IMG/VR virus record: IMGVR_UViG_3300023118_000002
Span: 1-60,247 of that record
Origin: a virus
Lineage: Duplodnaviria > Caudoviricetes
DNA length: 60,247 bases
Reading direction: 5' to 3' (one strand)
Shown here: positions 1-60,247 of the stretch, piece by piece
How positions within the stretch are numbered: the first letter of the stretch is position 1
Layout: each line of letters opens with the position of its first letter
Notes under the pieces: generated by a model
Database searches by the model: none
Told to the model about the DNA's origin: nothing
Seen by the model: the letters and a program-made list of their open reading frames with translations, nothing else
Position numbers and translations under genes: made by a program

Positions 1-127
1 AGGGTTTTGCTCACTTTCCGGTAGCGCGTTAGTTACTTCATCCATTAGATAGTGGCTCTAGGAAACGCGTAGATAAAGAGCACAATACCCAGTACAAGGT
101 TGAATGCTCCGATGAGAGACAGCCCGG
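1..127. repeat. 127 bp end overlap, identical to 60121..60247; indicates a circular/complete assembly
   Basis: Exact identity of both ends; 127 is a common assembler k-mer; the repeat cuts through genes. Confidence 0.95.
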
Positions 128-251
128 TACTCACTCCGGAAGACATACCTACGCCACGTGCCATGTAGGACCAGAATCGCAGAATGTATGCAATACCAAT
201 GATCAAGGCAAGGACCGCGATGAAAAAAAGCAGGAGGTTAAGGAAGAGCAT
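45..251 (-). CDS. small two-TM membrane protein
   Basis: Two hydrophobic stretches; GAAAGG upstream; stop overlaps the start of the next gene across the circular junction. Confidence 0.75.
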   Translation of the reverse strand: MLFLNLLLFFIAVLALIIGIAYILRFWSYMARGVGMSSGVSTGLSLIGAFNLVLGIVLFIYAFPRATI

Positions 252-372
252 GGTAGTACCTTTCTAAAAGTTAGTGAGGGGCGCAATTATCTCTAGGGGG
301 GATGAGATTTTGCTGTCTTTTATATCTGGCCTAATCGGGGGAACCGGCCAAGAGCCCACATCAAATATGTTA

Positions 373-1956
373 CTAGCGGTTCATCGAACGGCGGCGAATC
401 ACAACGCTGGCTGCGAAGAGAATCACACCGAAGATGAAGATCCCAAGAGCAATGGCACTCGTGGAGTTGGTGTTGGAGCTCGCACCAGTTGATGCAAGAA
501 CTTCAGCCGGGACAGGAGTCGTCTTGACAACTACCGGAGCAATCGTCTCGACAGGAGCAGGAGTCGTCGGCGTAACAACTACCGGGGGCTCCACAACAGG
601 CGGCTTTGCGTACTTCAGATCGAAGCAGTCACCCTTTGCTGCAACGAGAGTCGCTCCGTCACCCTTGGCATAGGACGAACCAGTCTGCCAATGGATGGAA
701 GTGATCTTGTTGTGCGGGTAGGCCGCGGCGATCTCAGCAATGGTCTTGCCAAGGAACACGTTCTTGCTACCGACATTCGCAACCGAGGCCTGAGTGACAT
801 TGTGATCGGTGATGGAAAGGGAGTTGTAACCACCCAGTCCGTCGCCAGTCAGGTCCACCACGAACCGGAAGAAGATGCCGTTTCCGACAACATCCTTATC
901 GGTCCAGTTGATGCCCGTAAAGCCCTGCAGGTTGCCGTTGGTCGGGTAACCGAACTCCACCGGAGTCTTATCGCCCTGGCTCACAAACGACTTGCCATCT
1001 GCAATATCTGCAGGAGCGTGGTCATCTGACTCAGTGTAAGCGCCACCGACGAACGTACACTTCTCGCCTGCAACCGGAGGAGCGACGTAGCAAGCAGCCG
1101 AAGCGTCTGTGCTTTGAGTTACACCAGTTGCAGGAAGCACGACGAGCGTCTGAGAAAGCAGGCCAACGACCTTGGTTCCCTTCGGGTACTTCGCATCAAA
1201 GCCAGGTCCAACTTTCTGAACGGTGGCAATATACGTACCAGGTCCCGTGTATGCCTTGTTCAAATATACGCGGAAGCCGTCACCCTCGTACCCGTTCGGG
1301 TTCTGGGCAGCAGGCCAACTCGTCAGAGGCAGCAATCCAGCAGTGTCACACGTGGGGGGATTGACCGCAAGCGGCCCAACCTCGATTGTGGTAACGGTGC
1401 AGGCGGGGGTAGTGAAGACGTTGTAAACCTGACCGGAAGCCGGCCAAGACTCGTCTCCTCCGTTGAGAACACCCTTGGTAACTAGAGCGGTCGTCTTCGC
1501 ATCATCCGCGTAGAGATCGAACTGGTAAGTCGTCCCACACTTGGTAGCGAAACTGTCGAACTGGTGGACATCCGTGCTGGTGGTCAGACCGTCATGCACG
1601 AGTGCCTGGGGGAATTTAGGCTGCAAGTTGAGCGCGCCCTCCCAGATAGCCGCGTGGTACGTCACGACGGGTGCCGTTTTCGTCTCCTGCACCGGCTCCG
1701 TGGACACCGGCGTAACCTCTGTGACGGGGTCCGGGGAAGTAGACTTCGGGAGTTCCGAGGGCGTAACGTTCGGCTCGGAAACCGGCTTCTGGGCTTCGAC
1801 TGGCGTCGTCGACTCGACGGTAGGGGTCTCGGTGACGACCTGAGCCGTATCCGTGGGCGTGCCGACCTCGTCTGCTGTGGCGGGGCCGGCCAGTGCTAAA
1901 CCCCCGAAACCGAGGGACAGGACTAGTCCTGCTGCTGCAAAGATCTTTTTCATCAT
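373..1956 (-). CDS. secreted sortase-anchored (LAxTG) cell-surface protein
   Basis: Signal peptide, Pro/Thr linkers, C-terminal LASTG + TM helix + RRRS tail; AAGGAG RBS. Confidence 0.85.
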   Translation of the reverse strand: MMKKIFAAAGLVLSLGFGGLALAGPATADEVGTPTDTAQVVTETPTVESTTPVEAQKPVSEPNVTPSELPKSTSPDPVTEVTPVSTEPVQETKTAPVVTYHAAIWEGALNLQPKFPQALVHDGLTTSTDVHQFDSFATKCGTTYQFDLYADDAKTTALVTKGVLNGGDESWPASGQVYNVFTTPACTVTTIEVGPLAVNPPTCDTAGLLPLTSWPAAQNPNGYEGDGFRVYLNKAYTGPGTYIATVQKVGPGFDAKYPKGTKVVGLLSQTLVVLPATGVTQSTDASAACYVAPPVAGEKCTFVGGAYTESDDHAPADIADGKSFVSQGDKTPVEFGYPTNGNLQGFTGINWTDKDVVGNGIFFRFVVDLTGDGLGGYNSLSITDHNVTQASVANVGSKNVFLGKTIAEIAAAYPHNKITSIHWQTGSSYAKGDGATLVAAKGDCFDLKYAKPPVVEPPVVVTPTTPAPVETIAPVVVKTTPVPAEVLASTGASSNTNSTSAIALGIFIFGVILFAASVVIRRRSMNR

Positions 1957-2241
1957 TTACTCCTTGTTTGGGTCGTGCCTGAATATTTCGATGGTGTCTG
2001 CTCTGTTTAGAAGTACCGGGGGAATTGCGAGGAGTGGTGCTGTCGTTTCGTAAACAACATCTGTTCCAACCGCTAGATGAATCTGAATTGCGTTTATAGT
2101 TCCAACTTCGCCATGACCTTCAATATCAACGAAATACGGAACTTCAGAGTCAGCTGCCAGAGCTTTGCGGTATTCACTTTTACCAGATCTTGGTGGACCT
2201 GTCAAAATAGTGAAATGGCCTTTTTGTACTGCCGACATCAT
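1957..2241 (-). CDS. small P-loop NTPase/kinase-like protein
   Basis: Walker A-like GPPRSGKS; AAGGAG RBS. Confidence 0.6.
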   Translation of the reverse strand: MMSAVQKGHFTILTGPPRSGKSEYRKALAADSEVPYFVDIEGHGEVGTINAIQIHLAVGTDVVYETTAPLLAIPPVLLNRADTIEIFRHDPNKE

Positions 2242-2248
2242 TTACTCC

Positions 2249-2359
2249 TTACAGAATGTAGAAACCGTTTTCATCCTGAGGAGGAAGGTTACCGGCTTCA
2301 ATCAAATTACCGATCAGGTCGGCCAAATCAAATATATCTTGAACGGTCATGTCGTCCAT
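2249..2359 (-). CDS. 36 aa acidic micro-protein (MDDMTVQDIFDLADLIG...)
   Basis: Hand translation; AAGGAGGA RBS; fills the gap. Confidence 0.55.
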   Translation of the reverse strand: MDDMTVQDIFDLADLIGNLIEAGNLPPQDENGFYIL

Positions 2360-2424
2360 GGTTCCTCCTTAAGTTGAAAGCGAAGGGGGCCAAGCGATTG
2401 CTCAGCCCCCAAATATATAGCTAG

Positions 2425-2607
2425 TTACTCAGCAGCCTTTTTGGCCGCATCGGTAATGTCCTCAAGGACCTCGACTGCCTTGTCGCTGGGTGCGATCTTG
2501 ATGAGGCCGGCAGCGAGCGTGACAGCTACGACACCTGCACCGATGATCACGGTACGACGGATGATGGTGCCCTTGTTGGCGTTGATGGTGCGGATGAAGT
2601 TCTTCAT
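2425..2607 (-). CDS. small single-TM protein
   Basis: AAGGAGAAAACTGATG start context; hydrophobic segment; followed by hairpin ~2385-2411. Confidence 0.75.
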   Translation of the reverse strand: MKNFIRTINANKGTIIRRTVIIGAGVVAVTLAAGLIKIAPSDKAVEVLEDITDAAKKAAE

Positions 2608-2780
2608 CAGTTTTCTCCTTGTTTGGGTTTTGAATCGAGTAACTCTTGAAGATGCTCTACAAGAGTCGTCATAACTATTTCTTGTGTGTCTAAAACAGAT
2701 CCAACTAAGAACGCAACTACAACCTGCTGTTCTCGAGTCATTTCGTCATAGACGTCTTGAACGGTTCTTGCTTTAGTCAC
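2607..2780 (-). CDS. 57 aa protein resembling the capsid scaffold helix (MTKARTVQDVYDEMTREQQVVVAFLVGSVL...)
   Basis: Hand translation; GTG start with AAGGA upstream; TGA overlaps the next ATG. Confidence 0.65.
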   Translation of the reverse strand: MTKARTVQDVYDEMTREQQVVVAFLVGSVLDTQEIVMTTLVEHLQELLDSKPKQGEN

Positions 2781-2876
2781 AATCCGGTTCCTTCACATTC
2801 CGGACAGTGGCAGACTTCGAATTCCATGTAGCCGCACGCTTCGCATTTACACGGTCCCCGATCGTCTGGTACCAGA

Positions 2877-3671
2877 TCATTGAAACATCGATCTGTAGTC
2901 TTGCCGGGGGAGAGCTCGGAAGCTAATGGCAAGACAAGGCCTCCCATCCGGAGTCAGCGCACTGTTGAACTCGATACTCATCTTGTTCTCAGGAGCGAAT
3001 CCGACCTGTTCGCCGACAACGGCGTCTTCGAGACCTACCAGGTGATAGAACTCGTTGAGTGACATGTACATCTCACCGTCAATAAGCATTTCGTTGATGT
3101 CGTTCTGAGCAGAACGAATCTTCTCCATACTCGAGGTGAAATATCGACGGGTGTAGGTGTCGAGGCAAAGTACGTCTCCGGTACCGATCACAAGAGCGTC
3201 TTCGCTAGGCGGAGGATTCTTTTCGATCTGCTTCTTGACTACCTCGGTACGGACCTGATCTTCCTTGGTCTTTCCGAGTGCCTCTACTACCTGCTCTTTG
3301 TACTCCTGGAACGCGCCTTCAGTAATTGCGAAAGCACCTACAAGAGCGGCCTGACGCCTCGAGTTGATGCTCTGAGCACCGATGATACAGGCGACCGTTG
3401 CAGCTCCAGTTGACAATGCCGGAATATAAAGCGTCCAGTTGAGCTTGACCAGATCCCAATTGGTAAGAAGCTTAGGTTCAGCTCCTCCTGCTTTATATTC
3501 CGCCTCCATGTCACTGATGAGGTTGTCGGTTTTACGGACGGCTCTAGGTGTTGCTTTGACCGCCAGTATAGCTGTACTGAAAACTCCAGCTACGGCCAGA
3601 CCCGTCAGGATGACAGGTGACTTTGTTTGAACGCCTTTTACAGCATTCCTAGCGACGACGGCGAGGGACAT
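2877..3671 (-). CDS. conserved phage protein (DUF6353-like), paralog of 55234..56133
   Basis: Two hydrophobic helices then LNEFY..LG...GF block shared with the paralog. Confidence 0.7.
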   Translation of the reverse strand: MSLAVVARNAVKGVQTKSPVILTGLAVAGVFSTAILAVKATPRAVRKTDNLISDMEAEYKAGGAEPKLLTNWDLVKLNWTLYIPALSTGAATVACIIGAQSINSRRQAALVGAFAITEGAFQEYKEQVVEALGKTKEDQVRTEVVKKQIEKNPPPSEDALVIGTGDVLCLDTYTRRYFTSSMEKIRSAQNDINEMLIDGEMYMSLNEFYHLVGLEDAVVGEQVGFAPENKMSIEFNSALTPDGRPCLAISFRALPRQDYRSMFQ

Positions 3672-3867
3672 AAATTGCCTCCGGCTTTCTAATTGTGTTT
3701 ACATCATAAAGTACGCGGCCGTTTGCGAATTTACGAATTGCTCTATTCATCCTGCGCCGTTCAAAGAATCTACGCAGGCTGTTTGCGATCGGTTTGCGGA
3801 AATATCCCAACCACAGCAAAGCTGCAAGAGGAATAGCGATCGACCACGGGATGTTATCGGGTGTCAT
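3649..3867 (-). CDS. small single-TM protein
   Basis: Extended RBS TCTTGAAAGGAG before ATG 3867. Confidence 0.7.
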   Translation of the reverse strand: MTPDNIPWSIAIPLAALLWLGYFRKPIANSLRRFFERRRMNRAIRKFANGRVLYDVNTIRKPEAIYVPRRRR

Positions 3868-3874
3868 TTGTTCT

Positions 3875-3886
3875 CTCCTTTCAAGA
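3875..3886 (-). promoter_or_regulatory. extended RBS TCTTGAAAGGA(G); representative of ~12 copies
   Basis: Other copies at ~4134, 4930, 5667, 5992 (variant), 6343, 6780, 42404, 44025, 46376, 57932, 58544, each just upstream of a start codon. Confidence 0.85.
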
Positions 3887-3890
3887 AAGA

Positions 3891-3923
3891 AAGCCATACC
3901 ACAGGATTAGTGTGATATGGCTT
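3891..3923 (-). terminator. hairpin plus T-rich tail
   Basis: AAGCCATATCACA-CTAATCC-TGTGGTATGGCTT then TCTTTC. Confidence 0.6.
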
Positions 3924-3947
3924 ATTGCAGTTTTGCAGTTGGCGAGA

Positions 3948-4127
3948 TTACTCGGCCGACTCTTCTTCGGGCAGGACCGCGTTGAGGATTGCTCCAGAGA
4001 TCAGCGTGACCGCGACCGCTGTTGCAACACCGAGAACGATGTTCACGGCAAGCTTGGTGGCGAGGGCTTTGCTGACCTTCTTGAGCTCATCCTTGTTGAG
4101 GTCTTTGATGACGGTAGAGGTGGGCAT
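3948..4127 (-). CDS. small single-TM protein
   Basis: Promoter motif and extended RBS upstream; hydrophobic segment. Confidence 0.75.
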   Translation of the reverse strand: MPTSTVIKDLNKDELKKVSKALATKLAVNIVLGVATAVAVTLISGAILNAVLPEEESAE

Positions 4128-4155
4128 TGTAGTTCCTTTCAAGAGGTATTACTGG

Positions 4156-4182
4156 TCATTATATGCCCTGTTTTTTGCGCGA
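4156..4182 (-). promoter_or_regulatory. phage promoter motif copy 1
   Basis: TCGC GCAAAAA ACA GGGCA TATAATGA. Confidence 0.8.
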
Positions 4183-4183
4183 G

Positions 4184-4540
4184 TTATCCGGGGTAACGGA
4201 GCTCGATATACTCTTCCGAGAAATCAGCCGAGTCAGTCACGAAGAGCTTTACACCTACGAGCGTGTCATCAACTAAATTGTTATTCCCTCGAGGCATGAG
4301 GAACGAGGGGAACGTGTTTACGAACAGGTTAAGGTCAACCATCGGAGTAACCGTGCGATACACAACGTGCAAAGCTGGCTCCCCCTCAGATGCAAACCAA
4401 GTATCACCCTGAATATCCAGAGCAGGCTCGATGTAGGGAGTGTCCGGATTGGCCTGAGGAGGCAGTAGTCGATACATCTGCGCTTCCAGTACACCGATCT
4501 CTTCGGGCATGATACCCATGTGAATTGCAAGACTCATCAA
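4184..4540 (-). CDS. hypothetical protein
   Basis: 118 aa ORF, AAGGAG RBS, overlaps upstream stop. Confidence 0.7.
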   Translation of the reverse strand: MMSLAIHMGIMPEEIGVLEAQMYRLLPPQANPDTPYIEPALDIQGDTWFASEGEPALHVVYRTVTPMVDLNLFVNTFPSFLMPRGNNNLVDDTLVGVKLFVTDSADFSEEYIELRYPG

Positions 4541-4710
4541 TCTTCTCCTTCTAGGTGGTCTACGATCTTCGCAAACTCGAGGTTGTCATTAAGTGTCCGA
4601 AGCATCTCGAAAGCTTCGTTTAGTGCTTTGATTTCATCTTCTTTGCGGATCAGGGCAAATATACTTACACCCAGGGCTGCACTTGCGATGACGATAGCGA
4701 TTTTATTCAT
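4537..4710 (-). CDS. small protein with N-terminal TM helix
   Basis: MNKIAIVIASAALGVSIFAL; fills the gap. Confidence 0.65.
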   Translation of the reverse strand: MNKIAIVIASAALGVSIFALIRKEDEIKALNEAFEMLRTLNDNLEFAKIVDHLEGED

Positions 4711-4770
4711 ACGCGACCTTTGCAAAGTAAAACCCTAGGCCGTGAGGCTTTCGGGTATTGGATCTTTTAG

Positions 4771-4923
4771 TTAAACGAGTTTGGATGCTCGGTAGGCGTA
4801 TGCGGAGGATTCCACAGTCTTAGCGACGGCCTTCAGGAGTCCGGTTGCTACTACAGCAGCGGACAAGAGAATGGTCGCGGCGAAGATGGGGTCTTCTTCG
4901 AAACGGGCTTTGAGTTTCTTCAT
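4771..4923 (-). CDS. small single-TM protein
   Basis: Promoter and extended RBS upstream; hairpin 4729-4759 downstream. Confidence 0.75.
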   Translation of the reverse strand: MKKLKARFEEDPIFAATILLSAAVVATGLLKAVAKTVESSAYAYRASKLV

Positions 4924-4945
4924 TGGTTTTCCTTTCAAGAGGGTT

Positions 4946-4972
4946 TCATTATAGGGGTTGTTTTTAATGCGA
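4946..4972 (-). promoter_or_regulatory. phage promoter motif copy 2
   Basis: TCGC ATTAAAA ACA ACCCC TATAATGA. Confidence 0.8.
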
Positions 4973-5085
4973 GGCTTTATGGCATTTGCAATCACAGTCT
5001 ACGTGTGCGCCTTTATACCCCCGAATATCGTTCTTGCATTCTTCGTGGTTGCCCATAAAGCATTCGTTGGTAAGTGCTTCTCCAC

Positions 5086-5316
5086 TCACGTAGTCACCTC
5101 CTCATCCACCTTGAGAGTTGTCAGCTCGAGGTTCGGATAATGGCGCGCGAAGACGGATTCCGGCATGATCAGAAAGCGCGGACGCTCGCTCCAATCCTCG
5201 ACCAGAATCCAGCCAATGTTCGTGGTGTAAGCCCGCTCATCGACACCTGAAATATGATGCAGGAGATTGGTGTTTTTCTCGGTTACTTTCCAGGCTTTTG
5301 TTTCTTGATTAGCCAT
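5086..5316 (-). CDS. hypothetical protein
   Basis: 76 aa ORF coupled to upstream stop (TAATG). Confidence 0.65.
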   Translation of the reverse strand: MANQETKAWKVTEKNTNLLHHISGVDERAYTTNIGWILVEDWSERPRFLIMPESVFARHYPNLELTTLKVDEEVTT

Positions 5317-5456
5317 TACTTTGCTTCCTCTTCCGCGCGAGCGATCTTGAGTTGTTCTTCCCAGTGCTCAACTTCGTCCCAGAAGCCGAGGCCTGTAGCC
5401 AGCTTACAAAGCTTCTCGAGCGATTCAATCGAATATCCGGTACTGTTGGTCATCAT
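5316..5456 (-). CDS. 46 aa hypothetical protein (MMTNSTGYSIESLEKLCK...)
   Basis: Hand translation; AAGGAGTAAATGATG start context. Confidence 0.6.
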   Translation of the reverse strand: MMTNSTGYSIESLEKLCKLATGLGFWDEVEHWEEQLKIARAEEEAK

Positions 5457-5463
5457 TTACTCC

Positions 5464-5661
5464 TTAAGACAAACGGTTTATCAGGATCTTGCTGAGTGTG
5501 TTGAGTCCGATTATGATGGCGATTCCAACGATGAGCTTCTCTGCTGCGTGGTCAATTACATACGTGACCTGGGCAGGAATCGGAATATCGTTTGTAGCAG
5601 GTTCAGGTGCTGCTTTGGGTTGCTCTTTTACGATGCGAACCTCGAGTTTACGACCAAGCAT
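5464..5661 (-). CDS. small protein with C-terminal TM helix
   Basis: Extended RBS before ATG 5661; the longer ORF-track start runs through a promoter and an ncRNA. Confidence 0.7.
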   Translation of the reverse strand: MLGRKLEVRIVKEQPKAAPEPATNDIPIPAQVTYVIDHAAEKLIVGIAIIIGLNTLSKILINRLS

Positions 5662-5706
5662 AGGGTCTCCTTTCAAGAGAAAAATTATAACCTGTGTTAG
5701 GTTACT

Positions 5707-5763
5707 GAAAAATATCTTACGGATTCGAACCGTGACGCCCCACAATGTGCGAGAGTATCTTTC
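5707..5763 (-). ncRNA. putative ~57 nt tRNA-like small RNA with T-loop
   Basis: Closing stem GAAAGATA/TATTTTTC, hairpin CTCGCA/TGTGGG, T-arm ACGG-TTCGAAT-CCGT; lies between promoter copy 3 and hairpin TAACCT/AGGTTA plus T-run. Confidence 0.5.
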
Positions 5764-5788
5764 ACTATAGGGCTTGTAATTCATGCGA
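5762..5788 (-). promoter_or_regulatory. phage promoter motif copy 3
   Basis: TCGC ATGAATT ACA AGCCC TATAGTGA. Confidence 0.8.
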
Positions 5789-5822
5789 AAAACTATAGGC
5801 CTTGTTAGGGCCCAATAGCTTT
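5788..5822 (-). terminator. hairpin whose T-run abuts the next promoter
   Basis: GCTATTGGGCC-CTAACAA-GGCCTATAGT-TTTT-CGC. Confidence 0.65.
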
Positions 5823-5985
5823 ATTGGATGTTGAACGGGTGATCTTCGGTGACAATTCCGTGAAATGCTTTTTTATTCAAGTTTTGGAGCTTTCGGAGTG
5901 AGAGACCAACTACGATCGCGGTTGCGAGGCAGACAGTCCCAAACAGGATAGCTACTTGCGTTGAGGTAAGTTGCGATTCATTCAT
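5821..5985 (-). CDS. 54 aa single-TM protein (MNESQLTSTQVAILFGTVCLATAIVVGLSL...)
   Basis: Hand translation; promoter copy 4 and GAAAGGA RBS upstream. Confidence 0.7.
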   Translation of the reverse strand: MNESQLTSTQVAILFGTVCLATAIVVGLSLRKLQNLNKKAFHGIVTEDHPFNIQ

Positions 5986-6006
5986 TGGTTTTCCTTTCAG
6001 AGGGGT

Positions 6007-6033
6007 TCATTATAGGCTATGTTTTCCTTGCGA
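6007..6033 (-). promoter_or_regulatory. phage promoter motif copy 4
   Basis: TCGC AAGGAAA ACA TAGCC TATAATGA. Confidence 0.8.
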
Positions 6034-6073
6034 AAAACTATAACCTTTGTGGAATTACCGTGAGGTTATAGTT
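6033..6073 (-). terminator. hairpin whose T-run abuts the next promoter
   Basis: AACTATAACCT...AGGTTATAGTT followed by TTT-CGC. Confidence 0.65.
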
Positions 6074-6078
6074 GGATG

Positions 6079-6336
6079 TTAGTTTGCGGGTATAAACCAC
6101 ATGGGGGTGTTTGGTGCAACGACTGTTTCAATGATTTCGGTAACGCCGTACTTGCGTACATCATCGAGGTACGGGTTGGACAACATTTCTTCGTACACCT
6201 TTTTAAGTTCGAGATCAGGGGCATGTTTGAGCGACACTGCTGCGTAGGCAATGACCGCTCCTCCAATTGCTGCTCCGGCGTAAAGGGCGTAAAAAGTCAG
6301 TTCGTCTTTATGGTTTTTGATGAATGTCTTAAGCAT
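6079..6336 (-). CDS. small single-TM protein
   Basis: Promoter copy 5 and extended RBS. Confidence 0.75.
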   Translation of the reverse strand: MLKTFIKNHKDELTFYALYAGAAIGGAVIAYAAVSLKHAPDLELKKVYEEMLSNPYLDDVRKYGVTEIIETVVAPNTPMWFIPAN

Positions 6337-6365
6337 GGGGTTCTCCTTTCAAGAGAAATTAGGGT

Positions 6366-6392
6366 TCATTATAGGCCGTGTTTTCCTTGCGA
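6366..6392 (-). promoter_or_regulatory. phage promoter motif copy 5
   Basis: TCGC AAGGAAA ACA CGGCC TATAATGA. Confidence 0.8.
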
Positions 6393-6409
6393 AAAAATAT
6401 AACGTATGT

Positions 6410-6456
6410 AAAAAGGGAGGACTAGTCGGCTATTAAGCGTTCTAGTCCTCCCTTTT
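6410..6456 (-). terminator. strong intrinsic terminator
   Basis: AAAAGGGAGGACTAG...CTAGTCCTCCCTTTT perfect 15 bp inverted repeat. Confidence 0.8.
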
Positions 6457-6485
6457 GGGAGTGCTATTGATTGGGTTAGCGGGTA

Positions 6486-6773
6486 TCAGATTTTCTTGAT
6501 CATACTGTAGCTTTTCGAGGTGACAGCACCGATCGATTCTTTCGAGATCACGAGGAGGATTCCGAGGATGTTCACTCCAGCACTGACCCAAACGTCTTTG
6601 CTTACGGCGGTCTTCTTTGGCTTGTTGCCATTGAGGACGTCGTTGAGTTTGACAATTTGGTCTGTGATGCGAGCGTACTCCGCGGAATCGGGATCGTGGG
6701 TTTCGAGATCGGCGATTGCGATGTTGATCATCTTTTCAAGGTGAGGGTATTGTTCAGGTGTTTTCTTCAACAC
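6486..6773 (-). CDS. small membrane protein
   Basis: Promoter copy 6 and extended RBS before GTG; C-terminal hydrophobic helix. Confidence 0.75.
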   Translation of the reverse strand: MLKKTPEQYPHLEKMINIAIADLETHDPDSAEYARITDQIVKLNDVLNGNKPKKTAVSKDVWVSAGVNILGILLVISKESIGAVTSKSYSMIKKI

Positions 6774-6796
6774 GAGGGTCTCCTTTCAAGAGGGGT

Positions 6797-6823
6797 TCAC
6801 TATAGCACTTGTTTTTACTGCGA
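6797..6823 (-). promoter_or_regulatory. phage promoter motif copy 6
   Basis: TCGC AGTAAAA ACA AGTGC TATAGTGA. Confidence 0.8.
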
Positions 6824-6824
6824 A

Positions 6825-7277
6825 TTACTGATCGTAAGGCTGAATCGGGTTTACAACCTGGATGACACTCTGAGCTGCTTCTACTTTGGCAACACCCTTG
6901 TCATCAACCGTGGCAGAGTTGCTAGGCGATACGATGAGTCCATCGGTACGGATCTGCACGCCGAACTCAGTTGCTGCGGCCTTAATAACACCGATCAGCA
7001 CCAGAATAACCTCGGACCATGTAATCTGATGCGAGATTGCATACGGCAGCACAAGCGCAATAGCTGCACCAGCCAGATCCACGAGGGTCTTTGTAGCTCC
7101 CGGCCACTTACCTGGCAGAAGGGACACGAGACCCACCGACACAACGGTCGACAGGAACAGCGCGCTCAGCTGCAGGAAAGTAACCAGGTCGAACGTCTTG
7201 ACTGCAGAAACCGCGGTGAGGACCACGATAAGCAGACCGAAGATACCTGCGCCATACTTCTTAAGTACAGTGTTCAT
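6825..7277 (-). CDS. multi-TM membrane protein, holin candidate
   Basis: About four TM segments; AAGGAG RBS; follows the last tail gene. Confidence 0.55.
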   Translation of the reverse strand: MNTVLKKYGAGIFGLLIVVLTAVSAVKTFDLVTFLQLSALFLSTVVSVGLVSLLPGKWPGATKTLVDLAGAAIALVLPYAISHQITWSEVILVLIGVIKAAATEFGVQIRTDGLIVSPSNSATVDDKGVAKVEAAQSVIQVVNPIQPYDQ

Positions 7278-7321
7278 TCTTTTCTCCTTTGTTTTGTCAA
7301 AATATCCCCCCGGGCATTTTT

Positions 7322-8134
7322 CTAGCCTGTCTGCTTCCAAACGCCAGCCACCTTAACGAAAGGCTGTGCCATGACCCAGACACCGTTCACCTTAACATAA
7401 GGAACCGCGTATTTCCACAAGCCACCTACCTTAACCCGCATAGGTGCAATCGTCTTGACCGTGACGGGGGCTGAGTTAACTGAGTACTGACCTGCAGAAC
7501 CGTTATGCGCATACACGACGTATGTGTAAACGGTACCTGGGATCAAGCCAGTGTCCTGCCTAGAGACGTTGTTCTGGAATGAGACGTCTGTATATGCGCC
7601 AGTCATAGAAGATCCTAGCCATCTACGCAGCAAATATCCGTCAATACCTGCACCACCATTGTCGCCCGATCCACCCCAAGTAAGGGTCATGGATGTAGGC
7701 ATGACATTGCTAGCTACAGGCGTACCAGGCTGGCTCGGAGGTTTTGGAATACGAGGATAGGGACCAATAGATCCGTAATCCGTGCGGTTCCACACAGACC
7801 AGCTAAGCGTCTGTGCAACGCTATCAGCGCCTCGGTTACCTGCTCCGTCATGTCCGAGGTTTACACCCCAGGGACCGTCATACCATCGTTGAGCTCCAGC
7901 ACCTACACCTGAAGGAAGCGTACCACCGTGACCGTTACCACCAGCGCCACCTACAGTAGCTGTCTGGGCGCCGTTGTTATTATTGAACGATCCCGAAGTC
8001 CCTCGGTTAATAGCACCAACCCAGTAATAAACGGTTGAATAGTTACCACCTTGATCCTGCGAAACTAGATCAGCGTCGGTGTAGAACTCAGTAGACGGGG
8101 ATGATACGTTTACACCTACACGTCTAGTTGCCAT
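7322..8134 (-). CDS. minor tail protein with fibronectin type III domain
   Basis: PSQPGTP..SMTLTW..GGAGIDGY..GLIPGTVYTYVVYAHN FN3 signature; C-terminal VKV.G.W repeats. Confidence 0.8.
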   Translation of the reverse strand: MATRRVGVNVSSPSTEFYTDADLVSQDQGGNYSTVYYWVGAINRGTSGSFNNNNGAQTATVGGAGGNGHGGTLPSGVGAGAQRWYDGPWGVNLGHDGAGNRGADSVAQTLSWSVWNRTDYGSIGPYPRIPKPPSQPGTPVASNVMPTSMTLTWGGSGDNGGAGIDGYLLRRWLGSSMTGAYTDVSFQNNVSRQDTGLIPGTVYTYVVYAHNGSAGQYSVNSAPVTVKTIAPMRVKVGGLWKYAVPYVKVNGVWVMAQPFVKVAGVWKQTG

Positions 8135-8144
8135 ACGAAGCCTC

Positions 8145-8390
8145 CTATGGCAAGGTCATGAGATAGATGTCTTTGTCAGCGCCGTCCGTATTAAGTGGGG
8201 CTGCAGTACCTGAAGTGATACCTGCAGCCGCCTGGAATGCTGCGTGACCGACTGGAATCAGTCCTTTGACCTGAGCAATGTAATCCCGGGTTCGGTTGAT
8301 CTCTTGAGCTCCCAGCTTTACCCTGCCAGGATCTCCGGTATTTGGAACGAGGGCATAGCCCGCCGCAGTTGCGTCGTCTCCAACAGCCAT
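8145..8390 (-). CDS. minor tail protein
   Basis: Position; ITSGTAAP..GADKDIY tail-fibre-type motif. Confidence 0.65.
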   Translation of the reverse strand: MAVGDDATAAGYALVPNTGDPGRVKLGAQEINRTRDYIAQVKGLIPVGHAAFQAAAGITSGTAAPLNTDGADKDIYLMTLP

Positions 8391-8434
8391 TACTTACTCC
8401 TTTCCAAAGTAAACTACTCCTATTTTGACGTTCA

Positions 8435-9871
8435 TCAAGGCTCGTCTGCCCAATGGATTGCGTCCGGCACATCTTGCCATACGGTCTGACCTTGAGCAGC
8501 CCAAACGCCAGGGGTAATCACCAGACGCGAGGATAGAGTCGGATAGGACTTTTCGCCGGCTGCATCTTGGCTAAAGATCTGCTCAGTGACTCGAACGTTG
8601 TTAACGACACTGTCTTGGTTACGCACTTCAAGAATGTCTCCGAGGAAGTAGTCCTTGTCGTACTTATAAGATCCGAACTGCGGGATCTCGCCGTCGAATG
8701 CTGTGATGTTGTTGTACTTTTGTAGTTCTTGCAGTCCCTTAGCCGTTAGAAGCGCAGCCAAAGCCGCATCTTCAGTTGGATTGTAAGCAGTAGAAACGTT
8801 GCGAGCTGCGGTAATGTCAGTAATCTGGGCCGTAGTAAGAGTTGTACCAACTAGCGCTAGAACCGTGTTGATGTTGACTATGTCCTGAGGAAGTAGTCTT
8901 TGCAACTTACTGATCTTAGCGAGCGAATCGTTCTGGAACTGAGTCGTCGTAGTAAGACCCTGAGCCACCTTGATTGATGCCTGCTGAGCAGCAGTAACCG
9001 TGTAAACCGGAACTCCACCAGAACCCGCAGTTGTACGATCCGGGAAAGTGATGTCCGACGTAACATAAAGAACATGTCTTGAGAACCCTGCAGTTGCAGG
9101 ATCGATACTTGGCTCATAGACCTTTTGAGTGCCGTCTGGACTAAAGACGTAGGCCATGTTCTTGTACTGTTTTACAGAAGTCAAATATGACGAGTTCAGC
9201 AGGTTGTCAAGCACGGGGGCAAATACCACGGCGGGTAGTGCAGTCTGTCCTGTAGTGCGGTCATTACCAGAATATACATTGAAGAACAGCTGGGAGTTAT
9301 CCGCATTACGGGTGATTCTAAAGCCGAGGTCATACGTCTGACAAACGGATTTAAGAGCCGAGAGAACGCTTGTAATATCGATGGATACTGTGATAGACGT
9401 TGACGGCTCTGCAATAGTATCTGCAGGATATAGATTACCTGCCGCGTAGAAAGGCAACACATCAGCTGCGTCAAGAAGTCCATCGACCATTACGTTCTTA
9501 AATATCTGACGAGCTATGGCGGCGGGAAGACCGGTGATAACCCACTTGGGCTCCGCAGTCGTCCCGCCTACCATAGTATCTCGAGCTACACGGTCATCCA
9601 GTAGAATTTCAATGGATGACCCTGTCACAATAAGGACTTGAGAGCCGTCACTGTTACTCTTGTCTTCAATAGTCTCAATCGTCATGATTCGATTTGAACG
9701 GTTCATGGCTAGCAGCGTGCCCTGTGTGAGCAAGTTGCGGTTTGCGAGCGTCGAATGGATGTTCAGAGTAAGATCCCCGACATCGTTGTAACGCTCGGCC
9801 CAAACCACCGAGTCAAAGCTGTCAATGACAGCCGTTCGACGAAGAAGGCCGTCTAGGACATAGAGTTCCAA
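8435..9871 (-). CDS. baseplate hub/Tal-like minor tail protein (ReqiPepy6 Gp37-like)
   Basis: Follows Dit; DSFDSVVWAERYNDVG N-terminus and DYFLGDILEV C-terminal motif. Confidence 0.8.
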   Translation of the reverse strand: MELYVLDGLLRRTAVIDSFDSVVWAERYNDVGDLTLNIHSTLANRNLLTQGTLLAMNRSNRIMTIETIEDKSNSDGSQVLIVTGSSIEILLDDRVARDTMVGGTTAEPKWVITGLPAAIARQIFKNVMVDGLLDAADVLPFYAAGNLYPADTIAEPSTSITVSIDITSVLSALKSVCQTYDLGFRITRNADNSQLFFNVYSGNDRTTGQTALPAVVFAPVLDNLLNSSYLTSVKQYKNMAYVFSPDGTQKVYEPSIDPATAGFSRHVLYVTSDITFPDRTTAGSGGVPVYTVTAAQQASIKVAQGLTTTTQFQNDSLAKISKLQRLLPQDIVNINTVLALVGTTLTTAQITDITAARNVSTAYNPTEDAALAALLTAKGLQELQKYNNITAFDGEIPQFGSYKYDKDYFLGDILEVRNQDSVVNNVRVTEQIFSQDAAGEKSYPTLSSRLVITPGVWAAQGQTVWQDVPDAIHWADEP

Positions 9872-10693
9872 TTAAAGCCCTCCGTACTTGTCTGTGTATG
9901 TGATTGTGTATGGAATTGGTGCGCCCGCGATTAGAAGACGTAGCTTGTTAGCCCCGGGGGTAAGTACCAGCCACGGAGATGCAGGAGACACGCCATACAG
10001 AATGGATGTCTCAACACCGCCGCGAGTGAGAGTAGCGTACTTGTTACCCTGCGCTGTACTGATCTTCAGAATATCCCCAGCTAGCAAACTAGACGCAAAG
10101 TCCAATTCATACTGAGTCGCATCTGCACCTCGTTGATACAGTGCGAAACCAGATATAGGCCGGTTCACATTGAGTGTGAAGAGGAATCCAGTCTCGGATG
10201 TACCGATGTAATTTGCGGTTGATTCAGTGGCGTCGGAAACCGAGGTACCACTGATGAGCTCGTTTGTCATGCCGATGAAGTCTGGCAAGAAACAAATAAT
10301 GGAGATTTTAGAATCGGGGTCCGACGTGAAGCGGGGAGAATCGTTAGACTCCACCCGCCCCACAATCGTAACCACAAGACCGTTGTCTTCATAGAAACGG
10401 AGCTCGATGTACTGCTTTGTCATGAACCACTTATAGAGGTTATCGCGCAGAGCCTTAGGTGTGGTCAAGGCCCAATCGGGCGCGAAACCAATATTAAGGA
10501 TCAGATTGCGAGCATCTCTACGAGCGGATTCATACTCCACGCCGTCTCGGTTGGCGAAGCTTGAAGTAACGATTGTGGCTTTGACAGGGTCAAGACCATC
10601 GATACTCTTCAGCGTATAGCCACTCGAAATATCCTGAATGGGGAGAGTTAGAACGGCGCCAGCACTATTTCGGGCTTCCACTTTGGTCAACAA
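9872..10693 (-). CDS. distal tail protein (Dit)
   Basis: Directly after tape measure; DG..Y...RRDARNL and WLVLTPGANKL motifs. Confidence 0.8.
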   Translation of the reverse strand: MLTKVEARNSAGAVLTLPIQDISSGYTLKSIDGLDPVKATIVTSSFANRDGVEYESARRDARNLILNIGFAPDWALTTPKALRDNLYKWFMTKQYIELRFYEDNGLVVTIVGRVESNDSPRFTSDPDSKISIICFLPDFIGMTNELISGTSVSDATESTANYIGTSETGFLFTLNVNRPISGFALYQRGADATQYELDFASSLLAGDILKISTAQGNKYATLTRGGVETSILYGVSPASPWLVLTPGANKLRLLIAGAPIPYTITYTDKYGGL

Positions 10694-13600
10694 CGCCTAG
10701 TTCTCCCTTCAAGGTAGACAGCTGGTTCTGTGTTTGACGATAGACTTCCGACGTAGACAGAGCCTTCGGAGAGTTGTTGTTCTGGATGAATGTAACGGAC
10801 TTCGAATCGGGCGATGGGTTGTTTGCTTCCAACGTGAGTACTGCGTTCCTAGCCTGTTCCTGCAGCGACACAGAGGTCGCAACGTCGTTAGACGTATCAA
10901 GAGACAGGCTTGGCGTAGGCAGCATTCCAGGAATGTTCTTAGCTCCAGCCTGAATAGCCGACAGATCAAGGACCGGTCGAATAGTAGGTGTAGAGTCCAT
11001 GGAATCACTCAGAATATCCCCAGCACCAGCAAGAGAGTTCTTAAGTCCTGCAATTGCAGAATCACCAATACCACCTGCGGCAGCTTCTACCCGGTCGTAC
11101 TTGTTTTCGATACCAAGAGCAGCACCTTCACCAGTCCACTCACCAAGTCCAGTTGTAACCTTTGATGGAGAGTTGATACCTAGAACCTTCTTGATAGCAG
11201 CAGGGATAGCATTAGCAATGCGCTTAGCTGCGTTAACAACTGTGTTGATACCATTGACTAGTCCAGTAGACATACCACCCGTGATAGCATCAGCCAGGTT
11301 TAGACCGGCGGCAACCATCTTGGAGCGGTTATCACGTATACCGTTAGCAAGACCATTCACGAATGAAATGATCAGGTTGATACCAGCATTAATAATATCG
11401 CCAAGTTTGCTAGATACACCATTAATGAAGTTTACAATAATGTTAATACCCTGCTTAGCAATTTCACCGATGTTGCTGGCAATACCCTTCAGAATGCCGG
11501 AAATGATCTGCAGACCAGCCGTAACAAGCGCAGGAAGCAAGATCACCAAGGCATTCACCAACGATATGATGATAGTTGTTGCTACTTCGACAATCTTTGG
11601 TACAACCTGTTGAACTGCATCAAGCATTGCCAGAAGCAAAGCCACAAATGCATTAACCAAGTCAGGTGCTTTTTGACCAATGACTACTACCATAGACACA
11701 ATAGCTTCACCAATGGCAGCACCCAATGCGGGAAGCTGCTGCATGAAAGCTGTAAGCATCTGAGTAAATAGCAAGATCCCAGCGCCACCAATACCGACAA
11801 GCAAGCCGATACCAACTGCTAGTAGCCCAACACCTTCAGCTGCCAGGAATACACCCGTTCCGATCAGGAGGATTGCTGCTCCAAGGAGCAAGAAACCGAC
11901 CGAAGCCGGAATCAGCAATATACCCATAACCGCAAGAATGCCAAGTCCAGCAGACAGCACGGTCATGACCTTTCCGATGCCTTCCCAAGGGATAGCAGCG
12001 AGAATAGCCAAAGCCGGAGCCAGGATTGCAATAGCCAAGGCTACAGCCACGATAGCAGCAGCACCAAGCAAAGCAACAGGACCTGTGAATCCAAGTAGCA
12101 GAATGATTCCCGTAAGCACCACAAGTACCGCAGTTAGAGCCACGATACCGGAGATGATGTTTGGGATGGGTAGTGCACCAAGCAACGCCACAGCACCAAT
12201 GAGCGGTACCAGAGACAGAGCAATAGCACTAATAGCAACGGCTCCAAGCAAAGCCTGTGGTCCTGCGAAGCCAAGAAGCAGAACTGCTCCCGTGATTGCA
12301 GCAAGCATTACAACGAGCCCAGCCATACCAGCGATCAGGTTTACCAAAGGCAAAGCACCAAGCGCGGCTACAGCACCCGTGAGGATAGCTAAAGCCGGAG
12401 CAATGATAGCAATAGCCCCAGCACCAAATAGCACCTTTGGTCCCATATCACCCAGTAGCTGCAAAGTACCGACAAGAGCGGCCAATACAATGACCAAAGC
12501 AAGCATACCTTGAATAAGGTTGTTTACCGGAAGGGCACCGAGAATAGCAATTACTCCTGCAAGTAGAGCCAAAGCCGGCGCCATAATAGCGATAGCTCCA
12601 GCCGCAGCAAGGATGTTTGGTCCTATCTTAGCCATCAAGTTCAAAGCACCAACCAAAGCACCAAGAACCACGACCAAGGCAAGAACACCTTGAATAAGGT
12701 TAGGTAGAGGGATAGCACCAAGAATAGCAATAGCTATAGCCAACACGAGAATTGCGCCTGCGATAACCTGCATAGCAGAAGCAATAGCAAGAGCCGTAAA
12801 GACACCCTTTTGGCCGCCGAGCTTACTGAAAGCCTCGAACATCAGAAGAAGTTCCTTCATCAGACCACCAATAGCCGCCAATGCCAGACCCAGCTTAGCC
12901 GGATCGACAAGACTAAGCGCGACAGCCGAAGCTGCGAGCAACGCTACAGCAATAGCAATCTGAGTAAGAGTCTTTGCGTTGGTGTTCATCTCAAGCGCCT
13001 TGAGATTTGTTCTCAGAGATCCAAATATGAGGTTGAACTTAGTAACAAAGGACAGCTTGTTACCCTGCAGGATACCACCCAGGTTTCCAAAGAAACCGTT
13101 TAGAGCTGCAAGGAAACCTGCAAACAGACCGGTGTTGATGGCTTTGATAGCGTCATCAAACTTAAGACCGCTTAGAGCAGCCTTAACCTTAGTAACCGCA
13201 GTAGAAATACCCTCGCCAATACCTTCAAATATAGGCTGGAGGAAGCCCCATACGGCCTTGGCGACCGTAACAACACCATTCCAGAAACCCTGGAAGAACG
13301 CTGCCAACTCGAAGAGACCCTGGAAACGATCTTTTACCTTATCAACAAAGTTTCCTACATTGTCGCCACCCTCTTTAAGATGGGTAAGCGTCTCAATACC
13401 GTCTCCGATAATACCGAAGAAAGTCTTAAGAATTCCAATAGGAACAGCGATGATAGCTGCAAGCCCCTTGAAGAAAGTCTGGAAGACAGTACCCTTACGG
13501 ATTGCGTCATCCAACTTTACAAGGAAATCTCCAACTCGAGCTGCGATCTCAAGGAAAGCATCTGAGCCTTCAGCGGTATATCCGAACAGCTGAGCAAAAG

Positions 13601-14882
13601 CACTAATTAGAGCACCAACAGCTTGCCCGACAATATCAAATACCGCGAAGACACCCTTAAAAACTCGTGACAGCTGCTCAGCAGTTGCGGTAGTAGGAAT
13701 AAGAGCTTCTGAGAAGTCTCTCAAGAACTGAGCTACCGATTCAAATTGCTTAGCAGTTACCGGCGGGAAAATATCCCCGAAGGCATCTCGAATCAAAACA
13801 CCAATTTGCTTAACCGCATTGAAGACGTTAGCCATCGCATCAGCAACACCTTGAGCAATGATCAGCAATCCGTCAAACTGCAAACCATTAGCTACGTCAA
13901 CGCTACCGGCAGAGAACAGTCCAAACAAGGTACCGAACTGGCTAAGCACTGGCGCAAGAGCATCATGAATGCGGTCGAACATGGGACCAAGAGCGTTGAA
14001 GATATCGCGCATACCCAAGAAATAGGGGGAAGCTACATCTGCACCGATTCGAGCCAATGCCGCGTGCATGTTGGCAAGAGCACCTGTAAAGGTTTCGTTT
14101 GCCTTAGCTGCGTTAGCACCGAATGCTTCGTTCATAGCATCCGAGAACTGCTGGAAGCTAATATCACCAGTCGAGACTAGATCTCGAATCTCCTCTTCAG
14201 ATTTACCAAGGGACTTACCCAGGGTAGCTGCGGCATTGACGCCATAGGAAGACAGCTGCGTCAGCTGCTGACCCATAAGTCGGCCGTTACCAGCAATGGT
14301 TTCGAAGATTTGCGCGATGCTAGAATATCCAGAACCAGTCTGCGCAGCAACACCTGCGACCGAGCGAAGAACCGTCTCAAGTCCATTACCAGCTGTAATA
14401 CCAGAGGCACCAAACTGGGCAGCTGCAGTAGCAGCATCATCAAGACCAAACGCGGTTCCGCGCACAGCACCAAGCGCTGCGTCCATCGTTGCTTGGATAT
14501 CAAGACCAAGACCCTGGAATTGAAACTTAGCCTGCTGAAGCGCTAGAGCTCTTTTTGCACCACCATTGACAAGAGGGTCGATTAGACCTGCAGCGATGTT
14601 TTTGCCCGCGTCAAGCGCTCCTGTAACCAGATAGTTAATAGCTGATAGTCCAACAGCACCAAGGACAGAGAACTTACTCGAGATGTTCTGGAGAGCGGAT
14701 TCCATGTTCTGCAAAGAGAACCGGTTACTCGCCGCCTGAACAGCATCGATACCCGAGGTAGCGCCATCGAGCTTAAGGCTGTCTTTAAGACCTGCAATGC
14801 TCTTCGTGGTCTGATCCACGCCTTGTTCGAACTGAGCATTGTTGAACTGCATGTTTACGACGCGATCATCGATACTACTCAT
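10665..14882 (-). CDS. tape measure protein
   Basis: ~1400 aa Ala/Gly/Leu-rich helical repeats; LGINSPSKV motif; start placed at MSSIDD after GGAAGG. Confidence 0.93.
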   Translation of the reverse strand: MSSIDDRVVNMQFNNAQFEQGVDQTTKSIAGLKDSLKLDGATSGIDAVQAASNRFSLQNMESALQNISSKFSVLGAVGLSAINYLVTGALDAGKNIAAGLIDPLVNGGAKRALALQQAKFQFQGLGLDIQATMDAALGAVRGTAFGLDDAATAAAQFGASGITAGNGLETVLRSVAGVAAQTGSGYSSIAQIFETIAGNGRLMGQQLTQLSSYGVNAAATLGKSLGKSEEEIRDLVSTGDISFQQFSDAMNEAFGANAAKANETFTGALANMHAALARIGADVASPYFLGMRDIFNALGPMFDRIHDALAPVLSQFGTLFGLFSAGSVDVANGLQFDGLLIIAQGVADAMANVFNAVKQIGVLIRDAFGDIFPPVTAKQFESVAQFLRDFSEALIPTTATAEQLSRVFKGVFAVFDIVGQAVGALISAFAQLFGYTAEGSDAFLEIAARVGDFLVKLDDAIRKGTVFQTFFKGLAAIIAVPIGILKTFFGIIGDGIETLTHLKEGGDNVGNFVDKVKDRFQGLFELAAFFQGFWNGVVTVAKAVWGFLQPIFEGIGEGISTAVTKVKAALSGLKFDDAIKAINTGLFAGFLAALNGFFGNLGGILQGNKLSFVTKFNLIFGSLRTNLKALEMNTNAKTLTQIAIAVALLAASAVALSLVDPAKLGLALAAIGGLMKELLLMFEAFSKLGGQKGVFTALAIASAMQVIAGAILVLAIAIAILGAIPLPNLIQGVLALVVVLGALVGALNLMAKIGPNILAAAGAIAIMAPALALLAGVIAILGALPVNNLIQGMLALVIVLAALVGTLQLLGDMGPKVLFGAGAIAIIAPALAILTGAVAALGALPLVNLIAGMAGLVVMLAAITGAVLLLGFAGPQALLGAVAISAIALSLVPLIGAVALLGALPIPNIISGIVALTAVLVVLTGIILLLGFTGPVALLGAAAIVAVALAIAILAPALAILAAIPWEGIGKVMTVLSAGLGILAVMGILLIPASVGFLLLGAAILLIGTGVFLAAEGVGLLAVGIGLLVGIGGAGILLFTQMLTAFMQQLPALGAAIGEAIVSMVVVIGQKAPDLVNAFVALLLAMLDAVQQVVPKIVEVATTIIISLVNALVILLPALVTAGLQIISGILKGIASNIGEIAKQGINIIVNFINGVSSKLGDIINAGINLIISFVNGLANGIRDNRSKMVAAGLNLADAITGGMSTGLVNGINTVVNAAKRIANAIPAAIKKVLGINSPSKVTTGLGEWTGEGAALGIENKYDRVEAAAGGIGDSAIAGLKNSLAGAGDILSDSMDSTPTIRPVLDLSAIQAGAKNIPGMLPTPSLSLDTSNDVATSVSLQEQARNAVLTLEANNPSPDSKSVTFIQNNNSPKALSTSEVYRQTQNQLSTLKGELGVVDQSGSPK

Positions 14883-15271
14883 GCTGATTGCACCGCCTTC
14901 CATACAGCATCTGAGATGTCATCAAACACGCCTTTAGTGGCAGGGTTGATGAAGTCTACACCTTGAACATAACCGCCTGTTCCGGTTCCATGACCGTACT
15001 GAAGCATGATGACGATCGGAGTTCCTTGTCGATCCTTATTACTGTTGAGCCATGAGATGGAGTAACCGCCGCCAGAGTTTTCTACTGTGTAGTACCAGCT
15101 GGCGGCGGTTAGACCTGTTTCGGAAGGTGTTGCGTTGGCAAGAGCATCTACGCCCATTTGACCGTAGAAGTTCAGCACATCGAAGATAGAGCCTGCTTTC
15201 ATTTCCTTAAGGAAACGGTCAAGGTTGTTAGTGTCGCCACTACTCCTAATCGATATGATGCCCACATTCAC
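14879..15271 (-). CDS. HK97 gp10-like neck/tail completion protein
   Basis: TPSETGLTAASW and LQYGHGT...FINPA motifs. Confidence 0.7.
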   Translation of the reverse strand: MNVGIISIRSSGDTNNLDRFLKEMKAGSIFDVLNFYGQMGVDALANATPSETGLTAASWYYTVENSGGGYSISWLNSNKDRQGTPIVIMLQYGHGTGTGGYVQGVDFINPATKGVFDDISDAVWKAVQSA

Positions 15272-15286
15272 CTCCCATTTTGATTA

Positions 15287-15505
15287 TTACTGCTCGGGTT
15301 CAGTCGGAACCAATTCCATGCGAGCTTCGATCGAGTCCGTTGCGATTACCTGACGGTCCATATCGCTCGTGGTCGAAAAGAAGTAAGTCAGACCGATGTG
15401 AGTTCCGTCCACGAGGACACCATGCGAGAGCAGCTCTGCCGCCACCTCAGGTGATCCGTCGTTGTCAATTCGGATGTACTTTGTTTTAAGACGCCAAAGA
15501 TCCAT
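15287..15505 (-). CDS. hypothetical protein, possible fibre chaperone
   Basis: 72 aa ORF coupled to the tail fibre stop. Confidence 0.55.
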   Translation of the reverse strand: MDLWRLKTKYIRIDNDGSPEVAAELLSHGVLVDGTHIGLTYFFSTTSDMDRQVIATDSIEARMELVPTEPEQ

Positions 15506-17214
15506 TAATACCCCTTAATTAAGAATGACGAATAGTCCACGCCATCCAAAGATACCCATGTTGGTGTACCTGAGTTTGGTAGGATGTTTCCGCCGTTTTG
15601 TACGTCCAGCCGCATTCCGACGTCAGTGCCAATAGATGCAAAGATTTCGTTATACCGCGGACGAATTTGAGATGATATACCCAGAGCCATATGGTTACCC
15701 ATAATACCTCCGGTCCAAAGACCAAACAAGAAAACTTGTCGATCGGGAGTTACCGAGTAACCTGGATTACGCCAATTACTACCGTAGCCAACCCAACTGT
15801 TAGCTCCATTAATTCCAATGAATGGTATTTTATTTGGATCAACTAGAGAGACTTGACTGAGAACCACGGTTTGTCCAACAGCCAAGGACTGACTCATGTT
15901 AAACTGTTTGGTTCCAGTCAAAGGAGTAATCGAGTTCGTTCCGAACCTAAAAGCACGTACAGAAACACCCGGACTGACTACAAGATGATGTGAAGCACCT
16001 GGATAGTTAAAAGGCATATCCGTCAAAGTGCCCATTACTGCGTTGGCCGTGTAGGCCGCGGTAGCAACGATCATTCCCTCAAATATCACTACACCATCAG
16101 GGTCAATTGTATATCCTGGTGGGTGTGCAGTTGGGGCGCCGGAATATCGAGCGCCCGTGTAAGCAGCCCATCCCGATCCAAGATATGGAACAAGTGACTT
16201 GAACGTAGCAAGGCCAAGATCCACCGCACTTTTCGCTCTGAACCTGATATTGTTTAGGCTAAACCAGGTAGCTACAGTTCCACCATTGTAACGAATATAA
16301 CCGTCAGTACCTACAAAGATTGTAACAAGCGAGTTCCCGTTAAGGATATTGTACTCTTGTTCGTAGGATGGTCGCATTCCAACAGGAAGCTGAGCGATGA
16401 TTGATCCAGCCAGCGGCGCAGAATTCAAAGTCTGAATAAGACCATGAAGTCGGACTACGCCATATCGACTCATCGTGGTATGTATTTGACCAGCAAATGA
16501 GCTTAGTTTACCGTTAGCTAAATAAGCACCGACTTGATATCTTGGAGCCCCGTATGAATCATTGAGTTCATTGATGTCATTATATAGTGCCCAGCCGTTT
16601 TGCAGATCAATGGGAATCTGCTTAGCATACTTAGCAAATGCTGGATATGCCCGATCAACAAACCAAGTGGCCGAACCATCTTGACCGATGCGACTGACGA
16701 TGACAACTACACCAGGTTCGATCTTATAGTCATGCGGATCGATAAATGCAGTCTTAGTTCCACTATCGCCCTGATTAGCATCCAAGATAACTGGAGCGGT
16801 ATTACCTGAGCCGCTCCAAGTTGGATCGATAATACCCGAAAATGTCTGACGGGCGGCAAACAAACCAAGGGGGGTAACTGCACGGGACGCATCAAGCGCT
16901 GATACAGTTTCAGCTTGAGTTGCAAGCTCGACCAAACCACGACGATCAGTAGTGGCCGTAAGAGCCGCGAGACCCGACGGAGTTACTGCTCGAGTGGTAT
17001 CGCTACCAGCAATAGTTTCAACCGAAGTTGCAAGCTCTACAAGACCTGAAACGTCAACAGTAGCAGCGATGGGATAAACAATACCCGCATCGTACGTACT
17101 ACCATCATGGCGAGTAAGGATCAATCGACCGGAACTGTTAACCGTTCCAGAAACGATGGTGCCGTTCTCAATGGCGAGCATACGCTCTTTAGTGAATACC
17201 TGAACGGTTGCCAC
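15505..17214 (-). CDS. tail fibre / receptor-binding protein
   Basis: Two GLVELAT..E...RAVTP.GL repeats and three C-terminal GW..Y...GVV.L.G domains. Confidence 0.8.
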   Translation of the reverse strand: MATVQVFTKERMLAIENGTIVSGTVNSSGRLILTRHDGSTYDAGIVYPIAATVDVSGLVELATSVETIAGSDTTRAVTPSGLAALTATTDRRGLVELATQAETVSALDASRAVTPLGLFAARQTFSGIIDPTWSGSGNTAPVILDANQGDSGTKTAFIDPHDYKIEPGVVVIVSRIGQDGSATWFVDRAYPAFAKYAKQIPIDLQNGWALYNDINELNDSYGAPRYQVGAYLANGKLSSFAGQIHTTMSRYGVVRLHGLIQTLNSAPLAGSIIAQLPVGMRPSYEQEYNILNGNSLVTIFVGTDGYIRYNGGTVATWFSLNNIRFRAKSAVDLGLATFKSLVPYLGSGWAAYTGARYSGAPTAHPPGYTIDPDGVVIFEGMIVATAAYTANAVMGTLTDMPFNYPGASHHLVVSPGVSVRAFRFGTNSITPLTGTKQFNMSQSLAVGQTVVLSQVSLVDPNKIPFIGINGANSWVGYGSNWRNPGYSVTPDRQVFLFGLWTGGIMGNHMALGISSQIRPRYNEIFASIGTDVGMRLDVQNGGNILPNSGTPTWVSLDGVDYSSFLIKGY

Positions 17215-17228
17215 ATCGTCTCCTTATC

Positions 17229-18017
17229 TTATAGTGAGCTGAGTTGAAAAGTATCTTCGCTTATTTGAATAACCGTAGGCCACGTCAGTTCAGCAGTATC
17301 GCTAGTAACCATGTGGACAGCCTCATCTGGACCGCTAATTGTAGCCGTTCCATCACCGTTGTCGGTAACTTTAAATATAGCTGTTGCTTCAAAGAGCGCA
17401 AGCACCTCAAGAATTGAAGGGAAATGCGAAGGTGTAGTCTCGGTACCGTACAAGAGATTCTCAAGTGCGAGCATGGTAGAGGTATAAGCCTTTGTAGAAT
17501 CCACAAAAATATGAGATGTGGGTCTTGCCCCTGGAACGTAAGCTGGAGTGGTAGAGAGATCCCAGTTAAAGGTCTCGGCGTCTACATCTCCATTAAGACT
17601 AGCATGATCTTTTGATGCTGGTTTCAAATATCCATTGTAGACCAGATGTAGAAGGTACCCCCGAGCAGTACCCTCCACATCTGAACCAAGCAAACTCCGA
17701 TATGAGAGATTGAATGGTGGTCTAAATTGCCCGCTAAAAGCCGGCTGTGCAAACCCATCATAGGGTAACATCTCATCAGGATACGTGTATGCCTCTATCG
17801 ATGCTGAGAAAGTTCCAAGATCAACTTGATTTACCTTCTTTTGACCATCAATATAAAGAACCGTTTGACTGTCGTTATCATCCGTTTCTTTTATAGACAA
17901 CAACCCATTCCAAGGAACACCGATGCCTGATTTGGGATAGAACACTCCACGGTCCAGGCCGGTTTCAAAATATCGAGAACCAGCCAGATCCCACTGAAGT
18001 CTCATGCTAGCTCCCAA
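17229..18017 (-). CDS. major-tail-protein paralog 3
   Basis: W...G.R.FETG.DRGV, VPWNGL, IEAYTYPDE, GY.LHLVYN shared with 19233..20108. Confidence 0.85.
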   Translation of the reverse strand: MGASMRLQWDLAGSRYFETGLDRGVFYPKSGIGVPWNGLLSIKETDDNDSQTVLYIDGQKKVNQVDLGTFSASIEAYTYPDEMLPYDGFAQPAFSGQFRPPFNLSYRSLLGSDVEGTARGYLLHLVYNGYLKPASKDHASLNGDVDAETFNWDLSTTPAYVPGARPTSHIFVDSTKAYTSTMLALENLLYGTETTPSHFPSILEVLALFEATAIFKVTDNGDGTATISGPDEAVHMVTSDTAELTWPTVIQISEDTFQLSSL

Positions 18018-18648
18018 ATATAGATACGATCTCCGCCATTGTAGGCATCCGAGGATCTACCCCTAGAGAGCCATACAGAATGTTTTCAACAGCAGTGATA
18101 TGTGCCAAAGTGGCAAGAGTCGAATTGATAACCAAATGAGCAGATGGCTTGAAGCCCGTAATAACCGGCGGAACTGTAGTAACAGCCCAACTCAAGGTCA
18201 AAGGCTCAACATTATCACCGATTGTACTACGGTCTCGATCAGCGGGCTTTGCAAGAGCATTGTATACTAGGTGTAGCTTATACCCATGGTTTTCTGCTTC
18301 TACATCGTTACCTATGAGAGTGCGATACGAAAAGCCAAACTGCTTACGAGGCTGCTGAGTAATGAAAAGTCCAGCATAGATGCTAGAAGTACCATCGCAC
18401 GGCCCAAACTCCGCCGGGGCAGAAAAGGCTTCAATGGTTGCATTAAACTCTTCAGCACTTGAGATTTGAAGGAATTTGATTCCATCCAAATAGTAGGCTT
18501 CCGGTTCTCCGCCTGACGGTGCCTCTTTCACCGATGTCAAGCCGTTCCACGGTACGCCCGCAGCTGCGTTTGGGGGAAACAGAACACCCCGATCTACACC
18601 GGTCTCAAAATTGCGAGTACCAGTTGCACCCCAAACTAGCCTCGTCAT
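18007..18648 (-). CDS. major-tail-protein paralog 2
   Basis: Same motif series as the major tail protein. Confidence 0.85.
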   Translation of the reverse strand: MTRLVWGATGTRNFETGVDRGVLFPPNAAAGVPWNGLTSVKEAPSGGEPEAYYLDGIKFLQISSAEEFNATIEAFSAPAEFGPCDGTSSIYAGLFITQQPRKQFGFSYRTLIGNDVEAENHGYKLHLVYNALAKPADRDRSTIGDNVEPLTLSWAVTTVPPVITGFKPSAHLVINSTLATLAHITAVENILYGSLGVDPRMPTMAEIVSIFGS

Positions 18649-18651
18649 TTG

Positions 18652-19203
18652 TTAACCCTTCGTATTGAATTTAGCCTTACGTTCTGCGTTCAGATCTCGC
18701 TGCAGCTGTGCAGCTTCCTTCTTAGGCATCATCTTTTTCTTAGGATCGTTCTTGATGTTCACAACTCGAATGAGCGTAAGCAAACGATTAAGATGCCAGT
18801 CCTGAACTTGAAAATCTATTTGCAACGCAACGAGCCAGTAATAGATAATCTCGGCGGTTACTACCTCACCTGAGTTACCTTTAGGCGCGTTGGGATTGTC
18901 ATTAAACCAGGTAGCTGTCATCTTTCGATTGATGTAGGCACCTACCTCGTCGATTACTGGGTCCGGAATGTACGCGTAAACCTCCGGGGGAATTTCCTCG
19001 GAAAGCGTCATGCATCGGATGTAATCTAAAGTCTCTTCTGTGGTTCGCGCTTCCTTACCAAGGAATGGCTTTTCCCACTTTTGCTCCCATTTTGACAGGG
19101 AGACAAGAGAGTGCTCTAACGTGATCTTGGTCTCTTGCGTGTAGATGAAACGATTAGTCTCATCATTGAAGAGTTCCTGTTGTGGGATCGTAATCGTGAG
19201 CAC
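18652..19203 (-). CDS. tail assembly chaperone (single ORF)
   Basis: Follows major tail; LEHSLVSLSKWE and WHLNRLLTLIRV blocks; GAAAGGAGG before GTG 19203. Confidence 0.65.
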   Translation of the reverse strand: MLTITIPQQELFNDETNRFIYTQETKITLEHSLVSLSKWEQKWEKPFLGKEARTTEETLDYIRCMTLSEEIPPEVYAYIPDPVIDEVGAYINRKMTATWFNDNPNAPKGNSGEVVTAEIIYYWLVALQIDFQVQDWHLNRLLTLIRVVNIKNDPKKKMMPKKEAAQLQRDLNAERKAKFNTKG

Positions 19204-19232
19204 TCTCTTGCCTCCTTTCATTCTGTCAGGAT

Positions 19233-20108
19233 CTAGACGAAGTCGTAGAACCAGGTGTTGTCGGTCAGATCCGGGAAGGAGTAACCGTTTGCGGGCTCTG
19301 CACGAACCAGCGTGTCCTTCGTAAGGACCTTAGCGCCCGGCGTGTACAGCACACCAGTCTCGTCGTTGTAGTAGTTGACACCAACAACGGTCGGGATGGT
19401 AAGCGTGTGCGTACCAGACACGTAAGCCGGCTGGGTCGGAGTAACTTCGTTAACCGTACCGCTGAAGAACGCAAGAACTGCAGCGGGAGACGGAAGGTAA
19501 GCATCCTGCCCAACAGAACCGTAAATTGCCTGCTCGAGCGCTGCAAGACCAGCCGGGTCGACCTTCGTCGAATCGATGATGATGATTGCAGACGGCTTGA
19601 GACCGGGAACAGGAATCGGCGTAGTCGTGAACTTCCACGAGAACGTGATCGCGTCAGGCGAGTCGTTGACGGTCGCGTAAGCCTTCTCGGAAGGAGCAGC
19701 AAGTGCACCCCACACAAGATGGATCTTGTAACCGTAGTCCTGGCCCTCAACATCGTTACCGACGAGCGTCTGGTACGAAAGACCAAACGTACGGCGAGAC
19801 TGCTGACCGACGGAAACACCCGGGCTCGGAGTTGCGGTGCCATCGCACTGGGCAAACTCGTCGGGGTATGTGTAGGCCTCGATCGTGCCGGCGAACTCTT
19901 CCGCTGAGACCAGGCTCAGGTAGTTGATGTTGTCGGCGTACTTTTTGGTGACTTCAGCGCCAGAAGGCGACTCGGTAACAGTCGTAAGACCGTTCCAAGC
20001 TACACCCTCAACGTATGCACCAGTATTGTCCGGGAGGTACAGAACCCCATGACTAACACCGGTCTCGTACTCGCGCTCACCAGTCTGATCCCAAAGGAGC
20101 TGAGACAT
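19233..20108 (-). CDS. major tail protein with C-terminal Ig-like domain
   Basis: Tail-tube motifs; GC-biased third codon positions suggesting high expression. Confidence 0.9.
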   Translation of the reverse strand: MSQLLWDQTGEREYETGVSHGVLYLPDNTGAYVEGVAWNGLTTVTESPSGAEVTKKYADNINYLSLVSAEEFAGTIEAYTYPDEFAQCDGTATPSPGVSVGQQSRRTFGLSYQTLVGNDVEGQDYGYKIHLVWGALAAPSEKAYATVNDSPDAITFSWKFTTTPIPVPGLKPSAIIIIDSTKVDPAGLAALEQAIYGSVGQDAYLPSPAAVLAFFSGTVNEVTPTQPAYVSGTHTLTIPTVVGVNYYNDETGVLYTPGAKVLTKDTLVRAEPANGYSFPDLTDNTWFYDFV

Positions 20109-20120
20109 ATAACTTCCTTT

Positions 20121-20450
20121 CTAGAAGTATAGTGAGTAAATATCGTGATAAAGTTCATCTGTTTGAAACTGACGCAGAAATGTGGTCATTTTCAAAGCGG
20201 CAACTTTGTCGGGAATGGGGCTATCAGGATCGTCTGTAATAACAGTGACCTGATAACGATTGGTGTGTGAATATGGAGCGTTGTTGGCGAATATACTCCG
20301 AGTGTCATCCCGTGCATAGATGATGCAAGGGTAAGTAAGTTTCAATTTTGGTTTAGGCTTGAAATATACTTTTAGTTTCTGCTCAGGGAGTTCCCCCATC
20401 AAAGTTTCCAGAACGGTCTGGAGCCGATGCCTTGGGCCCATTGTACACAC
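20121..20450 (-). CDS. tail terminator
   Basis: Position; VYF.P....YPCIIY and RYQVTVI motifs. Confidence 0.7.
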   Translation of the reverse strand: MCTMGPRHRLQTVLETLMGELPEQKLKVYFKPKPKLKLTYPCIIYARDDTRSIFANNAPYSHTNRYQVTVITDDPDSPIPDKVAALKMTTFLRQFQTDELYHDIYSLYF

Positions 20451-20754
20451 CTCCTAACGTAAGATTGAGTCTTCGATCGACAACCTCAACAGTCGAAACT
20501 GTCCAAAGCGTGCCCATCCAAGTTACGTATCGAATGTTAGCAAAATGCATGTTTGCATAGGCATCCGCAACAATACTTAGTGTGTTCCCGACAGTGATCT
20601 CATTAGTAGCAGTATCACCTGGATTCAAACGACGATTGTTGCGAAGGACGTCACCATAGGCATTACGCTCTACGATGACGTCCTTCCACACACCAGGCGA
20701 AGTTTCTACTTGAGCAGGCTCAGCATAACCGAGCTGTCCGAAGAACTTAGCCAT
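20383..20754 (-). CDS. head-to-tail stopper/closure protein
   Basis: Position after capsid; ETSPGVW and IRYVTWMGTLWTV motifs. Confidence 0.7.
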   Translation of the reverse strand: MAKFFGQLGYAEPAQVETSPGVWKDVIVERNAYGDVLRNNRRLNPGDTATNEITVGNTLSIVADAYANMHFANIRYVTWMGTLWTVSTVEVVDRRLNLTLGGVYNGPKASAPDRSGNFDGGTP

Positions 20755-20767
20755 GGATTACTTCTTG

Positions 20768-22774
20768 TTACGCGGTACGAGTGAACGTCCAGTCGCGGTC
20801 GCTGTCGTGCTGGATTCCGTAGTTCGGAGCCGGAACGGCCTCGATGTCGAAAGTAGCGTTGACGGCGATAGCAGGCTGTGCACCCGAGTTCAGGACTGCG
20901 CCAGTGTTCGCGTTCTTGTAGATCACGCCAGTAACGGCCGGGATCGTGACAACACCAGTGCCGTTGACGAAGGTCGGAGCCTGAGCAACGACCACGTGGT
21001 CAGCGTTGATGACGAACGTGACAGCCGACTTCGGCTTGGTCAGCGCACCGGAGATGCGAGTCTCCAGCAGGTACTTCTGCTGGTTGTAGTCGATGTCGAA
21101 GAAGTCGAAGAGGTTGATCTCTCCACCAGCGTCAGCACCAACGGTGTAGTCCGCGAGGTTAACCGCGATACCAATGATGTCGGCGTTGTCCTCCATGACC
21201 TCGACGGTCACGATGTCGGCGACGGTCAGGGCAGCTGCGAGCTCTGCCTTGGTTGCGTACAGACGACGACCCAGGGTGTCCTTCACCAGGATGAGCTTCG
21301 TGAAGACAGCACGAGTGGTGTAGAAGGTGGGGGTACCGGTACCCTTGTAGTTGTTCAGACCCACAACAACAGCATCGATCAGGTCGTTCGGCGCGAGGGT
21401 CGAGGACAGCGGAACGGTGGTGTTGTACATGTCGACGTCGTACGCGATCGGGCGGACGGAGTCCTCGTCGATCTTGTCGTCGTCGTCGGACTCGCGGTTG
21501 TCACCAACGAGGATGGCACGCGCGATTTCCTCGTCGAGCATGACGCGCATCTCAGCCTGAATCCAGACCAGGATGTTGACCTCGGTGATGTCGATGATGT
21601 CATCGCGGTCGAGCTTCTGCTTCTTGTAGACCGTGGTCGGCGTGGTGATGCGACGCAGGAGCTTGATGACCTCGTCCTTCTTGAGGTTACCCTTGACGTA
21701 ACCCTTCGCACGAGCCTCATCTGCCGTCAGGTCAGCCGAGAACGACTTGATCCGAGCAAACGGGCTGTGGTGGGTACCATCGAGAACGTTCTGCACCCAC
21801 TCCATACGACGGGAGACATAGGTGATGCCGTTCTGGTCCAGCTTGGCGTCGGGGAACAGCAGGTCGATGTTCTCGATGCCGTAGTCCGCCGCGTGAGCGA
21901 GGAACGACTGCTTGAGCGAACCGAACTTCGGGCCGTCATCGAGGATGGTCTGAAGCTGAGCCGAGGTGAGCTTCGGACGCTGGGCGCCGTGTGCCAGCGT
22001 GTCCCCGTTCTGCTCGAAGGCGTTGCGCATGTTTTTGATTCCTTCCTGAATCGTTTCGTCGACGTGAGCAAGGAACTCTTCGTCATCAAGTACTGCGGAG
22101 TGTGCTACGGTGCTGCTCGAAGTGGCCTCTTCAACGGCGGCGCCGATGACGTACTCCACAACTTCGGTCTGCTTCGGGGTGAGAGTCTTGAGAATGTCTT
22201 CGACAGTCTCGTTCTCATCCGTTACAACAGTGGACTCGTGCTGAAGCTTCTGCTCCTGCTCGTCGTCCGTCTTGGTGGTGATCTTGTCTCCCACAATTTC
22301 TCCTTCGGGACTTTCGTGCTGGAGCTCTTCTCCAGTGAAAATTACTGCTTCGTCTTCGATGACATCATAGGTTCCGTCACCGTGTGCTAGACTGACATTG
22401 TCAATCTTGGCTTCCATGTTTGCGCCCTGCATTACGAGACTTACTTCCGTAATGTCACCATGCTGGACCAAAGAACCAAGCTGCTGAAGGTTCTTAGCAA
22501 AGATAGAGAGGCTCTCAATGTCACCGTTCTGAACGAGCTGCTTGCCCATCTGACCAGACTCGGTGTCATTAAAGAATCCATAAGTGTAGATGCTGCCATC
22601 TCGGTTCTCGAGAATAGCGTGACCAAGAACATTGTCGAGGTTATCATGACGATGCTTCCAAACTAGCGGGACGGTAAATTTGTCCTGGTGCTTGAAAGCG
22701 TCGGGCATGATAGTCCGTCCATCGCTGCACTTGATACCACTCTTAGTTGCCCATCCACTAAAATCTGCTTCCAT
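20768..22774 (-). CDS. fused prohead protease - scaffold - HK97-fold major capsid protein with C-terminal Ig-like domain
   Basis: HK97-type protease motifs (VWKH, VLGH, SLSI, EVSLV..GAN), acidic linker, capsid region (LDEEIARAILVGD; ETRISGAL.KPKS). Confidence 0.9.
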   Translation of the reverse strand: MEADFSGWATKSGIKCSDGRTIMPDAFKHQDKFTVPLVWKHRHDNLDNVLGHAILENRDGSIYTYGFFNDTESGQMGKQLVQNGDIESLSIFAKNLQQLGSLVQHGDITEVSLVMQGANMEAKIDNVSLAHGDGTYDVIEDEAVIFTGEELQHESPEGEIVGDKITTKTDDEQEQKLQHESTVVTDENETVEDILKTLTPKQTEVVEYVIGAAVEEATSSSTVAHSAVLDDEEFLAHVDETIQEGIKNMRNAFEQNGDTLAHGAQRPKLTSAQLQTILDDGPKFGSLKQSFLAHAADYGIENIDLLFPDAKLDQNGITYVSRRMEWVQNVLDGTHHSPFARIKSFSADLTADEARAKGYVKGNLKKDEVIKLLRRITTPTTVYKKQKLDRDDIIDITEVNILVWIQAEMRVMLDEEIARAILVGDNRESDDDDKIDEDSVRPIAYDVDMYNTTVPLSSTLAPNDLIDAVVVGLNNYKGTGTPTFYTTRAVFTKLILVKDTLGRRLYATKAELAAALTVADIVTVEVMEDNADIIGIAVNLADYTVGADAGGEINLFDFFDIDYNQQKYLLETRISGALTKPKSAVTFVINADHVVVAQAPTFVNGTGVVTIPAVTGVIYKNANTGAVLNSGAQPAIAVNATFDIEAVPAPNYGIQHDSDRDWTFTRTA

Positions 22775-22796
22775 TTTGACTCTTACTCCTTTCGTG

Positions 22797-23510
22797 CTAG
22801 AGATGGTAATAGTGCTTTAGACTTTTATGCTTCTTGCTAGATTTGCGTTTAGCCTTTGCTTTTCCGCGAGCTTTCTTCTTTGGCGGTGGTTTGACATAGC
22901 CCGCAACCTGATCGTGGATGTTCTGCTTTTCAGTATCCGCAATGTTTTGGTATTTAGCTTGCAAGTCATCCATTGCTTTAGAATAGGCTTCGCGCGCAGA
23001 CTTTACTGCATCCGAGAGTTCGTTTGAAATTCGTGCACGGTCTCTCGCGGCTTGACCAGCGGCGTTGTTATACTTGTCGCCAGATTCTTTAGCAGCTCTA
23101 GCTTTGATCTGACGATTCTGTTGCTCGATAAATGCACGCTGTTTAGGCGTAGCATCGGCAGGTATTGGATTTAGTTTGACAGCTGTATTAGCTGCCACAA
23201 GACCCTTTACAATGTCATCGAGTGTAGAATTGATTTGATCAACTGCAGCTTGGGCTTTCGCAACGAGCGCCTCAAGTTTAGCCTTTTGAGCTTCTTGAGA
23301 TGATGTTAGCTCAGCCTTTTTAGCTTTAGAGATGCTATCCCTAGCAACCGCATAAGTATCTCTTTGCTCCTTAGAAGTAAGAGCCGAACGCGCATTCTTA
23401 TCAGCCAACTGCTTAGTACGCTCGTAATATTCATGAGCTTTTACTGGATCGTAGTAGGGAGATGAATAATGCGCTAAACTTTGCTCGTCATACGTCGGAG
23501 TGTCATCCAT
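22797..23510 (-). CDS. coiled-coil protein with LAH leader and basic C-terminus; putative internal virion protein
   Basis: SLAHYSSPYYDP at N-terminus; Lys-rich tail; between portal and capsid. Confidence 0.65.
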   Translation of the reverse strand: MDDTPTYDEQSLAHYSSPYYDPVKAHEYYERTKQLADKNARSALTSKEQRDTYAVARDSISKAKKAELTSSQEAQKAKLEALVAKAQAAVDQINSTLDDIVKGLVAANTAVKLNPIPADATPKQRAFIEQQNRQIKARAAKESGDKYNNAAGQAARDRARISNELSDAVKSAREAYSKAMDDLQAKYQNIADTEKQNIHDQVAGYVKPPPKKKARGKAKAKRKSSKKHKSLKHYYHL

Positions 23511-24913
23511 TACTTACCCGATCCGATTTTCTTAATCTTGGCTTCCAGTTGAACCATTGCGTTCTCAAAGATTGCGTTCTGTTCATCTGAAATATCCGGA
23601 CTGGGGGTTGGTCCTGCAGTAATGGCCTGCTGTTCACCACCTGGACGAATTGGGGTTGATGGAATCTCACCCAAATCTGTAGAGCTGGGTGCAGGAACGC
23701 CTGCCTGAATCGGAAGATTCTTGTTCAGGAGCTTATCCGCATTCGGGTCACTAGAAGGCTTAAAGCCAAGCAATCCGCGGAATTCGTTCGAGGACAGAAT
23801 CTCGTTTCGAGTGAGTTTATCCGCAAGCTCCGCAAGATCCTGGATAGCCAGAAGCTTGAAGGGATCACGGTAGTACTCAATCGACTGACCCTGGGCACGA
23901 GCGGTCTTGGTAAGGAAAGACGATTTCATAGACTCGGTAATTGCACCGAGAATAGGCTCAATTGTACGATTGTAGTAATTAAGCAGCGTCTTTTCATCGG
24001 CAGTACCGTTGAACACCGACTCGGCAAGACCCAGTTGAGAATATAGCATTCCGGTCAAGAACTGCACCTGTGCAAGCATGTTGTTCTCAACAGGACGGTT
24101 CAGCTGAGTAATCTTTTCAGTAGCATCCGTGTAGGCTACTCCGTACTTAGATCCCTTAAGCTGATTCTCAATATCCCGAGCACGCTCTTCAGCCTGATCC
24201 TTACGTGTCTCGTTCTTGACAGCATATGGAAGCTGAATGATCAGGTCGAGCTTACCCGAACTCGCCGCTTCGTCGATTGAGTCAAGAAGACTAAGCTTCC
24301 GAAGCAATCGCTGATACGTTGAGTTGGGCTCGTTCATTACCGAATATAGCGGGTTCTCAACAATAGCCACAACGTCTTTTGGCATTGTAATCTCTTCTTT
24401 GACACCCTTTATGTCATTGTAGACCCGGAGGCGAACATGGCGGGGGTACCAATTGATGATCTCACCTACACGCAATGTGAAAATATCGTATGTACCGGAG
24501 AGAAGCGGAGTATCCGAAGTATCAATCGGAACGATAGCAATGTATCCCTTGTCAAAGAGAGTCATTGCTACATCCTGACGGAAAGCTCGAGCACCCTGGT
24601 CAATATTTGCTTTAAGCGTCAAGCAGTTGTTAAGGCCGCTCTTTGCATCGCGCAGATAGTGCTTGTTCTCATCCAAATATACGTGGTTCATGTTGATTGC
24701 AGCCACGTCGATTCCAACGCGAGTGTAGATGGAAGTAATGATAGAACGATCATTACTAACAGCCATTCGGTTACGACCAGGACTAGCGCCAGAGTTTACA
24801 GACCCACCAAATCCCATTCGGGTTGGACCCTGAACAGGCTGATCCATAAACGCATTCCAAGCGTGTGCCAGTTGTTTAACTCCGTTTGCGGCTCTATCAA
24901 ATAGTGATGCCAC
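23510..24913 (-). CDS. portal protein
   Basis: Size, position, HK97-like motifs (YYNRTIEPIL; ILSSNEFRGLLGF.P). Confidence 0.9.
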   Translation of the reverse strand: MASLFDRAANGVKQLAHAWNAFMDQPVQGPTRMGFGGSVNSGASPGRNRMAVSNDRSIITSIYTRVGIDVAAINMNHVYLDENKHYLRDAKSGLNNCLTLKANIDQGARAFRQDVAMTLFDKGYIAIVPIDTSDTPLLSGTYDIFTLRVGEIINWYPRHVRLRVYNDIKGVKEEITMPKDVVAIVENPLYSVMNEPNSTYQRLLRKLSLLDSIDEAASSGKLDLIIQLPYAVKNETRKDQAEERARDIENQLKGSKYGVAYTDATEKITQLNRPVENNMLAQVQFLTGMLYSQLGLAESVFNGTADEKTLLNYYNRTIEPILGAITESMKSSFLTKTARAQGQSIEYYRDPFKLLAIQDLAELADKLTRNEILSSNEFRGLLGFKPSSDPNADKLLNKNLPIQAGVPAPSSTDLGEIPSTPIRPGGEQQAITAGPTPSPDISDEQNAIFENAMVQLEAKIKKIGSGK

Positions 24914-24948
24914 TACATGTCACCTCCTTTCGAGATTCGAATTGAAAG

Positions 24949-25923
24949 TTATTTGACGACATACTTCCCATTCTTAAGGATAAGTTTAATGACCTCGTGA
25001 CCGGTGTCAATTGACTTAACGCCTTTAATGGTGTTGTATCCGCGATTTACAATTTCAGGATGCGCAAGTAAATAACGGCCGCCGTATTTGACAGTTGCGT
25101 AACCAGCAACTAAAATTCCTGCACCGATTAAATCCTTCTTAAGCGAGTATTCTTTCTTTGGGGCCAAACGGTTGTTATAATCTTTCCGAATAGCACTAGC
25201 TTTGGTAAAAGAATTCTGGCGGTTAGCACGATCGATCTTTGCTTGGTTTGCCGATTCAATTTCAGCTTTATGCCGACCCCAGTGCATACCAAGAACACCA
25301 TGATGAGCCAAAGAATCATCTTCAGGATCAAACTGATTCAGAGCTCGCTCGATGTAATTAATAACCTCTGCTGGATCTAATTCATCGTGTTTAATTGAAG
25401 AGACAGGAATGTTAAGTTCCATAGATGTTAATCCACCCCAAATATCATCAGCTGGACTAAGAATCTCAGTTGTCTTAAAACCCATTTTTTCATAAATATG
25501 CAAAGCGTCCGGTGATTCACCGGGAACTTCAAGCGTTAACTTAGAAATGCCTTTGTCGCGCGCATAATCAATAACACCTGAAACTGCAGCCGAAGCATAC
25601 CCATTCCCACGATGAGCTTTCTTAACGCCCAACCAAACAAGATTTAGAGAATCAGGAGTATCTTGATTGAAAGCGGCTTCTCCAACTTTTTCACCCTTGG
25701 CGTTTTTAAGAGTGAAGCTATGATACTGCTTAACTCTTTCCGCATAACCAGGACTTAGTTTAGAAAGAAGCTTGGGTATGCCAGATGTTGCATCTCGAGA
25801 CACCACAAGCGTTCCGCCACCTTTTAGCTTCTTGGTAAAGGTTGGTCGAGGTTCTTCTTTACGATCGCCCCAGTGCATACCAAGAACACCGTAGTGAGCA
25901 AGGGTCTTATTCAAATATGACAT
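24949..25923 (-). CDS. GNAT acetyltransferase flanked by two LAHxGVLGMHWG modules
   Basis: Acetyl-CoA motif V.K.HRGNGYA and A..IYEKMGF. Confidence 0.8.
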   Translation of the reverse strand: MSYLNKTLAHYGVLGMHWGDRKEEPRPTFTKKLKGGGTLVVSRDATSGIPKLLSKLSPGYAERVKQYHSFTLKNAKGEKVGEAAFNQDTPDSLNLVWLGVKKAHRGNGYASAAVSGVIDYARDKGISKLTLEVPGESPDALHIYEKMGFKTTEILSPADDIWGGLTSMELNIPVSSIKHDELDPAEVINYIERALNQFDPEDDSLAHHGVLGMHWGRHKAEIESANQAKIDRANRQNSFTKASAIRKDYNNRLAPKKEYSLKKDLIGAGILVAGYATVKYGGRYLLAHPEIVNRGYNTIKGVKSIDTGHEVIKLILKNGKYVVK

Positions 25924-25931
25924 TCTACTCC

Positions 25932-27713
25932 CTACTCAAAGGCGGCCTTGTTAGCTTTATAAGCTACGTATGCATCCAGGAGGGCTGCCACGTTATCAAT
26001 TTTGGCTTCTTGACGCTTTTTGTAAAGCTTACGGTTACCATTGGTGTCTTCCATGGTTACAGCGTTACCCATAGCGAACATCATAAGTGCCTCATCAAAT
26101 ATAAGCATGCGAGTTTTAGACGTCAAAGTCTCTTCACTCAAATGCTTAAGTTCACCAAGAGGAACAGACTCGGTTCGAGCTCCCTGAATGACTTTCTCTA
26201 TGCCAAAGGGACCATTCATAGCTTCCCATCGCTTTACAAATTCGGCAGCATTGTAAGGGTCATACCCAAACGCACGCACGTCGTACTTGAAAGTTTCAAT
26301 GTGATGCTCGAGGTCATCGTAAACTTCCATCATGTCAAGGTTGATACCCTGCAAAACGTGAAGTGTACCTTCGTTCAAGAACTCTTCATACTTAGCTCGC
26401 ATAGCACCAGGAAGTTTGTCCATAGTGTTTTGCGAGATGTAGCTGCGAGTCTTGATTCCAAAGGAACCGTCGCTCATTGGGAAGAGGAATGTGAAAGCTG
26501 TAAAGTCATCACCTTGCGAAAGGTCCGCACCCATAGCGCACATCATACCGGCGAAACGCTGATCACGATGTGGAACTACAGGAATCGTCTCTTCATAAGT
26601 GAAGAAGTAAGTGAAGCCTTCCATTGGAATGCCAAAACGCTTGGCTAGGATGTCATTACGAACCGAAGGGTTAATCACGGCACGCTCAACATCCTGCGCA
26701 TACACTTCATAAGGTACTGTAATACCTAGGTTAGGATTAGCCTTAAGCCACATGCTTTCATCCGCTACTTCTTCGATAGAATCGAGTTTGTAGTGGAAGA
26801 TTGAAATGTGAGGAGCAGCTGGACCTTCGCCGCGAAGTATAGTAGCAAGTTCCATTTTGATTGTATCGCCAGCACCGTTTCGTACGGTACCTTCAGAGCT
26901 GATAGCGACAATCAGATAGTCATCCAGCTTTGACGCACCCTGCTCAATTGCGCCGATTACGTCTTCACGGACGTCGCCGGAAAGCCATTCGTCAACGGTA
27001 GAGATCTTAGGGCGTAGACCTTGCAGCTTGTTGATCGACATCGGTCGAATTTCAAGAAGTGAGTCGGTTACGAAGTTCTGGATTCCCTTTTTAGTGGAGG
27101 CCAAGTGCTGACGAGCGGCGCGGTTGCCTGTCGTGTTCTGCAATGACCCGAGAGTCAAGAACTTAAACAGTGGACCTTGTGCTCGAGTGATTGCCGTTCT
27201 AAACGGAGACATCACTTCTTCGGCTTGTTTCATCGTAGGCGCAGTTGTGATCTGATGAGTTGTTGAAGTATCGATGTTAAGGAAGTAAGCTTGAATGAAG
27301 TAAGCATACATCGACTTAGCAGCGCCTCGAGCAACAATCAGATACTGCTTAACGGTCAAACGCTTCTTGATCAGTTTTGTTTCGTGATGTCCGCCGTGAT
27401 TGTCCTTTGATGGAACGTACACGGTTCTTTCAACGAAGTAAAACCAAGCAAGAAGCTGTTCTGCCCAAAGCTTAAACGATTCAAGCATGTGAAGCTTGTT
27501 ACCGTCAGTAAGCGTAAGTTCGGTTTCACAATACGAAATAAAACCATCAATGGCTCTGTCATCGTAATAATAGAAAGGGTTGGCGATGAGCTCTTCAATG
27601 CGGTTCATCTCCATAGCAATTTCCTTGTTTACAGGAATATCGCCGCGGAGGACTGCATCGCGGAAAGCTGCAAAATACTTTGGTGTAGCTGTGTTTGATA
27701 GGGCCATCGCCAA
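25932..27713 (-). CDS. terL: terminase large subunit
   Basis: Walker A ARGAAKS, Walker B STVDE, nuclease GADLSQGDD and KIDNVAA. Confidence 0.95.
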   Translation of the reverse strand: MAMALSNTATPKYFAAFRDAVLRGDIPVNKEIAMEMNRIEELIANPFYYYDDRAIDGFISYCETELTLTDGNKLHMLESFKLWAEQLLAWFYFVERTVYVPSKDNHGGHHETKLIKKRLTVKQYLIVARGAAKSMYAYFIQAYFLNIDTSTTHQITTAPTMKQAEEVMSPFRTAITRAQGPLFKFLTLGSLQNTTGNRAARQHLASTKKGIQNFVTDSLLEIRPMSINKLQGLRPKISTVDEWLSGDVREDVIGAIEQGASKLDDYLIVAISSEGTVRNGAGDTIKMELATILRGEGPAAPHISIFHYKLDSIEEVADESMWLKANPNLGITVPYEVYAQDVERAVINPSVRNDILAKRFGIPMEGFTYFFTYEETIPVVPHRDQRFAGMMCAMGADLSQGDDFTAFTFLFPMSDGSFGIKTRSYISQNTMDKLPGAMRAKYEEFLNEGTLHVLQGINLDMMEVYDDLEHHIETFKYDVRAFGYDPYNAAEFVKRWEAMNGPFGIEKVIQGARTESVPLGELKHLSEETLTSKTRMLIFDEALMMFAMGNAVTMEDTNGNRKLYKKRQEAKIDNVAALLDAYVAYKANKAAFE

Positions 27714-27721
27714 CCTCCTTT

Positions 27722-28141
27722 CTAAAGGTTCTTCATGATTACCATTGCCGCTTTCACACCATACTTGTTGAGGATGGTGGCGCCCCTAGCTACGGCTTTT
27801 TGGCCGACAGGGGTCCGCAAAAGAGCTGCGGCCGCCGTAACAGTAGTTCCAACACCGATAAGAACTTTAACCGCATCATTGCCTTTTTTGATTTTGGCAA
27901 TAGCGGTCTTGTCAGTCTTCAGCTTGGAATATTGCTGTTCAAGCTGCAAACGCTCATTAAGTTTTCTAAGATCTGCGTTCGAAAGGTTGCGAGAGCCCTG
28001 TCGATTGAGCTCACGTGCCTGTGCGTGATCCGGGTGCGGGGGAGCTTTAATTTTTTTGCTTCGTGAGATATCATCCTTACGACGACCCCAGTGCATTCCT
28101 AGAACACCGTAGTGCGAAAGAGTCTTTCCAAATGTCGGCAT
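27722..28141 (-). CDS. basic protein with LSHYGVLGMHWG leader; putative internal virion protein
   Basis: Leader shared with the GNAT protein; LSNADLRKLNERLQLEQQY helix. Confidence 0.7.
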   Translation of the reverse strand: MPTFGKTLSHYGVLGMHWGRRKDDISRSKKIKAPPHPDHAQARELNRQGSRNLSNADLRKLNERLQLEQQYSKLKTDKTAIAKIKKGNDAVKVLIGVGTTVTAAAALLRTPVGQKAVARGATILNKYGVKAAMVIMKNL

Positions 28142-28153
28142 GTCGCCTCCTTT

Positions 28154-28723
28154 CTATGCTGCGATCATTAGGTCTACGCCGTACCATGCAGAACTAGTTC
28201 CTGTATCTGAACCACCGCTAAGTGCCGGTGCTCCATAGTTGTATCTAGAACCAGGCACAGCACTTTGAAGTGGGGCTACCGTTTTGGCTGCGGCTAGAAC
28301 TCCAGAAACTGCGGGGTAACTTACATTGAACAGCGGTTCTCCAGCAGCAGGTCTGATAAATATGGCGGCGCTAACTGTTGCGGCATTAACCATGTTATAT
28401 GGAGTCGCAAATGGCAATTCGTTATACCCGGCAACTGCATTAGTGTCAATTCCCTGAGCCAAGACACTCGACCCGGTTGAACCTGCAAATAAGAACGAGG
28501 TTAATAGTTGACCAACACCTTCGGTAGGCATCCAAAATCTAATACCTGTTGCTACTACGCCAGATGCCGTAGCTGACAACGTGACCGCCAGCACTAGACC
28601 ACCTGATTGATTAGCATCAGTATTGGTACCTGAAGGAGTCAATCCTGCATTTGACGGAAAATATGCTGTACCAGATGATCTACGTTTTGCGTAAAGACCT
28701 CGAGCTCGGAGTAAACTACTCAT
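28154..28723 (-). CDS. beta-rich fibre/decoration protein (DUF4082-like)
   Basis: GVVATGIRFW, GYNELPFATP, WYGVD pattern. Confidence 0.55.
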   Translation of the reverse strand: MSSLLRARGLYAKRRSSGTAYFPSNAGLTPSGTNTDANQSGGLVLAVTLSATASGVVATGIRFWMPTEGVGQLLTSFLFAGSTGSSVLAQGIDTNAVAGYNELPFATPYNMVNAATVSAAIFIRPAAGEPLFNVSYPAVSGVLAAAKTVAPLQSAVPGSRYNYGAPALSGGSDTGTSSAWYGVDLMIAA

Positions 28724-29100
28724 GCAAGATCTCCAACAACCAACCAAGTATTAGTGGCCTGCTTGCGAATGGACGCACCAGAATACTGTGCTCGAGTCTT
28801 AAGAAGTGAACCTGCGCTTCGAAGAGTTGTACCCGTGCCTGCGGCAATAGTAACTTGACCAGCACCCATTTGATCGATCTCGATAATAGTCCCAATTGGG
28901 AAAGCTACAGATGAGTTTTGGGGAACTGTAACAGTGATTGCAGAAGCATTAGTACATTCAACAGCTTTGCTTGCATCGGCTAGGACCAAAGTATAAGTGG
29001 TTCCGGTCTGAGCGTTTACCGAAATATACCTTGGTCCTTTACCGTTGATAGCAGTTGCCACTGCAGCAAAACCTAGTGCGATCTGACTTGCTAGTGACAT
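28720..29100 (-). CDS. fibre/decoration protein
   Basis: TGTTYTLVLADA..AITVTVP..FPIGT..W.VVGDL domain. Confidence 0.65.
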   Translation of the reverse strand: MSLASQIALGFAAVATAINGKGPRYISVNAQTGTTYTLVLADASKAVECTNASAITVTVPQNSSVAFPIGTIIEIDQMGAGQVTIAAGTGTTLRSAGSLLKTRAQYSGASIRKQATNTWLVVGDLA

Positions 29101-29112
29101 TAGCTATCCTCC

Positions 29113-29766
29113 TTAAACGAGTGCAGCGACGAAGCCGGCCGCAAAGTCGGTTGTAGTATCTCCAACGAGCGATGCATCTTGAGCTCCAGAGACATCGGCA
29201 ACAACTAGTGTAACGTTACCGGTCTTGCCTGCTACGGCAGTAACAGATCCAGCGGCAGTGATCTGCTTCCAGTCGGCCAACGTCGTAGGCGAGTCGCTAG
29301 ACAGAACATACGTGAATCCGTTGTCTGCCCTAATCGCCATGTCACCACGCTGAGCCGTAAGCGCAAGCATCGCTGCCTGGTTAGTGGGCGTAAACGTTTC
29401 GTTGATAGCAAGAGGAGGAAGAGCTGAGGTTGGAAGTAGACCTGAGAAATCAGACCATACCAAAGTTACGTCGGCGGAAAGAGCTTTACCATTGATTTGG
29501 CGAGTAGTCGGAACTTTGGTACCGACAATAGACTCGACCTTGGTGGAAGAATATACGGTCGACGAGGATGCTGCTGCGTCATTGATAACCGCGCCTGCAC
29601 CAGAAACACTAGCCTTGACTTCATTGATCGCAGAAACCAAATTAGACTTGGCCGTAGTAGTAAGGGTCGAAAGATCACCCTGTTTGGTAGCCATCTCGCT
29701 TCGAACCGTTTTAAACTCGGTGCCGATACGAACGAAAGCTAGCTGTAGCTGTGACACAAGTGACAT
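29113..29766 (-). CDS. fibre/decoration protein
   Basis: LTTTAKSNLVSAINE, RQINGKALSADVTL, VTAVAGKTGNVTL fibre motifs. Confidence 0.7.
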   Translation of the reverse strand: MSLVSQLQLAFVRIGTEFKTVRSEMATKQGDLSTLTTTAKSNLVSAINEVKASVSGAGAVINDAAASSSTVYSSTKVESIVGTKVPTTRQINGKALSADVTLVWSDFSGLLPTSALPPLAINETFTPTNQAAMLALTAQRGDMAIRADNGFTYVLSSDSPTTLADWKQITAAGSVTAVAGKTGNVTLVVADVSGAQDASLVGDTTTDFAAGFVAALV

Positions 29767-29924
29767 TACGCTAGTCCATTCTCTAGATAGGTTTCGAGCC
29801 CAATTGGGTCATCGTAAGCGGGGTGGGGCGTTGGATCATCAATATGCGCAAGAAGGGCCGCATTAGCACCCTCTCCATTTTGATCCGGGCCTAGTTCATC
29901 GAGAAAACCAATGAGTTCTTTCAT
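29766..29924 (-). CDS. 52 aa protein (MKELIGFLDELGPDQNGEGANAALLAHIDDPTPHPAY...)
   Basis: Hand translation; ATGA and TAATG overlaps with both neighbours. Confidence 0.65.
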   Translation of the reverse strand: MKELIGFLDELGPDQNGEGANAALLAHIDDPTPHPAYDDPIGLETYLENGLA

Positions 29925-30427
29925 GATGCTTTCCTGTAGATTCGTCCAGACACGAAATCGATACCAACCGCGTCAACCGGAGCATTCGAAGGAAAGTCTT
30001 CAAGACCGGTAAGATCCCAGATCGAAGGCTTACCTTGAACAGGACCCGGAACTGTGGGTACATTGGTTCCTGGAATGTTTGGTACTGACGAAGCAGCAAC
30101 GACAAGCCGCCATTCGGATTCTTTGATCTGACGCTCAAGAGCATCGGTCGCAAACCCAGTCGTGGGCGGGTCAAACATAAGCTTAACTCGCATGAAGATG
30201 TAGGACTTGACCATGTTGATGTTCTTCTGGACACCGATCAATTCATCCCACGTAGTATCTTTGGAAGTGACAATAAGTTGATCATCATCAGGTCCAATAC
30301 CCAGCTGGGTAAGAGTCGATAGAACAGAGTTGATGTGAATGAACACATCGAGATCGAAGGCCGTTTCCTCCTCAGGAATTCCAAGCATCTTCTTGGTGCT
30401 GGTCAGGATACTATCAATGTCAGCCAT
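29921..30427 (-). CDS. head-to-tail adaptor (gp6/gp15-like)
   Basis: SILTSTKKMLGI, LTQLGIG, VKLMFDPP, ESEWRL motifs. Confidence 0.75.
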   Translation of the reverse strand: MADIDSILTSTKKMLGIPEEETAFDLDVFIHINSVLSTLTQLGIGPDDDQLIVTSKDTTWDELIGVQKNINMVKSYIFMRVKLMFDPPTTGFATDALERQIKESEWRLVVAASSVPNIPGTNVPTVPGPVQGKPSIWDLTGLEDFPSNAPVDAVGIDFVSGRIYRKAS

Positions 30428-30452
30428 CGCGGCCTCCTTTCAAAAGTTTAGT

Positions 30453-30485
30453 GCGGGCCCCAAGACTAGACCTCGAGGGGCCCGC
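30453..30485 (-). terminator. GC-rich hairpin after the micro-ORF
   Basis: GCGGGCCCC...GGGGCCCGC inverted repeat; T-tail weak. Confidence 0.55.
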
Positions 30486-30493
30486 GTGCCAGA

Positions 30494-30571
30494 TTACTGG
30501 CAGGAGTCACACTGAAGGTCATCCATAGGATCTACGGGAACAGCGTAACCAGCAACGGAATCATTGTCCAT
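30494..30571 (-). CDS. 25 aa peptide MDNDSVAGYAVPVDPMDDLQCDSCQ
   Basis: Hand translation; AAAAGGAG RBS; hairpin directly after the stop. Confidence 0.7.
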   Translation of the reverse strand: MDNDSVAGYAVPVDPMDDLQCDSCQ

Positions 30572-30588
30572 TGGGTATTTCTCCTTTT

Positions 30589-31005
30589 CTACCACAGGCT
30601 TGTGTCGCCCGGGCGTCTTTCTACCATAGGTTGAGGAAGCATTGATGCGTCACCATAGTGAATAGCATTGTGGGTATTATGAGTTACGGTGATAAGATAC
30701 TCGGGGTCCAAAATATCCGGATCACCATCATCGAGATCTTCTAGTCGCATAGGGTTCATGTGATGAATGATAACCTTATCAAATATCTGATAACCGTCTA
30801 TACCTAGATCACAACCATCATCACGCACGATCACAATATCACGAACGCGCTTCCACTCGACCGAACGGTAGAACTGTTGATTGATCCATCTGTCAAAACC
30901 GAAAGTGGACTCACCAACGGTAGCTCGAAGTTGTAAGTAATCGTATCGTTCTTCAAAAGTCTGAAACTGTGACATTTCAGAATATGATCTGACCCGGTTA
31001 CTCAA
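30589..31005 (-). CDS. HNH endonuclease, packaging-associated
   Basis: FYRSVEWKRVR..RDDGC..IHHMNP..HNTHNAIH. Confidence 0.85.
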   Translation of the reverse strand: MSNRVRSYSEMSQFQTFEERYDYLQLRATVGESTFGFDRWINQQFYRSVEWKRVRDIVIVRDDGCDLGIDGYQIFDKVIIHHMNPMRLEDLDDGDPDILDPEYLITVTHNTHNAIHYGDASMLPQPMVERRPGDTSLW

Positions 31006-31330
31006 TGGTATTATCCGAAGAAGGCTGGTAACCCTTGAAGGCGTTCATAGCCTCCTCGAACAATTCTTCGACCCTACCTGCTGAAGCCAAACTTTCAACT
31101 CGTGCCTGGGCTAGAAGAGTTTCTTGCTCGAGCTTTAGTCGCTCAAGTCTCTCTTTCTCAGTAGCAAGCTTTAGGAAGTGAACCGTCTCTTGCGATGACG
31201 CTGTTCCCGAAAGAAGCTTTCTTTCAACTACGTCCATTGCCAAAGCAATCAATTGATTCTCTCGGCCTTGCGGGGTAGTTGCCGGCGGTCTTTTGCTCGC
31301 CGGGTTGTCGTCTTTTCGAGACGTCACCAT
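30998..31330 (-). CDS. putative terminase small subunit
   Basis: 110 aa helical protein upstream of HNH near the genome end; assignment mainly by synteny. Confidence 0.5.
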   Translation of the reverse strand: MVTSRKDDNPASKRPPATTPQGRENQLIALAMDVVERKLLSGTASSQETVHFLKLATEKERLERLKLEQETLLAQARVESLASAGRVEELFEEAMNAFKGYQPSSDNTIE

Positions 31331-31367
31331 GGGTTCATCACCTCCCTAGTTCGGACATGTTCTCCAA

Positions 31368-31838
31368 TCAAACAGAAGTGTTCTTTGGAATTGGTTTAGT
31401 TCTGAGACGTCGAATTTCTGTAACTGGTTTAGTAGAATCGAACTCGGCTTGTTCTTCAGGTGTCAGCGTAATGTTACTGCGATTGACTACCTGTCGGAAA
31501 AGATTACGGAGAGTAGTGATCTGCCAAATCTGATCGTTCTTAGTGTTCTCGAGATCGGTAACTCTAGTCCCCAGCTCAGTGTTCAACGATTCAGCTTTCT
31601 CTACCGCGGCATTAGCCCGGTCAAGGAGATCCTGATACGTTTTAATCTGACTATCCGTTCCTGAGAGCATTACAGTTGTCTCATCGAGATTAAGCTTTTT
31701 GTTGGCGTTGTTCTTATTAAGTAGAAACCCAAGAGTTACAGGTACTGCTGCGGCAATGAGTGCTAGTGTAACCGCGACACCTACCGTGCTCCAGTTTACG
31801 CTAACATCCGGAATTGCTGCTTCAAATGGTAATATCAT
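31368..31838 (-). CDS. membrane-anchored coiled-coil protein (lysis cassette)
   Basis: N-terminal TM helix then coiled coil. Confidence 0.6.
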   Translation of the reverse strand: MILPFEAAIPDVSVNWSTVGVAVTLALIAAAVPVTLGFLLNKNNANKKLNLDETTVMLSGTDSQIKTYQDLLDRANAAVEKAESLNTELGTRVTDLENTKNDQIWQITTLRNLFRQVVNRSNITLTPEEQAEFDSTKPVTEIRRLRTKPIPKNTSV

Positions 31839-32296
31839 TTGCTAACTTCTCCTGCCTGCTTTATAAGCGTCAGGTAGATGAAGATAACACGTGAAATTGG
31901 TATTACCAAGAATGATGAATTGAGAACGAAAGAAACGCCTCGAGCAACATCACCTTGGAAAAAAGCAAGCGCAATAAAAACTTCATAGACCAGAACTAGT
32001 GTTACTAAAGAAGCAGCACTATACATCTCAAGTCTAGCAAACTTCGGAAAGAACGTGGCTCCGAGTAAAGCGCAAAAAGCAGTTGGTAAAACTAAAGTCG
32101 AAAATGCAATTTGGAAAAAATCGCCCTGCGCCTCAACCAAGGTGGGGATAGATCCAAAAATTGAAGCAATGCCCCAAAGAAAATAGATCAGGTAAAGTGT
32201 GGCGGCTGATCTATGGTAAAGTACAGCGAGAACTTTGTCAGGTCCCCAATCATCACCGATGCGATGAAACACAGTTCGGTCTATAAATTTGCGCAT
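31835..32296 (-). CDS. four-TM membrane protein, holin candidate
   Basis: Four hydrophobic segments; downstream of endolysin. Confidence 0.6.
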   Translation of the reverse strand: MRKFIDRTVFHRIGDDWGPDKVLAVLYHRSAATLYLIYFLWGIASIFGSIPTLVEAQGDFFQIAFSTLVLPTAFCALLGATFFPKFARLEMYSAASLVTLVLVYEVFIALAFFQGDVARGVSFVLNSSFLVIPISRVIFIYLTLIKQAGEVSK

Positions 32297-32349
32297 GGAA
32301 ACCCCCTAAGCTTTACGCATGGCTTTTGAAAGAATGTAGTTAGTTTTAA

Positions 32350-32532
32350 CAGGCTTTGAAGGGAACACCAAGACTTTCACACAGTTTTTTCGGACCCGAC
32401 CGATACACCATGCGCTTGAAAGGAGGGGGTCGGAGAAGGCTGATGAAGGCCTAAGTAACCCACTTTGTGTCTTGATGTTCCCGTCAAAGCCTGCAGTGGG
32501 ATCGCTATCCATTTTGAGTAGCGATCCCACTG
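32350..32532 (-). ncRNA. putative structured RNA displaying CCUCCUUUCAAG
   Basis: 14 bp hairpin 32494-32532; long stem 32469-32493 with 32350-32374; inner stem 32428-32433 with 32396-32401 enclosing the motif at 32415-32426. Confidence 0.6.
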
Positions 32533-32539
32533 AGCTTAC

Positions 32540-33346
32540 TTACTTTAGAACTCGGTTGTTCTCGGCGTTAGCACGTTCTGCTGCGGCCTTCATGTTTGGA
32601 CCCCAAAGATCATCGCGGTCTTTGTAGCCCCACTTGGAACGAAGCCAGTTCGCAACCGAACCACGGTAGTTGACGTTAAGGAAAGTCTGCAGACCCTTAC
32701 GAGTCTTAGGGCCAGGCTTGTTGTCAACTGCAGTAGCACCACCATTGCGACGAGCAATTTTCTGGAAGCCCTCAATGTTAGAGAGCGACATCAGATCTTC
32801 TACGGTTGCTGTGTGGTAGCTCGGCGCAGGAGCGGAAGGCGCAGTTGGCGCACTTGGCGTTGCCGGCGGTGCATCCACAAGCGAACCTCGATTGGTCTTG
32901 TGCCAGGGCTCTCCGAAGTTGTAGCCTTCGTTTTCGAAGTTGAACTGTCCGGCATGATCGCGCATCCAGTTGTCTCGAGCGGTTCCACGGGTCATCACTC
33001 CCTTGTCAGCTCCGGTGTCCCGGATGTCGATTGAACGCGGACCGTTAGGACCATCGTCTTCGTGGTTGGAAGTACCAGGTGCGGCGACCGTACCAGCTGC
33101 AGAGATACGATACCAAAGCTGACCGTTCCAGCTTCGTGTGTCGTAGACCTTGCGTCCCTTGATACCACCAGAAGTTACGTAGCGCTGACGGAAAATGCTT
33201 TCCTGCTCAGCACGAGTACGAGTACCACTTGAGATGATCAAGCTCTGACCGGTGGCTGCATGGAATGCTTCGTTCATACGATCGAAGTCGGCAGCAACAT
33301 GTATCTCTACACGCTGGCCGTTACGGGTGGTGTACGAATATGTCAT
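32540..33346 (-). CDS. endolysin, M15-family Zn peptidase plus C-terminal cell-wall-binding region
   Basis: SGTRTRAEQ, PGTSNH, SIDI, EPWH motifs; Pro/Ala linker. Confidence 0.85.
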   Translation of the reverse strand: MTYSYTTRNGQRVEIHVAADFDRMNEAFHAATGQSLIISSGTRTRAEQESIFRQRYVTSGGIKGRKVYDTRSWNGQLWYRISAAGTVAAPGTSNHEDDGPNGPRSIDIRDTGADKGVMTRGTARDNWMRDHAGQFNFENEGYNFGEPWHKTNRGSLVDAPPATPSAPTAPSAPAPSYHTATVEDLMSLSNIEGFQKIARRNGGATAVDNKPGPKTRKGLQTFLNVNYRGSVANWLRSKWGYKDRDDLWGPNMKAAAERANAENNRVLK

Positions 33347-33594
33347 TCGGTTGCCTCTGCTCCCTTGTCGTCGTCAGGTGCGTTTGCAACTGAAACGGTG
33401 TCGGCGTGTTCTACTCCGGGGACAAGAATAAGTTCACCCTTGTCATCGAGACCGAAGGCGTCGGTAATACCATCACCGTTCAGATCCTGATCGAGTGGGA
33501 GGAGAGGATTCTCGTTCCCGTCTTTCTTCCACTGAAGAAGTGCGGCCTTGATAGCTGCTTTGTCTTCGTCAGGCAGTGCTGAAATGTCGGACAT
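33343..33594 (-). CDS. small acidic protein, first gene after the predicted cos
   Basis: AAGGAGAAAACTGATG start; DLNGDG Ca-binding-like loop. Confidence 0.65.
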   Translation of the reverse strand: MSDISALPDEDKAAIKAALLQWKKDGNENPLLPLDQDLNGDGITDAFGLDDKGELILVPGVEHADTVSVANAPDDDKGAEATE

Positions 33595-33679
33595 CAGTTT
33601 TCTCCTTACTTTGCGTGGTATAGACCCCTGGAGTTTCCAAAGACATACCACAGAATTTCCCCCCGGGGATTTTTTGAGG

Positions 33680-33688
33680 ACAGCGGCG
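33680..33688 (-). other. predicted cos site, 9 nt 3' overhang CGCCGCTGT
   Basis: Non-coding gap between polymerase and lysis/packaging modules; resembles CGCCGxxxT overhangs I recall for related phages. Confidence 0.6.
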
Positions 33689-33745
33689 ATGCAGAGAGGG
33701 GGCCCGAAATTTTAGACCCCCCCTCCCCTACACCTTATAAACTCC

Positions 33746-34006
33746 CTAGTAGTCTGAAGGCGTAACTTTTTTGTAAATCCCGAAAGGATTTTCTTTTATA
33801 AGTTCGTTAATACCTTCTAGAATTGCTGATTCCTGATCAGCATCAGAGAGATCATTACTTGTGATCACATACCTAGCCAGTAGGCCCGTCGAGTAGTAGC
33901 CCAGGTATTCATCATGGGCCAGCCATTCACTGTACTGCGTGAAAGGGTTCCATGGGTTGTCGGTTGTCGTGATCATCACTGCATGATTGTCAGTTACATT
34001 AGTCAT
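33746..34006 (-). CDS. conserved hypothetical protein
   Basis: MITTTDNPWNPFTQY..W block; AAGGA RBS. Confidence 0.7.
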   Translation of the reverse strand: MTNVTDNHAVMITTTDNPWNPFTQYSEWLAHDEYLGYYSTGLLARYVITSNDLSDADQESAILEGINELIKENPFGIYKKVTPSDY

Positions 34007-34030
34007 TACTTGCGCTTCACCATCCTTTCA

Positions 34031-36766
34031 CTACTTGTCAAGTGCTGAGTACAGTGTACTGGTAGAGATACCTAGTCTAGATGCAATCTCCGCAACTGTA
34101 TAGTTGCCTGATGCTAACATGGACTGGGCTAATGCAAGGCTAGCATTGTTAACCTTGGGCCTATCTCTTGGTGTGGCGAGGGATCTAAGATCTTCAACAT
34201 CTGTATTGTCAATGATCTGCTTAAGCTTACTGGCGGTAATGGCACCGGATTGAATGGCGTTCCATTCTTCATCAGTAATCTTAATCTTAATCTTACCAGC
34301 ACCAACCCTAGTACGTGCCTCAGTAAGGGCCATACCATTGACCTTCTTGAGGTCTGCCTTATCAATACCGGGGTTCGCTTCAACCTTAGCCCTTACAATA
34401 GACTGGGCCAACAACTGGGCTTGTCTTTCGAGGGGGGCATTCTTTAGAGCAATGTTTAGCTTAGCATTTAGAGACTTAACCTCATTACTGTAAACACTCT
34501 TAGCAGACTGGCTGTATGGAATGTTCTTAATAGTGAGGGACTCTTTTCTAGCTTCATTAGCAAGAGCCTTTAGACTATTAGCATGATCAGCATAGATGCG
34601 TTCAATTAGGGTACCACCATTACCAGACACAAGGGTATGTGCGTCATTGGTATAGGCGCCTTTCTTAACCTTCTCACGAGAGATGGTAACTTCACCCTTT
34701 TTGTTTGTATAGGTTTCATCAGCAATTACATAATGCTTGTTACCCTTAGCATCAGTCTCCCAATGAGAACCCTTTGGTACGTACATCTTCTCACCAGTAG
34801 CTGCATCAATAGGACCACCAAGGTGCACAGGCCGAGGCTTGCGAGCATCAATGTTTTTATCAGATGTAGTTCTAGAGATCAGTGTAGAGGCACCTTTTTT
34901 AGCACCATTCTGATACTTGCGCTTTAGCTCGTTAATGTTGTTGTCAAGAGCAGAAGCCTTGTAATCTAAGTTGTGTTTCTCAGCATCGATAACAACCATC
35001 GAATGACGAACAGCTCGAGCAATCTCACTTTCATGAGCACCCTTAATAGTCATGTCCGTAATTAGATTAGAAACATCACCCATAAGCTGTTGCTTAAGAC
35101 CGCCTGGATTCTTAGCTCCAGCAAGACCCTTAGTAGAATCTTTCGGAAGCTTGTACAACTCTTTAGGATCAAAGTTCTTAAGTCCACTAAGAGCGGCGGA
35201 AGTCTTAACTTTTCCGTCGTTATTAGGAATTACAAGAACTGTATCACCATCAAAGTCTGCACCTGACAGACGTTCTGCTACCTTGGCATTGATTCCAACT
35301 GCGTCCCTAGCATTCAAAGTAATTGAACGGCGAGCTTCCTTATTACTGTTGTTTACAGTAAGTTGTGGAATCTCAAAGATGCCACCATGAGGGTGACGAA
35401 CTAGAGTGACCACATCTCCATCGTGATACTTAGGAGCAAAGATTTCCGTTTCACTAAGACTGTTAATTGGAAGGATTACATGGTTTGCAGTTCTCGGAAG
35501 ACCAGTTGCTTGAAGTTTCACAGCTGAAGAATCAGCCTCGTCTGCATAAGTCTCGAGCAGCTTGCGCTTAACTCCAGGGTTTGTCAGAGCAAGGATGTCT
35601 TCTAGATCCGCACGCTTTGAGTTCTGCGTAAGATCCAACTGAGCTTTAGCAAGGGCCGGCGTCTGCTTCGAAAGGAACTGTGACGAGAAGTTATTAGACC
35701 AGGTGTACCAATCACCTTCCTCATTCACAATGTTCAGAGGCGAACGCTCAACCTTACCTGTCTTAGGATCTGTGTAACCCTTAGGCCGAGTAATAGAACC
35801 AAACGGATTCGATTCGTCTCCAGTCTGAGGCTTCAAAGCGTCTAGCTTGTTACCGGTATCTTTTTTGTTGGTATTGAACAGAATGTCAACGCCCTTAGGC
35901 AGATCATCCTTGTACATTGCCATACCCTTGATGTAGTGCGTACCATCAACAGGGACACGAACCTGAGCATAGTTTGCATTGCCCAAAGAAATGTCAGCGA
36001 CACCCGGACGAAGGTACATCACACCATCAGAAGCAGCACCACCGTCAGGACCATACTTAACCTCAACACGCTTCGAACTGATGTTAACAAGAGGGCCCAA
36101 ATCGGCGGCTTTCTTATTAGTATCAGGATCGATGTATTCAGCGATGCTATGGATTTTATCCTTGTTGTGATAAACCTCTTTAGCAGTTGTAGATTCGTGT
36201 ACTAAGACCTTCAAAGAAGTCTTCTTACCGGTACCTACCTGAGTTACGTCGGTGTAACGAATAACGTAACCCTGGTCCTTAAGCATAGCAATGCCCGTCT
36301 TAAGAGTCGTGTCACTGATTCCCATGTGGTTCTCAGTACCCTTACCGACATCGACATACTTGTACTTGTCAACGTTGTCTTTAAGGATGTTAGCAACAAC
36401 CTGGTTACGATTAGCACGCTCCTGAACAATGGGGTCCATAAGAGCCCGAACAGAAGATTCGTTCATACCCAACTGCTTACCGATTGCGCTGTTGCTCATA
36501 CCCTTATCTTTAAGAGCCATGATACGACGAGTTTTCTCGGCACGAACATCGTTAGAAGAGATAGAGCGGCGAGCACGGAGATCAGCTGTAGAACTAAAAC
36601 CCAGTCCCTCAGCAATCTTAACCTCACTCAAACCCTTCTTCTTAAGATCTTCATAGGCTGCTAGAAAGCTGACGCCACTTTGGTAAGGGTCTTCACCTGA
36701 ACCCCAAGGATAGCGTCCTGAGTGATGCGGAGTACCATAGTGAGCGAGCGTTGATTCGTCATTCAC
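34031..36766 (-). CDS. single-subunit two-barrel RNA polymerase (YonO/cellular RdRP-like) with HTH domains
   Basis: SGADFDGD at 35243-35266 preceded by LVRHP; upstream SDG and AQVR..YIKGM; three HTH-like segments; AAGGAG before GTG 36766. Confidence 0.8.
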   Translation of the reverse strand: MNDESTLAHYGTPHHSGRYPWGSGEDPYQSGVSFLAAYEDLKKKGLSEVKIAEGLGFSSTADLRARRSISSNDVRAEKTRRIMALKDKGMSNSAIGKQLGMNESSVRALMDPIVQERANRNQVVANILKDNVDKYKYVDVGKGTENHMGISDTTLKTGIAMLKDQGYVIRYTDVTQVGTGKKTSLKVLVHESTTAKEVYHNKDKIHSIAEYIDPDTNKKAADLGPLVNISSKRVEVKYGPDGGAASDGVMYLRPGVADISLGNANYAQVRVPVDGTHYIKGMAMYKDDLPKGVDILFNTNKKDTGNKLDALKPQTGDESNPFGSITRPKGYTDPKTGKVERSPLNIVNEEGDWYTWSNNFSSQFLSKQTPALAKAQLDLTQNSKRADLEDILALTNPGVKRKLLETYADEADSSAVKLQATGLPRTANHVILPINSLSETEIFAPKYHDGDVVTLVRHPHGGIFEIPQLTVNNSNKEARRSITLNARDAVGINAKVAERLSGADFDGDTVLVIPNNDGKVKTSAALSGLKNFDPKELYKLPKDSTKGLAGAKNPGGLKQQLMGDVSNLITDMTIKGAHESEIARAVRHSMVVIDAEKHNLDYKASALDNNINELKRKYQNGAKKGASTLISRTTSDKNIDARKPRPVHLGGPIDAATGEKMYVPKGSHWETDAKGNKHYVIADETYTNKKGEVTISREKVKKGAYTNDAHTLVSGNGGTLIERIYADHANSLKALANEARKESLTIKNIPYSQSAKSVYSNEVKSLNAKLNIALKNAPLERQAQLLAQSIVRAKVEANPGIDKADLKKVNGMALTEARTRVGAGKIKIKITDEEWNAIQSGAITASKLKQIIDNTDVEDLRSLATPRDRPKVNNASLALAQSMLASGNYTVAEIASRLGISTSTLYSALDK

Positions 36767-37346
36767 CGAAGGTCTCCTTATCGATCTCAGTAATGCGGCG
36801 GTCAAAGGTTTTGATTGAATCGATGATGTGCATCAAGTCATCCAGATCCGGAACATAGATCTCAACTGCATCGCCCTTGTAGATACGAAGTTCGATGTCG
36901 ATGTCGGCCGGGTTGTGACCATACTCGAGACAAAAGATGCAGGCATAGATTTCAAGCTGGCGCATGTAAGTACGAGTAGTACCAGTCTTGAGATCATGAA
37001 TGCGAAGCATCCAACGTTCAGTCTTGGGATCGTAACGGAATGAAATGGTGTCAGCTGTACCGAAACAATTTGGAGAGTAGTACAAAGGCTGCTCTGGCTG
37101 CATTTTGAAACCGATACCGTCATTGACGTAAAGGTTCATAGTCTTACGAACGTCAGGCATTTTAACCCGAAGCGCGATCAGTTCTGCAGCGAGAGCGTGC
37201 TTACGATCTCCGAGCCTAGCTGCCTGAGCAGTGTAGACTCTTTTGTCCATAGCTTCTTCATCATAGTTAGTCCAGCTCGGGTTGCTGGGTGCCATGAGGT
37301 TAGCGTGCTTACCTGCCAACTCGTAGTGCGGATTGAAGCGCATCAA
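36759..37346 (-). CDS. PD-(D/E)XK Cas4/RecB-like exonuclease
   Basis: GDRKH, PEQ, FGTAD, IHDLKTG, QLEIYA motifs. Confidence 0.8.
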   Translation of the reverse strand: MMRFNPHYELAGKHANLMAPSNPSWTNYDEEAMDKRVYTAQAARLGDRKHALAAELIALRVKMPDVRKTMNLYVNDGIGFKMQPEQPLYYSPNCFGTADTISFRYDPKTERWMLRIHDLKTGTTRTYMRQLEIYACIFCLEYGHNPADIDIELRIYKGDAVEIYVPDLDDLMHIIDSIKTFDRRITEIDKETFGE

Positions 37347-37617
37347 GAACCTCCTCTTTGTTTTCTGGATAGATAAACGCGGAGAATGACATCTGGTTCA
37401 TCTGATCAACAAACCAATCCTGGTTAGGCTGATGAGGTGCGTCTTCAGACTTTTTAACTTCTAATGCTGCCCAGCGATTCTTCCATAGAATCAGAAGGTC
37501 GGGAATTCCTTGCTGGTAGCCGGAGTCGTTCTTTTGGATTATGCATCCCGGGAACAGTTCACGCAGCTCTTTAATCAAGTCTGCCTGAAAGTCCCTTTCT
37601 AGTTTAGAGGTCATCAT
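37309..37617 (-). CDS. VRR-NUC endonuclease / Holliday junction resolvase
   Basis: LERDFQ, GIPDL, ALEVK, PNQ motifs. Confidence 0.85.
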   Translation of the reverse strand: MMTSKLERDFQADLIKELRELFPGCIIQKNDSGYQQGIPDLLILWKNRWAALEVKKSEDAPHQPNQDWFVDQMNQMSFSAFIYPENKEEVLDALQSALRVGR

Positions 37618-37679
37618 TTTCTCCTTTAGACAAAAAGGGAAGAATTGCAGAGCCAAAAGCTACTGATATTCTATCTCCT

Positions 37680-37706
37680 TCATTATAACAGATGTTCTTG
37701 GTGCGA
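37680..37706 (-). promoter_or_regulatory. phage promoter motif copy 7, upstream of VRR-NUC/exonuclease/polymerase
   Basis: TCGC ACCAAGA ACA TCTGT TATAATGA. Confidence 0.75.
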
Positions 37707-37708
37707 TA

Positions 37709-38001
37709 GTATGCTATAAAGTCGAGGAAGCTAGACAAAAAAATTATCACATGTAAAAAACACAAATCTCAAATATTTTGGGCAAAAAACTTTTCTGTAG
37801 GAAATTTGATTTTATAGCATGCTATAATTCTAAAATTCTCGCGTAAAGAGTTTATAGCAAAATATTTGTGTTTTTGTGCAGAGGATTTCCCGGAATTCCG
37901 GGGTTTTTAGGGGGTGTCTCAAAAAAACCGTTTCTAAGACACCCCCAAAACCCTCGACTTTATAGCATACACCTCGGCCTACTTGTATGCTATAAAGTCG
38001 G
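37709..38001. repeat. AT-rich non-coding region with inverted iterons; candidate replication origin
   Basis: GTATGCTATAAAGTCGAGG at 37709-37727, exact inverse at 37952-37970, partial copy at 37985-38001; palindrome TTATAGCATGCTATAA at 37812-37827. Confidence 0.7.
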
Positions 38002-38008
38002 GAAAAAA

Positions 38009-38572
38009 CTACGCATCGAGATAACGAAATGTAAACCCGTGATGGGTCCTAGAGCGTCCGTCACCCCTCAAACAGATGTAAATAGCATTCGCATCACCTG
38101 AAATAGCCTGTGCACATGCTCTCACCGAGTCATAGATTTCTCCTGTTTCTATGATCTGAACTCTGCGAGCCATCCGTCTAAGGCGCTTCCAGTCCCCTGT
38201 GTCTTCCCTTCTGAATATGACTGGGGTACCGTCTGATAGATTCCATCTGAGGTTAAACACGTTTAAGTTACGCGGATCACCATCGACAAAGTCTGGACTC
38301 AACAGAGTAAAGTCAACCGCATTGTAGAAGGCTACAAGCATCAATCTCCAGACAGGTCCATGAAAAGCCCAGTCGTAATACTCAAATGCAACCCAAACAT
38401 CGTGTGTCTTTCGGTCTATGGCCGTCTTTACGTAGTCCTGAGTATCGCTATTAAACACTCTTCCATATGAGCTCACACTCATGTTAGGGAAATGCCTAAT
38501 AGGTCTCCAAATCTCAGGTTCTTGATACATCCAATCACTCCCCATTGAAATACAGAATCCTAACTTGTCCAA
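38009..38572 (-). CDS. NUMOD4 / degenerate HNH / NUMOD1 protein
   Basis: EIWRPI..F...VSSYGRVFN; DGDPRNLNVFNLRW; IIETGEIYDSVRACA. Confidence 0.7.
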   Translation of the reverse strand: MDKLGFCISMGSDWMYQEPEIWRPIRHFPNMSVSSYGRVFNSDTQDYVKTAIDRKTHDVWVAFEYYDWAFHGPVWRLMLVAFYNAVDFTLLSPDFVDGDPRNLNVFNLRWNLSDGTPVIFRREDTGDWKRLRRMARRVQIIETGEIYDSVRACAQAISGDANAIYICLRGDGRSRTHHGFTFRYLDA

Positions 38573-38819
38573 CCGGGATCTGGAAATCTAAAAAGAAATC
38601 CGACCGATAGTCGTAACTATGTATTAGGAGGCCACAGCCGGCATTGTAAGCCTGTCTCTTAGCCTCTGTGGACTGTTGCCTATACTTCTCAACTTCGTAG
38701 CCTCTAACGTCCACAGAGCCATCTGTGTGCACTTCGAAAGCAGGAGAGAAGTTGAGCTTTATAGGACTAACGGCCCCGGGCAAGATAAGCTTCCAATGAT
38801 CCGTAGGCTTCAATCTCAT
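38535..38819 (-). CDS. hypothetical protein
   Basis: 94 aa ORF filling the gap. Confidence 0.5.
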   Translation of the reverse strand: MRLKPTDHWKLILPGAVSPIKLNFSPAFEVHTDGSVDVRGYEVEKYRQQSTEAKRQAYNAGCGLLIHSYDYRSDFFLDFQIPVGQVRILYFNGE

Positions 38820-38997
38820 CGGCAGTACTCAAAAGTTCAGATTTCATTTGCTTAGACCATATAGCGTTATGTCCAGCTCGATCTAGATCTTTGATTACGG
38901 CATCAAGAATCCTCGACTGAAATCTCAAGTTAGCTACGTATTCCAGCATTTGCAGTTCTTCCATAGATTTATCGTGATAGTCTTTACCGTCAGCCAC
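38767..38997 (-). CDS. hypothetical protein
   Basis: 76 aa ORF; C-terminus resembles that of 38990..39253. Confidence 0.6.
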   Translation of the reverse strand: MADGKDYHDKSMEELQMLEYVANLRFQSRILDAVIKDLDRAGHNAIWSKQMKSELLSTADEIEAYGSLEAYLARGR

Positions 38998-39253
38998 GGT
39001 TGCCCCCCGTCTTAAATTCGGTCAAAGACCCGGCAGCCTTTAACTGATCGAGCCTAATTTGAAGACTCTCAATGCGAGCACTAGTGTGGACAGGCTTGCC
39101 AATCCTGATACCGTTAGCCATGTTCTTGAGATCTTCCTCAACGGCCTGCATGTTAAAGATCTGACTCTCAACCCAGAGCTCGAGTAACTTTTTCATTCCG
39201 TCCTCAGCGGCTTCGGGCTTACCAAACATCTGCTCATAAAAATCACTCATCAT
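38990..39253 (-). CDS. hypothetical protein
   Basis: GGAGTAAATGATG start context. Confidence 0.65.
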   Translation of the reverse strand: MMSDFYEQMFGKPEAAEDGMKKLLELWVESQIFNMQAVEEDLKNMANGIRIGKPVHTSARIESLQIRLDQLKAAGSLTEFKTGGNRG

Positions 39254-39259
39254 TTACTC

Positions 39260-40498
39260 CTATGCTGCTTTCGCGTATACCGACTTGTAGTATTTGTTCT
39301 CGTTAAAGGTTTTCTTAGTTGCTATCGCTTTCGAAATTGCGTTATCAATGGGACTGTTGGATCTGAGCGTGTAGTAGTATAGATCTGTATACGGGGTGTT
39401 GAGCCGATCAATTCTTCCCATTGACTGTTCCATGATACGGTACGAGTAATTGAGAGACCAGAAAACAATCGTGTCAGTAGTGATGCAATTCCAACCCTCT
39501 GCCCCAGCCGTATATTGAACAAAATATAGCCAGCGCTCTTTATCAGGTATCTCTTCATGCTTTTGACCATTATACTCCGCATATTCAGACAAAGTAGAGC
39601 TACCAAGTGTCCTTAGCATCTCTAATTCGTAATTGAAATTGTAGAAGACAATCAACCTTGGATGCTTTTCCATCAACTGCATCAAGGCGCCATACCGATC
39701 TTTATCCGTATTGACGACTTTTCGCATCAGGCCAAACATCTCCTGCACATCCTTGATTGGACGTTCCTCATAGATATGCCAGCGGTCTTTAACTACACGA
39801 TTAAAGAGTCCTTCGTCATAATTGACGATAATATTGGAAGTATGTCTCGTTGTCCGTCGTAGATAAGGCATCTCAACCAGCACACGTTGACGAAGTGCGT
39901 TGAGATGACGGGTTTCCACATAATGATCGATTTTTGGGAACGAGGAGAAGTTGTTGTAAACCACGTGCCGCCTTGTGAATTCCTTTCGATTTTTATAGAA
40001 CCCATTGGCAATGAAAATCGGTGCATAGTCCATCCACGTATCACCCGGGGTCGCAGAAAGGACCACCCACTTATTGGCCTTAGCAATCTTAAGGAAGGCC
40101 TTAACCCAAGCTCCACTACCAACAAGCCGTTGCTCGTCAAAAATGAAAAACGCATTAGTTACCTCCTTATATGATTCGATATTGTTCCAGGAATCAACCT
40201 TGACCTTTGTTTTACCGTTAACGGAAGTACCGTCAGCCGATAGTCCAAACGGCGGAAGTTCTGCTTCCCACTCAAGTGAGTTTCGCTTTTTCGCCGTAGT
40301 GATGATATAAAGGTCTCTAGGCTTTCTAGCATCGAACCAATCACCTTTACCATTGATTCGAACGCCTCCCTCAGCGACGTAAGCCCAGTAATAAAAGATC
40401 GCAGTACGGCTCTTGCCTGTGCCGACACCACCTTTGAGGACACATCCATTATGCATCTCCTTTGCTGCTTTGATTTGATGTGGGTCTAGCTCAAGCAT
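39260..40498 (-). CDS. superfamily 2 DNA helicase
   Basis: GGVGTGKS, FIFDE, LSATP, GAEGWN, QSMGRIDR. Confidence 0.9.
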   Translation of the reverse strand: MLELDPHQIKAAKEMHNGCVLKGGVGTGKSRTAIFYYWAYVAEGGVRINGKGDWFDARKPRDLYIITTAKKRNSLEWEAELPPFGLSADGTSVNGKTKVKVDSWNNIESYKEVTNAFFIFDEQRLVGSGAWVKAFLKIAKANKWVVLSATPGDTWMDYAPIFIANGFYKNRKEFTRRHVVYNNFSSFPKIDHYVETRHLNALRQRVLVEMPYLRRTTRHTSNIIVNYDEGLFNRVVKDRWHIYEERPIKDVQEMFGLMRKVVNTDKDRYGALMQLMEKHPRLIVFYNFNYELEMLRTLGSSTLSEYAEYNGQKHEEIPDKERWLYFVQYTAGAEGWNCITTDTIVFWSLNYSYRIMEQSMGRIDRLNTPYTDLYYYTLRSNSPIDNAISKAIATKKTFNENKYYKSVYAKAA

Positions 40499-40679
40499 CA
40501 AGTTTCCTGTAACCGAGTGCCATATGTAGCTGCTTAGGCGCATCGGGCTCAACCAACTGCATAGTGTCCGCTACAGCCTGAGCTACACTATCCGAGAAAG
40601 TTTTCTTCGTGAGCTTCTTAGGGATCTTAACTATTATCTGGCCGTGGCCTTCTATGTTAATTTTAATTTTAGCCATCAC
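40491..40679 (-). CDS. hypothetical protein
   Basis: 62 aa ORF filling the gap. Confidence 0.55.
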   Translation of the reverse strand: MMAKIKINIEGHGQIIVKIPKKLTKKTFSDSVAQAVADTMQLVEPDAPKQLHMALGYRKLDA

Positions 40680-40971
40680 GCTCCACTAGATGCAAGTTAG
40701 TAACACAGTTGTCTGAATAATCCCCCGAGATATGCCGCACATCCACTTCCTCGCCGTAGTTTACAAAGAATGCTTGAGCTACAAGACGATGCACAAAGAA
40801 GTTTTTAGCAACACCATTACGTGAGAGTTTTACAATGAGCTTACCCACGTTTTTTGAGTGCACCCACGGCTTTAGATCTCGGTTATGCTTAGCGTTTACC
40901 ACCGTGCCATAATTGCTAACCGCGTAGTTGGGATATCCCTCAATCTCGACAAAGACTTCTTCTACCTGCAT
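40669..40971 (-). CDS. NUMOD4-HNH homing-endonuclease-like protein
   Basis: IEGYPNYAVSNYG; VHRLVAQAF; VRH..GD..DN...NL. Confidence 0.8.
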   Translation of the reverse strand: MQVEEVFVEIEGYPNYAVSNYGTVVNAKHNRDLKPWVHSKNVGKLIVKLSRNGVAKNFFVHRLVAQAFFVNYGEEVDVRHISGDYSDNCVTNLHLVERDG

Positions 40972-41135
40972 TATTTCCCCCTATTTTGGCACGAATCCCA
41001 GTGTCCACCATATGCACGAAGCCAGCCTGTATAAGGCCCATTGCAATGCGTACAAAACTCCTCACGACCAATGAGAAGTCTGTTAAAAGCTTTATGCAAT
41101 CGTGTTGCTAGTCGAAGTAAATTGATCTTCATTAC

Positions 41136-41441
41136 TTACCCCCACAGTTTGGTATAGCGTAGCTTCCAGCATTTGGTGCAAACGTAAATATAGACATCGT
41201 TGTTGTAAACCCCTCTTCGAACGTACTTAAGCTGACAACGGTGTTCCATACCGGTCTTCTCCAACTCTTTGATGTGATCTTGCAACCCTTTAAAGGTGCG
41301 TATCTCATTTATTGTCATGAACTGCATGAGATCGGCATCGGACCATTGGGTGTAGGCTACGTTATTTTTCTGTGTCTTTTTTGATGTTTTCTTCAACCGC
41401 TTGAGTAGCCACTTCAACCAAATTAGCACCATCTGCACCAT
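41136..41441 (-). CDS. hypothetical protein, start uncertain
   Basis: C-terminal H.C and CTKC; real start probably near 41363. Confidence 0.5.
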   Translation of the reverse strand: MVQMVLIWLKWLLKRLKKTSKKTQKNNVAYTQWSDADLMQFMTINEIRTFKGLQDHIKELEKTGMEHRCQLKYVRRGVYNNDVYIYVCTKCWKLRYTKLWG

Positions 41442-41583
41442 GCACCTCCTTTACGTGATCCTCGACATCGGTCAAAGCAATGGGCTTAGCACAAGACCCA
41501 CACATGTAATAGCTTTTTCTCCACGGGTTACCATCAGGCGCCGGCAACTTCAGCAGCGTTACGATCTTCATCAATTTCTCCAA
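41362..41583 (-). CDS. small C2H2-type zinc-finger protein
   Basis: CGSC...HVKEVH. Confidence 0.55.
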   Translation of the reverse strand: MEKLMKIVTLLKLPAPDGNPWRKSYYMCGSCAKPIALTDVEDHVKEVHGADGANLVEVATQAVEENIKKDTEK

Positions 41584-41776
41584 ATAACTGTTTAACTAAT
41601 CTGTAAGGACTTCGGTTTGAATGCTTATCCTTATTAGCAAGGCTTACGGCCCAACTTTTGCCAGCCCAATAAGGCTCTAAGATGGCTTTGCGTCTTAGAT
41701 TCATAACACGGCCATCTTCGCACACCCAATAATTAGGAAACCCGGGAACCTGCTTCCATCTAAGCTTCCAAATCAC
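41534..41776 (-). CDS. NUMOD4-like protein
   Basis: WKQVPGFPNYWVCEDGRVMN. Confidence 0.65.
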   Translation of the reverse strand: MIWKLRWKQVPGFPNYWVCEDGRVMNLRRKAILEPYWAGKSWAVSLANKDKHSNRSPYRLVKQLFGEIDEDRNAAEVAGA

Positions 41777-41957
41777 GCTTAGCTCTCCACTCCGCTACCC
41801 AATCTGGAAGATGTTCTGGACATGCGTGCCAACCTTCTTTAGAATGAAACCATCCTTGTTGCCCACCAGAGTGTATATACCCCCACTTATGGTTCTTAAA
41901 CCGGTTTGTACAACCCTCAACAGAACAGTAAATATACTCATCTGCGCCGTCCTTCAT
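41760..41957 (-). CDS. small Cys/His zinc-binding protein
   Basis: CSVEGC...GW...CPEH. Confidence 0.6.
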   Translation of the reverse strand: MKDGADEYIYCSVEGCTNRFKNHKWGYIHSGGQQGWFHSKEGWHACPEHLPDWVAEWRAKRDLEA

Positions 41958-42148
41958 CAGACAAGCTTATCTACTGCACGCTTGATAGCTTTTACAAGCT
42001 CCTTAGTTTCGAAGTTGACAACCCCTTCAGTATCATCAACGTTCTGTCGTGATTCGATCGGGAGCTCAAATGTAGTGAGCTTGTTTTCGACGTATGACCC
42101 CTCGAGCCGAATTAGTAGCTCTACATGGATTATTTCTTTGTCAGCCAT
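41957..42148 (-). CDS. hypothetical protein
   Basis: 63 aa, GGAGG RBS, coupled stop/start. Confidence 0.6.
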   Translation of the reverse strand: MADKEIIHVELLIRLEGSYVENKLTTFELPIESRQNVDDTEGVVNFETKELVKAIKRAVDKLV

Positions 42149-42396
42149 TACTTAGCCTCCACAAGCGTGTACATTTGAATATTGTTCAGGTCTGTTAGAA
42201 TGTCAAACAGTTCAAAATCTATAGACTTCATTCCCGGGTCTTGCAATATTGTATGGCCTGGAATTAACACCGGATCATTTGCACGCCATGTAAATACGGT
42301 AGTTAACACTCGGGGAAATTCGAAGGTGGTCTTGGTATTGTCATCTTCAATTATTATGGTGACTTTTTTTGCACGCACTAAATTTATGTCGTTCAC
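42148..42396 (-). CDS. hypothetical protein
   Basis: Extended RBS before GTG. Confidence 0.65.
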   Translation of the reverse strand: MNDINLVRAKKVTIIIEDDNTKTTFEFPRVLTTVFTWRANDPVLIPGHTILQDPGMKSIDFELFDILTDLNNIQMYTLVEAK

Positions 42397-42596
42397 AACT
42401 ATTCTCCTTTCAAGAAAATATAGGTTGGTGGAAGGGCGGTTAGAAGAGTGTAAGACCTCAACTAACCGCCCCCTGACCCATTAATACCCGGGGAAGCAAC
42501 TCCCAGACATTTGGCGGTCACATAGCCCTTTATGGACACTGTAAATATGGCAGGGGCTTTCTACCTGGACGACTTCTCCAGTGCATACCTTTTACT

Positions 42597-42716
42597 TGTC
42601 ATGGTGGGCACGATGTAGTTGCTAGCTACGCTGTTGTTTGAGATATGCGCCGGATTCGGTGCGCCATCCCCACCCGCTCTGAGCTTAAGACACTATTTAA
42701 AGACGCTCAGACGTCT
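42597..42716 (-). ncRNA. pistol self-cleaving ribozyme
   Basis: P1 AGACG/CGUCU with loop UCUGAG pairing to CUCAGA; UUAAAUAG; P2 UGUC/GACA; UUAAG; GCG; P3 GGUGGG/CCCACC; scissile A-U at 42602/42601. Confidence 0.9.
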
Positions 42717-43062
42717 ACTGGTTCATTGTGATTGCGATTTCAGAAAGCTGCATATACTCCTGAGCCAAGACTTCCTTTGACAAGACTCGAACTCTAACAA
42801 ACGTCCCGTCCCGATCAGGCAAGACCACAACAATCTGCCCAGGTTTGAGCCACACAATACCAAAAGGACTTTTACTTCGCCACCAGAGAACTGCACCATC
42901 GGTCTTTTCATAGTCAAGATCACTGGTTCGAAACGCCGGAATCCCACCGAGGGAAAGCCAATTTTGAATATCACCAACATTTTCTTCGGTGCATTCAACC
43001 GCAAACTCAGCTTCAGTGATAGGAATAACTCTTTCAACCTTAAGCATCGGGCGCCTTCCCAT
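42715..43062 (-). CDS. hypothetical protein, possibly related to 46448..46741
   Basis: EAV...EN...I..W and KPGQIVV pattern. Confidence 0.6.
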   Translation of the reverse strand: MGRRPMLKVERVIPITEAEFAVECTEENVGDIQNWLSLGGIPAFRTSDLDYEKTDGAVLWWRSKSPFGIVWLKPGQIVVVLPDRDGTFVRVRVLSKEVLAQEYMQLSEIAITMNQ

Positions 43063-43270
43063 CCGGTGTCTGGCTCATGAAAGACTCCACCCGAGCAAGT
43101 TCCTCGAGCTCCTCACGTGCCTTCTGATTGAGCGCCTTAACAATCAGCCCCGCCATGACAGGAGTACCTGCGTCAGGCACAACCTCGTTCCACGACGATC
43201 GACCAGCCGGCTTTTTGATGACACTGACGATACCGTTAGCTTTGAAATATGTTGCGAATTCGTCCATCAT
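43040..43270 (-). CDS. hypothetical protein
   Basis: GGAGTAAATGATG start context. Confidence 0.6.
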   Translation of the reverse strand: MMDEFATYFKANGIVSVIKKPAGRSSWNEVVPDAGTPVMAGLIVKALNQKAREELEELARVESFMSQTPDGKAPDA

Positions 43271-43692
43271 TTACTCCCTTCAAAGTGCATGTTTTTCTTG
43301 CCCCACCGAATGGTGATGTTGCGAGTAAGCGGAGACCGGTCAATCTCCATAACCACGCCGAGATCTGCAGCTCTATCTGTGTAGATACGTTTGAGCTGGG
43401 TGTTGCTTATAGATGGCAATGAAAGCATGAGCTGCTCAGTCAAGATGATCTCGCCCTCTTTACCAACCGGCAACGGCCAGCCTTCATAATCGGTGCGCTG
43501 AAGTCGCAACTGCTTAGCTTTTTTGTTACGCTTTTTGGCATAACGGTCATAGCTATAGGCGCGCAGCTTAGACAGACCACCGAGAATGATAACAGGCAGA
43601 ACACCCATCAAGACAATGATGATGAAATATCCAGCAGCAATGCCACCTGCAATTACGAAAAGCCACATCCACCATGTCATTTCAGGCATCAC
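43267..43692 (-). CDS. membrane protein
   Basis: N-terminal hydrophobic segment; GGAGG RBS. Confidence 0.65.
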   Translation of the reverse strand: MMPEMTWWMWLFVIAGGIAAGYFIIIVLMGVLPVIILGGLSKLRAYSYDRYAKKRNKKAKQLRLQRTDYEGWPLPVGKEGEIILTEQLMLSLPSISNTQLKRIYTDRAADLGVVMEIDRSPLTRNITIRWGKKNMHFEGSK

Positions 43693-43784
43693 GTACCTCC
43701 AGTTGTAAGGCCCGCAATGACCAGCATAACGAACAGCGCAAACATCACAATTACGACCAGGACAATACCACCGCAGCCCCTCAT

Positions 43785-44018
43785 CTAAAACTCCCCGTTC
43801 AGAATATCGATCATCACCAGAGTTGTCGGCTTGCCGGCCTTGAGGTACTCCACCATCTTGTCGAAATGTTCACGACAGAGAGACATACCGCCAAGGATCG
43901 CAACCGCTTGGCGGGAATACTGCTCGCCCTCTTTGAGCTCATGAGCGATACAAAGCCGAAGCACATGCCCCGATGCGTCGATCTTTTCCTCGGTTTCAAA
44001 CTGAATTGCCTTTTCCAT
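43785..44018 (-). CDS. hypothetical protein, paralog-like to 46039..46227
   Basis: Extended RBS; C..AVAILGGMSLCREH. Confidence 0.65.
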   Translation of the reverse strand: MEKAIQFETEEKIDASGHVLRLCIAHELKEGEQYSRQAVAILGGMSLCREHFDKMVEYLKAGKPTTLVMIDILNGEF

Positions 44019-44220
44019 GTTGTTCTCCTTTCAAGAGAAATATATCTTTTATAGCTTCGTTAGTCCGCTCAAGTCTTTCAACTTCTTGGGTAATGACTAC
44101 TGTTCCGTTTTCTAATCCCTCAAGCAATCGCTTAGCCGTTGGATCGGTATCTTGAGTCTGGATTGCCCGGTCTACAAGCGCTTGGGGGACATATGAAACA
44201 AAGGGCTCGCTTCTATCCAT
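43996..44220 (-). CDS. hypothetical protein
   Basis: 74 aa ORF coupled to upstream stop. Confidence 0.5.
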   Translation of the reverse strand: MDRSEPFVSYVPQALVDRAIQTQDTDPTAKRLLEGLENGTVVITQEVERLERTNEAIKDIFLLKGEQHGKGNSV

Positions 44221-44876
44221 TAGAGCTCTGGATCTTGCCGTTCGGAACGAATTCTTCCGATTTCATCCTGGATATACCAGATGGCTTTTTCCAAGTCGTT
44301 GATCTGCTTTTCGACCGTGTCACCACTGCCGGCTTTCAGACCATTACGCCAAAGGTACTTAAAAGCACTACCAATGTTAAAATTCCTGTGCCGAACCACC
44401 TCAATACACTCAATCCCACTTGGATCGATATTGTAGTGCTTAGGGTGGTTCACACCAGCTTGATCGATATCATTACCGGTGGTGCTCTTTTCTTCTTGAT
44501 TACTGTTCACGTGAGCATCTCTCCAATCAGGTTTAGCGATAGCAATCCCCAAGCATTTCTTACACATTGGACGAGTAGCGGTGTCATGGCTAATGTCATA
44601 CTCGAGGTTTGCGTAACTTAGTGCATTGTTAAGTCGAGGAACACCACACAATGTTTGCTCACTATCCAAAAGCGGTCTGTGAACCAAGGGAATTATCGCC
44701 TGAGGCTCATTGGCTTCTGAATTCCCCGCGGGACCTTCCGGACCTACCTGAGGTAGTTTTGGCTCCACGTATTCGTTACACTCGCACCTACTTCGTGCAC
44801 AAGGATGGCGATCTCCAGGATGCACCATCGGGTGACTACTCCACGAATGACCACAGTATTCACATAGCGGTTCCAT
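44220..44876 (-). CDS. DUF3310-domain protein with Cys-rich N-terminus
   Basis: VNHPKHY..GIECIEV..FNIGSAFKYLWR..DLEKAIWYI. Confidence 0.8.
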   Translation of the reverse strand: MEPLCEYCGHSWSSHPMVHPGDRHPCARSRCECNEYVEPKLPQVGPEGPAGNSEANEPQAIIPLVHRPLLDSEQTLCGVPRLNNALSYANLEYDISHDTATRPMCKKCLGIAIAKPDWRDAHVNSNQEEKSTTGNDIDQAGVNHPKHYNIDPSGIECIEVVRHRNFNIGSAFKYLWRNGLKAGSGDTVEKQINDLEKAIWYIQDEIGRIRSERQDPEL

Positions 44877-45601
44877 TATGGTGCCACCCTTCCATTCCTG
44901 ACAAATGCGTCGTAAGTAGCCGGCATTGCTTTTGCAAAATGCGCTGCAACCTTCATAGCACCCATCTGGATCTCCCACTGAGGGTAGGAGCGCACCAGAC
45001 TGTCCTCCGACTCAATCCTCAGTGAGAGGAAGTTCATCAGGGAACGAGCATTGACCGTCCAGTACATCTGAGTGTAGATGTTAACCGGAAGGACCATGCG
45101 AGCAACCTCGTTAGCAATACCGGCCTTGAGCATCCACTGGTAATGCTCCCAAGCGTCTACGGCACTGTGATTGAGAATACCCTGGATGTCCATAGTAGCC
45201 TCGAGATTGGGCTCGAAAACGGGACGCATTTTTGTACCCACGTTGATCACCTTGCGACCGTGGTCTGGGGTATAGAACTTCGGGGGCAGCTCAGTGTAGC
45301 GACCGCTCATCTCATTGAAACTCGACATGCGATGACGCTGCCACTCACGAACGACAAACAGTGGTGCCTCCACAAAGAAGGTAAACATATTGTGCTCGAA
45401 CGGACTACCATGACGACCGGCCATAAGTGCCTCTATAAGGCGCTGTGGGACCGTCTCAGGCTTGTTCTCGCCCTTACTGGATACCTGTGCGGCCTGGACA
45501 ACCATGTCGTCAGAAGCCATTGCACGGACCAGATTGACAGTGATTTCACTGCTAAATTCGATTGGGGGTCTTTCGTCTACTTTACTCATCATTTTCTCCA
45601 T
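44876..45601 (-). CDS. thyX: flavin-dependent thymidylate synthase
   Basis: HGSPFEH; RHRMSSFNEMSGRY (RHRx7SxR); EVARMVLP; NARSLMNFLSLR. Confidence 0.95.
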   Translation of the reverse strand: MEKMMSKVDERPPIEFSSEITVNLVRAMASDDMVVQAAQVSSKGENKPETVPQRLIEALMAGRHGSPFEHNMFTFFVEAPLFVVREWQRHRMSSFNEMSGRYTELPPKFYTPDHGRKVINVGTKMRPVFEPNLEATMDIQGILNHSAVDAWEHYQWMLKAGIANEVARMVLPVNIYTQMYWTVNARSLMNFLSLRIESEDSLVRSYPQWEIQMGAMKVAAHFAKAMPATYDAFVRNGRVAP

Positions 45602-45788
45602 AATATACAGATGTAATTCGTTGATTAATCAGGTTGAGTTCGTCCACTTGATGCATGTAAACGTCGCCAGAATACATAAAAGAAGACATCATGCTTCTGA
45701 TTTTGCGGACGTACTCTCGCTTAAGAATACGAACCAGTTTTCTGCGGGCGCGGCGTTCAGGCTGTGTGAGATACTTTTTAGTTTTCAT
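45582..45788 (-). CDS. small basic protein
   Basis: 68 aa ORF, ATGA overlap. Confidence 0.55.
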   Translation of the reverse strand: MKTKKYLTQPERRARRKLVRILKREYVRKIRSMMSSFMYSGDVYMHQVDELNLINQRITSVYYGENDE

Positions 45789-46042
45789 CGGTCAGTAAAC
45801 CTTTGGACTTCTTGCTGCAAAGCCATTTCAAGAAGTCCACGACGCTCAATAAAGCGCATATCCTCCTTGAAATATGATGCCAGCTGCGCCGTTCTGCGTT
45901 GCTCGAGCTCAACTGAAGTCTGCTCAGTAATCAGAATCCAAGTACGAACATAGGGCTGATCTTCGTCGTTAACCGTATCAACAAACTCAGATATAGCGGC
46001 ATTGAGCTTATCTCGAGCCGCCTCTTTCTCTTCGTCCATCAC
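45785..46042 (-). CDS. hypothetical protein
   Basis: 85 aa, GAGGA RBS. Confidence 0.6.
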   Translation of the reverse strand: MMDEEKEAARDKLNAAISEFVDTVNDEDQPYVRTWILITEQTSVELEQRRTAQLASYFKEDMRFIERRGLLEMALQQEVQRFTDR

Positions 46043-46227
46043 TCGAAGTCCTCATCCCGCTGATAGGTAATTCGACCTTCCCAAACAGGCAACGTTTCAA
46101 ACACTCGAGAAACATTCTTGTCCGAGACATTTGAAATATGGTGCTCACAGACGGCAGTACCACTTCGAATTGTGATCGCGTCGAAAGCTTCGCCTTCTTT
46201 TACCATCAAGCACACTGCACACTTCAT
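46039..46227 (-). CDS. small zinc-binding protein
   Basis: CAVC...AITIRSGTAVCEHH. Confidence 0.6.
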   Translation of the reverse strand: MKCAVCLMVKEGEAFDAITIRSGTAVCEHHISNVSDKNVSRVFETLPVWEGRITYQRDEDFE

Positions 46228-46447
46228 TAGTCAGTCACCAACTCAGGATGCTTGTTTACGAAATCTTCGGCCGCGGCACGGTAAATAGACATGCCAAGAG
46301 GAGCGTTATCGTCAGTCCATTCACTAAAATGATTGGCTAAAAGTTCTATAAGTTCTTGTCTGTTCATTTAGTTTCTCCTTTCAAGAGAACGGTGGGGTCA
46401 TCGACTTTTCGCCAAATGACCCCACCGGGAATTTTTCGTAAAACTGC

Positions 46448-46741
46448 TTACGAAACTTTTTCGTACTTGCGATCAAAGACACTCGACTTGCAAGGGTAGA
46501 ACTCACCCTCGGTTCCTCGAATGATCCAGAAATCCTCGAGCGCTGCCATGATACCTTCAAGTGTGTGCACTCGGATCTGTGCCTGATGGACACCGGACTC
46601 GTTGGGCTCAACGTATTTGGCAATCCCGCCGTTGGCTTCTACCCACTCGATGATCTCGCCGGCCTGCTGCTGAGAACCATCCCAGTAACGTGCCTCGATC
46701 TCTACCTGACGGCTAAGAAACTTTTCTGCCTTCTCCATCAA
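46448..46741 (-). CDS. conserved small phage protein (TLEG...WIIRG..GEFYPC family)
   Basis: IEARYWDG, HTLEG, GEFYPCK..F...YE. Confidence 0.75.
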   Translation of the reverse strand: MMEKAEKFLSRQVEIEARYWDGSQQQAGEIIEWVEANGGIAKYVEPNESGVHQAQIRVHTLEGIMAALEDFWIIRGTEGEFYPCKSSVFDRKYEKVS

Positions 46742-47111
46742 TGCCTCCTTCTAGTCCAGTTAGGTTTTCCCACGAGTGGGGGGTCTCAGCATCGATATGG
46801 GTTGCCGGGAAAGTGCACCCTAGAATTCCACAAGGGTGTTCAGGAGTACCTGCCTGAGGCCGCTCGATCTCGTTGCGAGTATCCACATCGAAGTGAATGG
46901 TTCCGTGAGTAAACTGTGCATGAATGCCGAGGTTGAAAATATCCTCATCACACTCAGAGCAGTCGTACCTACGTATCTCATCGAGGTTTTCTGGGTCGTG
47001 CTTGGGTAGGATCGTGTAGTGAACTACGAGTTCTTCCGGCGTGTTGGCTTCTTTCACAATAGCCTCCACGTCATGGACCTGCTCAAAGAAAGGCTTCTCT
47101 TGATCAGTCAT
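46713..47111 (-). CDS. acidic Cys/His-containing hypothetical protein
   Basis: CSEC..H...H; AAGG RBS. Confidence 0.6.
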   Translation of the reverse strand: MTDQEKPFFEQVHDVEAIVKEANTPEELVVHYTILPKHDPENLDEIRRYDCSECDEDIFNLGIHAQFTHGTIHFDVDTRNEIERPQAGTPEHPCGILGCTFPATHIDAETPHSWENLTGLEGGIDGEGRKVS

Positions 47112-47210
47112 CCTTTTTAGCCTTTCTTACCTCGGCTGAACCGATCGCGTAGCCAATAAAGATACACACTATTGCCGTCAGCACCCCTAAGAAGAACGAT
47201 AGGTTCTCCA

Positions 47211-47483
47211 TTACTTCTTGAACCCTTGAAACTCGTTGGCCTTTTGGACCCTGTACTGCCCTTCGCCTACGATGATCACGTCACCGACATTGGCAACGCG
47301 CCAGCCCTTCTTGGTACGGACCTTGACACGATGACGGCTCTGGTCGCCATTACCGTCCACGTAATAGATGGCGTCAGCTGCTCCGCCACGCTCATTGATC
47401 CAGTTAGCCAGCTCTAGGAAGTTCTTGACTGTGACCTTAACACCGCGGTCACCATTCTCTAGCTTGCGTGTTTTAATTGCCAT
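47211..47483 (-). CDS. hypothetical protein, possibly related to 46448..46741
   Basis: AAGGAG RBS; VRTKKGWRVANVGDVII. Confidence 0.7.
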   Translation of the reverse strand: MAIKTRKLENGDRGVKVTVKNFLELANWINERGGAADAIYYVDGNGDQSRHRVKVRTKKGWRVANVGDVIIVGEGQYRVQKANEFQGFKK

Positions 47484-47596
47484 GAGATACTCCTTGATTG
47501 AAATTGAGGAATTGGGTTAAATACCAACCACTAAGCCATTTGCTCGACCCTAAATTCCATTTGATCGAGCAGTTACAGCCGTAATGCTGACACCCA

Positions 47597-47635
47597 TGGG
47601 GCGTGTGAAACTCCATACTATGTTCACACGCCCCA
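47597..47635. terminator. hairpin after SSB
   Basis: TGGGGCGTGTGAA...TTCACACGCCCCA 13 bp inverted repeat; no clear T-tail. Confidence 0.5.
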
Positions 47636-47652
47636 CAAATGATTATCATGAT

Positions 47653-48174
47653 TTAGAAAGGCTCTTCGAGAGGGTTCTCGCGGAACACAACACTAGATTG
47701 CGTACTGCTGATCTTGTTCTCGGGGACCTCTGCATACTTCATCTCGAGCTCGTCTTCCTCGATGGTGAAGTATCCACTACGAAGGTAGGCAGTAATACCC
47801 TGCTTACCGTTGAAGTCATAGTGGTAGGGGTTGACGATCAGGTCGACATTGGTGAGCACAGCCCAGTCCAGCATCGGCATGTCTTCCTCGTCGAGAGTCG
47901 TCTTGTTGCGTGAAGTCACAAGGACCAGACGCGGACGCGGCTCGCTGTTGAAGTTGACCTTGATCTTAAGGAAGGGCTGGGGCTGATCATCGTCATCACG
48001 AGGCTTGAGGTACTTCACGTTCCAGCCATCGGCCTTCATCTGAGTAGCCACATCGTCGTTCAGGAGAACCAGGAAGTTACGCTCTCCCTTGTTGTTGAAC
48101 TGTCCCTCCTTACCCGAGAAGTTACGGATACGGATCTGGACGCCCTCCATAGTGACGTCATCTTTGCGTGCCAT
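47653..48174 (-). CDS. putative single-stranded DNA-binding protein
   Basis: RNFSG...N..G.RNF block, acidic C-terminus ending in F, near the polymerase. Confidence 0.65.
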   Translation of the reverse strand: MARKDDVTMEGVQIRIRNFSGKEGQFNNKGERNFLVLLNDDVATQMKADGWNVKYLKPRDDDDQPQPFLKIKVNFNSEPRPRLVLVTSRNKTTLDEEDMPMLDWAVLTNVDLIVNPYHYDFNGKQGITAYLRSGYFTIEEDELEMKYAEVPENKISSTQSSVVFRENPLEEPF

Positions 48175-48178
48175 TTGC

Positions 48179-48529
48179 TTAGTCTTCCTTCTGCAGTTCG
48201 TCGTTCTTTGCGATTGCCTTGTGCGCCCACATGGACGCTTCCTCGAGTGCGGTCTGAGCAAGGTCTGCTTCACGAGACTTACCGAGACGACGGTTCAATC
48301 CCTTAGCAAAGCCCTTGAAGTTCTCTCGCAGTTCAGCGTGCTGAGCAGTACTATTGTTCGGACCCTCGATGGTCGCCTTGTGGAAACCAAAGCGGTTCTC
48401 GATCTCGTCATCGCTAAGCAGGGTGTTCTCGAACTGCACCACCTCGATACCTTCGGGAAGAGGCTGTCCCGCCGGCCAGATCGGCTCCTGGGGCTGCCCA
48501 ACCGGGCTCTGGGTGTTGAATTCACTCAT
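48179..48529 (-). CDS. Acb2/Tad1-like helical hairpin protein, candidate anti-defence sponge
   Basis: SREADLAQTALEEASMWAHKAIA helix. Confidence 0.55.
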   Translation of the reverse strand: MSEFNTQSPVGQPQEPIWPAGQPLPEGIEVVQFENTLLSDDEIENRFGFHKATIEGPNNSTAQHAELRENFKGFAKGLNRRLGKSREADLAQTALEEASMWAHKAIAKNDELQKED

Positions 48530-48839
48530 CAGTTTTCTCCTTTGTTTTGTTGATTACATCTTCGGCTCGGTCAGCATCAAGCACTACTGTACTAAACCCG
48601 ACCAAACTTTCGCTCAGTAGTTCGGAGATGGCATTACCCTCATTAATCTCCATGAGAATATGCACACCATCGCCGTCTACACTTTCGACTTTTGCCTTAC
48701 CGATCGTGGCGCCTCCCTGATAATAGAGAGGCACCCAACCTTCAGCGTCTTTTCCGTCTAGCAAGTCGACTCGCCTTCTTTCGTAACTTATCCGCCCGCT
48801 TTTGGTGCGCCGCGGCATAACCACGCATGTCGTCTGCAC
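48522..48839 (-). CDS. hypothetical protein, start uncertain
   Basis: ORF filling the gap. Confidence 0.55.
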   Translation of the reverse strand: MQTTCVVMPRRTKSGRISYERRRVDLLDGKDAEGWVPLYYQGGATIGKAKVESVDGDGVHILMEINEGNAISELLSESLVGFSTVVLDADRAEDVINKTKEKTDE

Positions 48840-49014
48840 GATGCAGATGCCAATCCTGTTCTTTTTGTACGTCAGCGAGCTTCATGAAAGCTACGTCGAA
48901 ACGCTCGCTCCACTGGTTAGCTAGTTCTACCTCTTGTATCGCTTTAGCCTCCAGCTCTCTTGCTTGATTGCGCTCAGCAGCTTCTTGAGCGAGGAGATCA
49001 TACGCTGTGTCCAT
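48742..49014 (-). CDS. coiled-coil hypothetical protein
   Basis: AAGGA RBS; heptad pattern. Confidence 0.55.
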   Translation of the reverse strand: MDTAYDLLAQEAAERNQARELEAKAIQEVELANQWSERFDVAFMKLADVQKEQDWHLHRADDMRGYAAAHQKRADKLRKKASRLARRKRR

Positions 49015-49108
49015 GACTGTTCCTTCTTTCCATGACGGGGGTAATATTTTGCAGTCCCCTCAGTCACTTGAACGTCGAGGAGACGGTTGAACTCTTGTCG
49101 TTTAGCTT

Positions 49109-49537
49109 CTACAGAACTGCTGTCCATACCACTGCTCCAATCACGATCAGGGCGTCAAACACGACGCCATATAGAATACCTCGCCAAAGCCACTTACGCT
49201 TGTCTTCACGACGCTGGTTGTGACTCAGATCGTTCATAGCAAGAACAAGAGCCGCGGCTTTGACCTGCTGCATACTTCTAATCGACTGAACCGCATGACC
49301 CATTAGATGACGCATACCGCCTTTGAGATCGTGATCGGCGTCATAACCCAGATCTTCTATCTGCCGAATCCTTTCAGACATGACGTAGTAGTTCCACTGG
49401 TCCGCGTTCATCGTATCGACAGGCGGGATGTCTTTATACTCAGTGCAAGTACAATTACTAATCAAACAACGAGTGTCACCTTCTGCATGGTATGCGGTTT
49501 TATGCATACAGTTTGCACACCTCATGATACGAACCAT
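49109..49537 (-). CDS. Cys-rich protein with C-terminal TM helix
   Basis: CANC.H...C...CTC, similar to the N-terminus of 44220..44876. Confidence 0.6.
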   Translation of the reverse strand: MVRIMRCANCMHKTAYHAEGDTRCLISNCTCTEYKDIPPVDTMNADQWNYYVMSERIRQIEDLGYDADHDLKGGMRHLMGHAVQSIRSMQQVKAAALVLAMNDLSHNQRREDKRKWLWRGILYGVVFDALIVIGAVVWTAVL

Positions 49538-52500
49538 TCCACATCACCGAACTTGGCAATATTGTCCTTGGCATCGTCAACCAGATGATCGAAGTAACGC
49601 ATGTCGATTGACTTCTCCAACCCCATGGTCTTTACCATCTCAGACTCGAGCCACAAATATCCCGTAGCTCCGGTAGCCGAATGGAACTTCCCATCCTTCT
49701 CACGCTGAAGCAGTCCACCACCCTCAGTTACAGGGCAGAAGACTCCGGTCTTACCAACGAAACGCTTGTTGTCATTAGCGAGGGCCATCATCTCCTTGTC
49801 ATTAGTGAAGTCAAGCCAAAGACTCGTCTGGACCGACTTGGTCTCACACTTGTCCTTAAAGAGAATGTTCTGATGCGTGAAGAGCTTCTTGAAGACGTAC
49901 GGGTGCTTAAACTGCGCTCCCGTGGCATCCCATTCAGCCGGCTTACGTCCGTCAGTTTTCTTACCCACGAACACCGCGTCATTGACAAGACAGATCTTTT
50001 CGTAAGTTGCCTCGTGCTCGAACTCGTATCCGTAGTTCTGACCGAACTCCATGACAGCGTCGATGATGGTCTTAGGATCAGTATCCTTGGGCACCACAAT
50101 CTTGATCGAGTCGGTCTTGATGTGAATGACCTGGTAGCCGAACTCCTGCACCATCTGCTTGCAGAGAATCATGAAGAGAGCTCCACGCTTTGCCACAATG
50201 TTGTCGACATTGCGAGGATCACGGAATGCGTTTTCAAACTTCTGCATGGTGAGCCCGTAAACGATGTTGATAACAATCTTAAGCGCGTATGCCAGAGCGT
50301 CAGAACCAGAAGTGTCCTCGAGGTACTTGGCAAGCCGTCCACCAAACATTTCCCTAGCCTCGTCGAAGTTCTTACGCTTAATAGCGATACGAGCCTTCTT
50401 GATTTCGGCATAGTTCTTGGTGTACTCATCTCCAAAGAGGTTGAGCAGCTCGATCGAGGTCGGATGCATAGATGCAACGTCCAGGAGCACAACGTTCTCG
50501 TACATACCTGGCTCGGCATAAACGTACCCACCTTCACCTGTGATCTCACCATGGAAAGTCGACTTACCACTCTCAAAGGTGTATCCGGGGAATTCATCAG
50601 CAAGGTTCGTATAAACGAATTCCTCCTGCGGCCGACGGTTCTCACCGAAGACAATACGAGCCGCGTGCTGCTGAGTAGTAGCGTTAGCCGAAAGACCGGA
50701 AAGCTCAGACAGAATCTGACGAGCAATGAAGTCTTCCTTACGAGCATCAAACACTGCCTCAGTTGCGCGCACATCGTTTTCACAATATGCTGCAATCTGA
50801 TCCCACATGTCTTCTGGCGCTGGCTTGTCCCATGGAATACTCATCTCAACGTGAGGAATATCCAGATCGACTTCCCACTTCTTCAAGCTCTTCTTCTCAT
50901 TTGCGAAGTCAAAGACGTCGGTATAAGAGAGGTTGTAGGCTTCACCGAAGGTGGCATTCGGTACGTTGCTGATCAGCTTCTGACTGAGCTTGTAAAGCCG
51001 CTCGTTGTCATAACCAAGATAGCGAGCATACAGAATGTGATTGTCGTACTTCCGGTTGTTGAACCCGACGAGACGAAACTTGAGAAGTTGCTCGACCTCT
51101 GCAGGTGATGGGTTGATCATGGTAGTGACGTTCTCAGCACCATAATACTTCCAGCAGATCATGAAGAGGTTGGAATATACCTCAAGGTCAAAGATGACGA
51201 TTGGTACTTCCTTAACCTCCTCTTCAACATCCTCATACTTCTCTTCCGACACCTCAGAAGCAAACTTCATCTGAGCTACCAGACGCATAGCCGGCAACGC
51301 TTGGTTGGTCGAGTTTCCTGCAAAGGCAAGGATCTTGTTACGCATGTCAGTCACGTCATAGACGAGGTCTGAGGCATACGCATCTTCTAGAATCTTATGA
51401 ATGAAGTCCACACTAGATTTGGTACCAGGATGAATCTCCTTCCGCAGGTTCCGGTCGATCAATTCCCGGAGAGCTTTCTCCGACTTGATCTGGTCTGAAT
51501 TCATCACTTTTTTCTCCTTGGTTGGAAGTGCTCCAGGATGGAGAGTTGCCACGGGTATATTGTTACACCGAGACAATCTTCTACGAAGGCTTGCATCTCC
51601 ATTAAAGACTTTGACTTCGATTCCATCGTCGTAGACCGACGAGAGTTCCGAGACGTCTCCGTCATAGATATAGTGGAGGTGGATGCCCGCGCCACTCTTG
51701 GAGAACTCCGCGTATGTGCTAGGCCACGAGCTCGCTTTCTCGAGGCTCCTTTCCGCGCTTTTTTCACCGGTTGCATCCCTCAAATCGAAGTCGATCACAA
51801 TATGATTCTGCGGTACCTTAACGTAATGCTCTTGGGTAGTGTCAAGATCCTGCAGCATAGTATGGACTACTTTAGAATCGGCAGGAATATACTCTTTACC
51901 ATCCTTACCGATCCTCGGGTTGTTCGTCCAGAACTTCATGTAACCGTCGTCGTTCACAGAATACTGCGCCGGCATGGTTGCCATCTCACGATCGAACAGG
52001 CTTTCGGTTTCGTCCATTACCAAAGAGAACACTCGAGCTTCCTCGACATGCTTCTGTGACTTGAACTTGTCAGCAGTAAACCCGGTGTACCAGCTGCGAC
52101 TGCGTGTTCCATCCTCTGCAATGTGAACGTCTTCGAAGTTCTCGAAGTAATTCTTAAGCTCCTCACGGAACTTGTACATCGGCATAGAGAATGAGAGATC
52201 AGCTTCTTTAACGTAATCCTTGTACAGATCGAAAGCTCTTTTGAGACTAATTCCCTCCGGGTCTTTTAGGTCCTCCCAATGCCACTCAACGAAGTTGAAG
52301 AACACGTCAGTTTGCAACATCATGTCCTCCGGCACATACCCCGAGTAGTAATCCTTACCCATGTTGCGATAAACCTCGAGGGCGTGAGACGCAATTGCCC
52401 CAAGCTCGAACTCAATACGCGACATAAGTGCCTGATACTTACGAGGACTAACCTTGTTACCCGTAGGCTTCACGTCGATGAGACGACGCAACAGACCGCT

Positions 52501-53358
52501 CTTCGAGTCCGTAATCTTCACAGGCTTGTTAGTACCCATGAAGAGGAAGGCGTTGAAGAACATGTCATACGAAGGCTTGTACTTCTCGTTTACATTCATT
52601 ACCTCATGCGAGACAATAGAGTTGAGAGTGGTGTTGTCTTCGATTTTGGAGAGGTCGCCATCATGCTGTATCGCCACAAGCGGGTTGCTTTTGAAGGCTT
52701 CAGTGGCAAAGGCATTGTTATTACCAGTGAGCTGCTTGGCATTGAAGGTAACGAAATATCCTTCAGTGAGCTTTTGCAGGATGAGTAGGAAGGTAGACTT
52801 ACCAGTACCAGCGGCTCCGTAAAGAACAACAAATTTCTGGATCTGTTTAGCATCTCCGGCAATAATAGCTCCGAGAGCCCACTCAAGCTTGGCTCTCTCA
52901 TCAGGAGAGTATAGCGTTCCAATGAGCTCATCGTATGCTGAGTAATCTCCGGGTTGTAATGAATATGCCAGTCGTCTTGAAACATAGTCTTCTTTTTTCA
53001 CCTCCGTATTAGCAAATGTCAGGTCCACGTCAAGCTGTGTGCTGTTGTCACTAAGATGTCCGATGTAATTCCTGAATTGCAACCACGTATTCGTGCTGAA
53101 GTTGCCCAGGTACTTACGATGAACTTCCGTAACTGGTTCGGTGGTTACCTCATAAGCTTTAATATCCTCGTCTACTAGACGCTGAACATCGTACTCATCG
53201 GTTGACCAAAGACCCTTTGCTTCGTCCCAGATGGCATAGAAACTCCGGCCTCGGACCATAAGATCCTTGGAACGGATGACCTTGAAGTCAGGATATACCT
53301 CAACAACTCCAAGCTTTTTGCCTTCTAGCGGCCGCTCCTTAATTTGATCGAAATCCAT
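49522..53358 (-). CDS. fused SF3 helicase - AEP primase - 3'-5' exonuclease - family B DNA polymerase
   Basis: GAAGTGKS and FMGTN; IDFD and SKSGAGIHLHY; FDLE, GFNNRKYD, YCENDV; DVASMHP, KIVINIVYG, KTDS. Confidence 0.9.
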   Translation of the reverse strand: MDFDQIKERPLEGKKLGVVEVYPDFKVIRSKDLMVRGRSFYAIWDEAKGLWSTDEYDVQRLVDEDIKAYEVTTEPVTEVHRKYLGNFSTNTWLQFRNYIGHLSDNSTQLDVDLTFANTEVKKEDYVSRRLAYSLQPGDYSAYDELIGTLYSPDERAKLEWALGAIIAGDAKQIQKFVVLYGAAGTGKSTFLLILQKLTEGYFVTFNAKQLTGNNNAFATEAFKSNPLVAIQHDGDLSKIEDNTTLNSIVSHEVMNVNEKYKPSYDMFFNAFLFMGTNKPVKITDSKSGLLRRLIDVKPTGNKVSPRKYQALMSRIEFELGAIASHALEVYRNMGKDYYSGYVPEDMMLQTDVFFNFVEWHWEDLKDPEGISLKRAFDLYKDYVKEADLSFSMPMYKFREELKNYFENFEDVHIAEDGTRSRSWYTGFTADKFKSQKHVEEARVFSLVMDETESLFDREMATMPAQYSVNDDGYMKFWTNNPRIGKDGKEYIPADSKVVHTMLQDLDTTQEHYVKVPQNHIVIDFDLRDATGEKSAERSLEKASSWPSTYAEFSKSGAGIHLHYIYDGDVSELSSVYDDGIEVKVFNGDASLRRRLSRCNNIPVATLHPGALPTKEKKVMNSDQIKSEKALRELIDRNLRKEIHPGTKSSVDFIHKILEDAYASDLVYDVTDMRNKILAFAGNSTNQALPAMRLVAQMKFASEVSEEKYEDVEEEVKEVPIVIFDLEVYSNLFMICWKYYGAENVTTMINPSPAEVEQLLKFRLVGFNNRKYDNHILYARYLGYDNERLYKLSQKLISNVPNATFGEAYNLSYTDVFDFANEKKSLKKWEVDLDIPHVEMSIPWDKPAPEDMWDQIAAYCENDVRATEAVFDARKEDFIARQILSELSGLSANATTQQHAARIVFGENRRPQEEFVYTNLADEFPGYTFESGKSTFHGEITGEGGYVYAEPGMYENVVLLDVASMHPTSIELLNLFGDEYTKNYAEIKKARIAIKRKNFDEAREMFGGRLAKYLEDTSGSDALAYALKIVINIVYGLTMQKFENAFRDPRNVDNIVAKRGALFMILCKQMVQEFGYQVIHIKTDSIKIVVPKDTDPKTIIDAVMEFGQNYGYEFEHEATYEKICLVNDAVFVGKKTDGRKPAEWDATGAQFKHPYVFKKLFTHQNILFKDKCETKSVQTSLWLDFTNDKEMMALANDNKRFVGKTGVFCPVTEGGGLLQREKDGKFHSATGATGYLWLESEMVKTMGLEKSIDMRYFDHLVDDAKDNIAKFGDVEWFVS

Positions 53359-53382
53359 TGGGCCTCCTTTCAGGAGCGTTTG

Positions 53383-53931
53383 CTATACATTGATGTTCTC
53401 CATCAAGTATTGGGACATTTGGTACCATATCTCGACTTCCCGCTGGTCGTGTCCAGGGTGTCGAAGAGGGAACAACCCCTCACTTCCATCTGCTCGATAG
53501 GTGCGGTTGACGACTCCACGAATAAGTTCGTCAATTTCAATCTGGACCTGGTCGTTAAACATCTCATCGACGTAACGACGCAGGTCCAGATTATCCATTA
53601 ATCTCCAGAACCAATAGTCGGTACCCATCTGGGTCTCGAAATCCATTCTGCCGGCGAGGGCGACGACCATCTCAAGGAAACTGCATGGCTCTGATAGCCA
53701 CATCCCATCGACGTCGCCGCCCTCTTCCTCATCTACAAATCGCTGGCGCAAGTCCAGACCATCGTAGAGTCGGTTGTCATCATTAGGAATGAACCAGCTG
53801 AACTCAACCTTGTAAAGCTGCACGCACAGAAGCCAATGACTCCTTGCCGGATTACGCTGAGTGTCTGGTTCAAGTTGACGGTGTAGCCAGGTTAGATACC
53901 GCTCATCGAGTGTTCCATTAGTCGCCATCAC
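53383..53931 (-). CDS. conserved hypothetical protein
   Basis: DDNR..DGLDLR..F, CSFLEM, GLFPL, VEIWYQM blocks. Confidence 0.75.
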   Translation of the reverse strand: MMATNGTLDERYLTWLHRQLEPDTQRNPARSHWLLCVQLYKVEFSWFIPNDDNRLYDGLDLRQRFVDEEEGGDVDGMWLSEPCSFLEMVVALAGRMDFETQMGTDYWFWRLMDNLDLRRYVDEMFNDQVQIEIDELIRGVVNRTYRADGSEGLFPLRHPGHDQREVEIWYQMSQYLMENINV

Positions 53932-54733
53932 TCTCCCGCATCTTGAGCGGCTTCGTCATCATCCGCTTCATTTCATCCTCTGGGATGATGTTAAGGACCA
54001 CACGGGTGTACGTCCGGTCGTCACGAGTGACCTCGTAGTCGTTCTCCTGACGCTCGTCACGGATATAGACCTGGTTCTCGTCGGTAGTTCCCTGGCCCCA
54101 CTTCTGATCGAAGAGCTCACCCAGAACTTGCTTGGGGTTCGGAACGATCTGCTCACTCGAGTCGATGAGCGTCTCATCCCCTTCGAAATATGTCAGCTCG
54201 AGCTTCGAGTAAGGGCTTTCGCTCTCCATGTACTCGTCGATCGAGATGACATACGGACCGTTGGGATCACGAACCGTTGTGAAGCTGGGCACAGAAGGCA
54301 CCGGAATATCCGCGTCAGCATCAACGTCGTCTACCTGGCCCGGGAAAGTAACTCCGCCGTAAGGAACAGTCTGACTCTTGAACTTCTCGATGATGCCCTT
54401 GACGTCTACCTGATTCTCAGGATCGTCATCATCAGACTCCGTCGGCTTCGGATCTGCCGAGTCGTACTCATCGATCACACCTGGATCTTCAAGAGGCTGC
54501 TCATGCTCGAGCGGACCGGTCTCCGGGTGAAGCTCAGCAACGGCCGATTCCGGAGTTGCATAGGGACCAGTCTTGTTGGCGCGATGAATATCGTCAATCC
54601 AGTCAGCCCGGATCTCTTCGACTGCTTTGTTGAAGCCCTTGGTTGCCCGGCGCATCGCTGCGAAATATCCGATGCCGAAACCGGCTCCCAGTCCTGCCGC
54701 GACAAGACCAGCGTATTTAAGTTTGATGTTCAT
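53918..54733 (-). CDS. acidic protein with N-terminal membrane anchor
   Basis: Gly-rich TM helix; PYVIS..EY, LTYF..D, VYIR blocks. Confidence 0.75.
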   Translation of the reverse strand: MNIKLKYAGLVAAGLGAGFGIGYFAAMRRATKGFNKAVEEIRADWIDDIHRANKTGPYATPESAVAELHPETGPLEHEQPLEDPGVIDEYDSADPKPTESDDDDPENQVDVKGIIEKFKSQTVPYGGVTFPGQVDDVDADADIPVPSVPSFTTVRDPNGPYVISIDEYMESESPYSKLELTYFEGDETLIDSSEQIVPNPKQVLGELFDQKWGQGTTDENQVYIRDERQENDYEVTRDDRTYTRVVLNIIPEDEMKRMMTKPLKMRESDGD

Positions 54734-55152
54734 TACTTCTTCTCCTGAGTTTTGGTAGCCGGCTTGCGACGGGGGTTTCTTTTGACTGGCGGTTTGCTCG
54801 GCTCCATGTTTTTCCGAAGCTCCTGCAAGGCGGGGTTATCCCGAAATGGAGTTTGAGTGAGGTGCTCTTTTGGAACGTAAGGCATCTTCTTAAGACCACC
54901 TTCTTTTGGTATGATGAACTCTCGCGCTACTTCATCGGTGAAGACTTCGTCACCAATCTGCTCAAGGTTCTTGAGAAAGAGCTCATGGTCAAACTTAGTT
55001 CCGTCAGGCGCAGGAATATGCTTGACAGGTGCCTCTACGAGATTCTTGGTGTCCTTCATGGCCTCAGTCAATTCTTTGATCTGAGCAGAAGTCTTAAGAG
55101 TATCCTCACTGAATTTATTTGGTCGGGGTTTGGGCTTCGGAATTTCCATCAT
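54733..55152 (-). CDS. Lys/Pro-rich hypothetical protein
   Basis: AAGGAGAG RBS before ATG 55152. Confidence 0.65.
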   Translation of the reverse strand: MMEIPKPKPRPNKFSEDTLKTSAQIKELTEAMKDTKNLVEAPVKHIPAPDGTKFDHELFLKNLEQIGDEVFTDEVAREFIIPKEGGLKKMPYVPKEHLTQTPFRDNPALQELRKNMEPSKPPVKRNPRRKPATKTQEKK

Positions 55153-55233
55153 TCTCTCCTTGTAAAGTGAGAGGCCGCAACGATACTTTTCAAATAGCAT
55201 TGCGGCCTCTGTGTAACTTTGAACTGCTAGTGA

Positions 55234-56133
55234 TTAGATCTTGTCGTAGATCACCCCGTCGACGTTGAAGTCGAGCCAGATGTTCTTTTCCCAACCGTTG
55301 ATGAAGTTGCGCTTGGACTGAGTGGATGCGTCATACAGACCAAAGTCGATGAAGTTGTCACCGTCCTTGCTGATGATCCATCCCACAACTGCACCTTCAG
55401 GGGTGTGCGGGAATCCGAGACGCTCATAAACCTCATTGAGGAAGATGTGCCCGGTTGCAAGCAGCTTGTCATTGAGTCGGTTCTGCTCGGACGTCAAGAA
55501 GAACTGGTTGTAACCAGCTCCATCCTGCCAGTAGTCATTACCCTCATCAAAGACACGAGCGTACTTGCTCATCTTGGTCGGGTCGACCTCAGTGACCACA
55601 GTCTTCTTACCGTCAGGACCCTTCTCCGAAGACTCGGTGATGCCCAGTCGGTAGTCCCGATCTTTGTCTGCACCGAGGTCCTCGATCACACGAGCACGGT
55701 AAGCCGCGAAGCTCTTCTCAACTGCGTTGTATGCAGCGACAAGTGCGACGTTACGCTTACGCATGATGCCGTGACCTGCAAGGATTGCTCCAGCACCGGA
55801 GATAAAGAGGGACGTAGCAGGGCCATAGAGCTTGGTGAACTCCAGCACGTTTCTCAAATATACTCTGTAAAGCTGGCGCTTGTAGTTGGCCTCGGTGTAC
55901 TCTTCAACCTCGTCAGGGTTTTCCTGAGAGAGAGCATAAGACTGCTTCGTGTCGTTGACACGGCGCTCAGCACGAGCAACCGTTTCTTCAAGACGAAGGG
56001 TAGAACGAACCGCGAGAAAAGCTCCGGCGGACATACTGACAAGACCAACGCCCGTCAGAATCTCCGGCGCGTACTTCTTGACCAGCAGCCCACCTCGGCC
56101 TACAACACCGTTGAGGCTAGTTGGTACCATCAT
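55234..56133 (-). CDS. conserved phage protein (DUF6353-like), paralog of 2877..3671
   Basis: PEILTGVG, FLNEVYERLG, VVGW, LDFNVDG. Confidence 0.75.
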   Translation of the reverse strand: MMVPTSLNGVVGRGGLLVKKYAPEILTGVGLVSMSAGAFLAVRSTLRLEETVARAERRVNDTKQSYALSQENPDEVEEYTEANYKRQLYRVYLRNVLEFTKLYGPATSLFISGAGAILAGHGIMRKRNVALVAAYNAVEKSFAAYRARVIEDLGADKDRDYRLGITESSEKGPDGKKTVVTEVDPTKMSKYARVFDEGNDYWQDGAGYNQFFLTSEQNRLNDKLLATGHIFLNEVYERLGFPHTPEGAVVGWIISKDGDNFIDFGLYDASTQSKRNFINGWEKNIWLDFNVDGVIYDKI

Positions 56134-56422
56134 TTTTCTCCTTCATTTCTATTTCTAGTTGTTTCTCTTCCGGAGTCTTAGGTCGGACTCGGAATTCTTG
56201 TCGAACGCTGAATCTGTGATCCTCTTCTACAAGGATGTTATCAGCTCGGATGATTGTGACGGGGTATTCTTCGATCACGTAGTAAAGCGCAAATACTTCA
56301 GGAGACAGACCAGACGCATGGACCATCGCCTCAAGCCATTGCTCTTTGTCGTAAGCGATCGAGTCAACGATGTTCATGACGAACTCTTGAAACTGGAAAG
56401 GCCCGTCTCCTGTGTCAGGCAT
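56117..56422 (-). CDS. hypothetical protein
   Basis: Start moved to MPDTG to avoid overlap with the upstream gene. Confidence 0.55.
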   Translation of the reverse strand: MPDTGDGPFQFQEFVMNIVDSIAYDKEQWLEAMVHASGLSPEVFALYYVIEEYPVTIIRADNILVEEDHRFSVRQEFRVRPKTPEEKQLEIEMKEKNDGTN

Positions 56423-56669
56423 TTGGGTGATCTTCAGCCAAGCCGGGTCGGATACTTCCAATAGGCCCGTGATCGGTAAGCCCTCCGGCGTTGACCATGA
56501 ACTCGGAAGCGGGGGACAGCCCGTATAGACTCTGTCCGCTTTTAAATTCGAACCCAAGAGTCTCAAGATCTCCTGATTTGACGTTTCGCCGCTCGTTAAC
56601 TTTTGAAACGGTACCGAATCCTGCGACATAATCACCTACCGCTATCTCACTTGCTGGGATGTTTAGCAT
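56415..56669 (-). CDS. hypothetical protein
   Basis: IPASEIAVGD small beta-barrel-like start; GGAG upstream. Confidence 0.55.
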   Translation of the reverse strand: MLNIPASEIAVGDYVAGFGTVSKVNERRNVKSGDLETLGFEFKSGQSLYGLSPASEFMVNAGGLTDHGPIGSIRPGLAEDHPNA

Positions 56670-56814
56670 TAGATCTTCTTTCTCCACATAAGGGGCTCGT
56701 GCATAGAATCTGCAAATTCCCAACCCGCTTCAAAAAGAATCTTGACGACATCTTGAGGTAGACCTGAGATGACAGAAACATTCTCGATGATCTCTGCCTG
56801 CAGCGAAATATCCA

Positions 56815-57489
56815 TTATCGGATAGGCTTAGTCGCCGGCAGATCAAGCACGAATCCGTCTCGAACACTGGTGATAGTGGCACCACGCAAGTCGAACCACC
56901 CCCACTTGTCATCTGCATAGCTGCCCGTGATCTGCACAAGCTCATACAGATCGGACACCGCTGCTACATCGTAACGATCTACGATATCGATGAGGCTTGA
57001 CAGAACCAGCTCTGCCTCGGCACGGGTTTGAAGCACGATGTTGTCGAAGTTGTGAGTAGCCATATCTCGTGATGAGATCTCCCTTGAAGGGGTTGTGGTA
57101 CCACCATTACGACTGATCAAGTTATAGTTAACCTGACCTGGACGGCGACTTCCGTTACCGGGAATCCCAACACTCTGTCCGAACAGAGCACGGTTAGCAC
57201 CCTGTGAGATCATGTCAAATATAACTGTCTTGATAGCCGGCACTGCCACCTCAAAGAGGAGATAGTCACCAACACCGCGTGCATCATCACCTGTAAAAGC
57301 CTGACGAAGACGCGATGCGAGCTTTGGCTTCTGCTTAACCGCTGTCACACCCTCGAGAGGAACGATCTTAGGCTTAACTTTGCCCTCTTCGGTTGCGCCC
57401 TCTTTGCTTTTCTTGCTGTTGGGTGGGAATGCGGCACGGTTAACTCGAGCTGGATCAACCAAGGGGGTCTTTTCTTCATTTTCAGGCAT
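56815..57489 (-). CDS. conserved hypothetical protein
   Basis: PPNS, TRAEAE.VL, VSDLYEL, KWGW blocks; AAGGA RBS. Confidence 0.75.
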   Translation of the reverse strand: MPENEEKTPLVDPARVNRAAFPPNSKKSKEGATEEGKVKPKIVPLEGVTAVKQKPKLASRLRQAFTGDDARGVGDYLLFEVAVPAIKTVIFDMISQGANRALFGQSVGIPGNGSRRPGQVNYNLISRNGGTTTPSREISSRDMATHNFDNIVLQTRAEAELVLSSLIDIVDRYDVAAVSDLYELVQITGSYADDKWGWFDLRGATITSVRDGFVLDLPATKPIR

Positions 57490-57507
57490 GTTTTGTCCTT
57501 TTGCTTA

Positions 57508-57541
57508 GAAAAGCTAAATGGGTTGTTATACCCACCTAGCT
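57508..57541 (-). terminator. hairpin plus T-run
   Basis: AGCTAGGTGGGT-ATAACA-ACCCATTTAGCT-TTT. Confidence 0.65.
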
Positions 57542-57547
57542 AAGTTA

Positions 57548-57925
57548 CTACTGGTTGTCCGACTCAGGCTTGTTGTCGTCCTGCTTTTTCTGGAGATCTT
57601 CGTCTGATGCGTGAAGAAGCTCCTTCTCCCAATCAGCCAAAGGCTCTTTATCACTCGGCTCGATTGCGTGATCGGCTTTCGGGTTGAACAGAGCGCTCAC
57701 CTTTTCTGCGTAGTTGTCGATCTGACTGGAGACGTGCTTTGCGGAAAGATCGCCCAGAACACCGGACAATCCCCAGCCTCCGATGGAGACCATGACTTTC
57801 TGGATCTTGCCAGAATCAAGGGGCGTAGTTGCCTTAACGAGATTGCCGACGACTGCTCCGACGCCGGCGCTTACTGCGAGTTCAGCTACACCTTTCAGAA
57901 GGCTAAGCTTGTTGATTGTTGCCAT
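57548..57925 (-). CDS. hypothetical protein with hydrophobic hairpin
   Basis: Promoter copy 8 and extended RBS. Confidence 0.75.
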   Translation of the reverse strand: MATINKLSLLKGVAELAVSAGVGAVVGNLVKATTPLDSGKIQKVMVSIGGWGLSGVLGDLSAKHVSSQIDNYAEKVSALFNPKADHAIEPSDKEPLADWEKELLHASDEDLQKKQDDNKPESDNQ

Positions 57926-57972
57926 GTTGTTCTCCTTTCAAGAGACAAATATAAAGCACCGGTTAGGGTCCT

Positions 57973-57999
57973 TCGTTATAGTGCATGTTATTTGTGCGA
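57973..57999 (-). promoter_or_regulatory. phage promoter motif copy 8
   Basis: TCGC ACAAATA ACA TGCAC TATAACGA. Confidence 0.75.
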
Positions 58000-58003
58000 A
58001 TGT

Positions 58004-58534
58004 TTACTTACTCGTGAAGATGGCGTTCTTGTACTCGAAGCTGGGGGAGTAGGCGATCGTGATATCTGCGGCGTCAGCAACGCTGAAAGCCTCGTTCCAC
58101 TTCATCGTCTGTCCAGCAAGAAGCGGGCCAGCGGGGGTGTCGCCGATGTTCTGACCGAAGTCCGAGATCGCTGCAGCCTGCTGTCCACCGGAGGTAGCTG
58201 TGGGCCACCCAGCCTGGTCGAGAGTCTTGTCCGAGTTGTTGGTAACTACGAGAGTGACCTGAATATAAGTCATTCCAGCAGTCGCTCCAGCCGCCTCAGG
58301 AGAAGGCGTGTATGGCGCTGCAGGGCTCACCGAGACGCTGACACCGTCCTTGTAGGTCACTACCTCGCCGAACTTCTTGACCAAAGGATCGGTCACAGGA
58401 GCAGGTGCCGGCTTCTCAACGGTTGCCGAGGAGGCCTTGGGATCTGCGTGGGTGGAACCCTGAACGGCGCATCCTGACATCAGGAGAACGACGGGGAGGG
58501 CGATTGCGATGCTGATTTTCTGGATGGTGTTCAT
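58004..58534 (-). CDS. lipoprotein with Ig-like (DUF4352-like) domain
   Basis: Signal peptide with lipobox-like MSGC; VTLVVTNNSD and LLAGQT motifs. Confidence 0.8.
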   Translation of the reverse strand: MNTIQKISIAIALPVVLLMSGCAVQGSTHADPKASSATVEKPAPAPVTDPLVKKFGEVVTYKDGVSVSVSPAAPYTPSPEAAGATAGMTYIQVTLVVTNNSDKTLDQAGWPTATSGGQQAAAISDFGQNIGDTPAGPLLAGQTMKWNEAFSVADAADITIAYSPSFEYKNAIFTSK

Positions 58535-58576
58535 TTTAGGTTTCTCCTTTCAAGAGAATTTATTTGTTGGTAAAAG

Positions 58577-58666
58577 TGTCGTTTTTATTACATAGCCTGG
58601 CAGGGCTTGTAACTGACCAGCTCACTTTAAGGCTGGAGGACGACATTCCCATCTGACTGCCATCAG
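58577..58666 (-). ncRNA. putative kissing-loop structured RNA
   Basis: Hairpin loops UGGCAG (58657-58662) and CUGCCA (58598-58603) are complementary; stems UGUCGU/ACGACA and CCAGC/GCUGG. Confidence 0.5.
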
Positions 58667-58668
58667 CG

Positions 58669-58758
58669 TGCCCGCCCAGGGACTCGAACCCTGGATCTGT
58701 CAGAGGATATGAACATTATTTAGAGGTTCATACTTGAAGACGCTACCGTCTCGCGGGC
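58669..58758 (-). ncRNA. non-canonical tRNA-like element (90 nt)
   Basis: GCCCGC/GCGGGC acceptor-like stem plus A; T-arm CAGGG-TTCGAGT-CCCTG; arms AGACG/CGTCT and TATGAAC/GTTCATA with an 11 nt loop; no encoded CCA. Confidence 0.65.
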
Positions 58759-58762
58759 TACC

Positions 58763-58802
58763 TCTCATCGCCTATCTTGAAAGGAGGTTTGTGGCGATGA
58801 GA
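58763..58802 (-). ncRNA. hairpin displaying CCUCCUUUCAAGA in a 20 nt loop
   Basis: Perfect 10 bp stem TCTCATCGCC/GGCGATGAGA; motif at 58775-58787. Confidence 0.6.
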
Positions 58803-58808
58803 AACTTG

Positions 58809-59501
58809 TTACTGCTGCGGTGCCTGGCCCGGGAAGAGATCCGTGCGAGGTGTGGACTGCTGAGTTACACCTTCCGCCGGAACTGCCGCATCTGGAACCG
58901 GAGTTCCACCGTAAGGGTATCCGTCAGGTCCAGCAGTCGGTGTCTGATACTGCTGAGGAGGCTGAACTTCCTGGGGCGCGGAGAACTGTACAGGCTGAGC
59001 GGGGGCAGTATCCTGCTGTCCCTGAGGAACTCCAAGACTTCCGGGGGTACCTGCTCCGCCCGCAACCGGAGGAGTAGGCCGCTCGGTGTTTGCACCAGGC
59101 CGAAATCCCTTGACTGCCTGTGCCTCACGATTCTTCGCAGCAATGTCTGGAGGAAGAATTGCGTTGATGAACTCCGCGGAATATCCACCGTTCTGAAGGA
59201 GCTCCATGATGAGAACAGAGTACGGCTCCGAGTTCTCAAAGCGAGCCCAGACCTCGTCGGACTTGAAGAAGGATTCACCATCCTCGCTCTTCTCACCATA
59301 GGTCCACTTGAGGATCTTGCGGAACTCCGGCATAACGACAGAGCCCTTATCTGAGGCACTGATCTTAGCCAGGGTCTCTGACCAGGTTCCATCGGACTCG
59401 AGCTCACGCATGGCAAGCTCGGCCTTGGTCAAGTTGAAGTAGAAATCTTTCGTGACCTGCTGGCCGTTGAAGTTGGTGTATGTAATCGGCTTGACGAGCA
59501 T
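58809..59501 (-). CDS. conserved hypothetical protein with Pro/Gln-rich tail
   Basis: ITYTNFNG..DFYFNLTKAEL and YGEKSEDG..F.KS blocks. Confidence 0.8.
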   Translation of the reverse strand: MLVKPITYTNFNGQQVTKDFYFNLTKAELAMRELESDGTWSETLAKISASDKGSVVMPEFRKILKWTYGEKSEDGESFFKSDEVWARFENSEPYSVLIMELLQNGGYSAEFINAILPPDIAAKNREAQAVKGFRPGANTERPTPPVAGGAGTPGSLGVPQGQQDTAPAQPVQFSAPQEVQPPQQYQTPTAGPDGYPYGGTPVPDAAVPAEGVTQQSTPRTDLFPGQAPQQ

Positions 59502-59509
59502 TGTTTTCC

Positions 59510-59989
59510 TTAAATTGCGTTGTGGTCAAAGACCTGGTTTGCGGTTTTCTTGTAGGTGTCGACGTATGTTTGGTGCCGTGTGACATCGTGTGTGACTTCG
59601 AAATATAGCCCGTCACCTGGAACTGTGGTGGAGATCATTGCTTTCCAGTTGCCCAGAATATAGGTCCACCAGACAATGTAGAGCTGCTCGACCGTCAACT
59701 CGTCTTCACCAGATTCGGCTGTGACAACTGCGTGAGCACCAACTACATACTGCTTGGCGTAGCGAAGGAAACGGTTAGGATCTTTGTCGTAATCCGAGGT
59801 GTCTTCGAACGGGGGATCTGCCTTGGAGGCCCACTTGGGTACCGAACTTCCATCGGGAAGTTTATCAATAGCCTCCTTCGAACATTGGGGACATAGTCCA
59901 GGTCCACCACAGCGCGCTCGGACTCGCTTGTACGATTCATCGTCGCTTGATGTTCCCGGAATATGATGTCCGTGACTTGTTAGAGCCAT
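59510..59989 (-). CDS. DUF6275-like protein with N-terminal Cys cluster
   Basis: YIVW....LGNWKAMIST....LYFEVT....TYVDTYKK; RCGGPGLCPQC. Confidence 0.7.
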   Translation of the reverse strand: MALTSHGHHIPGTSSDDESYKRVRARCGGPGLCPQCSKEAIDKLPDGSSVPKWASKADPPFEDTSDYDKDPNRFLRYAKQYVVGAHAVVTAESGEDELTVEQLYIVWWTYILGNWKAMISTTVPGDGLYFEVTHDVTRHQTYVDTYKKTANQVFDHNAI

Positions 59990-60165
59990 CTTGGGTCCCT
60001 TTCTTCATCTGCTGGTTGTGCTTTGACGATCTCTCGGTAAGTGTCAGTCCACTGGCGGCCTGTCCAAAAGCGATCGTGAGTCACACTCCAGATCTTGTAC
60101 CCGATGGAAGTGTCGTCTGGAGGGTTTTGCTCACTTTCCGGTAGCGCGTTAGTTACTTCATCCAT
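59980..60165 (-). CDS. hypothetical protein
   Basis: 61 aa; start coupled to the stop of the 45..251 gene copy. Confidence 0.6.
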   Translation of the reverse strand: MDEVTNALPESEQNPPDDTSIGYKIWSVTHDRFWTGRQWTDTYREIVKAQPADEERDPRWL

Positions 60166-60247
60166 TAGATAGTGGCTCTAGGAAACGCGTAGATAAAGAG
60201 CACAATACCCAGTACAAGGTTGAATGCTCCGATGAGAGACAGCCCGG
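60121..60247. repeat. 127 bp end overlap, copy of 1..127
   Basis: Exact identity. Confidence 0.95.

What the first reader, a model, noticed from the sequence alone, without database searches (positions are those of the whole stretch)
34031..36766. Compact single-subunit two-barrel RNA polymerase with built-in HTH domains
Seen, in order: two HTHs (GLSEVKIAEGLG, GMSNSAIGKQLGMNESSVR), SDGVMY, AQVR..YIKGM, LVRHP, LSGADFDGD, and a C-terminal HTH (YTVAEIASRLGISTSTLY). Known: DxDGD preceded by R-x-P is the catalytic loop of two-barrel polymerases; the DG, QxR..KG and SGxDxDGD series is typical of cellular RdRPs and their phage relatives such as SPbeta YonO. Inference: a sigma-independent DNA-dependent polymerase easily mislabelled as an HTH protein. 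With the promoter motif and LAH leader it would form a self-contained, possibly virion-delivered transcription system.
Basis: partly seen in the sequence, partly recalled or inferred. Interest (0 to 1): 0.9.

Follow-up and report, generated by a model that had tools for sequence, protein, structure and literature searches.

The report
Phage single-chain two-barrel RNA polymerase
This phage gene encodes a one-protein relative of the cell's RNA polymerase core with DNA-binding modules at both ends; the family was already predicted on paper but never tested, and it travels with its own promoter-like signal and shows hints of riding inside the virus particle.

Summary
ORF 34031-36766 (minus strand, 911 aa, GTG start behind AAGGAG) contains every quoted motif. 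The catalytic-type residues are invariant in 96 of 96 aligned relatives.

An AlphaFold2 model (pLDDT 89.4) gives 20 Foldseek PDB matches at E<=0.001. All that are listed are two-barrel polymerases: QDE-1, Thermus phage gp62/gp64 and plant RDR2.

It is not new as a kind.
- It matches PHROG 4291 over its full length.
- 250 GenBank phage records hold a homologue.
- Koert et al. (bioRxiv 10.1101/842583) predicted this family as an RNA polymerase, with terminal HTHs and DxDGD.
- This scan has reported the family on other DNA at least 27 times.

Beyond the label:
- A promoter-like motif (TCGCA-N3-AAAACA-N5-TATAAT) lacks a sigma-A -35 box. It sits only on the sense strand and only in the non-structural arm, including upstream of the polymerase operon.
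- Its core occurs in all 8 polymerase-encoding phages tested and in 0 of 5 polymerase-less controls.
- Virion delivery is hinted at by the 'structural protein' label on phage 1706 orf75, a conserved L-x-H leader and one portal fusion. It is unproven.

No biochemistry exists for this family as far as my searches show.

The parts
34031..36766 (-). Gene for the 911-aa single-chain two-barrel RNA polymerase (PHROG 4291 family). The longest ORF extends to TTG 36805.
   Evidence: Model pLDDT 89.4. Foldseek matches to QDE-1, gp62/gp64 and RDR2.
36683..36766 (-). N-terminal leader, residues 1-28: TLAH-YG...SGRYPWGSG. Disordered in the model. Family consensus [LIV]xH[YI]G..[RK].SGRYPWGSG..PYQ.
   Evidence: Invariant G11, S16, G17, R18 and G22; H9 in at least 90%. 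pLDDT below 50 at residues 9-21. N-terminal alignment.
36362..36682 (-). N-terminal helical DNA-binding region (residues 29-135) with the two quoted HTHs. The second resembles sigma-70 region 4.
   Evidence: Pfam Sigma70_r4_2, 28.8 bits against a 25.7 cut-off. Helices 29-135.
36167..36337 (-). Winged-helix-like module (residues 144-200), retained in the long fused forms.
   Evidence: Secondary structure: helices H144-147, H152-164, then strands E167-175 and E182-190. Weak HTH_36 hit. The P0198 core starts here.
35717..36067 (-). First beta-barrel region (residues ~234-350) with the DG, QxR and KG motifs.
   Evidence: Strand pattern. Invariant G248, Q268, R270, K280 and G281.
35225..35488 (-). 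Second beta-barrel region (residues ~427-514) with R-x-P and the catalytic-type loop SGADFDGD (DFDGD = 35243-35257).
   Evidence: Invariant R457, P459, S501, G502, D504, D506, G507 and D508. Coordinates.
34034..34273 (-). C-terminal helical region (residues 832-911) ending in an HTH.
   Evidence: Pfam HTH_23, 29.3 bits against 24.6; HTH_7, 24.3 against 23.8.
37680..37706 (-). Tripartite promoter-like motif (TCGCA-N3-AAGAACA-N5-TATAATGA) ahead of the VRR-Nuc / exonuclease / polymerase operon.
   Evidence: Relatives carry the motif about 920 nt upstream of their polymerase gene. JEGGS has it at 54348 and Pepy6 at 72604.
37309..37656 (-). VRR-Nuc-type endonuclease gene, first gene of the operon. 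The likely start is ATG near 37618, behind AAAGGAGAAA.
   Evidence: phrog_93. Synteny. Sequence.
36759..37346 (-). Cas4/RecB-family exonuclease gene, which overlaps the polymerase start codon.
   Evidence: phrog_3953, E=3.3e-62..
33746..34006 (-). Conserved acidic 86-aa gene directly after the polymerase gene (phrog_4303). Function unknown.
   Evidence: Present directly downstream in 34 of 37 loci examined. Alignment A2.
33678..33693 (-). cos-like sequence TGCATCGCCGCTGTCC, the probable physical right end, about 340 nt after the polymerase stop.
   Evidence: Resembles the right terminus of phage 1706 (overhang given in PMC4110766). In relatives the gene ends 300-450 nt from a contig end.
4156..6823 (-). 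Cluster of six copies of the same promoter-like motif heading small-gene cassettes just after the tail genes: 4156-4182, 4946-4972, 5762-5788, 6007-6033, 6366-6392 and 6797-6823.
   Evidence: 8 matches in the window, all on the minus strand, against 0.03 expected.
57973..57999 (-). Eighth copy of the promoter-like motif.

Best explanation
The gene encodes the phage's own single-chain RNA polymerase. It has the two-barrel (double-psi beta-barrel) type of catalytic centre found in cellular RNA polymerases, QDE-1-type RdRPs and phage enzymes such as P23-45 gp64. It belongs to the PHROG 4291 / Lactococcus phage 1706 orf75 family.

Proposed mechanism:
1. The two barrels form the active site. DFDGD (residues 504-508) would hold the catalytic metal, and the R-x-P and QxR/KG residues complete the site.
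2. The terminal HTH and winged-helix modules give the enzyme its own promoter recognition.
3. Its targets are the 25-27 bp motifs TCGCA-N3-(A/T)3ACA-N5-TATA(A/G)T. These head the small-gene cassettes of the non-structural arm and the polymerase's own operon.
4. Most likely the enzyme is made late, taken into the prohead through its N-terminal L-x-H leader, and injected to start transcription without host sigma.

Shown here: the fold, residue conservation, family membership, and co-occurrence of the motif with the gene.
Inferred: catalysis on DNA templates, promoter reading through the HTHs, packaging and injection.

My odds:
- Real, active polymerase: 0.85.
- It reads this motif: 0.6.
- It is virion-delivered: 0.45.

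The confidence given below is for the whole chain of steps.
For: Fold:
- AlphaFold2 model: pLDDT 89.4, pTM 0.83.
- Foldseek against the PDB gave 20 matches at E<=0.001. All that are listed are two-barrel RNA polymerases: QDE-1 7y7s_A (2.3e-9), P74 gp62 8f5m_B (5.9e-7), P32 gp64 8f72_A (6.7e-7), maize and Arabidopsis RDR2.
- Foldseek against BFVD: a 'RNA dependent RNA polymerase' (4.1e-8) and a P23-45 protein (2e-6).

Residues: D504, D506, D508, R457, P459, Q268, R270 and K280 are invariant in 96 of 96 sequences.

Family:
- phrog_4291, E=0, 1189 bits, full length.
- 250 phage records, 249 of them full length.
- 2288 representatives at 50% clustering.

Promoter motif:
- 8 copies in the window, all on the sense strand, against 0.03 expected. 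None lies in the structural arm.
- 55 sense and 0 antisense hits in 80 related loci; 46 of 80 loci have at least one.
- Exact pattern in IMG/VR: at least 117 stretches. Of the first 50 records, 33 encode the polymerase, and 9 of the 10 that are at least 90% complete do.
- Core WWWACA-N5-TATART, sense/antisense: window 6/0, 1706 12/0, Moozy 2/0; Camille 1/0, JEGGS 9/0, Avazak 10/0, P1046 11/0, Pepy6 15/0.
- Polymerase-less controls sk1, TP901-1, phiC31, L5 and ReqiDocB7: 0 sites and 0 polymerase matches.
- TCGCA lies 14 nt and the ACA box 5 nt before TATAAT. That is not sigma-A spacing (my reading of the sequences).

Virion hints:
- Phage 1706 orf75 is labelled 'structural protein' by its depositors. 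In that record the plain label is used on 11 ORFs only; the others are 'putative ...' or 'unknown'.
- The leader TLAH-YG matches the [LV]xH sites that recur 7 times in the protease-capsid linker. Such sites also recur in Moozy gp9 and 1706 orf10.
- The leader also resembles the N-termini of three head-module proteins.
- One relative, P0198, carries a Phage_portal domain (E=2.9e-29) fused ahead of the polymerase core.
Against: - No activity data exist for any member, as far as my searches show.
- Pfam RdRP scores only 14.1 bits, below the 23.8 cut-off.
- HMMER against PDB sequences finds only HTH proteins.
- Overall TM-scores to QDE-1 are low (0.29-0.34). No residue-level superposition was available, so barrel topology rests on Foldseek and the strand pattern.
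- Motif and polymerase could co-occur simply because both descend from one phage lineage.
- One 91%-complete IMG/VR record with the motif lacks the polymerase (G010).

Against virion delivery:
- The leader does not hit the DUF7211 model carried by the head proteins. The leader profile reaches them only at E=0.16 and 0.41.
- Phage 1706 has no DUF7211 proteins.
- I could not read the 1706 paper.
- The portal fusion is a single contig product that I could not check at DNA level.
- A sigma-70-like site, TTGAGA-18-(TG)GATAAT, lies just upstream of the operon at 37772-37743. Host polymerase could therefore make the enzyme. It is seen in only 1 of 33 relatives.
Confidence: 0.45

Rival explanations
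1. Same enzyme, but not carried in the virion. Host sigma-A polymerase transcribes the operon soon after the right genome end enters. The phage polymerase then takes over transcription from the tripartite promoters (as in T7), or transcribes late genes from a promoter not yet identified (as YonO does).
For: - YonO transcribes SPbeta late genes and is made in the cell (PMC5467207: abstract and passages).
- P23-45 gp64, among the better structural matches, is absent from virions (PMC10770324: passages).
- A sigma-70-like site with an extended -10 lies at 37772-37743 ahead of the operon.
- The gene sits about 340 nt from the right end. By analogy with lambda, which I recall and did not test, that end may enter first.
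- The window protein stands alone at 911 aa, unlike the giant or fused virion polymerases.
Against: - The sigma-70-like site is found in only 1 of 33 relatives that keep the tripartite motif ahead of the operon. Such sites are not enriched in the region: 3 found against 7.0 expected.
- The tripartite motif heads early-type small-gene cassettes and never the structural arm. An enzyme that reads it is therefore needed at the very start of infection.
- Phage 1706 orf75 is labelled a structural protein.
Confidence: 0.3
2. The protein polymerises RNA for a purpose other than transcribing phage genes. It could copy RNA, as the RefSeq name 'RNA-dependent RNA polymerase' implies, or make primers or other RNAs for replication or recombination alongside the neighbouring helicase and nucleases.
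For: - The best structural matches are QDE-1 and RDR2, which copy RNA.
- RefSeq names several homologues RdRP.
- The gene closes the replication and recombination module, after helicase, VRR-Nuc and exonuclease.
Against: - QDE-1 also has DNA-dependent activity (PMC9508822: abstract seen in the listing).
- The characterised phage relatives YonO and gp64 transcribe DNA.
- The phage already encodes a 1278-aa primase-polymerase.
- Three DNA-binding HTH modules and a promoter-like motif that travels with the gene fit transcription better.
Confidence: 0.07
3. The polymerase fold is a relic. The protein would act only as a DNA-binding regulator or a structural or ejection protein, through its HTH modules.
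For: - Only HTH families pass Pfam cut-offs.
- Most annotators call it an HTH protein.
- It is labelled 'structural protein' in phage 1706.
Against: - All three aspartates and the R-x-P are invariant in 96 of 96 relatives that are 43-72% identical. That is hard to explain without catalysis.
- The long fused forms keep the core but drop the terminal HTHs: phrog_4291 positions 113-863 of 909.
Confidence: 0.05

Closest known systems
PHROG 4291 = Lactococcus phage 1706 orf75 family. This is the 'HTH domain-containing / putative RNA polymerase' signature protein of the actinophage supercluster plus the Lactococcus and Faecalibacterium phages (Koert et al., bioRxiv 10.1101/842583).
   Same: - Full-length profile match.
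- Same domain order, with terminal HTHs and DxDGD, as described in the passage read.
- Same gene order (VRR-Nuc, exonuclease, polymerase, small ORF, right genome end) in Camille, JEGGS, Avazak, Moozy and Pepy6.
   Different: - At most 53% identical to any cultured phage's protein and 74% to the nearest metagenomic one.
- The passages I read say nothing about a promoter: the word does not occur in the paper. They do not discuss virion delivery either.
Thermus phage P23-45 gp64 / P74-26 gp62, the non-virion single-chain two-barrel RNA polymerases (PDB 8f72, 8f5m; PMC10770324).
   Same: - Compact single-chain phage enzymes of the same fold. Highest target-normalised TM-scores, 0.41-0.43, at E about 6e-7.
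- They read a phage-specific promoter motif.
   Different: - About 590 residues and no HTH modules in the chains matched.
- No sequence match: neither PDB sequence search lists them.
- gp64 is absent from virions.
- Different promoter.
Neurospora QDE-1 and plant RDR2, the cellular RNA-dependent RNA polymerases (Pfam PF05183).
   Same: - Best Foldseek E-values, 2e-9 to 1e-3.
   Different: - Pfam RdRP score is below the cut-off: 14.1 against 23.8 bits.
- Identity is 9-13%.
- Eukaryotic silencing enzymes without HTH modules.
Bacillus prophage SPbeta YonO (PMC5467207).
   Same: A single-chain phage-encoded two-barrel enzyme of about 100 kDa, shown to be a processive DNA-dependent polymerase that transcribes late genes (abstract and passages). 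Phage 1706's protein was grouped with YonO-like proteins in PMC2919709.
   Different: - No direct comparison was made here, because the YonO sequence was not on hand.
- YonO's promoter is undefined.
- The literature I read describes no terminal HTH modules for it.
Virion-delivered phage RNA polymerases: crAss-like phi14:2 gp66, P23-45 gp96 (fused to the tape measure) and N4 vRNAP.
   Same: If the virion hints hold, the logic is the same: an injected enzyme reads private early promoters. The P0198 portal fusion parallels gp96's fusion to a virion part.
   Different: - Those enzymes are giant or fused, and their presence in the virion was shown directly.
- Here the protein stands alone at 911 aa, and packaging is only inferred.
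- N4 vRNAP belongs to the T7-like, not the two-barrel, class (recalled).

Membership tests
Two-barrel (double-psi beta-barrel) RNA polymerase superfamily | Metal-binding DxDxD loop (DFDGD) | tested here: met
   DFDGD at residues 504-508. D504, D506, G507 and D508 are invariant in 96 of 96 sequences.
Two-barrel (double-psi beta-barrel) RNA polymerase superfamily | Invariant R-x-P about 45 residues before the loop (Rpb1 R446 and P448 in PMC2919709) | tested here: met
   LVRHP at 455-459. R457 and P459 are invariant. The list of eight invariant residues was read.
Two-barrel (double-psi beta-barrel) RNA polymerase superfamily | Second barrel contributing the invariant lysines and aspartate (Rpb2 K979, K987 and D837) | tested here: inconclusive
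   Candidates are D247 (at least 90%), R270, K280 and K312 (invariant). No residue-by-residue superposition was available to equate them.
Two-barrel (double-psi beta-barrel) RNA polymerase superfamily | Overall fold like solved two-barrel polymerases | tested here: met
   20 PDB matches at E<=0.001; all that are listed are QDE-1, gp62/gp64 or RDR2, at probability 1.00. TM-scores are only 0.25-0.43.
Two-barrel (double-psi beta-barrel) RNA polymerase superfamily | Template-dependent NTP polymerisation | not testable with these tools
   Needs purified protein.
PHROG 4291 / phage 1706 orf75 family | Full-length match to the family profile | tested here: met
   E=0, 1189 bits, residues 15-923 against profile positions 7-906 of 909.
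PHROG 4291 / phage 1706 orf75 family | Position as the second-to-last gene at the right genome end, after VRR-Nuc and the exonuclease | tested here: met
Pfam PF05183 RdRP (eukaryotic cellular RdRPs) | Score at or above Pfam's gathering threshold | tested here: not met
   14.1 bits against 23.8, E=0.019, residues 508-616. Koert et al. report HHpred probability 95.68% with an alignment.
YonO family (SPbeta) | Sequence or profile similarity to YonO | not tested
   YonO sequence was not on hand. No match named YonO is among the 50 BFVD matches listed.
Virion RNA polymerases | Protein present in purified virions | not testable with these tools
   Indirect evidence only: the 'structural protein' label on 1706 orf75. 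The paper behind it is not held.
Sigma-70 region 4-type HTH | Pfam Sigma70_r4_2 above its cut-off | tested here: met
   28.8 bits against 25.7, P0001 residues 90-122. Promoter binding by it was not tested.
DUF7211 N-terminal motif (head-module proteins) | Match of the polymerase leader to PF23847 | tested here: not met
   No hit at E<=10 for the first 50 residues. Two window proteins do match: 27722-28141 and 24949-25923.

The most novel reading that the evidence does not exclude
Ordinary 40-75 kb siphoviruses of Actinobacteria and Firmicutes would carry a compact, about 100 kDa, two-barrel RNA polymerase inside the capsid.
- It would be recruited, and perhaps trimmed, through an N-terminal L-x-H leader, the same motif at which the prohead protease would cut the capsid scaffold linker.
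- It would be injected with the DNA.
- Through its built-in HTH modules it would recognise one 25-bp tripartite promoter that has stayed nearly constant from Lactococcus to Rhodococcus phages.

That would make it a self-contained, host-sigma-independent early transcription system, and the smallest virion polymerase known.
Probability: 0.4. Interest if true: 0.75.

Novelty: new member of a known kind. Interest (0 to 1): 0.45.

Why it matters
The enzyme family is large: 2288 representatives at 50% clustering and 250 sequenced phage records. It is usually annotated as a plain DNA-binding protein. None of my six literature searches for this polymerase family found a bench test.

If it is active, it would be one of the smallest promoter-specific two-barrel polymerases, and its candidate promoter is already in hand. 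Promoter recognition by a single chain of the cellular polymerase fold would then be directly testable in cultured, harmless hosts such as Arthrobacter, Gordonia, Microbacterium and Lactococcus.

It might also explain why these phages keep G+C contents far below their hosts' (PMC7302621); that link is my inference. For this window in particular, the finding is one more member of a family that this scan has reported many times.

Tried and rejected
- HMMER against PDB sequences, with the single protein and with the 96-sequence profile, found only HTH proteins. The weak catalytic-loop hits, 8h2n_A at E=0.41 and 7s01_d at E=2.3, are not significant.
- Pfam RdRP is below its threshold.
- DUF7211 does not match the polymerase leader. 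A leader profile ranks the two DUF7211 ORFs second and third among the window's ORFs, but only at E=0.16 and 0.41.
- Complex prediction of the polymerase with the 86-aa downstream protein gave no verdict, score 0.00. This is not evidence either way.
- The look-up of sequencing runs listed no RNA holder.
- Searches used a pattern I mistyped (four W instead of three) and are void. They were redone correctly.
- Looking for the long fused forms at DNA level failed:
  - IMG/VR returned only stand-alone cores.
  - JGI metagenomes returned nothing.
  - GTDB genomes returned one stand-alone core in a Marmoricola MAG contig.
  - The protein atlas gave no usable hit for the P0198 linker.
- The Rhodococcus phage WC1 transcriptome paper (PMC10986025) proved irrelevant, because WC1 is a cluster CA phage.
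- The crAss preprint and the P23-45 paper do not mention phage 1706 or actinophages in their main text.
- I considered that the motif is an ordinary host sigma-A promoter. I rejected this as the main reading for three reasons: there is no -35 box at 16-18 nt, the upstream boxes are conserved across host phyla, and the motif is absent from five polymerase-less phages of the same host groups. It is not excluded.

Full report
WHAT IS THERE

The window is a complete uncultured-virus record whose ends repeat (1-127 = 60121-60247). Nearly all genes lie on the minus strand.

The ORF in question runs from 36805 (TTG) or, more likely, 36766 (GTG) to 34031. The GTG sits 7 nt behind AAGGAG and overlaps the stop codon of the upstream exonuclease gene. 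It is also the start used in the public gene call of 911 aa (P0002).

IS IT A TWO-BARREL POLYMERASE?

- Sequence libraries alone say little. Only HTH families pass Pfam's cut-offs, and the eukaryotic RdRP family scores 14.1 bits against a cut-off of 23.8. PDB sequence searches find only HTH proteins.
- PHROGs gives a full-length match to phrog_4291, named 'RNA-dependent RNA polymerase' (E=0, 1189 bits).
- An exhaustive HMMER search found 2288 cluster representatives, 884 of them at E<=1e-30.
- In an alignment of 96 of these, 43-72% identical to the window protein, the invariant positions include R457, P459, S501, G502, D504, D506, G507 and D508 in the second barrel, and G248, Q268, R270, K280 and G281 in the first.
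- An AlphaFold2 model built on that alignment is confident (pLDDT 89.4, pTM 0.83). It shows two beta-rich blocks at about residues 234-350 and 427-514, with helical domains between and after them.
- Foldseek against the PDB gives 20 matches at E<=0.001. All that are listed are two-barrel RNA polymerases: QDE-1 (best 2.3e-9), the Thermus phage enzymes P74 gp62 and P32 gp64 (about 6e-7, target TM 0.41-0.43) and plant RDR2. The largest subunits of cellular and viral multisubunit polymerases follow at E about 1e-2.
- BFVD gives the same picture.

I could not see a residue-level superposition, and TM-scores over the whole chain are low (0.25-0.34). The assignment of first-barrel residues to the universal lysines and aspartate therefore stays open.

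ARCHITECTURE

- Disordered leader: residues 1-28.
- Helical region with two HTHs, the second like sigma-70 region 4: 29-135.
- Winged-helix-like module: 144-200.
- Disordered linker.
- Barrel 1: about 234-350.
- Helical domain.
- Barrel 2, with DFDGD: about 427-514.
- Helical and beta-rich domains.
- C-terminal helical region with an HTH: 832-911.

IS IT KNOWN?

Yes, as a prediction.
- tblastn finds 250 phage records, 249 of them full length. They are phages of Arthrobacter (95), Gordonia (55), Streptomyces (54), Lactococcus (13) and others.
- Most are named 'helix-turn-helix DNA-binding domain protein'. Some RefSeq records say 'RNA-dependent RNA polymerase'.
- Koert et al. (bioRxiv 10.1101/842583; passages read) describe exactly this protein as the signature gene of an actinophage supercluster plus the Lactococcus 1706-like and Faecalibacterium phages. 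They report HHpred 95.68% to PF05183, HTH domains at both ends and the DxDGD loop.
- Ruprich-Robert and Thuriaux (PMC2919709; passages) had already listed the phage 1706 protein among YonO-like two-barrel enzymes.
- None of my six literature searches for this polymerase family found a biochemical test.
- The P23-45 paper mentions 23 catalogued RNAP families in supplements that I could not open.
- This scan has reported the family on other DNA at least 27 times, with the same conclusions.

CONTEXT

The gene order is VRR-Nuc endonuclease, Cas4-type exonuclease, polymerase, then a conserved acidic protein of about 85 aa (phrog_4303). It is the same in the window and in Microbacterium, Arthrobacter, Gordonia, Streptomyces and Rhodococcus phages.

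In these phages, and in most long IMG/VR contigs, the polymerase gene ends 300-450 nt from the right genome end. In the window a cos-like sequence at 33678-33693 resembles the right terminus of phage 1706.

After that point comes the structural arm: lysin-like gene, HNH, large terminase, portal, protease-capsid fusion and tape measure.

THE PROMOTER-LIKE MOTIF

- TCGCA-N3-AAAACA-N5-TATAAT(GA) occurs 8 times in the window, always on the coding strand, against 0.03 expected.
  - Six copies head small-gene cassettes just after the tail genes (4156-6823).
  - One lies ahead of the polymerase operon (37680-37706).
  - One is at 57973.
  - None is in the structural arm.
- The TCGCA box lies 14 nt and the ACA box 5 nt upstream of TATAAT. 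Neither can serve as a sigma-A -35 element, and no TTGACA-like hexamer sits at 16-18 nt (sequences).
- The motif travels with the polymerase.
  - 55 sense and 0 antisense hits, at up to 3 mismatches, in 80 related loci. Typically they lie about 920 nt before the polymerase gene.
  - At least 117 exact copies in IMG/VR.
  - Of the first 50 such records, 33 encode the polymerase. Of the 10 that are at least 90% complete, 9 do. The other 30 listed loci were not searched.
- The core WWWACA-N5-TATART, sense/antisense:
  - Window 6/0, phage 1706 12/0, Moozy 2/0.
  - Camille 1/0, JEGGS 9/0, Avazak 10/0, P1046 11/0, Pepy6 15/0.
  - No sites in sk1, TP901-1, phiC31, L5 or ReqiDocB7, which also lack the polymerase.
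- In Lactococcus phage 1706 the sites read TTTACA-N5-TATAGT. That is a poor sigma-A promoter for that host (my reading).
- According to Koert et al., the polymerase is the only transcription-type protein conserved across the group. It is therefore the obvious reader of this motif.
- This is co-occurrence, not proof. Shared descent could produce the same pattern.

VIRION DELIVERY

For:
- If the enzyme reads the motif, it is needed before any phage gene is expressed, including its own operon.
- Phage 1706 orf75 (1029 aa, a clear homologue) is labelled 'structural protein' by its depositors. In that record the plain label is given to 11 ORFs, and everything else is 'putative ...' or 'unknown'. 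This suggests detection in virions, but I could not read the paper. Pepy6 gp106 merely repeats the label by similarity.
- The leader is conserved: [LIV]xH[YI]G..[RK].SGRYPWGSG.
  - Its L-x-H matches sites that recur seven times in the linker between the protease and capsid domains of the window's fusion protein. Such sites also recur in Moozy gp9 and 1706 orf10.
  - It also resembles the N-termini of three head-module proteins.
- One relative, P0198 (1789 aa), has a Phage_portal domain (76-389, E=2.9e-29) fused ahead of the polymerase core. Two more long forms, P0210 and P0271, carry other N-terminal extensions of about 1050 aa.

Against:
- The leader does not match the DUF7211 model of the head proteins, and profile similarity is not significant.
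- Phage 1706 has no such head proteins.
- A good sigma-70-like site with an extended -10 lies at 37772-37743, just upstream of the operon. It is seen in only 1 of the 33 relatives that keep the tripartite motif there, and an E. coli-type consensus is a weak detector of actinobacterial promoters.

VERDICT

The protein is a new member of a known, computationally predicted but biochemically untested family.

The most likely mechanism is a phage-encoded DNA-dependent transcriptase that recognises a private tripartite promoter through its own HTH modules. My odds:
- Active polymerase: 0.85.
- It reads the motif: 0.6.
- It is carried in the virion: 0.45.

The main rival is the same enzyme made in the cell after host transcription (0.3).

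Noticed in passing
P0198 (1789 aa), P0210 (1809 aa) and P0271 (1799 aa); not in the window: These are long forms of the family. P0198 carries a Pfam Phage_portal domain (residues 76-389) fused, through a linker of about 650 aa, to the polymerase core. P0210 and P0271 have other extensions of about 1050 aa, with phrog_8314. The two whose profile match runs through the C-terminal half (P0198, P0210) lack the N-terminal leader, the first HTHs and the last HTH. Each is a single-contig product.
   Followed up: partly
window 37657-38008: The 352-nt gap ahead of the polymerase operon holds several copies of GACTTTATAGCATAC-like sequence, including an inverted pair. Phage 1706 has an analogous 448-nt gap with CTATCACGAAAAAACTTCGGG repeats before orf75. 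These could be operators for the HTH modules or an origin.
   Followed up: no
window 37743-37772 (-): A sigma-70-like site, TTGAGA-18-(TG)GATAAT, matches 10 of 12 positions and lies just upstream of the tripartite motif. It is found in only 1 of 33 relatives.
   Followed up: yes
window 20768-22774 (-): The protease-capsid fusion protein has seven [LV]-x-H sites within residues 129-294, between its two domains. Such sites also recur in Streptomyces phage Moozy gp9 and Lactococcus phage 1706 orf10. They are candidate maturation cleavage sites.
   Followed up: partly
window 27722-28141, 24949-25923 and 22797-23510 (-): Three head-module proteins start with T/S-L-[AS]-H-Y-[GS]. Two of them match Pfam DUF7211. 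One of these is a GNAT acetyltransferase with a second, internal copy of the motif.
   Followed up: partly
window 33678-33693 (-): The cos-like sequence TGCATCGCCGCTGTCC resembles the right terminus of Lactococcus phage 1706. The contig is a circular permutation of a cos genome.
   Followed up: partly
window: 13 sites, for example 6344-6356, 44026-44038 and 58545-58557 (-): An extended ribosome-binding leader, TCTCTTGAAAGGAG(A), precedes 13 minus-strand gene starts: 15 matches against 2.2 expected. It is almost absent from the related loci, with 1 of 80 matching.
   Followed up: partly
window 33746-34006 (-): An acidic 86-aa protein (phrog_4303) is conserved directly after the polymerase gene in 34 of 37 loci examined. 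M11, T14, D16, N17, P18, P21, W28, D32, G36, L43, R45 and S50 are invariant. Its function is unknown.
   Followed up: partly
window 55234-56133 and 2877-3671 (-): Two paralogous genes both match phrog_2152, of unknown function (E=1.9e-68 and 1.2e-70).
   Followed up: no

Follow-up and report, generated by a model that had tools for sequence, protein, structure and literature searches.

The minus strand of an actinophage-like genome carries, directly behind a run of four small genes, a self-cleaving RNA of the pistol class that very probably cuts the bond between A42602 and U42601. The ribozyme spans 120 nt (42716-42597) of IMGVR_UViG_3300023118_000002, a 60247-bp virus record that is complete and bounded by direct terminal repeats, which we analyzed over its whole length and refer to as the window. 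Taken as a whole, our best explanation, which the sequence evidence leaves at about even chances, is that the four small genes would form an early or middle operon with the pistol in its non-coding tail, and that this pistol is functional, processes the operon 3' end, and frees an RNA of ~170 nt.

All elements of a pistol are present on the minus strand and in order. P1 is a 5-bp helix (AGACG/CGUCU, 42716-42712 with 42705-42701; hairpin 42701..42716), and its 6-nt loop UCUGAG (42711-42706) is the 5' strand of the pseudoknot, forming six of six Watson-Crick pairs with CUCAGA at 42683-42678. Behind P1, the A-rich linker UUAAAUAG (42700-42693) leads into P2, a helix of four Watson-Crick pairs (UGUC/GACA, 42692-42689 with 42600-42597), and then into the core UUAAG (42688-42684), in which A42685 and G42684 are A32 and G33 in env25 numbering. 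The second core segment, GCG (42677-42675), provides G42677-C42676-G42675 as the equivalents of G40-C41-G42. It is followed by a P3 domain of 72 nt, with a 6-bp base stem (GGUGGG/CCCACC, 42674-42669 with 42608-42603) that encloses 60 nt, and by the 2-nt junction that contains the predicted scissile dinucleotide A42602/U42601, as placed from P3 and P2. The conserved pistol nucleotides (AAA in the linker, purine-32, G33, G40, C41, and G42) are all found at 42700-42675, with env25 residue numbering and core roles as described in PMC6154101 and PMC7027511. RNAfold of the ribozyme region forms both the P3 base stem and the pseudoknot pairing. The initial annotation had read these elements in the same order and with intact pairing, and every one of them is located here; it had also reported an enclosed P3 insertion, which is present, although at 60 nt rather than the ~55 nt it gave.

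The claim that the ribozyme starts at a stop codon holds as well. The upstream ORF P0001 (115 aa, 42715..43062, minus strand) is the last of the four small ORFs, and its TAG stop (42717-42715) overlaps ribozyme bases 1-2. The first 24 nt of the ribozyme contain UGA, UAA, and UAG, one in each of the three frames. Pistol cores share this property generally: the linker supplies UAA and UAG, and the frequent loop sequence UCUGAG includes UGA. Because the core has stops in all three frames, an upstream frame ends at or just inside any pistol, and proximity to a stop codon is therefore partly forced.

A search of the whole window, on both strands, with the Rfam Pistol model (RF02679), i.e. the check proposed by the initial annotation, returns a score of 38.4 bits (E = 0.0017), where the gathering score is 34.5. 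The margin above the cut-off is 3.9 bits, and no other Rfam family exceeds its cut-off in the window; when the threshold is relaxed to E = 10 for 42350-42800, the pistol is joined by chance-level matches only, with no ligand-like family. The Rfam alignment is wrong in the 3' half, where P3 is shrunk to 4 nt and GAUG is taken as the 3' strand of P2, and it gives no support for that half of the ribozyme. Since this alignment leaves no P3 helix, we prefer the 3' half as drawn by the initial annotation. In a test of that arrangement, we asked for GCG to be followed immediately by a P3 with 6 or more pairs, then by exactly 2 nt, and then by a P2 partner with 4/4 Watson-Crick pairs, all inside 300 nt; when the downstream 300 nt were shuffled with dinucleotides preserved, 56 of 20000 shuffles contained it. 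The same arrangement is seen again in related phages. The exact 25-nt core pattern has no match in the viral contigs. Membership in the pistol class, as first proposed, is borne out by an Rfam score above the cut-off, by the full set of core residues, and by pairing that is confirmed both here and in relatives. More generally, the Rfam model mis-aligns pistols with a long P3; it scores them close to the cut-off and puts their cut in the wrong place.

Comparison with other viral pistols is based on a degenerate core pattern that recovers 97 stretches in viral contigs. This pattern leaves three pseudoknot positions free, and every one of the 82 unique cores is complementary at them, with 21 different combinations in use. 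Because the free positions pair in every core, we consider the comparison set to consist of real pistols. An automatic parse of 109 unique viral cores, later-added loci included, placed P3, junction, and P2 in 99. Among these, 62 have a P3 of <50 nt, with the junction being GU in 54, GA in 4, AU in 2, and others in 2, and 37 have a P3 of at least 50 nt, with GU in 17, AU in 8, and others in 12; by eye, one AU (L055) and the majority of the "others" are parsing errors, and L101 is a further AU. Long P3 domains and an A at -1 are thus common in viral pistols, and they tend to co-occur.

The two features that had been flagged as unusual are accordingly not so. An A/U cut is found in 10 of the 99 parsed viral pistols (by the automatic parse), and the large P3 insertion has counterparts in the 37 of 99 just mentioned. 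The window ribozyme has A-U rather than G-U at the scissile bond, and G-U is not a strict criterion for pistols: Harris et al. (2015, PMC4604425) describe GU at the cut as "modestly conserved", with an identity that "varies somewhat", and the length of the junction as strictly conserved. Similarly, the P3 loop is labeled as variable in a figure legend of PMC7027511. A limited literature search found no description of extended-P3 pistols.

The A at -1 may still have a cost. The pre-catalytic crystal structure described in PMC7027511 has a contact between G53 N2 and G42 O6, which an A at this position would lose, so that by analogy the ribozyme may cleave at a lower rate. Could it have stopped cleaving altogether, i.e. 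be an inactive remnant or a purely structural RNA? We consider this very unlikely. The A in place of the usual G, the modest Rfam score, and the absence of the pistol from most relatives would all suit a relic, but its catalytic residues and helices are all intact, with P2, the P3 base, and the pseudoknot perfectly Watson-Crick, and the AU junction recurs in about 10 independent intact pistols. Decay, moreover, would not keep a 3' half that lies 72 nt away.

The P3 domain is predicted to fold into the base stem and two inner hairpins, a (42664-42647) and b (42629-42615), with a single-stranded CUCAAAC (42642-42636) between them, all on the minus strand. Several relatives share the P3 base and the layout, i.e. 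stem, hairpin a, single-stranded YUYAAAY, and hairpin b, and the base stem covaries among relatives. The YUYAAAY motif is present in 8 of 25 long P3 inserts (the window and 7 others), with 1.8 expected and 0 of 2000 shuffles reproducing the result. In L097 and L235, the P3 base is near-identical to that of the window and the junction is AU too; an AU junction is also found in the related-phage pistols L086, L070, L049, and L084. P3 lengths range from 58 to 218 nt in the extended-P3 relatives, and the inserts of the wider family, from 37 to about 220 nt, are highly diverse. Pairing of a "UUAAA" strand in P3 with the core UUAAG was considered, and it fails for the window when inspected by eye.

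Other loci have P3 inserts of another kind. For example, L015, L016, L023, L058, L067, and L088 carry inserts of ~100-190 nt with the common blocks UUAGGGCGCUAAG ... CUUACUGUCUG ... GUCAGGCCGCCCUA, which, judged by sequence, make up a second homologous P3 domain distinct from that of the window. The motif UCUUAC occurs in these second-type inserts and also in the terminal hairpin loop of the window. The L026 insert has the look of a T-arm, and ARAGORN calls no tRNA in it.

An extension of this size, together with a stop codon in P1, raises the question of whether cleavage is conditional. Specifically, the 60-nt P3 extension, with its three-way junction and YUYAAAY, and/or a terminating ribosome could modulate folding, so that cleavage would answer a factor or the translation of P0001. 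Such control would be in line with an extension that is a conserved domain and not random filler, and with the overlap of the stop and P1, as a terminating ribosome would be expected to cover both P1 and the pseudoknot loop. It is nonetheless unlikely, given that no ligand-like Rfam family is found (E up to 10, 42350-42800), that the P3 inserts of the wider family differ so much from one another, and that bimolecular pistols are reported to work without a P3 loop (Harris et al. 2015, PMC4604425).

The window is a siphovirus-like genome related to actinobacteriophages, and its minus strand carries nearly all genes. PHROG matches identify a siphovirus-like structural module (tape measure, large terminase, portal, and head protease) and a replication module with a 1278-aa DNA polymerase/primase, SSAP, thymidylate synthase, helicase, and exonuclease. 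The replication module also includes three HNH-like ORFs downstream of the pistol (41534-41776, 40669-40971, and 38009-38572) and a 924-aa protein (34031-36805, minus strand) with a full-length match to phrog_4291, a family labeled "RNA-dependent RNA polymerase". In a dsDNA phage, we presume that this protein may be a YonO-like single-subunit RNA polymerase. Because the helicase is 59-65% identical to helicases of Curtobacterium, Arthrobacter, and Microbacterium phages, the host is probably an actinobacterium.

The ORFs on either side of the pistol are less informative. P0001 matches no PHROG family and has no relatives in the viral contigs or in 82 related loci, and P0002 (ORF 42148..42396) has no homologues among the same 82. 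The gap between these two ORFs is 318 nt, of which the ribozyme takes up the first 120 nt, and it contains no minus-strand ORF >25 aa. Megablast of 3 kb around the ribozyme finds no match among isolate phages.

Relatives of the window phage, as identified by tblastn of the window ORFs, account for ~30 of the pistol-bearing loci, and in these the pistol is located between SSAP and helicase. They share the DNA polymerase, SSAP, helicase, exonuclease, and 924-aa polymerase, as well as the long-P3 pistol layout, and the closest of them, L041 and L235, have helicases with ~70-74% amino-acid identity to that of the window. A helicase profile matches at least 551 contigs, 549 of which are confirmed relatives. 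When 82 loci are picked by helicase alone and searched with an nhmmer core profile, 3 have clear pistols (L235, L238, and L239) and one has a weak variant (L267); L240, a marginal nhmmer match (E = 0.23) with no Rfam match, is left out of the count. Rfam searches of 11 of these 82 loci find pistols in 3 of the 11, in agreement with nhmmer. The pistol is therefore sporadic in this phage family and dispensable.

As another alternative, the pistol might travel with a mobile cassette, e.g. one with free-standing HNH endonuclease genes, and serve this cassette rather than the phage. HNH-like ORFs do lie downstream in the window, as do gp90 and gp91 in phage Count (see below), P0001 and P0002 are without homologues in the 82 relatives, and the 11 of 82 helicase-selected relatives with HNH homologues include 3 of 3 clear pistol loci against 8 of 79 others. 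These numbers are small, however, and they are confounded by relatedness, as the HNH-bearing loci are the closest relatives. In addition, the distance and order of pistol and HNH genes vary, and in L239 the pistol comes after the helicase. As such, we regard a mobile cassette as quite improbable.

One pistol of this type is present in an isolate. Microbacterium phage Count (L317) has a 45.9-bit pistol that abuts the gp87 stop codon; its P3 combines a 14-bp base with a long insert, its junction is GU, and the HNH genes gp90 and gp91 and the helicase are found downstream. The annotated ORF 88 of this phage (record 58311-58448) has its start inside the P3 insert and extends past the cut into non-coding sequence, and it probably does not represent a real gene.

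Several other variations are found among the pistol loci. L012, L046, and L079 have two or three same-strand pistols 500-700 nt apart, and the window has one. A weak P2 of 2-3 pairs is seen in 14 loci (L011, L016, L022, L026, L034, L049, L051, L062, L067, L070, L088, L101, L239, and L317), and these loci, a separate subgroup of the phage family, have, directly 3' of P2, a covarying 5-bp hairpin (with stems CUGUG..CACAG, CGGAG..CUCCG, and CGGUG..CACCG) and a purine-rich loop, e.g. GAAGGAUAA. This hairpin may stack on P2. Among 35 loci run through ARAGORN, a tRNA neighbors the pistol in L040, where it lies 220 nt past the cut, and in L023, where it lies just upstream; linkage to tRNAs is not general, and the window has no tRNA. 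In L094, the helicase homologue (10712-11956) has 2 in-frame stops over the tblastn match, and the gene may be interrupted or broken.

The RNA behind the cut also has conserved structure. The 205-nt stretch that begins at U42601 and leads up to the next start codon has a folding z-score of -2.79, with 1 of 200 shuffles folding equally well, and aligns in blocks with L041, L235, L238, and L094; blastn of this region against isolate phages gives no match. About 11 nt past the cut lies a motif that we call S1 (42589-42549, minus strand), which is built from a GGUA/UGCC helix, a bulged U, a GC/GC helix, a variable 5-bp hairpin, an A-rich strand, and an invariant CCC bulge. In an alignment of 8 S1 instances from 7 contigs, 98.9% of cells are paired and 8 of 11 pairs have changed on both sides, figures that are favored by a structure drawn from the same 8 sequences and that come from one clade. 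None of 500 shuffles matches this covariation, and slid controls are 25-37% paired. RNAalifold, applied to the whole post-cut region of 4 sequences, recovers only the outer helix of S1, which it finds independently.

S1 and the pistol go together in the sequences we searched. A covariance model of the motif (R1) run over 184 sources (~1.9 Mb) finds only the 8 instances, at 48-61 bits, in 7 contigs (the window, L041, L094, L097, L040, L235, and L238). In every one of these contigs, the first copy is located 11-39 nt after the pistol cut, and L094 has a second copy at 98 nt. The R1 search finds S1 in 0 of 78 relatives that have no pistol. It is also absent, by R1, from phage Count, which does have a pistol, and most pistols in the sample are without it. 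A stricter S1 pattern finds only L094 among the viral contigs. The same pattern has 9 matches in prokaryote genomes that we take as chance, with R1 scores of 13-26 bits vs the 48-61 bits of real instances. Three other ideas were set aside: S1 is a single copy in the window and thus not a repeated promoter; pairing of the CCC bulge with downstream GGG blocks shows no clean compensation by eye; and a gapped pattern, ATGCAC..AAAGCCCCTG, has >120 chance matches and none that is real. On this basis, S1 appears to be a previously undescribed motif that is tied to pistols in the searched set.

Further downstream, a conserved block, GGCUAUGUGAC (42517..42527, minus strand), is common to L041 and L267, and a 12-bp GC-rich hairpin with a UCUUAC loop and a UUCCACC tail is found at 42473-42432 on the minus strand. 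The stems of this hairpin differ among the window, L041, and L238 with pairing kept, and the loop and tail are conserved. It is a probable 3' boundary or terminator of the unit. In the window, the tail is UUCCACCAACC, with no U run as in an intrinsic terminator, and a terminator scan made no call; the relative L235 has a U-rich tail at the corresponding hairpin. Terminators of actinobacteria often lack U runs. A different hairpin motif, GUCCUGGGUA-UGACAUUAAAC-UGCCCA, recurs in L099, L040, L239 (twice), and L267, where it precedes a TATAAT box by a short distance in the stretch that separates the pistol from the gene that follows; no copy is seen in the gap of the window.

Is this downstream RNA a product in its own right? 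An active ribozyme could also act on the message only, by giving the four-gene mRNA a structured 3' end with a cyclic phosphate or by uncoupling it from what follows, and the downstream piece would then be a by-product or terminator region. This is possible, and we find it doubtful. Pistols are generally located at the end of an ORF (62 of 104 pistol loci have an open frame of 60 codons or more whose stop falls between -10 and +15 nt of P1), but this position is partly forced by the stops in the core. A review (PMC6765202) relays the suggestion that bacterial ribozymes process polycistronic RNAs into parts with different stabilities, and an effect on the message would account for phage Count and for the majority of sampled pistols, which do without S1. 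By contrast, the strict coupling of S1 to pistols, its covariation, and the conserved blocks found past the cut in this clade speak for selection on the downstream RNA itself.

We thus return to a released RNA as our preferred reading. On the sequence evidence, the chance that the role of the ribozyme is to release or define this downstream non-coding RNA is slightly short of even. A more specific version, which we put forward tentatively and at slightly lower confidence, is that the pistol would be the front of a composite module in one actinophage-like clade, giving an sRNA of ~170 nt a precise 5'-OH end; the parts of this putative module would be the extended-P3 pistol, S1 at 11-39 nt past the cut, the further conserved blocks, and the hairpin with the UCUUAC loop.

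The sequences ahead of the next gene bear on which RNA receives the new 5' end. P0002 has a GTG start at 42396 on the minus strand, preceded on that strand by the leader UCUUGAAAGGAGAA (42415-42402) and a -10-like TATATT (42422-42417). This leader occurs 12 times in the window, with 0.5 expected, and 11 of these copies are on the minus strand before genes (5' ends at 3886, 4940, 5678, 6354, 6791, 10714, 42415, 44036, 46386, 57943, and 58555). By eye, a TATAAT-like box lies 5-12 nt upstream of the leader in about 7 of the 11, and relatives have the same leader, with TATAAT boxes at the corresponding place. A promoter scan did not list the -10 box at 42422-42417. The CUCUU of the leader can pair with AGGAG, and the Shine-Dalgarno sequence may be held in a mini-hairpin. 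The leader and the TATAAT-like box are probably a promoter/leader signature of early units of the phage, and we infer that P0002 begins a new transcription unit, with the hairpin at 42473-42432 closing the previous one, which would start at the leader at 44036. The initial annotation had the ribozyme cutting the polycistronic transcript and defining the 5' end of the RNA downstream, which remains plausible; because P0002 appears to be served by a separate -10-like box and leader, the end set by the cut is likelier to be that of a ~170-nt non-coding RNA than that of a downstream mRNA.

The sequence of events would be as follows. P1 would fold during transcription, and pairing of its loop with CUCAGA would create the pseudoknot. 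The 72-nt P3 domain would fold into its base stem and two inner hairpins, and P2 would close after GACA emerges. G42677, the equivalent of G40, would activate the 2'-OH of A42602, and a hydrated Mg2+ held at G42684, the equivalent of G33, would aid the leaving group, in keeping with descriptions of G40 as the general base in pistols and of the hydrated Mg2+ at G33 as the acid (PMC6154101, PMC7027511). The chain would break between A42602 and U42601, with a cyclic phosphate on the A and a 5'-OH on the U; according to Harris et al. (2015, PMC4604425), pistol cleavage leaves a 2',3'-cyclic phosphate on one product and a 5'-OH on the other. The operon mRNA would retain the compact ribozyme as its 3' end, with the 2',3'-cyclic phosphate, and a structured RNA of ~170 nt, from U42601 to the hairpin at 42473-42432 and with S1 inside, would be freed with a 5'-OH. 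The next gene would be read from its own promoter and leader.

Compared with the pistols of RF02679 (e.g. env25, Lysinibacillus sphaericus, and Alistipes putredinis), the window ribozyme has the same P1, 6-bp pseudoknot, A-rich linker, P2, purine-G core, GCG, P3, and 2-nt junction, lies near phage genes, and scores above the Rfam cut-off. It differs in the A before the scissile bond, in a branched P3 of 72 nt where those have a short hairpin, and in the S1 motif behind it; the phage is also actinophage-like, whereas the pistol papers put the emphasis on Firmicutes. The extended-P3 pistols of uncultured relatives and of phage Count are more similar, with the SSAP-helicase position, a long P3, and a GGUGGG-like P3 base in common, but insert sequences vary widely among them, and S1 is found in one subclade and a CUGUG...CACAG-type hairpin in another. 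As in the bacterial twister and hammerhead cases in 3' UTRs or polycistronic RNAs covered in PMC6765202, a self-cleaving RNA follows a coding region and a split of the transcript is proposed, whereas the present case belongs to another class and has a conserved structured RNA immediately past the cut. Theta (minimal HDV-like) ribozymes by phage tRNAs (PMC10879173) are likewise small phage ribozymes proposed to mature a neighboring non-coding RNA; by contrast, the window ribozyme has another fold and cuts on the other side, and tRNAs are not generally adjacent to these pistols.

The window ribozyme is a sound pistol call, and the features first flagged in it are within the natural variation of the class. 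What it adds is context, i.e. a syntenic subgroup of extended-P3 pistols in actinophage-like viruses and a covarying motif that is found only behind the cut. According to a 2019 review (PMC6765202), most genomically encoded ribozymes are functional orphans. The chemistry of pistols is well understood and their biological role is not, and the window and its relatives give a defined setting for this role, with phage Count as a cultivable relative that has an extended-P3 pistol. If the composite-module reading is true, S1 would be a new RNA family, the ~170-nt RNA would be one released by a ribozyme from a 3' UTR, and this release would be the first concrete biological job for a pistol ribozyme.

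Follow-up and report, generated by a model that had tools for sequence, protein, structure and literature searches.

Genomic Context of the Hairpin

On the minus strand of this phage genome, a 230-aa gene (58809..59501; Pfam Phage_TAC_17, phrog_4282) closes with a UAA stop codon at 58811-58809, and 6 nt further downstream lies a hairpin (hereafter hairpin A, 58763..58802, minus strand) with a perfect 10-bp stem and a 20-nt loop. It is followed on the same strand by a 90-nt tRNA-like element (58669..58758) starting 4 nt past the hairpin, by the remaining structured spacer between this element and the next leader motif (58556..58668; weakly structured, z-score −1.63), and by two genes that each carry a copy of this leader, i.e., a lipoprotein-like gene (58004-58534) and a phrog_7539 gene (57548-57925).

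The window, i.e., the whole stretch of DNA that was analyzed, is a complete phage record of 60,247 bp with a 127-bp terminal repeat. Its gene set is of the siphovirus type (tape-measure protein, portal, large terminase and a 1,278-aa primase-polymerase), and also includes a 911-aa protein named RNA polymerase by PHROGs. Broadly speaking, the genome is one-directional: 99 ORFs were called on the minus strand only, with short gaps between them, and an RBS-scored ORF scan detected no plus-strand ORF clear of a longer minus-strand ORF. The named phages closest in a neighboring protein are those of Arthrobacter, Gordonia, Streptomyces, Curtobacterium and Faecalibacterium, none of which reaches 60% identity. 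The best-matching public sequencing run is labeled as a leaf-litter metagenome, which may be the phage's own source, and none of the public runs matching the stretch is on record as RNA.

A Leader Shared by Non-structural Genes

The repeated leader, UCUUGAAAGGAG, is found in nine exact and five one-mismatch copies, all on the minus strand. Counted as the 12-mer TCTTGAAAGGAG with at most one mismatch, the motif occurs 16 times when 0.44 occurrences are expected from shuffles (both strands together), and 14 of these 16 copies are on the minus strand vs. two on the plus strand. Every one of the 14 forward copies includes a Shine-Dalgarno (SD) core and lies 6–9 nt before a start codon, as for the lipoprotein-like gene (copy at 58544-58555, 9 nt before the ATG) and the phrog_7539 gene (57932-57943, 6 nt before the ATG). 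All nine exact copies fall outside the structural block (7.3-32.3 kb), and the leader-bearing genes (about ten) are mostly small and non-structural. The motif is therefore a leader of the start-associated type, being asymmetric, built around an SD core, located near starts, almost always in one orientation, and off structural genes. On its own, the leader is predicted to form a weak hairpin (UUCUCUU-GAA-AGGAGAA, −4.2 to −4.9 kcal/mol). Several copies lie downstream of TATAAT-like boxes, spotted by eye, within repeated units of ~45 bp; since sigma-70-type scans gave no enrichment over shuffles anywhere in the genome, we make no promoter claim beyond these boxes.

Two RNA Structures Display the Reversed Leader

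The two plus-strand copies, i.e., the reversed ones, are located at 58775 (exact) and 32414 (one mismatch). The first sits in hairpin A, whose arms (58802-58793, UCUCAUCGCC, and 58772-58763, GGCGAUGAGA) pair perfectly around the 20-nt loop ACAAACCUCCUUUCAAGAUA (58792-58773), and the loop positions 58775-58786 are the exact complement of the leader 12-mer (13 nt when the next G is counted). The original prediction had proposed a perfect 10-bp stem right after the stop codon at 58809, with a loop able to pair over 12 nt with the leader, including the copies at 58544 and 57932; the arms and the stop codon, read on the minus strand, bear out the stem, and a motif scan recovers the same complementarity.

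Folded alone, hairpin A reaches −17.1 kcal/mol (z-score −3.94), a stability matched by 0 of 200 shuffles. Its size does not set it apart, as the 60 kb contain 19 inverted repeats with arms of at least 10 nt no more than 40 nt apart; the unusual part is the reversed motif centered in the loop. Within a 451-nt context, unpairing averages 98% over the 13 bases of the anti-leader, vs. 44% for the whole stretch, so that hairpin A is predicted to offer what a base-pairing regulatory RNA offers, namely an unpaired segment complementary to the SD region of its targets. We had also considered an intrinsic terminator, and dropped this candidate: no terminator-like site was detected in 58450-58950, and the stem is followed by GGUAGCCC instead of a U run.

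The second reversed copy belongs to a much larger structure (element B, 32347..32494, minus strand), a multibranch RNA of ~148 nt with a closing stem of ~25 bp (−68.1 kcal/mol, z-score −7.55) flanked by a VanY-type endolysin gene on one side and a membrane-protein gene on the other. This anti-leader copy (32414-32425, one mismatch) lies in a junction strand of element B and is 74–80% unpaired. The displayed sequence had been described as the same at both sites, which holds nearly, as element B reads CCUCCUUUCAAGC, and not exactly. Overall, both reversed copies are intergenic, and each lies in an unpaired part of an RNA whose fold is better than that of any of its shuffles.

Conservation in a Related Phage

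Relatives were sought at several levels. The region 57900-59600 had no blastn match in 50,697 phage records, and the 230-aa protein used as a lone query had no relative in IMG/VR. With an alignment of 30 proteins as query, the best 80 of 467 loci in IMG/VR and the best 80 of 358 in metagenomes were considered, and among these a single locus exceeded 50% identity (L006, in the 54,335-bp IMG/VR record G001). Closer relatives exist as proteins in other collections (P0002-P0030). The copy of the 230-aa protein in G001 is 67% identical over its first 141 residues, and the leader is present there in ten exact and two one-mismatch forward copies, along with two exact reversed copies.

In G001, the homologous gene is again followed by a hairpin, this time with a 16-bp stem of different sequence and a 20-nt loop reading ACCACCUCCUUUCAAGAUAA. 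The two hairpin A loops have in common the 16-mer ACCUCCUUUCAAGAUA (58773..58788, minus strand, in our phage), which is the sole match with an e-value < 0.1 between the 608-nt intergenic region of G001 and the genome studied here. Among the loci listed, the coding-strand sequence CCTCCTTT(C) is found in L006, and also in an unrelated hairpin in L107. An exact scan of IMG/VR for the 16-mer returned 28 stretches, all of which except G001 are ordinary RBS sites read on the other strand.

Element B is conserved as well (L086:55-182 in G001). Between the two phages, its outer stem (~23 bp) has compensatory changes at five pairs and one-sided changes at three, and neither the anti-leader nor a 20-nt inner segment has changed; an 18-mer taken from element B was matched by G001 only. 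None of the four regions searched (58500-58900, 32250-32600, L006, and L086) reached a gathering score in Rfam 15, and permissive e-values brought up no relevant family either.

Both phages hence have exactly two reversed copies, each unpaired within a structured sense-strand RNA. The original prediction had argued for selection on the displayed sequence, and this argument gains from the comparison with G001, where the 16-mer is identical, though the stems differ and the rest of the intergenic region does not align: judging from this pattern, the displayed sequence is under selection. All four anti-copies carry CUCCUUUCAAG, a stretch extending into CUUG, a part of the leader that is specific to the phage. 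In G001, element B has the sequence UCUCC, the leader's exact complement and unlike 16S rRNA. The loop flanks that are conserved in hairpin A (ACC… and …UA) are not complementary to the leader flanks (UC…AA), which suggests that something beyond leader pairing is conserved too. The covariation between loop and leader that had been put forward as a check was not found in the relatives compared: leader and loop are invariant in three sequences, and the signal is therefore one of conservation and not of covariation.

Reversed copies do not accompany every related leader. The more distant L088, which has the same leader (four copies in 12 kb), shows no anti-leader after the homologous gene, and in four related phages with a leader of the type TCAAAATGGAG, none of the 18 copies is reversed.

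A tRNA-Like Element Adjoins Hairpin A

The element that starts 4 nt past hairpin A had no place in the original prediction. It combines an acceptor-like stem of 6 bp plus a G.G mismatch (GCCCGCG / GGCGGGC), a canonical T-arm (CAGGG-UUCGAGU-CCCUG, with a 5-bp T stem) and a discriminator A, i.e., an acceptor/T-arm minihelix with ~12 bp of acceptor and T stem, a T-loop and a discriminator. Its interior departs from a tRNA, with a D-like hairpin closed by a 4-nt loop and an 8-bp stem bearing an 11-nt “anticodon” loop. ARAGORN finds no tRNA or tmRNA gene in the window, and at an e-value ≤ 10 Rfam gives no tRNA or tmRNA match at this element, its T-arm alone being matched (to mascRNA). We therefore rejected a tRNA gene, based on the absence of ARAGORN genes, the 11-nt “anticodon” loop and the 4-nt D-like loop.

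The last 25 nt at the 3' end of the element recur, without a mismatch, as the 3' end of a genuine phage tRNA in an IMG/VR contig (L004), and have no exact match in 185,579 species genomes. A phage attachment site (attP) was rejected on the grounds that no host tRNA matches and that no integrase family was detected in the 61 ORFs scanned (of the 99 called). A second T-arm-like motif, at 5731, turned out to be a small hairpin only.

The G001 counterpart consists of a 12-bp minihelix only, with a GUCGAA loop and the same …GGGCAC end, and the acceptor stems of the two phages differ by a compensatory C-G to G-C change (pair assignment by eye). The minihelix follows hairpin A in our phage and precedes the hairpin in G001. 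From these two sequences, the conserved unit appears to be an acceptor/T-arm minihelix adjoining an anti-leader hairpin, and the opposite order means that a single processing logic is not obvious.

Elements that imitate tRNAs to direct RNA processing are known from mitochondrial tRNA punctuation and t-elements, the mascRNA end of MALAT1, the 3'ETS-leuZ spacer RNA of E. coli and the tRNA-miRNA units of murine herpesvirus. The phage element resembles these in placing an acceptor/T-arm mimic within a longer transcript, beside a potentially releasable RNA. Unlike them, it is neither a detectable tRNA nor a member of an Rfam family, and its cleavage is a prediction.

Which Strand Carries the Signal

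Contigs of run X2 contain a variant ~96–97% identical to our phage, codon and pair assignments being made by hand. Of the listed differences, 12 of 14 in the 230-aa gene and 17 of 20 in the lipoprotein-like gene (176 codons) affect the third position of a codon. In the 274-nt intergenic region, by contrast, the list shows five substitutions and one insertion, none of them within 58596-58762, which holds the tRNA-like element, and this points to constraint; for this contig piece, the list gives 26 of 29 differences (at most three unseen). Two T>C changes (plus strand), at 58763 and 58768, convert two stem U-A pairs to U.G in the minus-strand RNA, and the same changes give C.A mismatches in the plus-strand RNA. 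Another difference, at 58791, affects loop position 2, outside the 16-mer.

These data bear on the possibility that the reversed motif acts on the plus strand, either as the RBS of an ORF starting at 58797 (the alternative raised in the original prediction), as the start of an antisense transcript, or as an SD-decoy small RNA. There is indeed a GGAGG 9 nt before the ATG of a 185-codon frame (58797..59354, plus strand, 185 aa, antisense to the 230-aa gene), and hairpin A in particular has a slightly stabler fold on the plus strand (−20.7 vs. −17.1 kcal/mol). However, we judge that this ORF is not a gene: the RBS-scored scan gave no plus-strand ORF clear of a longer minus-strand ORF, its product matches no Pfam or PHROG family at an e-value ≤ 1, and 10 of the 12 listed X2 differences within it affect its first codon position, which is the third of the minus-strand gene. 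Nor is it conserved in G001, where the frames after the reversed motif are 6–8 codons long, and those at element B are 3 and 16 codons long. Moreover, the two X2 stem changes would break the plus-strand hairpin, the adjacent T-arm is legible on the minus strand only, and no sigma-70-like promoter was detected on either strand in 58450-58950 (a weak test). A plus-strand function is thus, in our view, very unlikely.

The sense (minus) strand is favored as the strand of hairpin A because of the X2 changes, the T-arm that reads on this strand only and the G.U-containing stems, and also because five of six elements fold better in the sense than in the antisense direction, the genome is one-directional and no sigma-70-like promoter is found nearby. 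The “antisense circuit” of the original prediction is in this respect a misleading label, as the element comes from the same strand as its targets and its action would be directed at other portions of the sense transcripts.

The motif could also be a DNA site, recognized by a phage DNA-binding protein or polymerase, with the reversed copies being flipped sites. A long and invariant 12–16-mer, often found just past TATAAT-like boxes in repeated ~45-bp units, would suit such a site, and the HTH-like hits of the 911-aa PHROGs RNA polymerase provide a candidate protein. This would leave unexplained, however, why both reversed copies are unpaired in conserved RNA structures, why stems covary, and why stem changes are G.U-compatible on one strand only. 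The position of all 14 forward copies, 6–9 nt before starts and with an SD core, counts against such a site as well, and we regard a DNA site as improbable, on a par with a role for the plus strand.

Proposed Pairing with the Leader and Competing Readings

The predicted duplex between loop and leader is of −19.3 to −19.4 kcal/mol for nine leaders, vs. −12.7 kcal/mol for the generic 16S tail motif on the same leaders (this motif being the usual sequence, which may differ from that of the host). Over 94 start regions, the median loop duplex is −9.6 kcal/mol. Pairing between loop and leader in the intact hairpin is a pseudoknot, so that a cofold of hairpin and leader is uninformative. A 12-bp helix within a closed 20-nt loop is also sterically demanding, and this counts against the pairing model.

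We favor a model in which a sense-strand anti-leader RNA, probably cut at the tRNA-like element, pairs with the shared leader and blocks the SD, and consider the chances of this model being right or wrong to be about equal. It is favored because CUCCUUUCAAG enters the phage-specific part of the leader, because element B of G001 reads UCUCC, and because of the duplex energies. In this model, the loop would pair with the leader on leader-bearing mRNAs and open the leader's own weak hairpin; by covering the SD core it would lower the translation of these genes, and a single RNA could control a whole gene class through its identical leaders. The tRNA-like minihelix would most likely be a signal for processing and stability, at which tRNA-maturing enzymes would cut and so free the hairpin from the polycistronic transcript. 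The hairpin would then form the 3' end of the upstream piece in our phage, and the 5' end of the downstream piece in G001. Element B would act as a second carrier of the same anti-leader. Hairpin A is a real and conserved feature, and the analysis establishes its structure, its complementarity to the leader, its accessibility and its strand. The mechanism goes further, and we infer that the RNA accumulates as a stable species, is cut within the tRNA-like neighbor, pairs with leaders in vivo and represses them, be it in trans or in cis.

Two further readings retain an RNA function on the sense strand. First, the loop could mimic the 3' tail of 16S rRNA and either serve as a general SD sponge or lure away a protein or nuclease that recognizes the anti-SD tail, in which case CCUCCUUUC would matter and the AAGA part of the loop would not. 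Consistent with such mimicry, the loop's 5' part, ACCUCCUUUC in our phage and CACCUCCUUUC in G001, is closer to the usual anti-SD tail than to the leader complement (which would be UUCUCC), flanks that do not belong to the leader complement are conserved between both phages, and the best single predicted partner of the loop is the portal start region, with GGAGGU (−21.0 kcal/mol). Yet the CAAG(A) that is conserved after UUUC matches the phage leader and nothing in a 16S tail, the UCUCC of element B in G001 is likewise the complement of the leader and departs from 16S, and any sponge would face competition from thousands of ribosomes. We consider 16S mimicry to be quite unlikely.

Second, hairpin A could be a structural RNA signal (a 3'-end stabilizer, or a processing or pause site) whose loop is a leftover inverted leader without a pairing role. 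Its location 6 nt after a stop codon and beside a probable processing element would suit this, the genome has many hairpins of comparable size (19), and some of the Cluster K phages considered below manage without the loop sequence. A relic loop should nonetheless drift, whereas 16 loop bases are identical in the two phages while the stems differ completely, and an unrelated scaffold displays the same sequence, twice over. A mainly structural role is unlikely in light of this, albeit not far-fetched.

The anti-leader model has partial counterparts among known regulators. S. aureus RNAIII, RsaE/RoxS and SprD are Gram-positive RNAs with C/U-rich hairpin loops that pair with SD regions; each of these RNAs is encoded by a gene of its own, flanked by a promoter and a terminator, and uses short seeds (4–9 nt) on varied targets. 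Hairpin A shares with them a stable hairpin whose unpaired, pyrimidine-rich loop is complementary to SD regions in several mRNAs, and differs in being embedded in a sense polycistronic transcript, with an exact match of 12 nt to identical target leaders. In phage T4, the endonuclease RegB and the repressor protein RegA shut off early mRNAs (PMC3014915). The likeness here lies in a phage silencing a set of its own messages (early ones in T4) by way of an extended SD motif that they have in common, as is proposed for our phage; unlike in T4, the proposed effector is an RNA, and its target genes need not be early ones.

A Parallel in Cluster K Phages

Repeated leaders of this kind have been described in Cluster K mycobacteriophages as start-associated sequences (SAS), i.e., asymmetric 12–13-nt motifs with an SD core, present in 9–19 copies before the starts of non-structural genes (PMC3203893, PMC11373665). 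A single SAS in the opposite orientation, off gene starts, was reported in four K1 phages, and the account given there leaves open whether RNA or protein binds at the SAS (Pope et al., 2011; PMC3203893). Papers from 2011, 2024, and 2025 still call the role of the SAS unknown. The text of a 2025 survey of 188 Cluster K genomes does not contain “antisense,” “reverse,” or “opposite orientation,” and in the literature searched on SAS, phage antisense and anti-SD sRNA, none of the papers proposes a function for the reversed copy.

The Cluster K SAS is GGGATAGGAGCCC, and phage Anaya has 16 forward copies and one reversed copy in the 36 kb examined. The reversed copy is located in the intergenic region between gp96 and gp97 (385 nt, fold z-score −5.96), in the apical loop of a sense RNA hairpin. 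To gauge its conservation, 12 of the 135 records matching the Anaya region were sampled, spread over the range of identity: all 12 retain the 10-bp outer stem, in which one-sided changes and two double changes occur, and 10 retain CCTCCTATCCC in the loop. In Amohnition the loop has drifted and the SAS is unchanged, and in SirPhilip the loop sequence is lost. The right ends of ZoeJ and TBond007 (K2 and K3) contain SAS copies, none of which is reversed in the last 3.6–3.8 kb. These four phages indicate that an anti-leader is not required for such leaders to work, and the gaps in reversed copies, in Cluster K as in the phages with the TCAAAATGGAG leader, suggest that anti-leaders are an optional add-on and not a necessary partner.

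The likeness between the two systems consists of a repeated motif with an SD core, plus a reversed copy in the apical loop of an intergenic sense hairpin. In contrast, the motif sequence, the phage lineage and the host are unrelated; Cluster K phages have one reversed copy where our phage has two, and no tRNA-like element was seen next to the Cluster K hairpin. Because the leader sequence is unrelated to the SAS, we consider the two to be analogues and not homologues. The gp96-gp97 region of Anaya is homologous to the intergenic region of Adephagia between genes 92 and 93, where “late transcription appears to initiate” (PMC11373665), and the SAS genes belong to the early, non-structural arm of Cluster K genomes. 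This layout would be compatible with a late RNA silencing early leaders.

It is tempting to speculate that phages with one shared leader encode same-strand anti-leader RNAs, processed through tRNA-like elements, as a master translational switch, and that such a switch arose independently in Cluster K; we advance this generalization tentatively, and think it possible rather than probable. If true, the switch could shut early genes off when late transcripts appear, and would provide a mechanism for start-associated sequences, the role of which has been a question since 2011. Masking of a ribosome-binding site by RNA pairing is already known, and the new part would be one RNA for a whole set of identical leaders, which is also what makes hairpin A notable. 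A sense-strand RNA with the exact complement is a simple and testable partner for the repeated leaders of actinobacteriophages, and Cluster K offers a test bed, with phages growing on Mycobacterium smegmatis for which RNA-seq and recombineering already exist. Finally, the locus adds an example of a tRNA-like minihelix within a phage mRNA, and a Pistol ribozyme represents a second RNA-processing device in the same genome.

Small genes and intergenic elements of the window

Between positions 4900 and 6830 (minus strand), a unit of ~45 bp recurs in four to five copies, each with two TATA(A/G)T boxes and each followed downstream by the 12-nt leader motif and then by a small ORF. The region resembles an array of small genes, each with its own promoter-like unit, of which a scan with the sigma-70 consensus picks up only one. 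Elsewhere, the 200-bp intergenic stretch at 37800-38000 holds a cluster of three strong inverted repeats or palindromes (arms of 17-20 nt) as well as a TG-extended promoter-like site; it probably has a regulatory role or serves as an origin.

A T-loop-like word, GGUUCGAAUCC, is also present in the intergenic sequence at 5676-5760 (minus strand). It was considered as a second T-arm-like motif and rejected, as the fold gives only a 4-bp hairpin and no acceptor-like stem.

The protein encoded at 44220-44828 (minus strand) carries a DUF3310 domain. PMC11373665 offers the speculation that gp51, the DUF3310 protein of the mycobacteriophage Adephagia, could affect translation of genes bearing start-associated sequences (SAS), to which the leader has been likened. 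The co-occurrence of a DUF3310 protein and a repeated leader in the window genome may be a coincidence.

A match to the Pistol self-cleaving ribozyme (38.4 bits vs. the Rfam gathering score of 34.5) lies at 42665-42716 (minus strand), ~250 nt upstream of the leader-bearing gene at 42148-42396. With it, this one-directional genome has a second RNA-processing device.

Comparison with variants and relatives

The 230-aa protein has a Pro/Gln-rich tail (58868-59051) that is exchanged or shorter in the ~96-97% identical variant from the second public run (X2), where 174 different letters stand in place of 105 nt and 23 different letters in place of 56 nt. On this sequence comparison, the tail is a hypervariable C-terminal region.

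In G001, the relative with a counterpart hairpin, ~500 nt 3′ of that hairpin (3700-4190 of locus L006) contain no long plus-strand ORF. This stretch yielded no Rfam match and no detectable similarity to the window, and may be another large structured RNA.

Finally, L107, a locus of a distant relative without a repeated leader, has an intergenic hairpin on the coding strand (1444-1500) whose 16-nt loop contains CCUCCUUUC; this occurrence could reflect chance or a generic anti-SD display.
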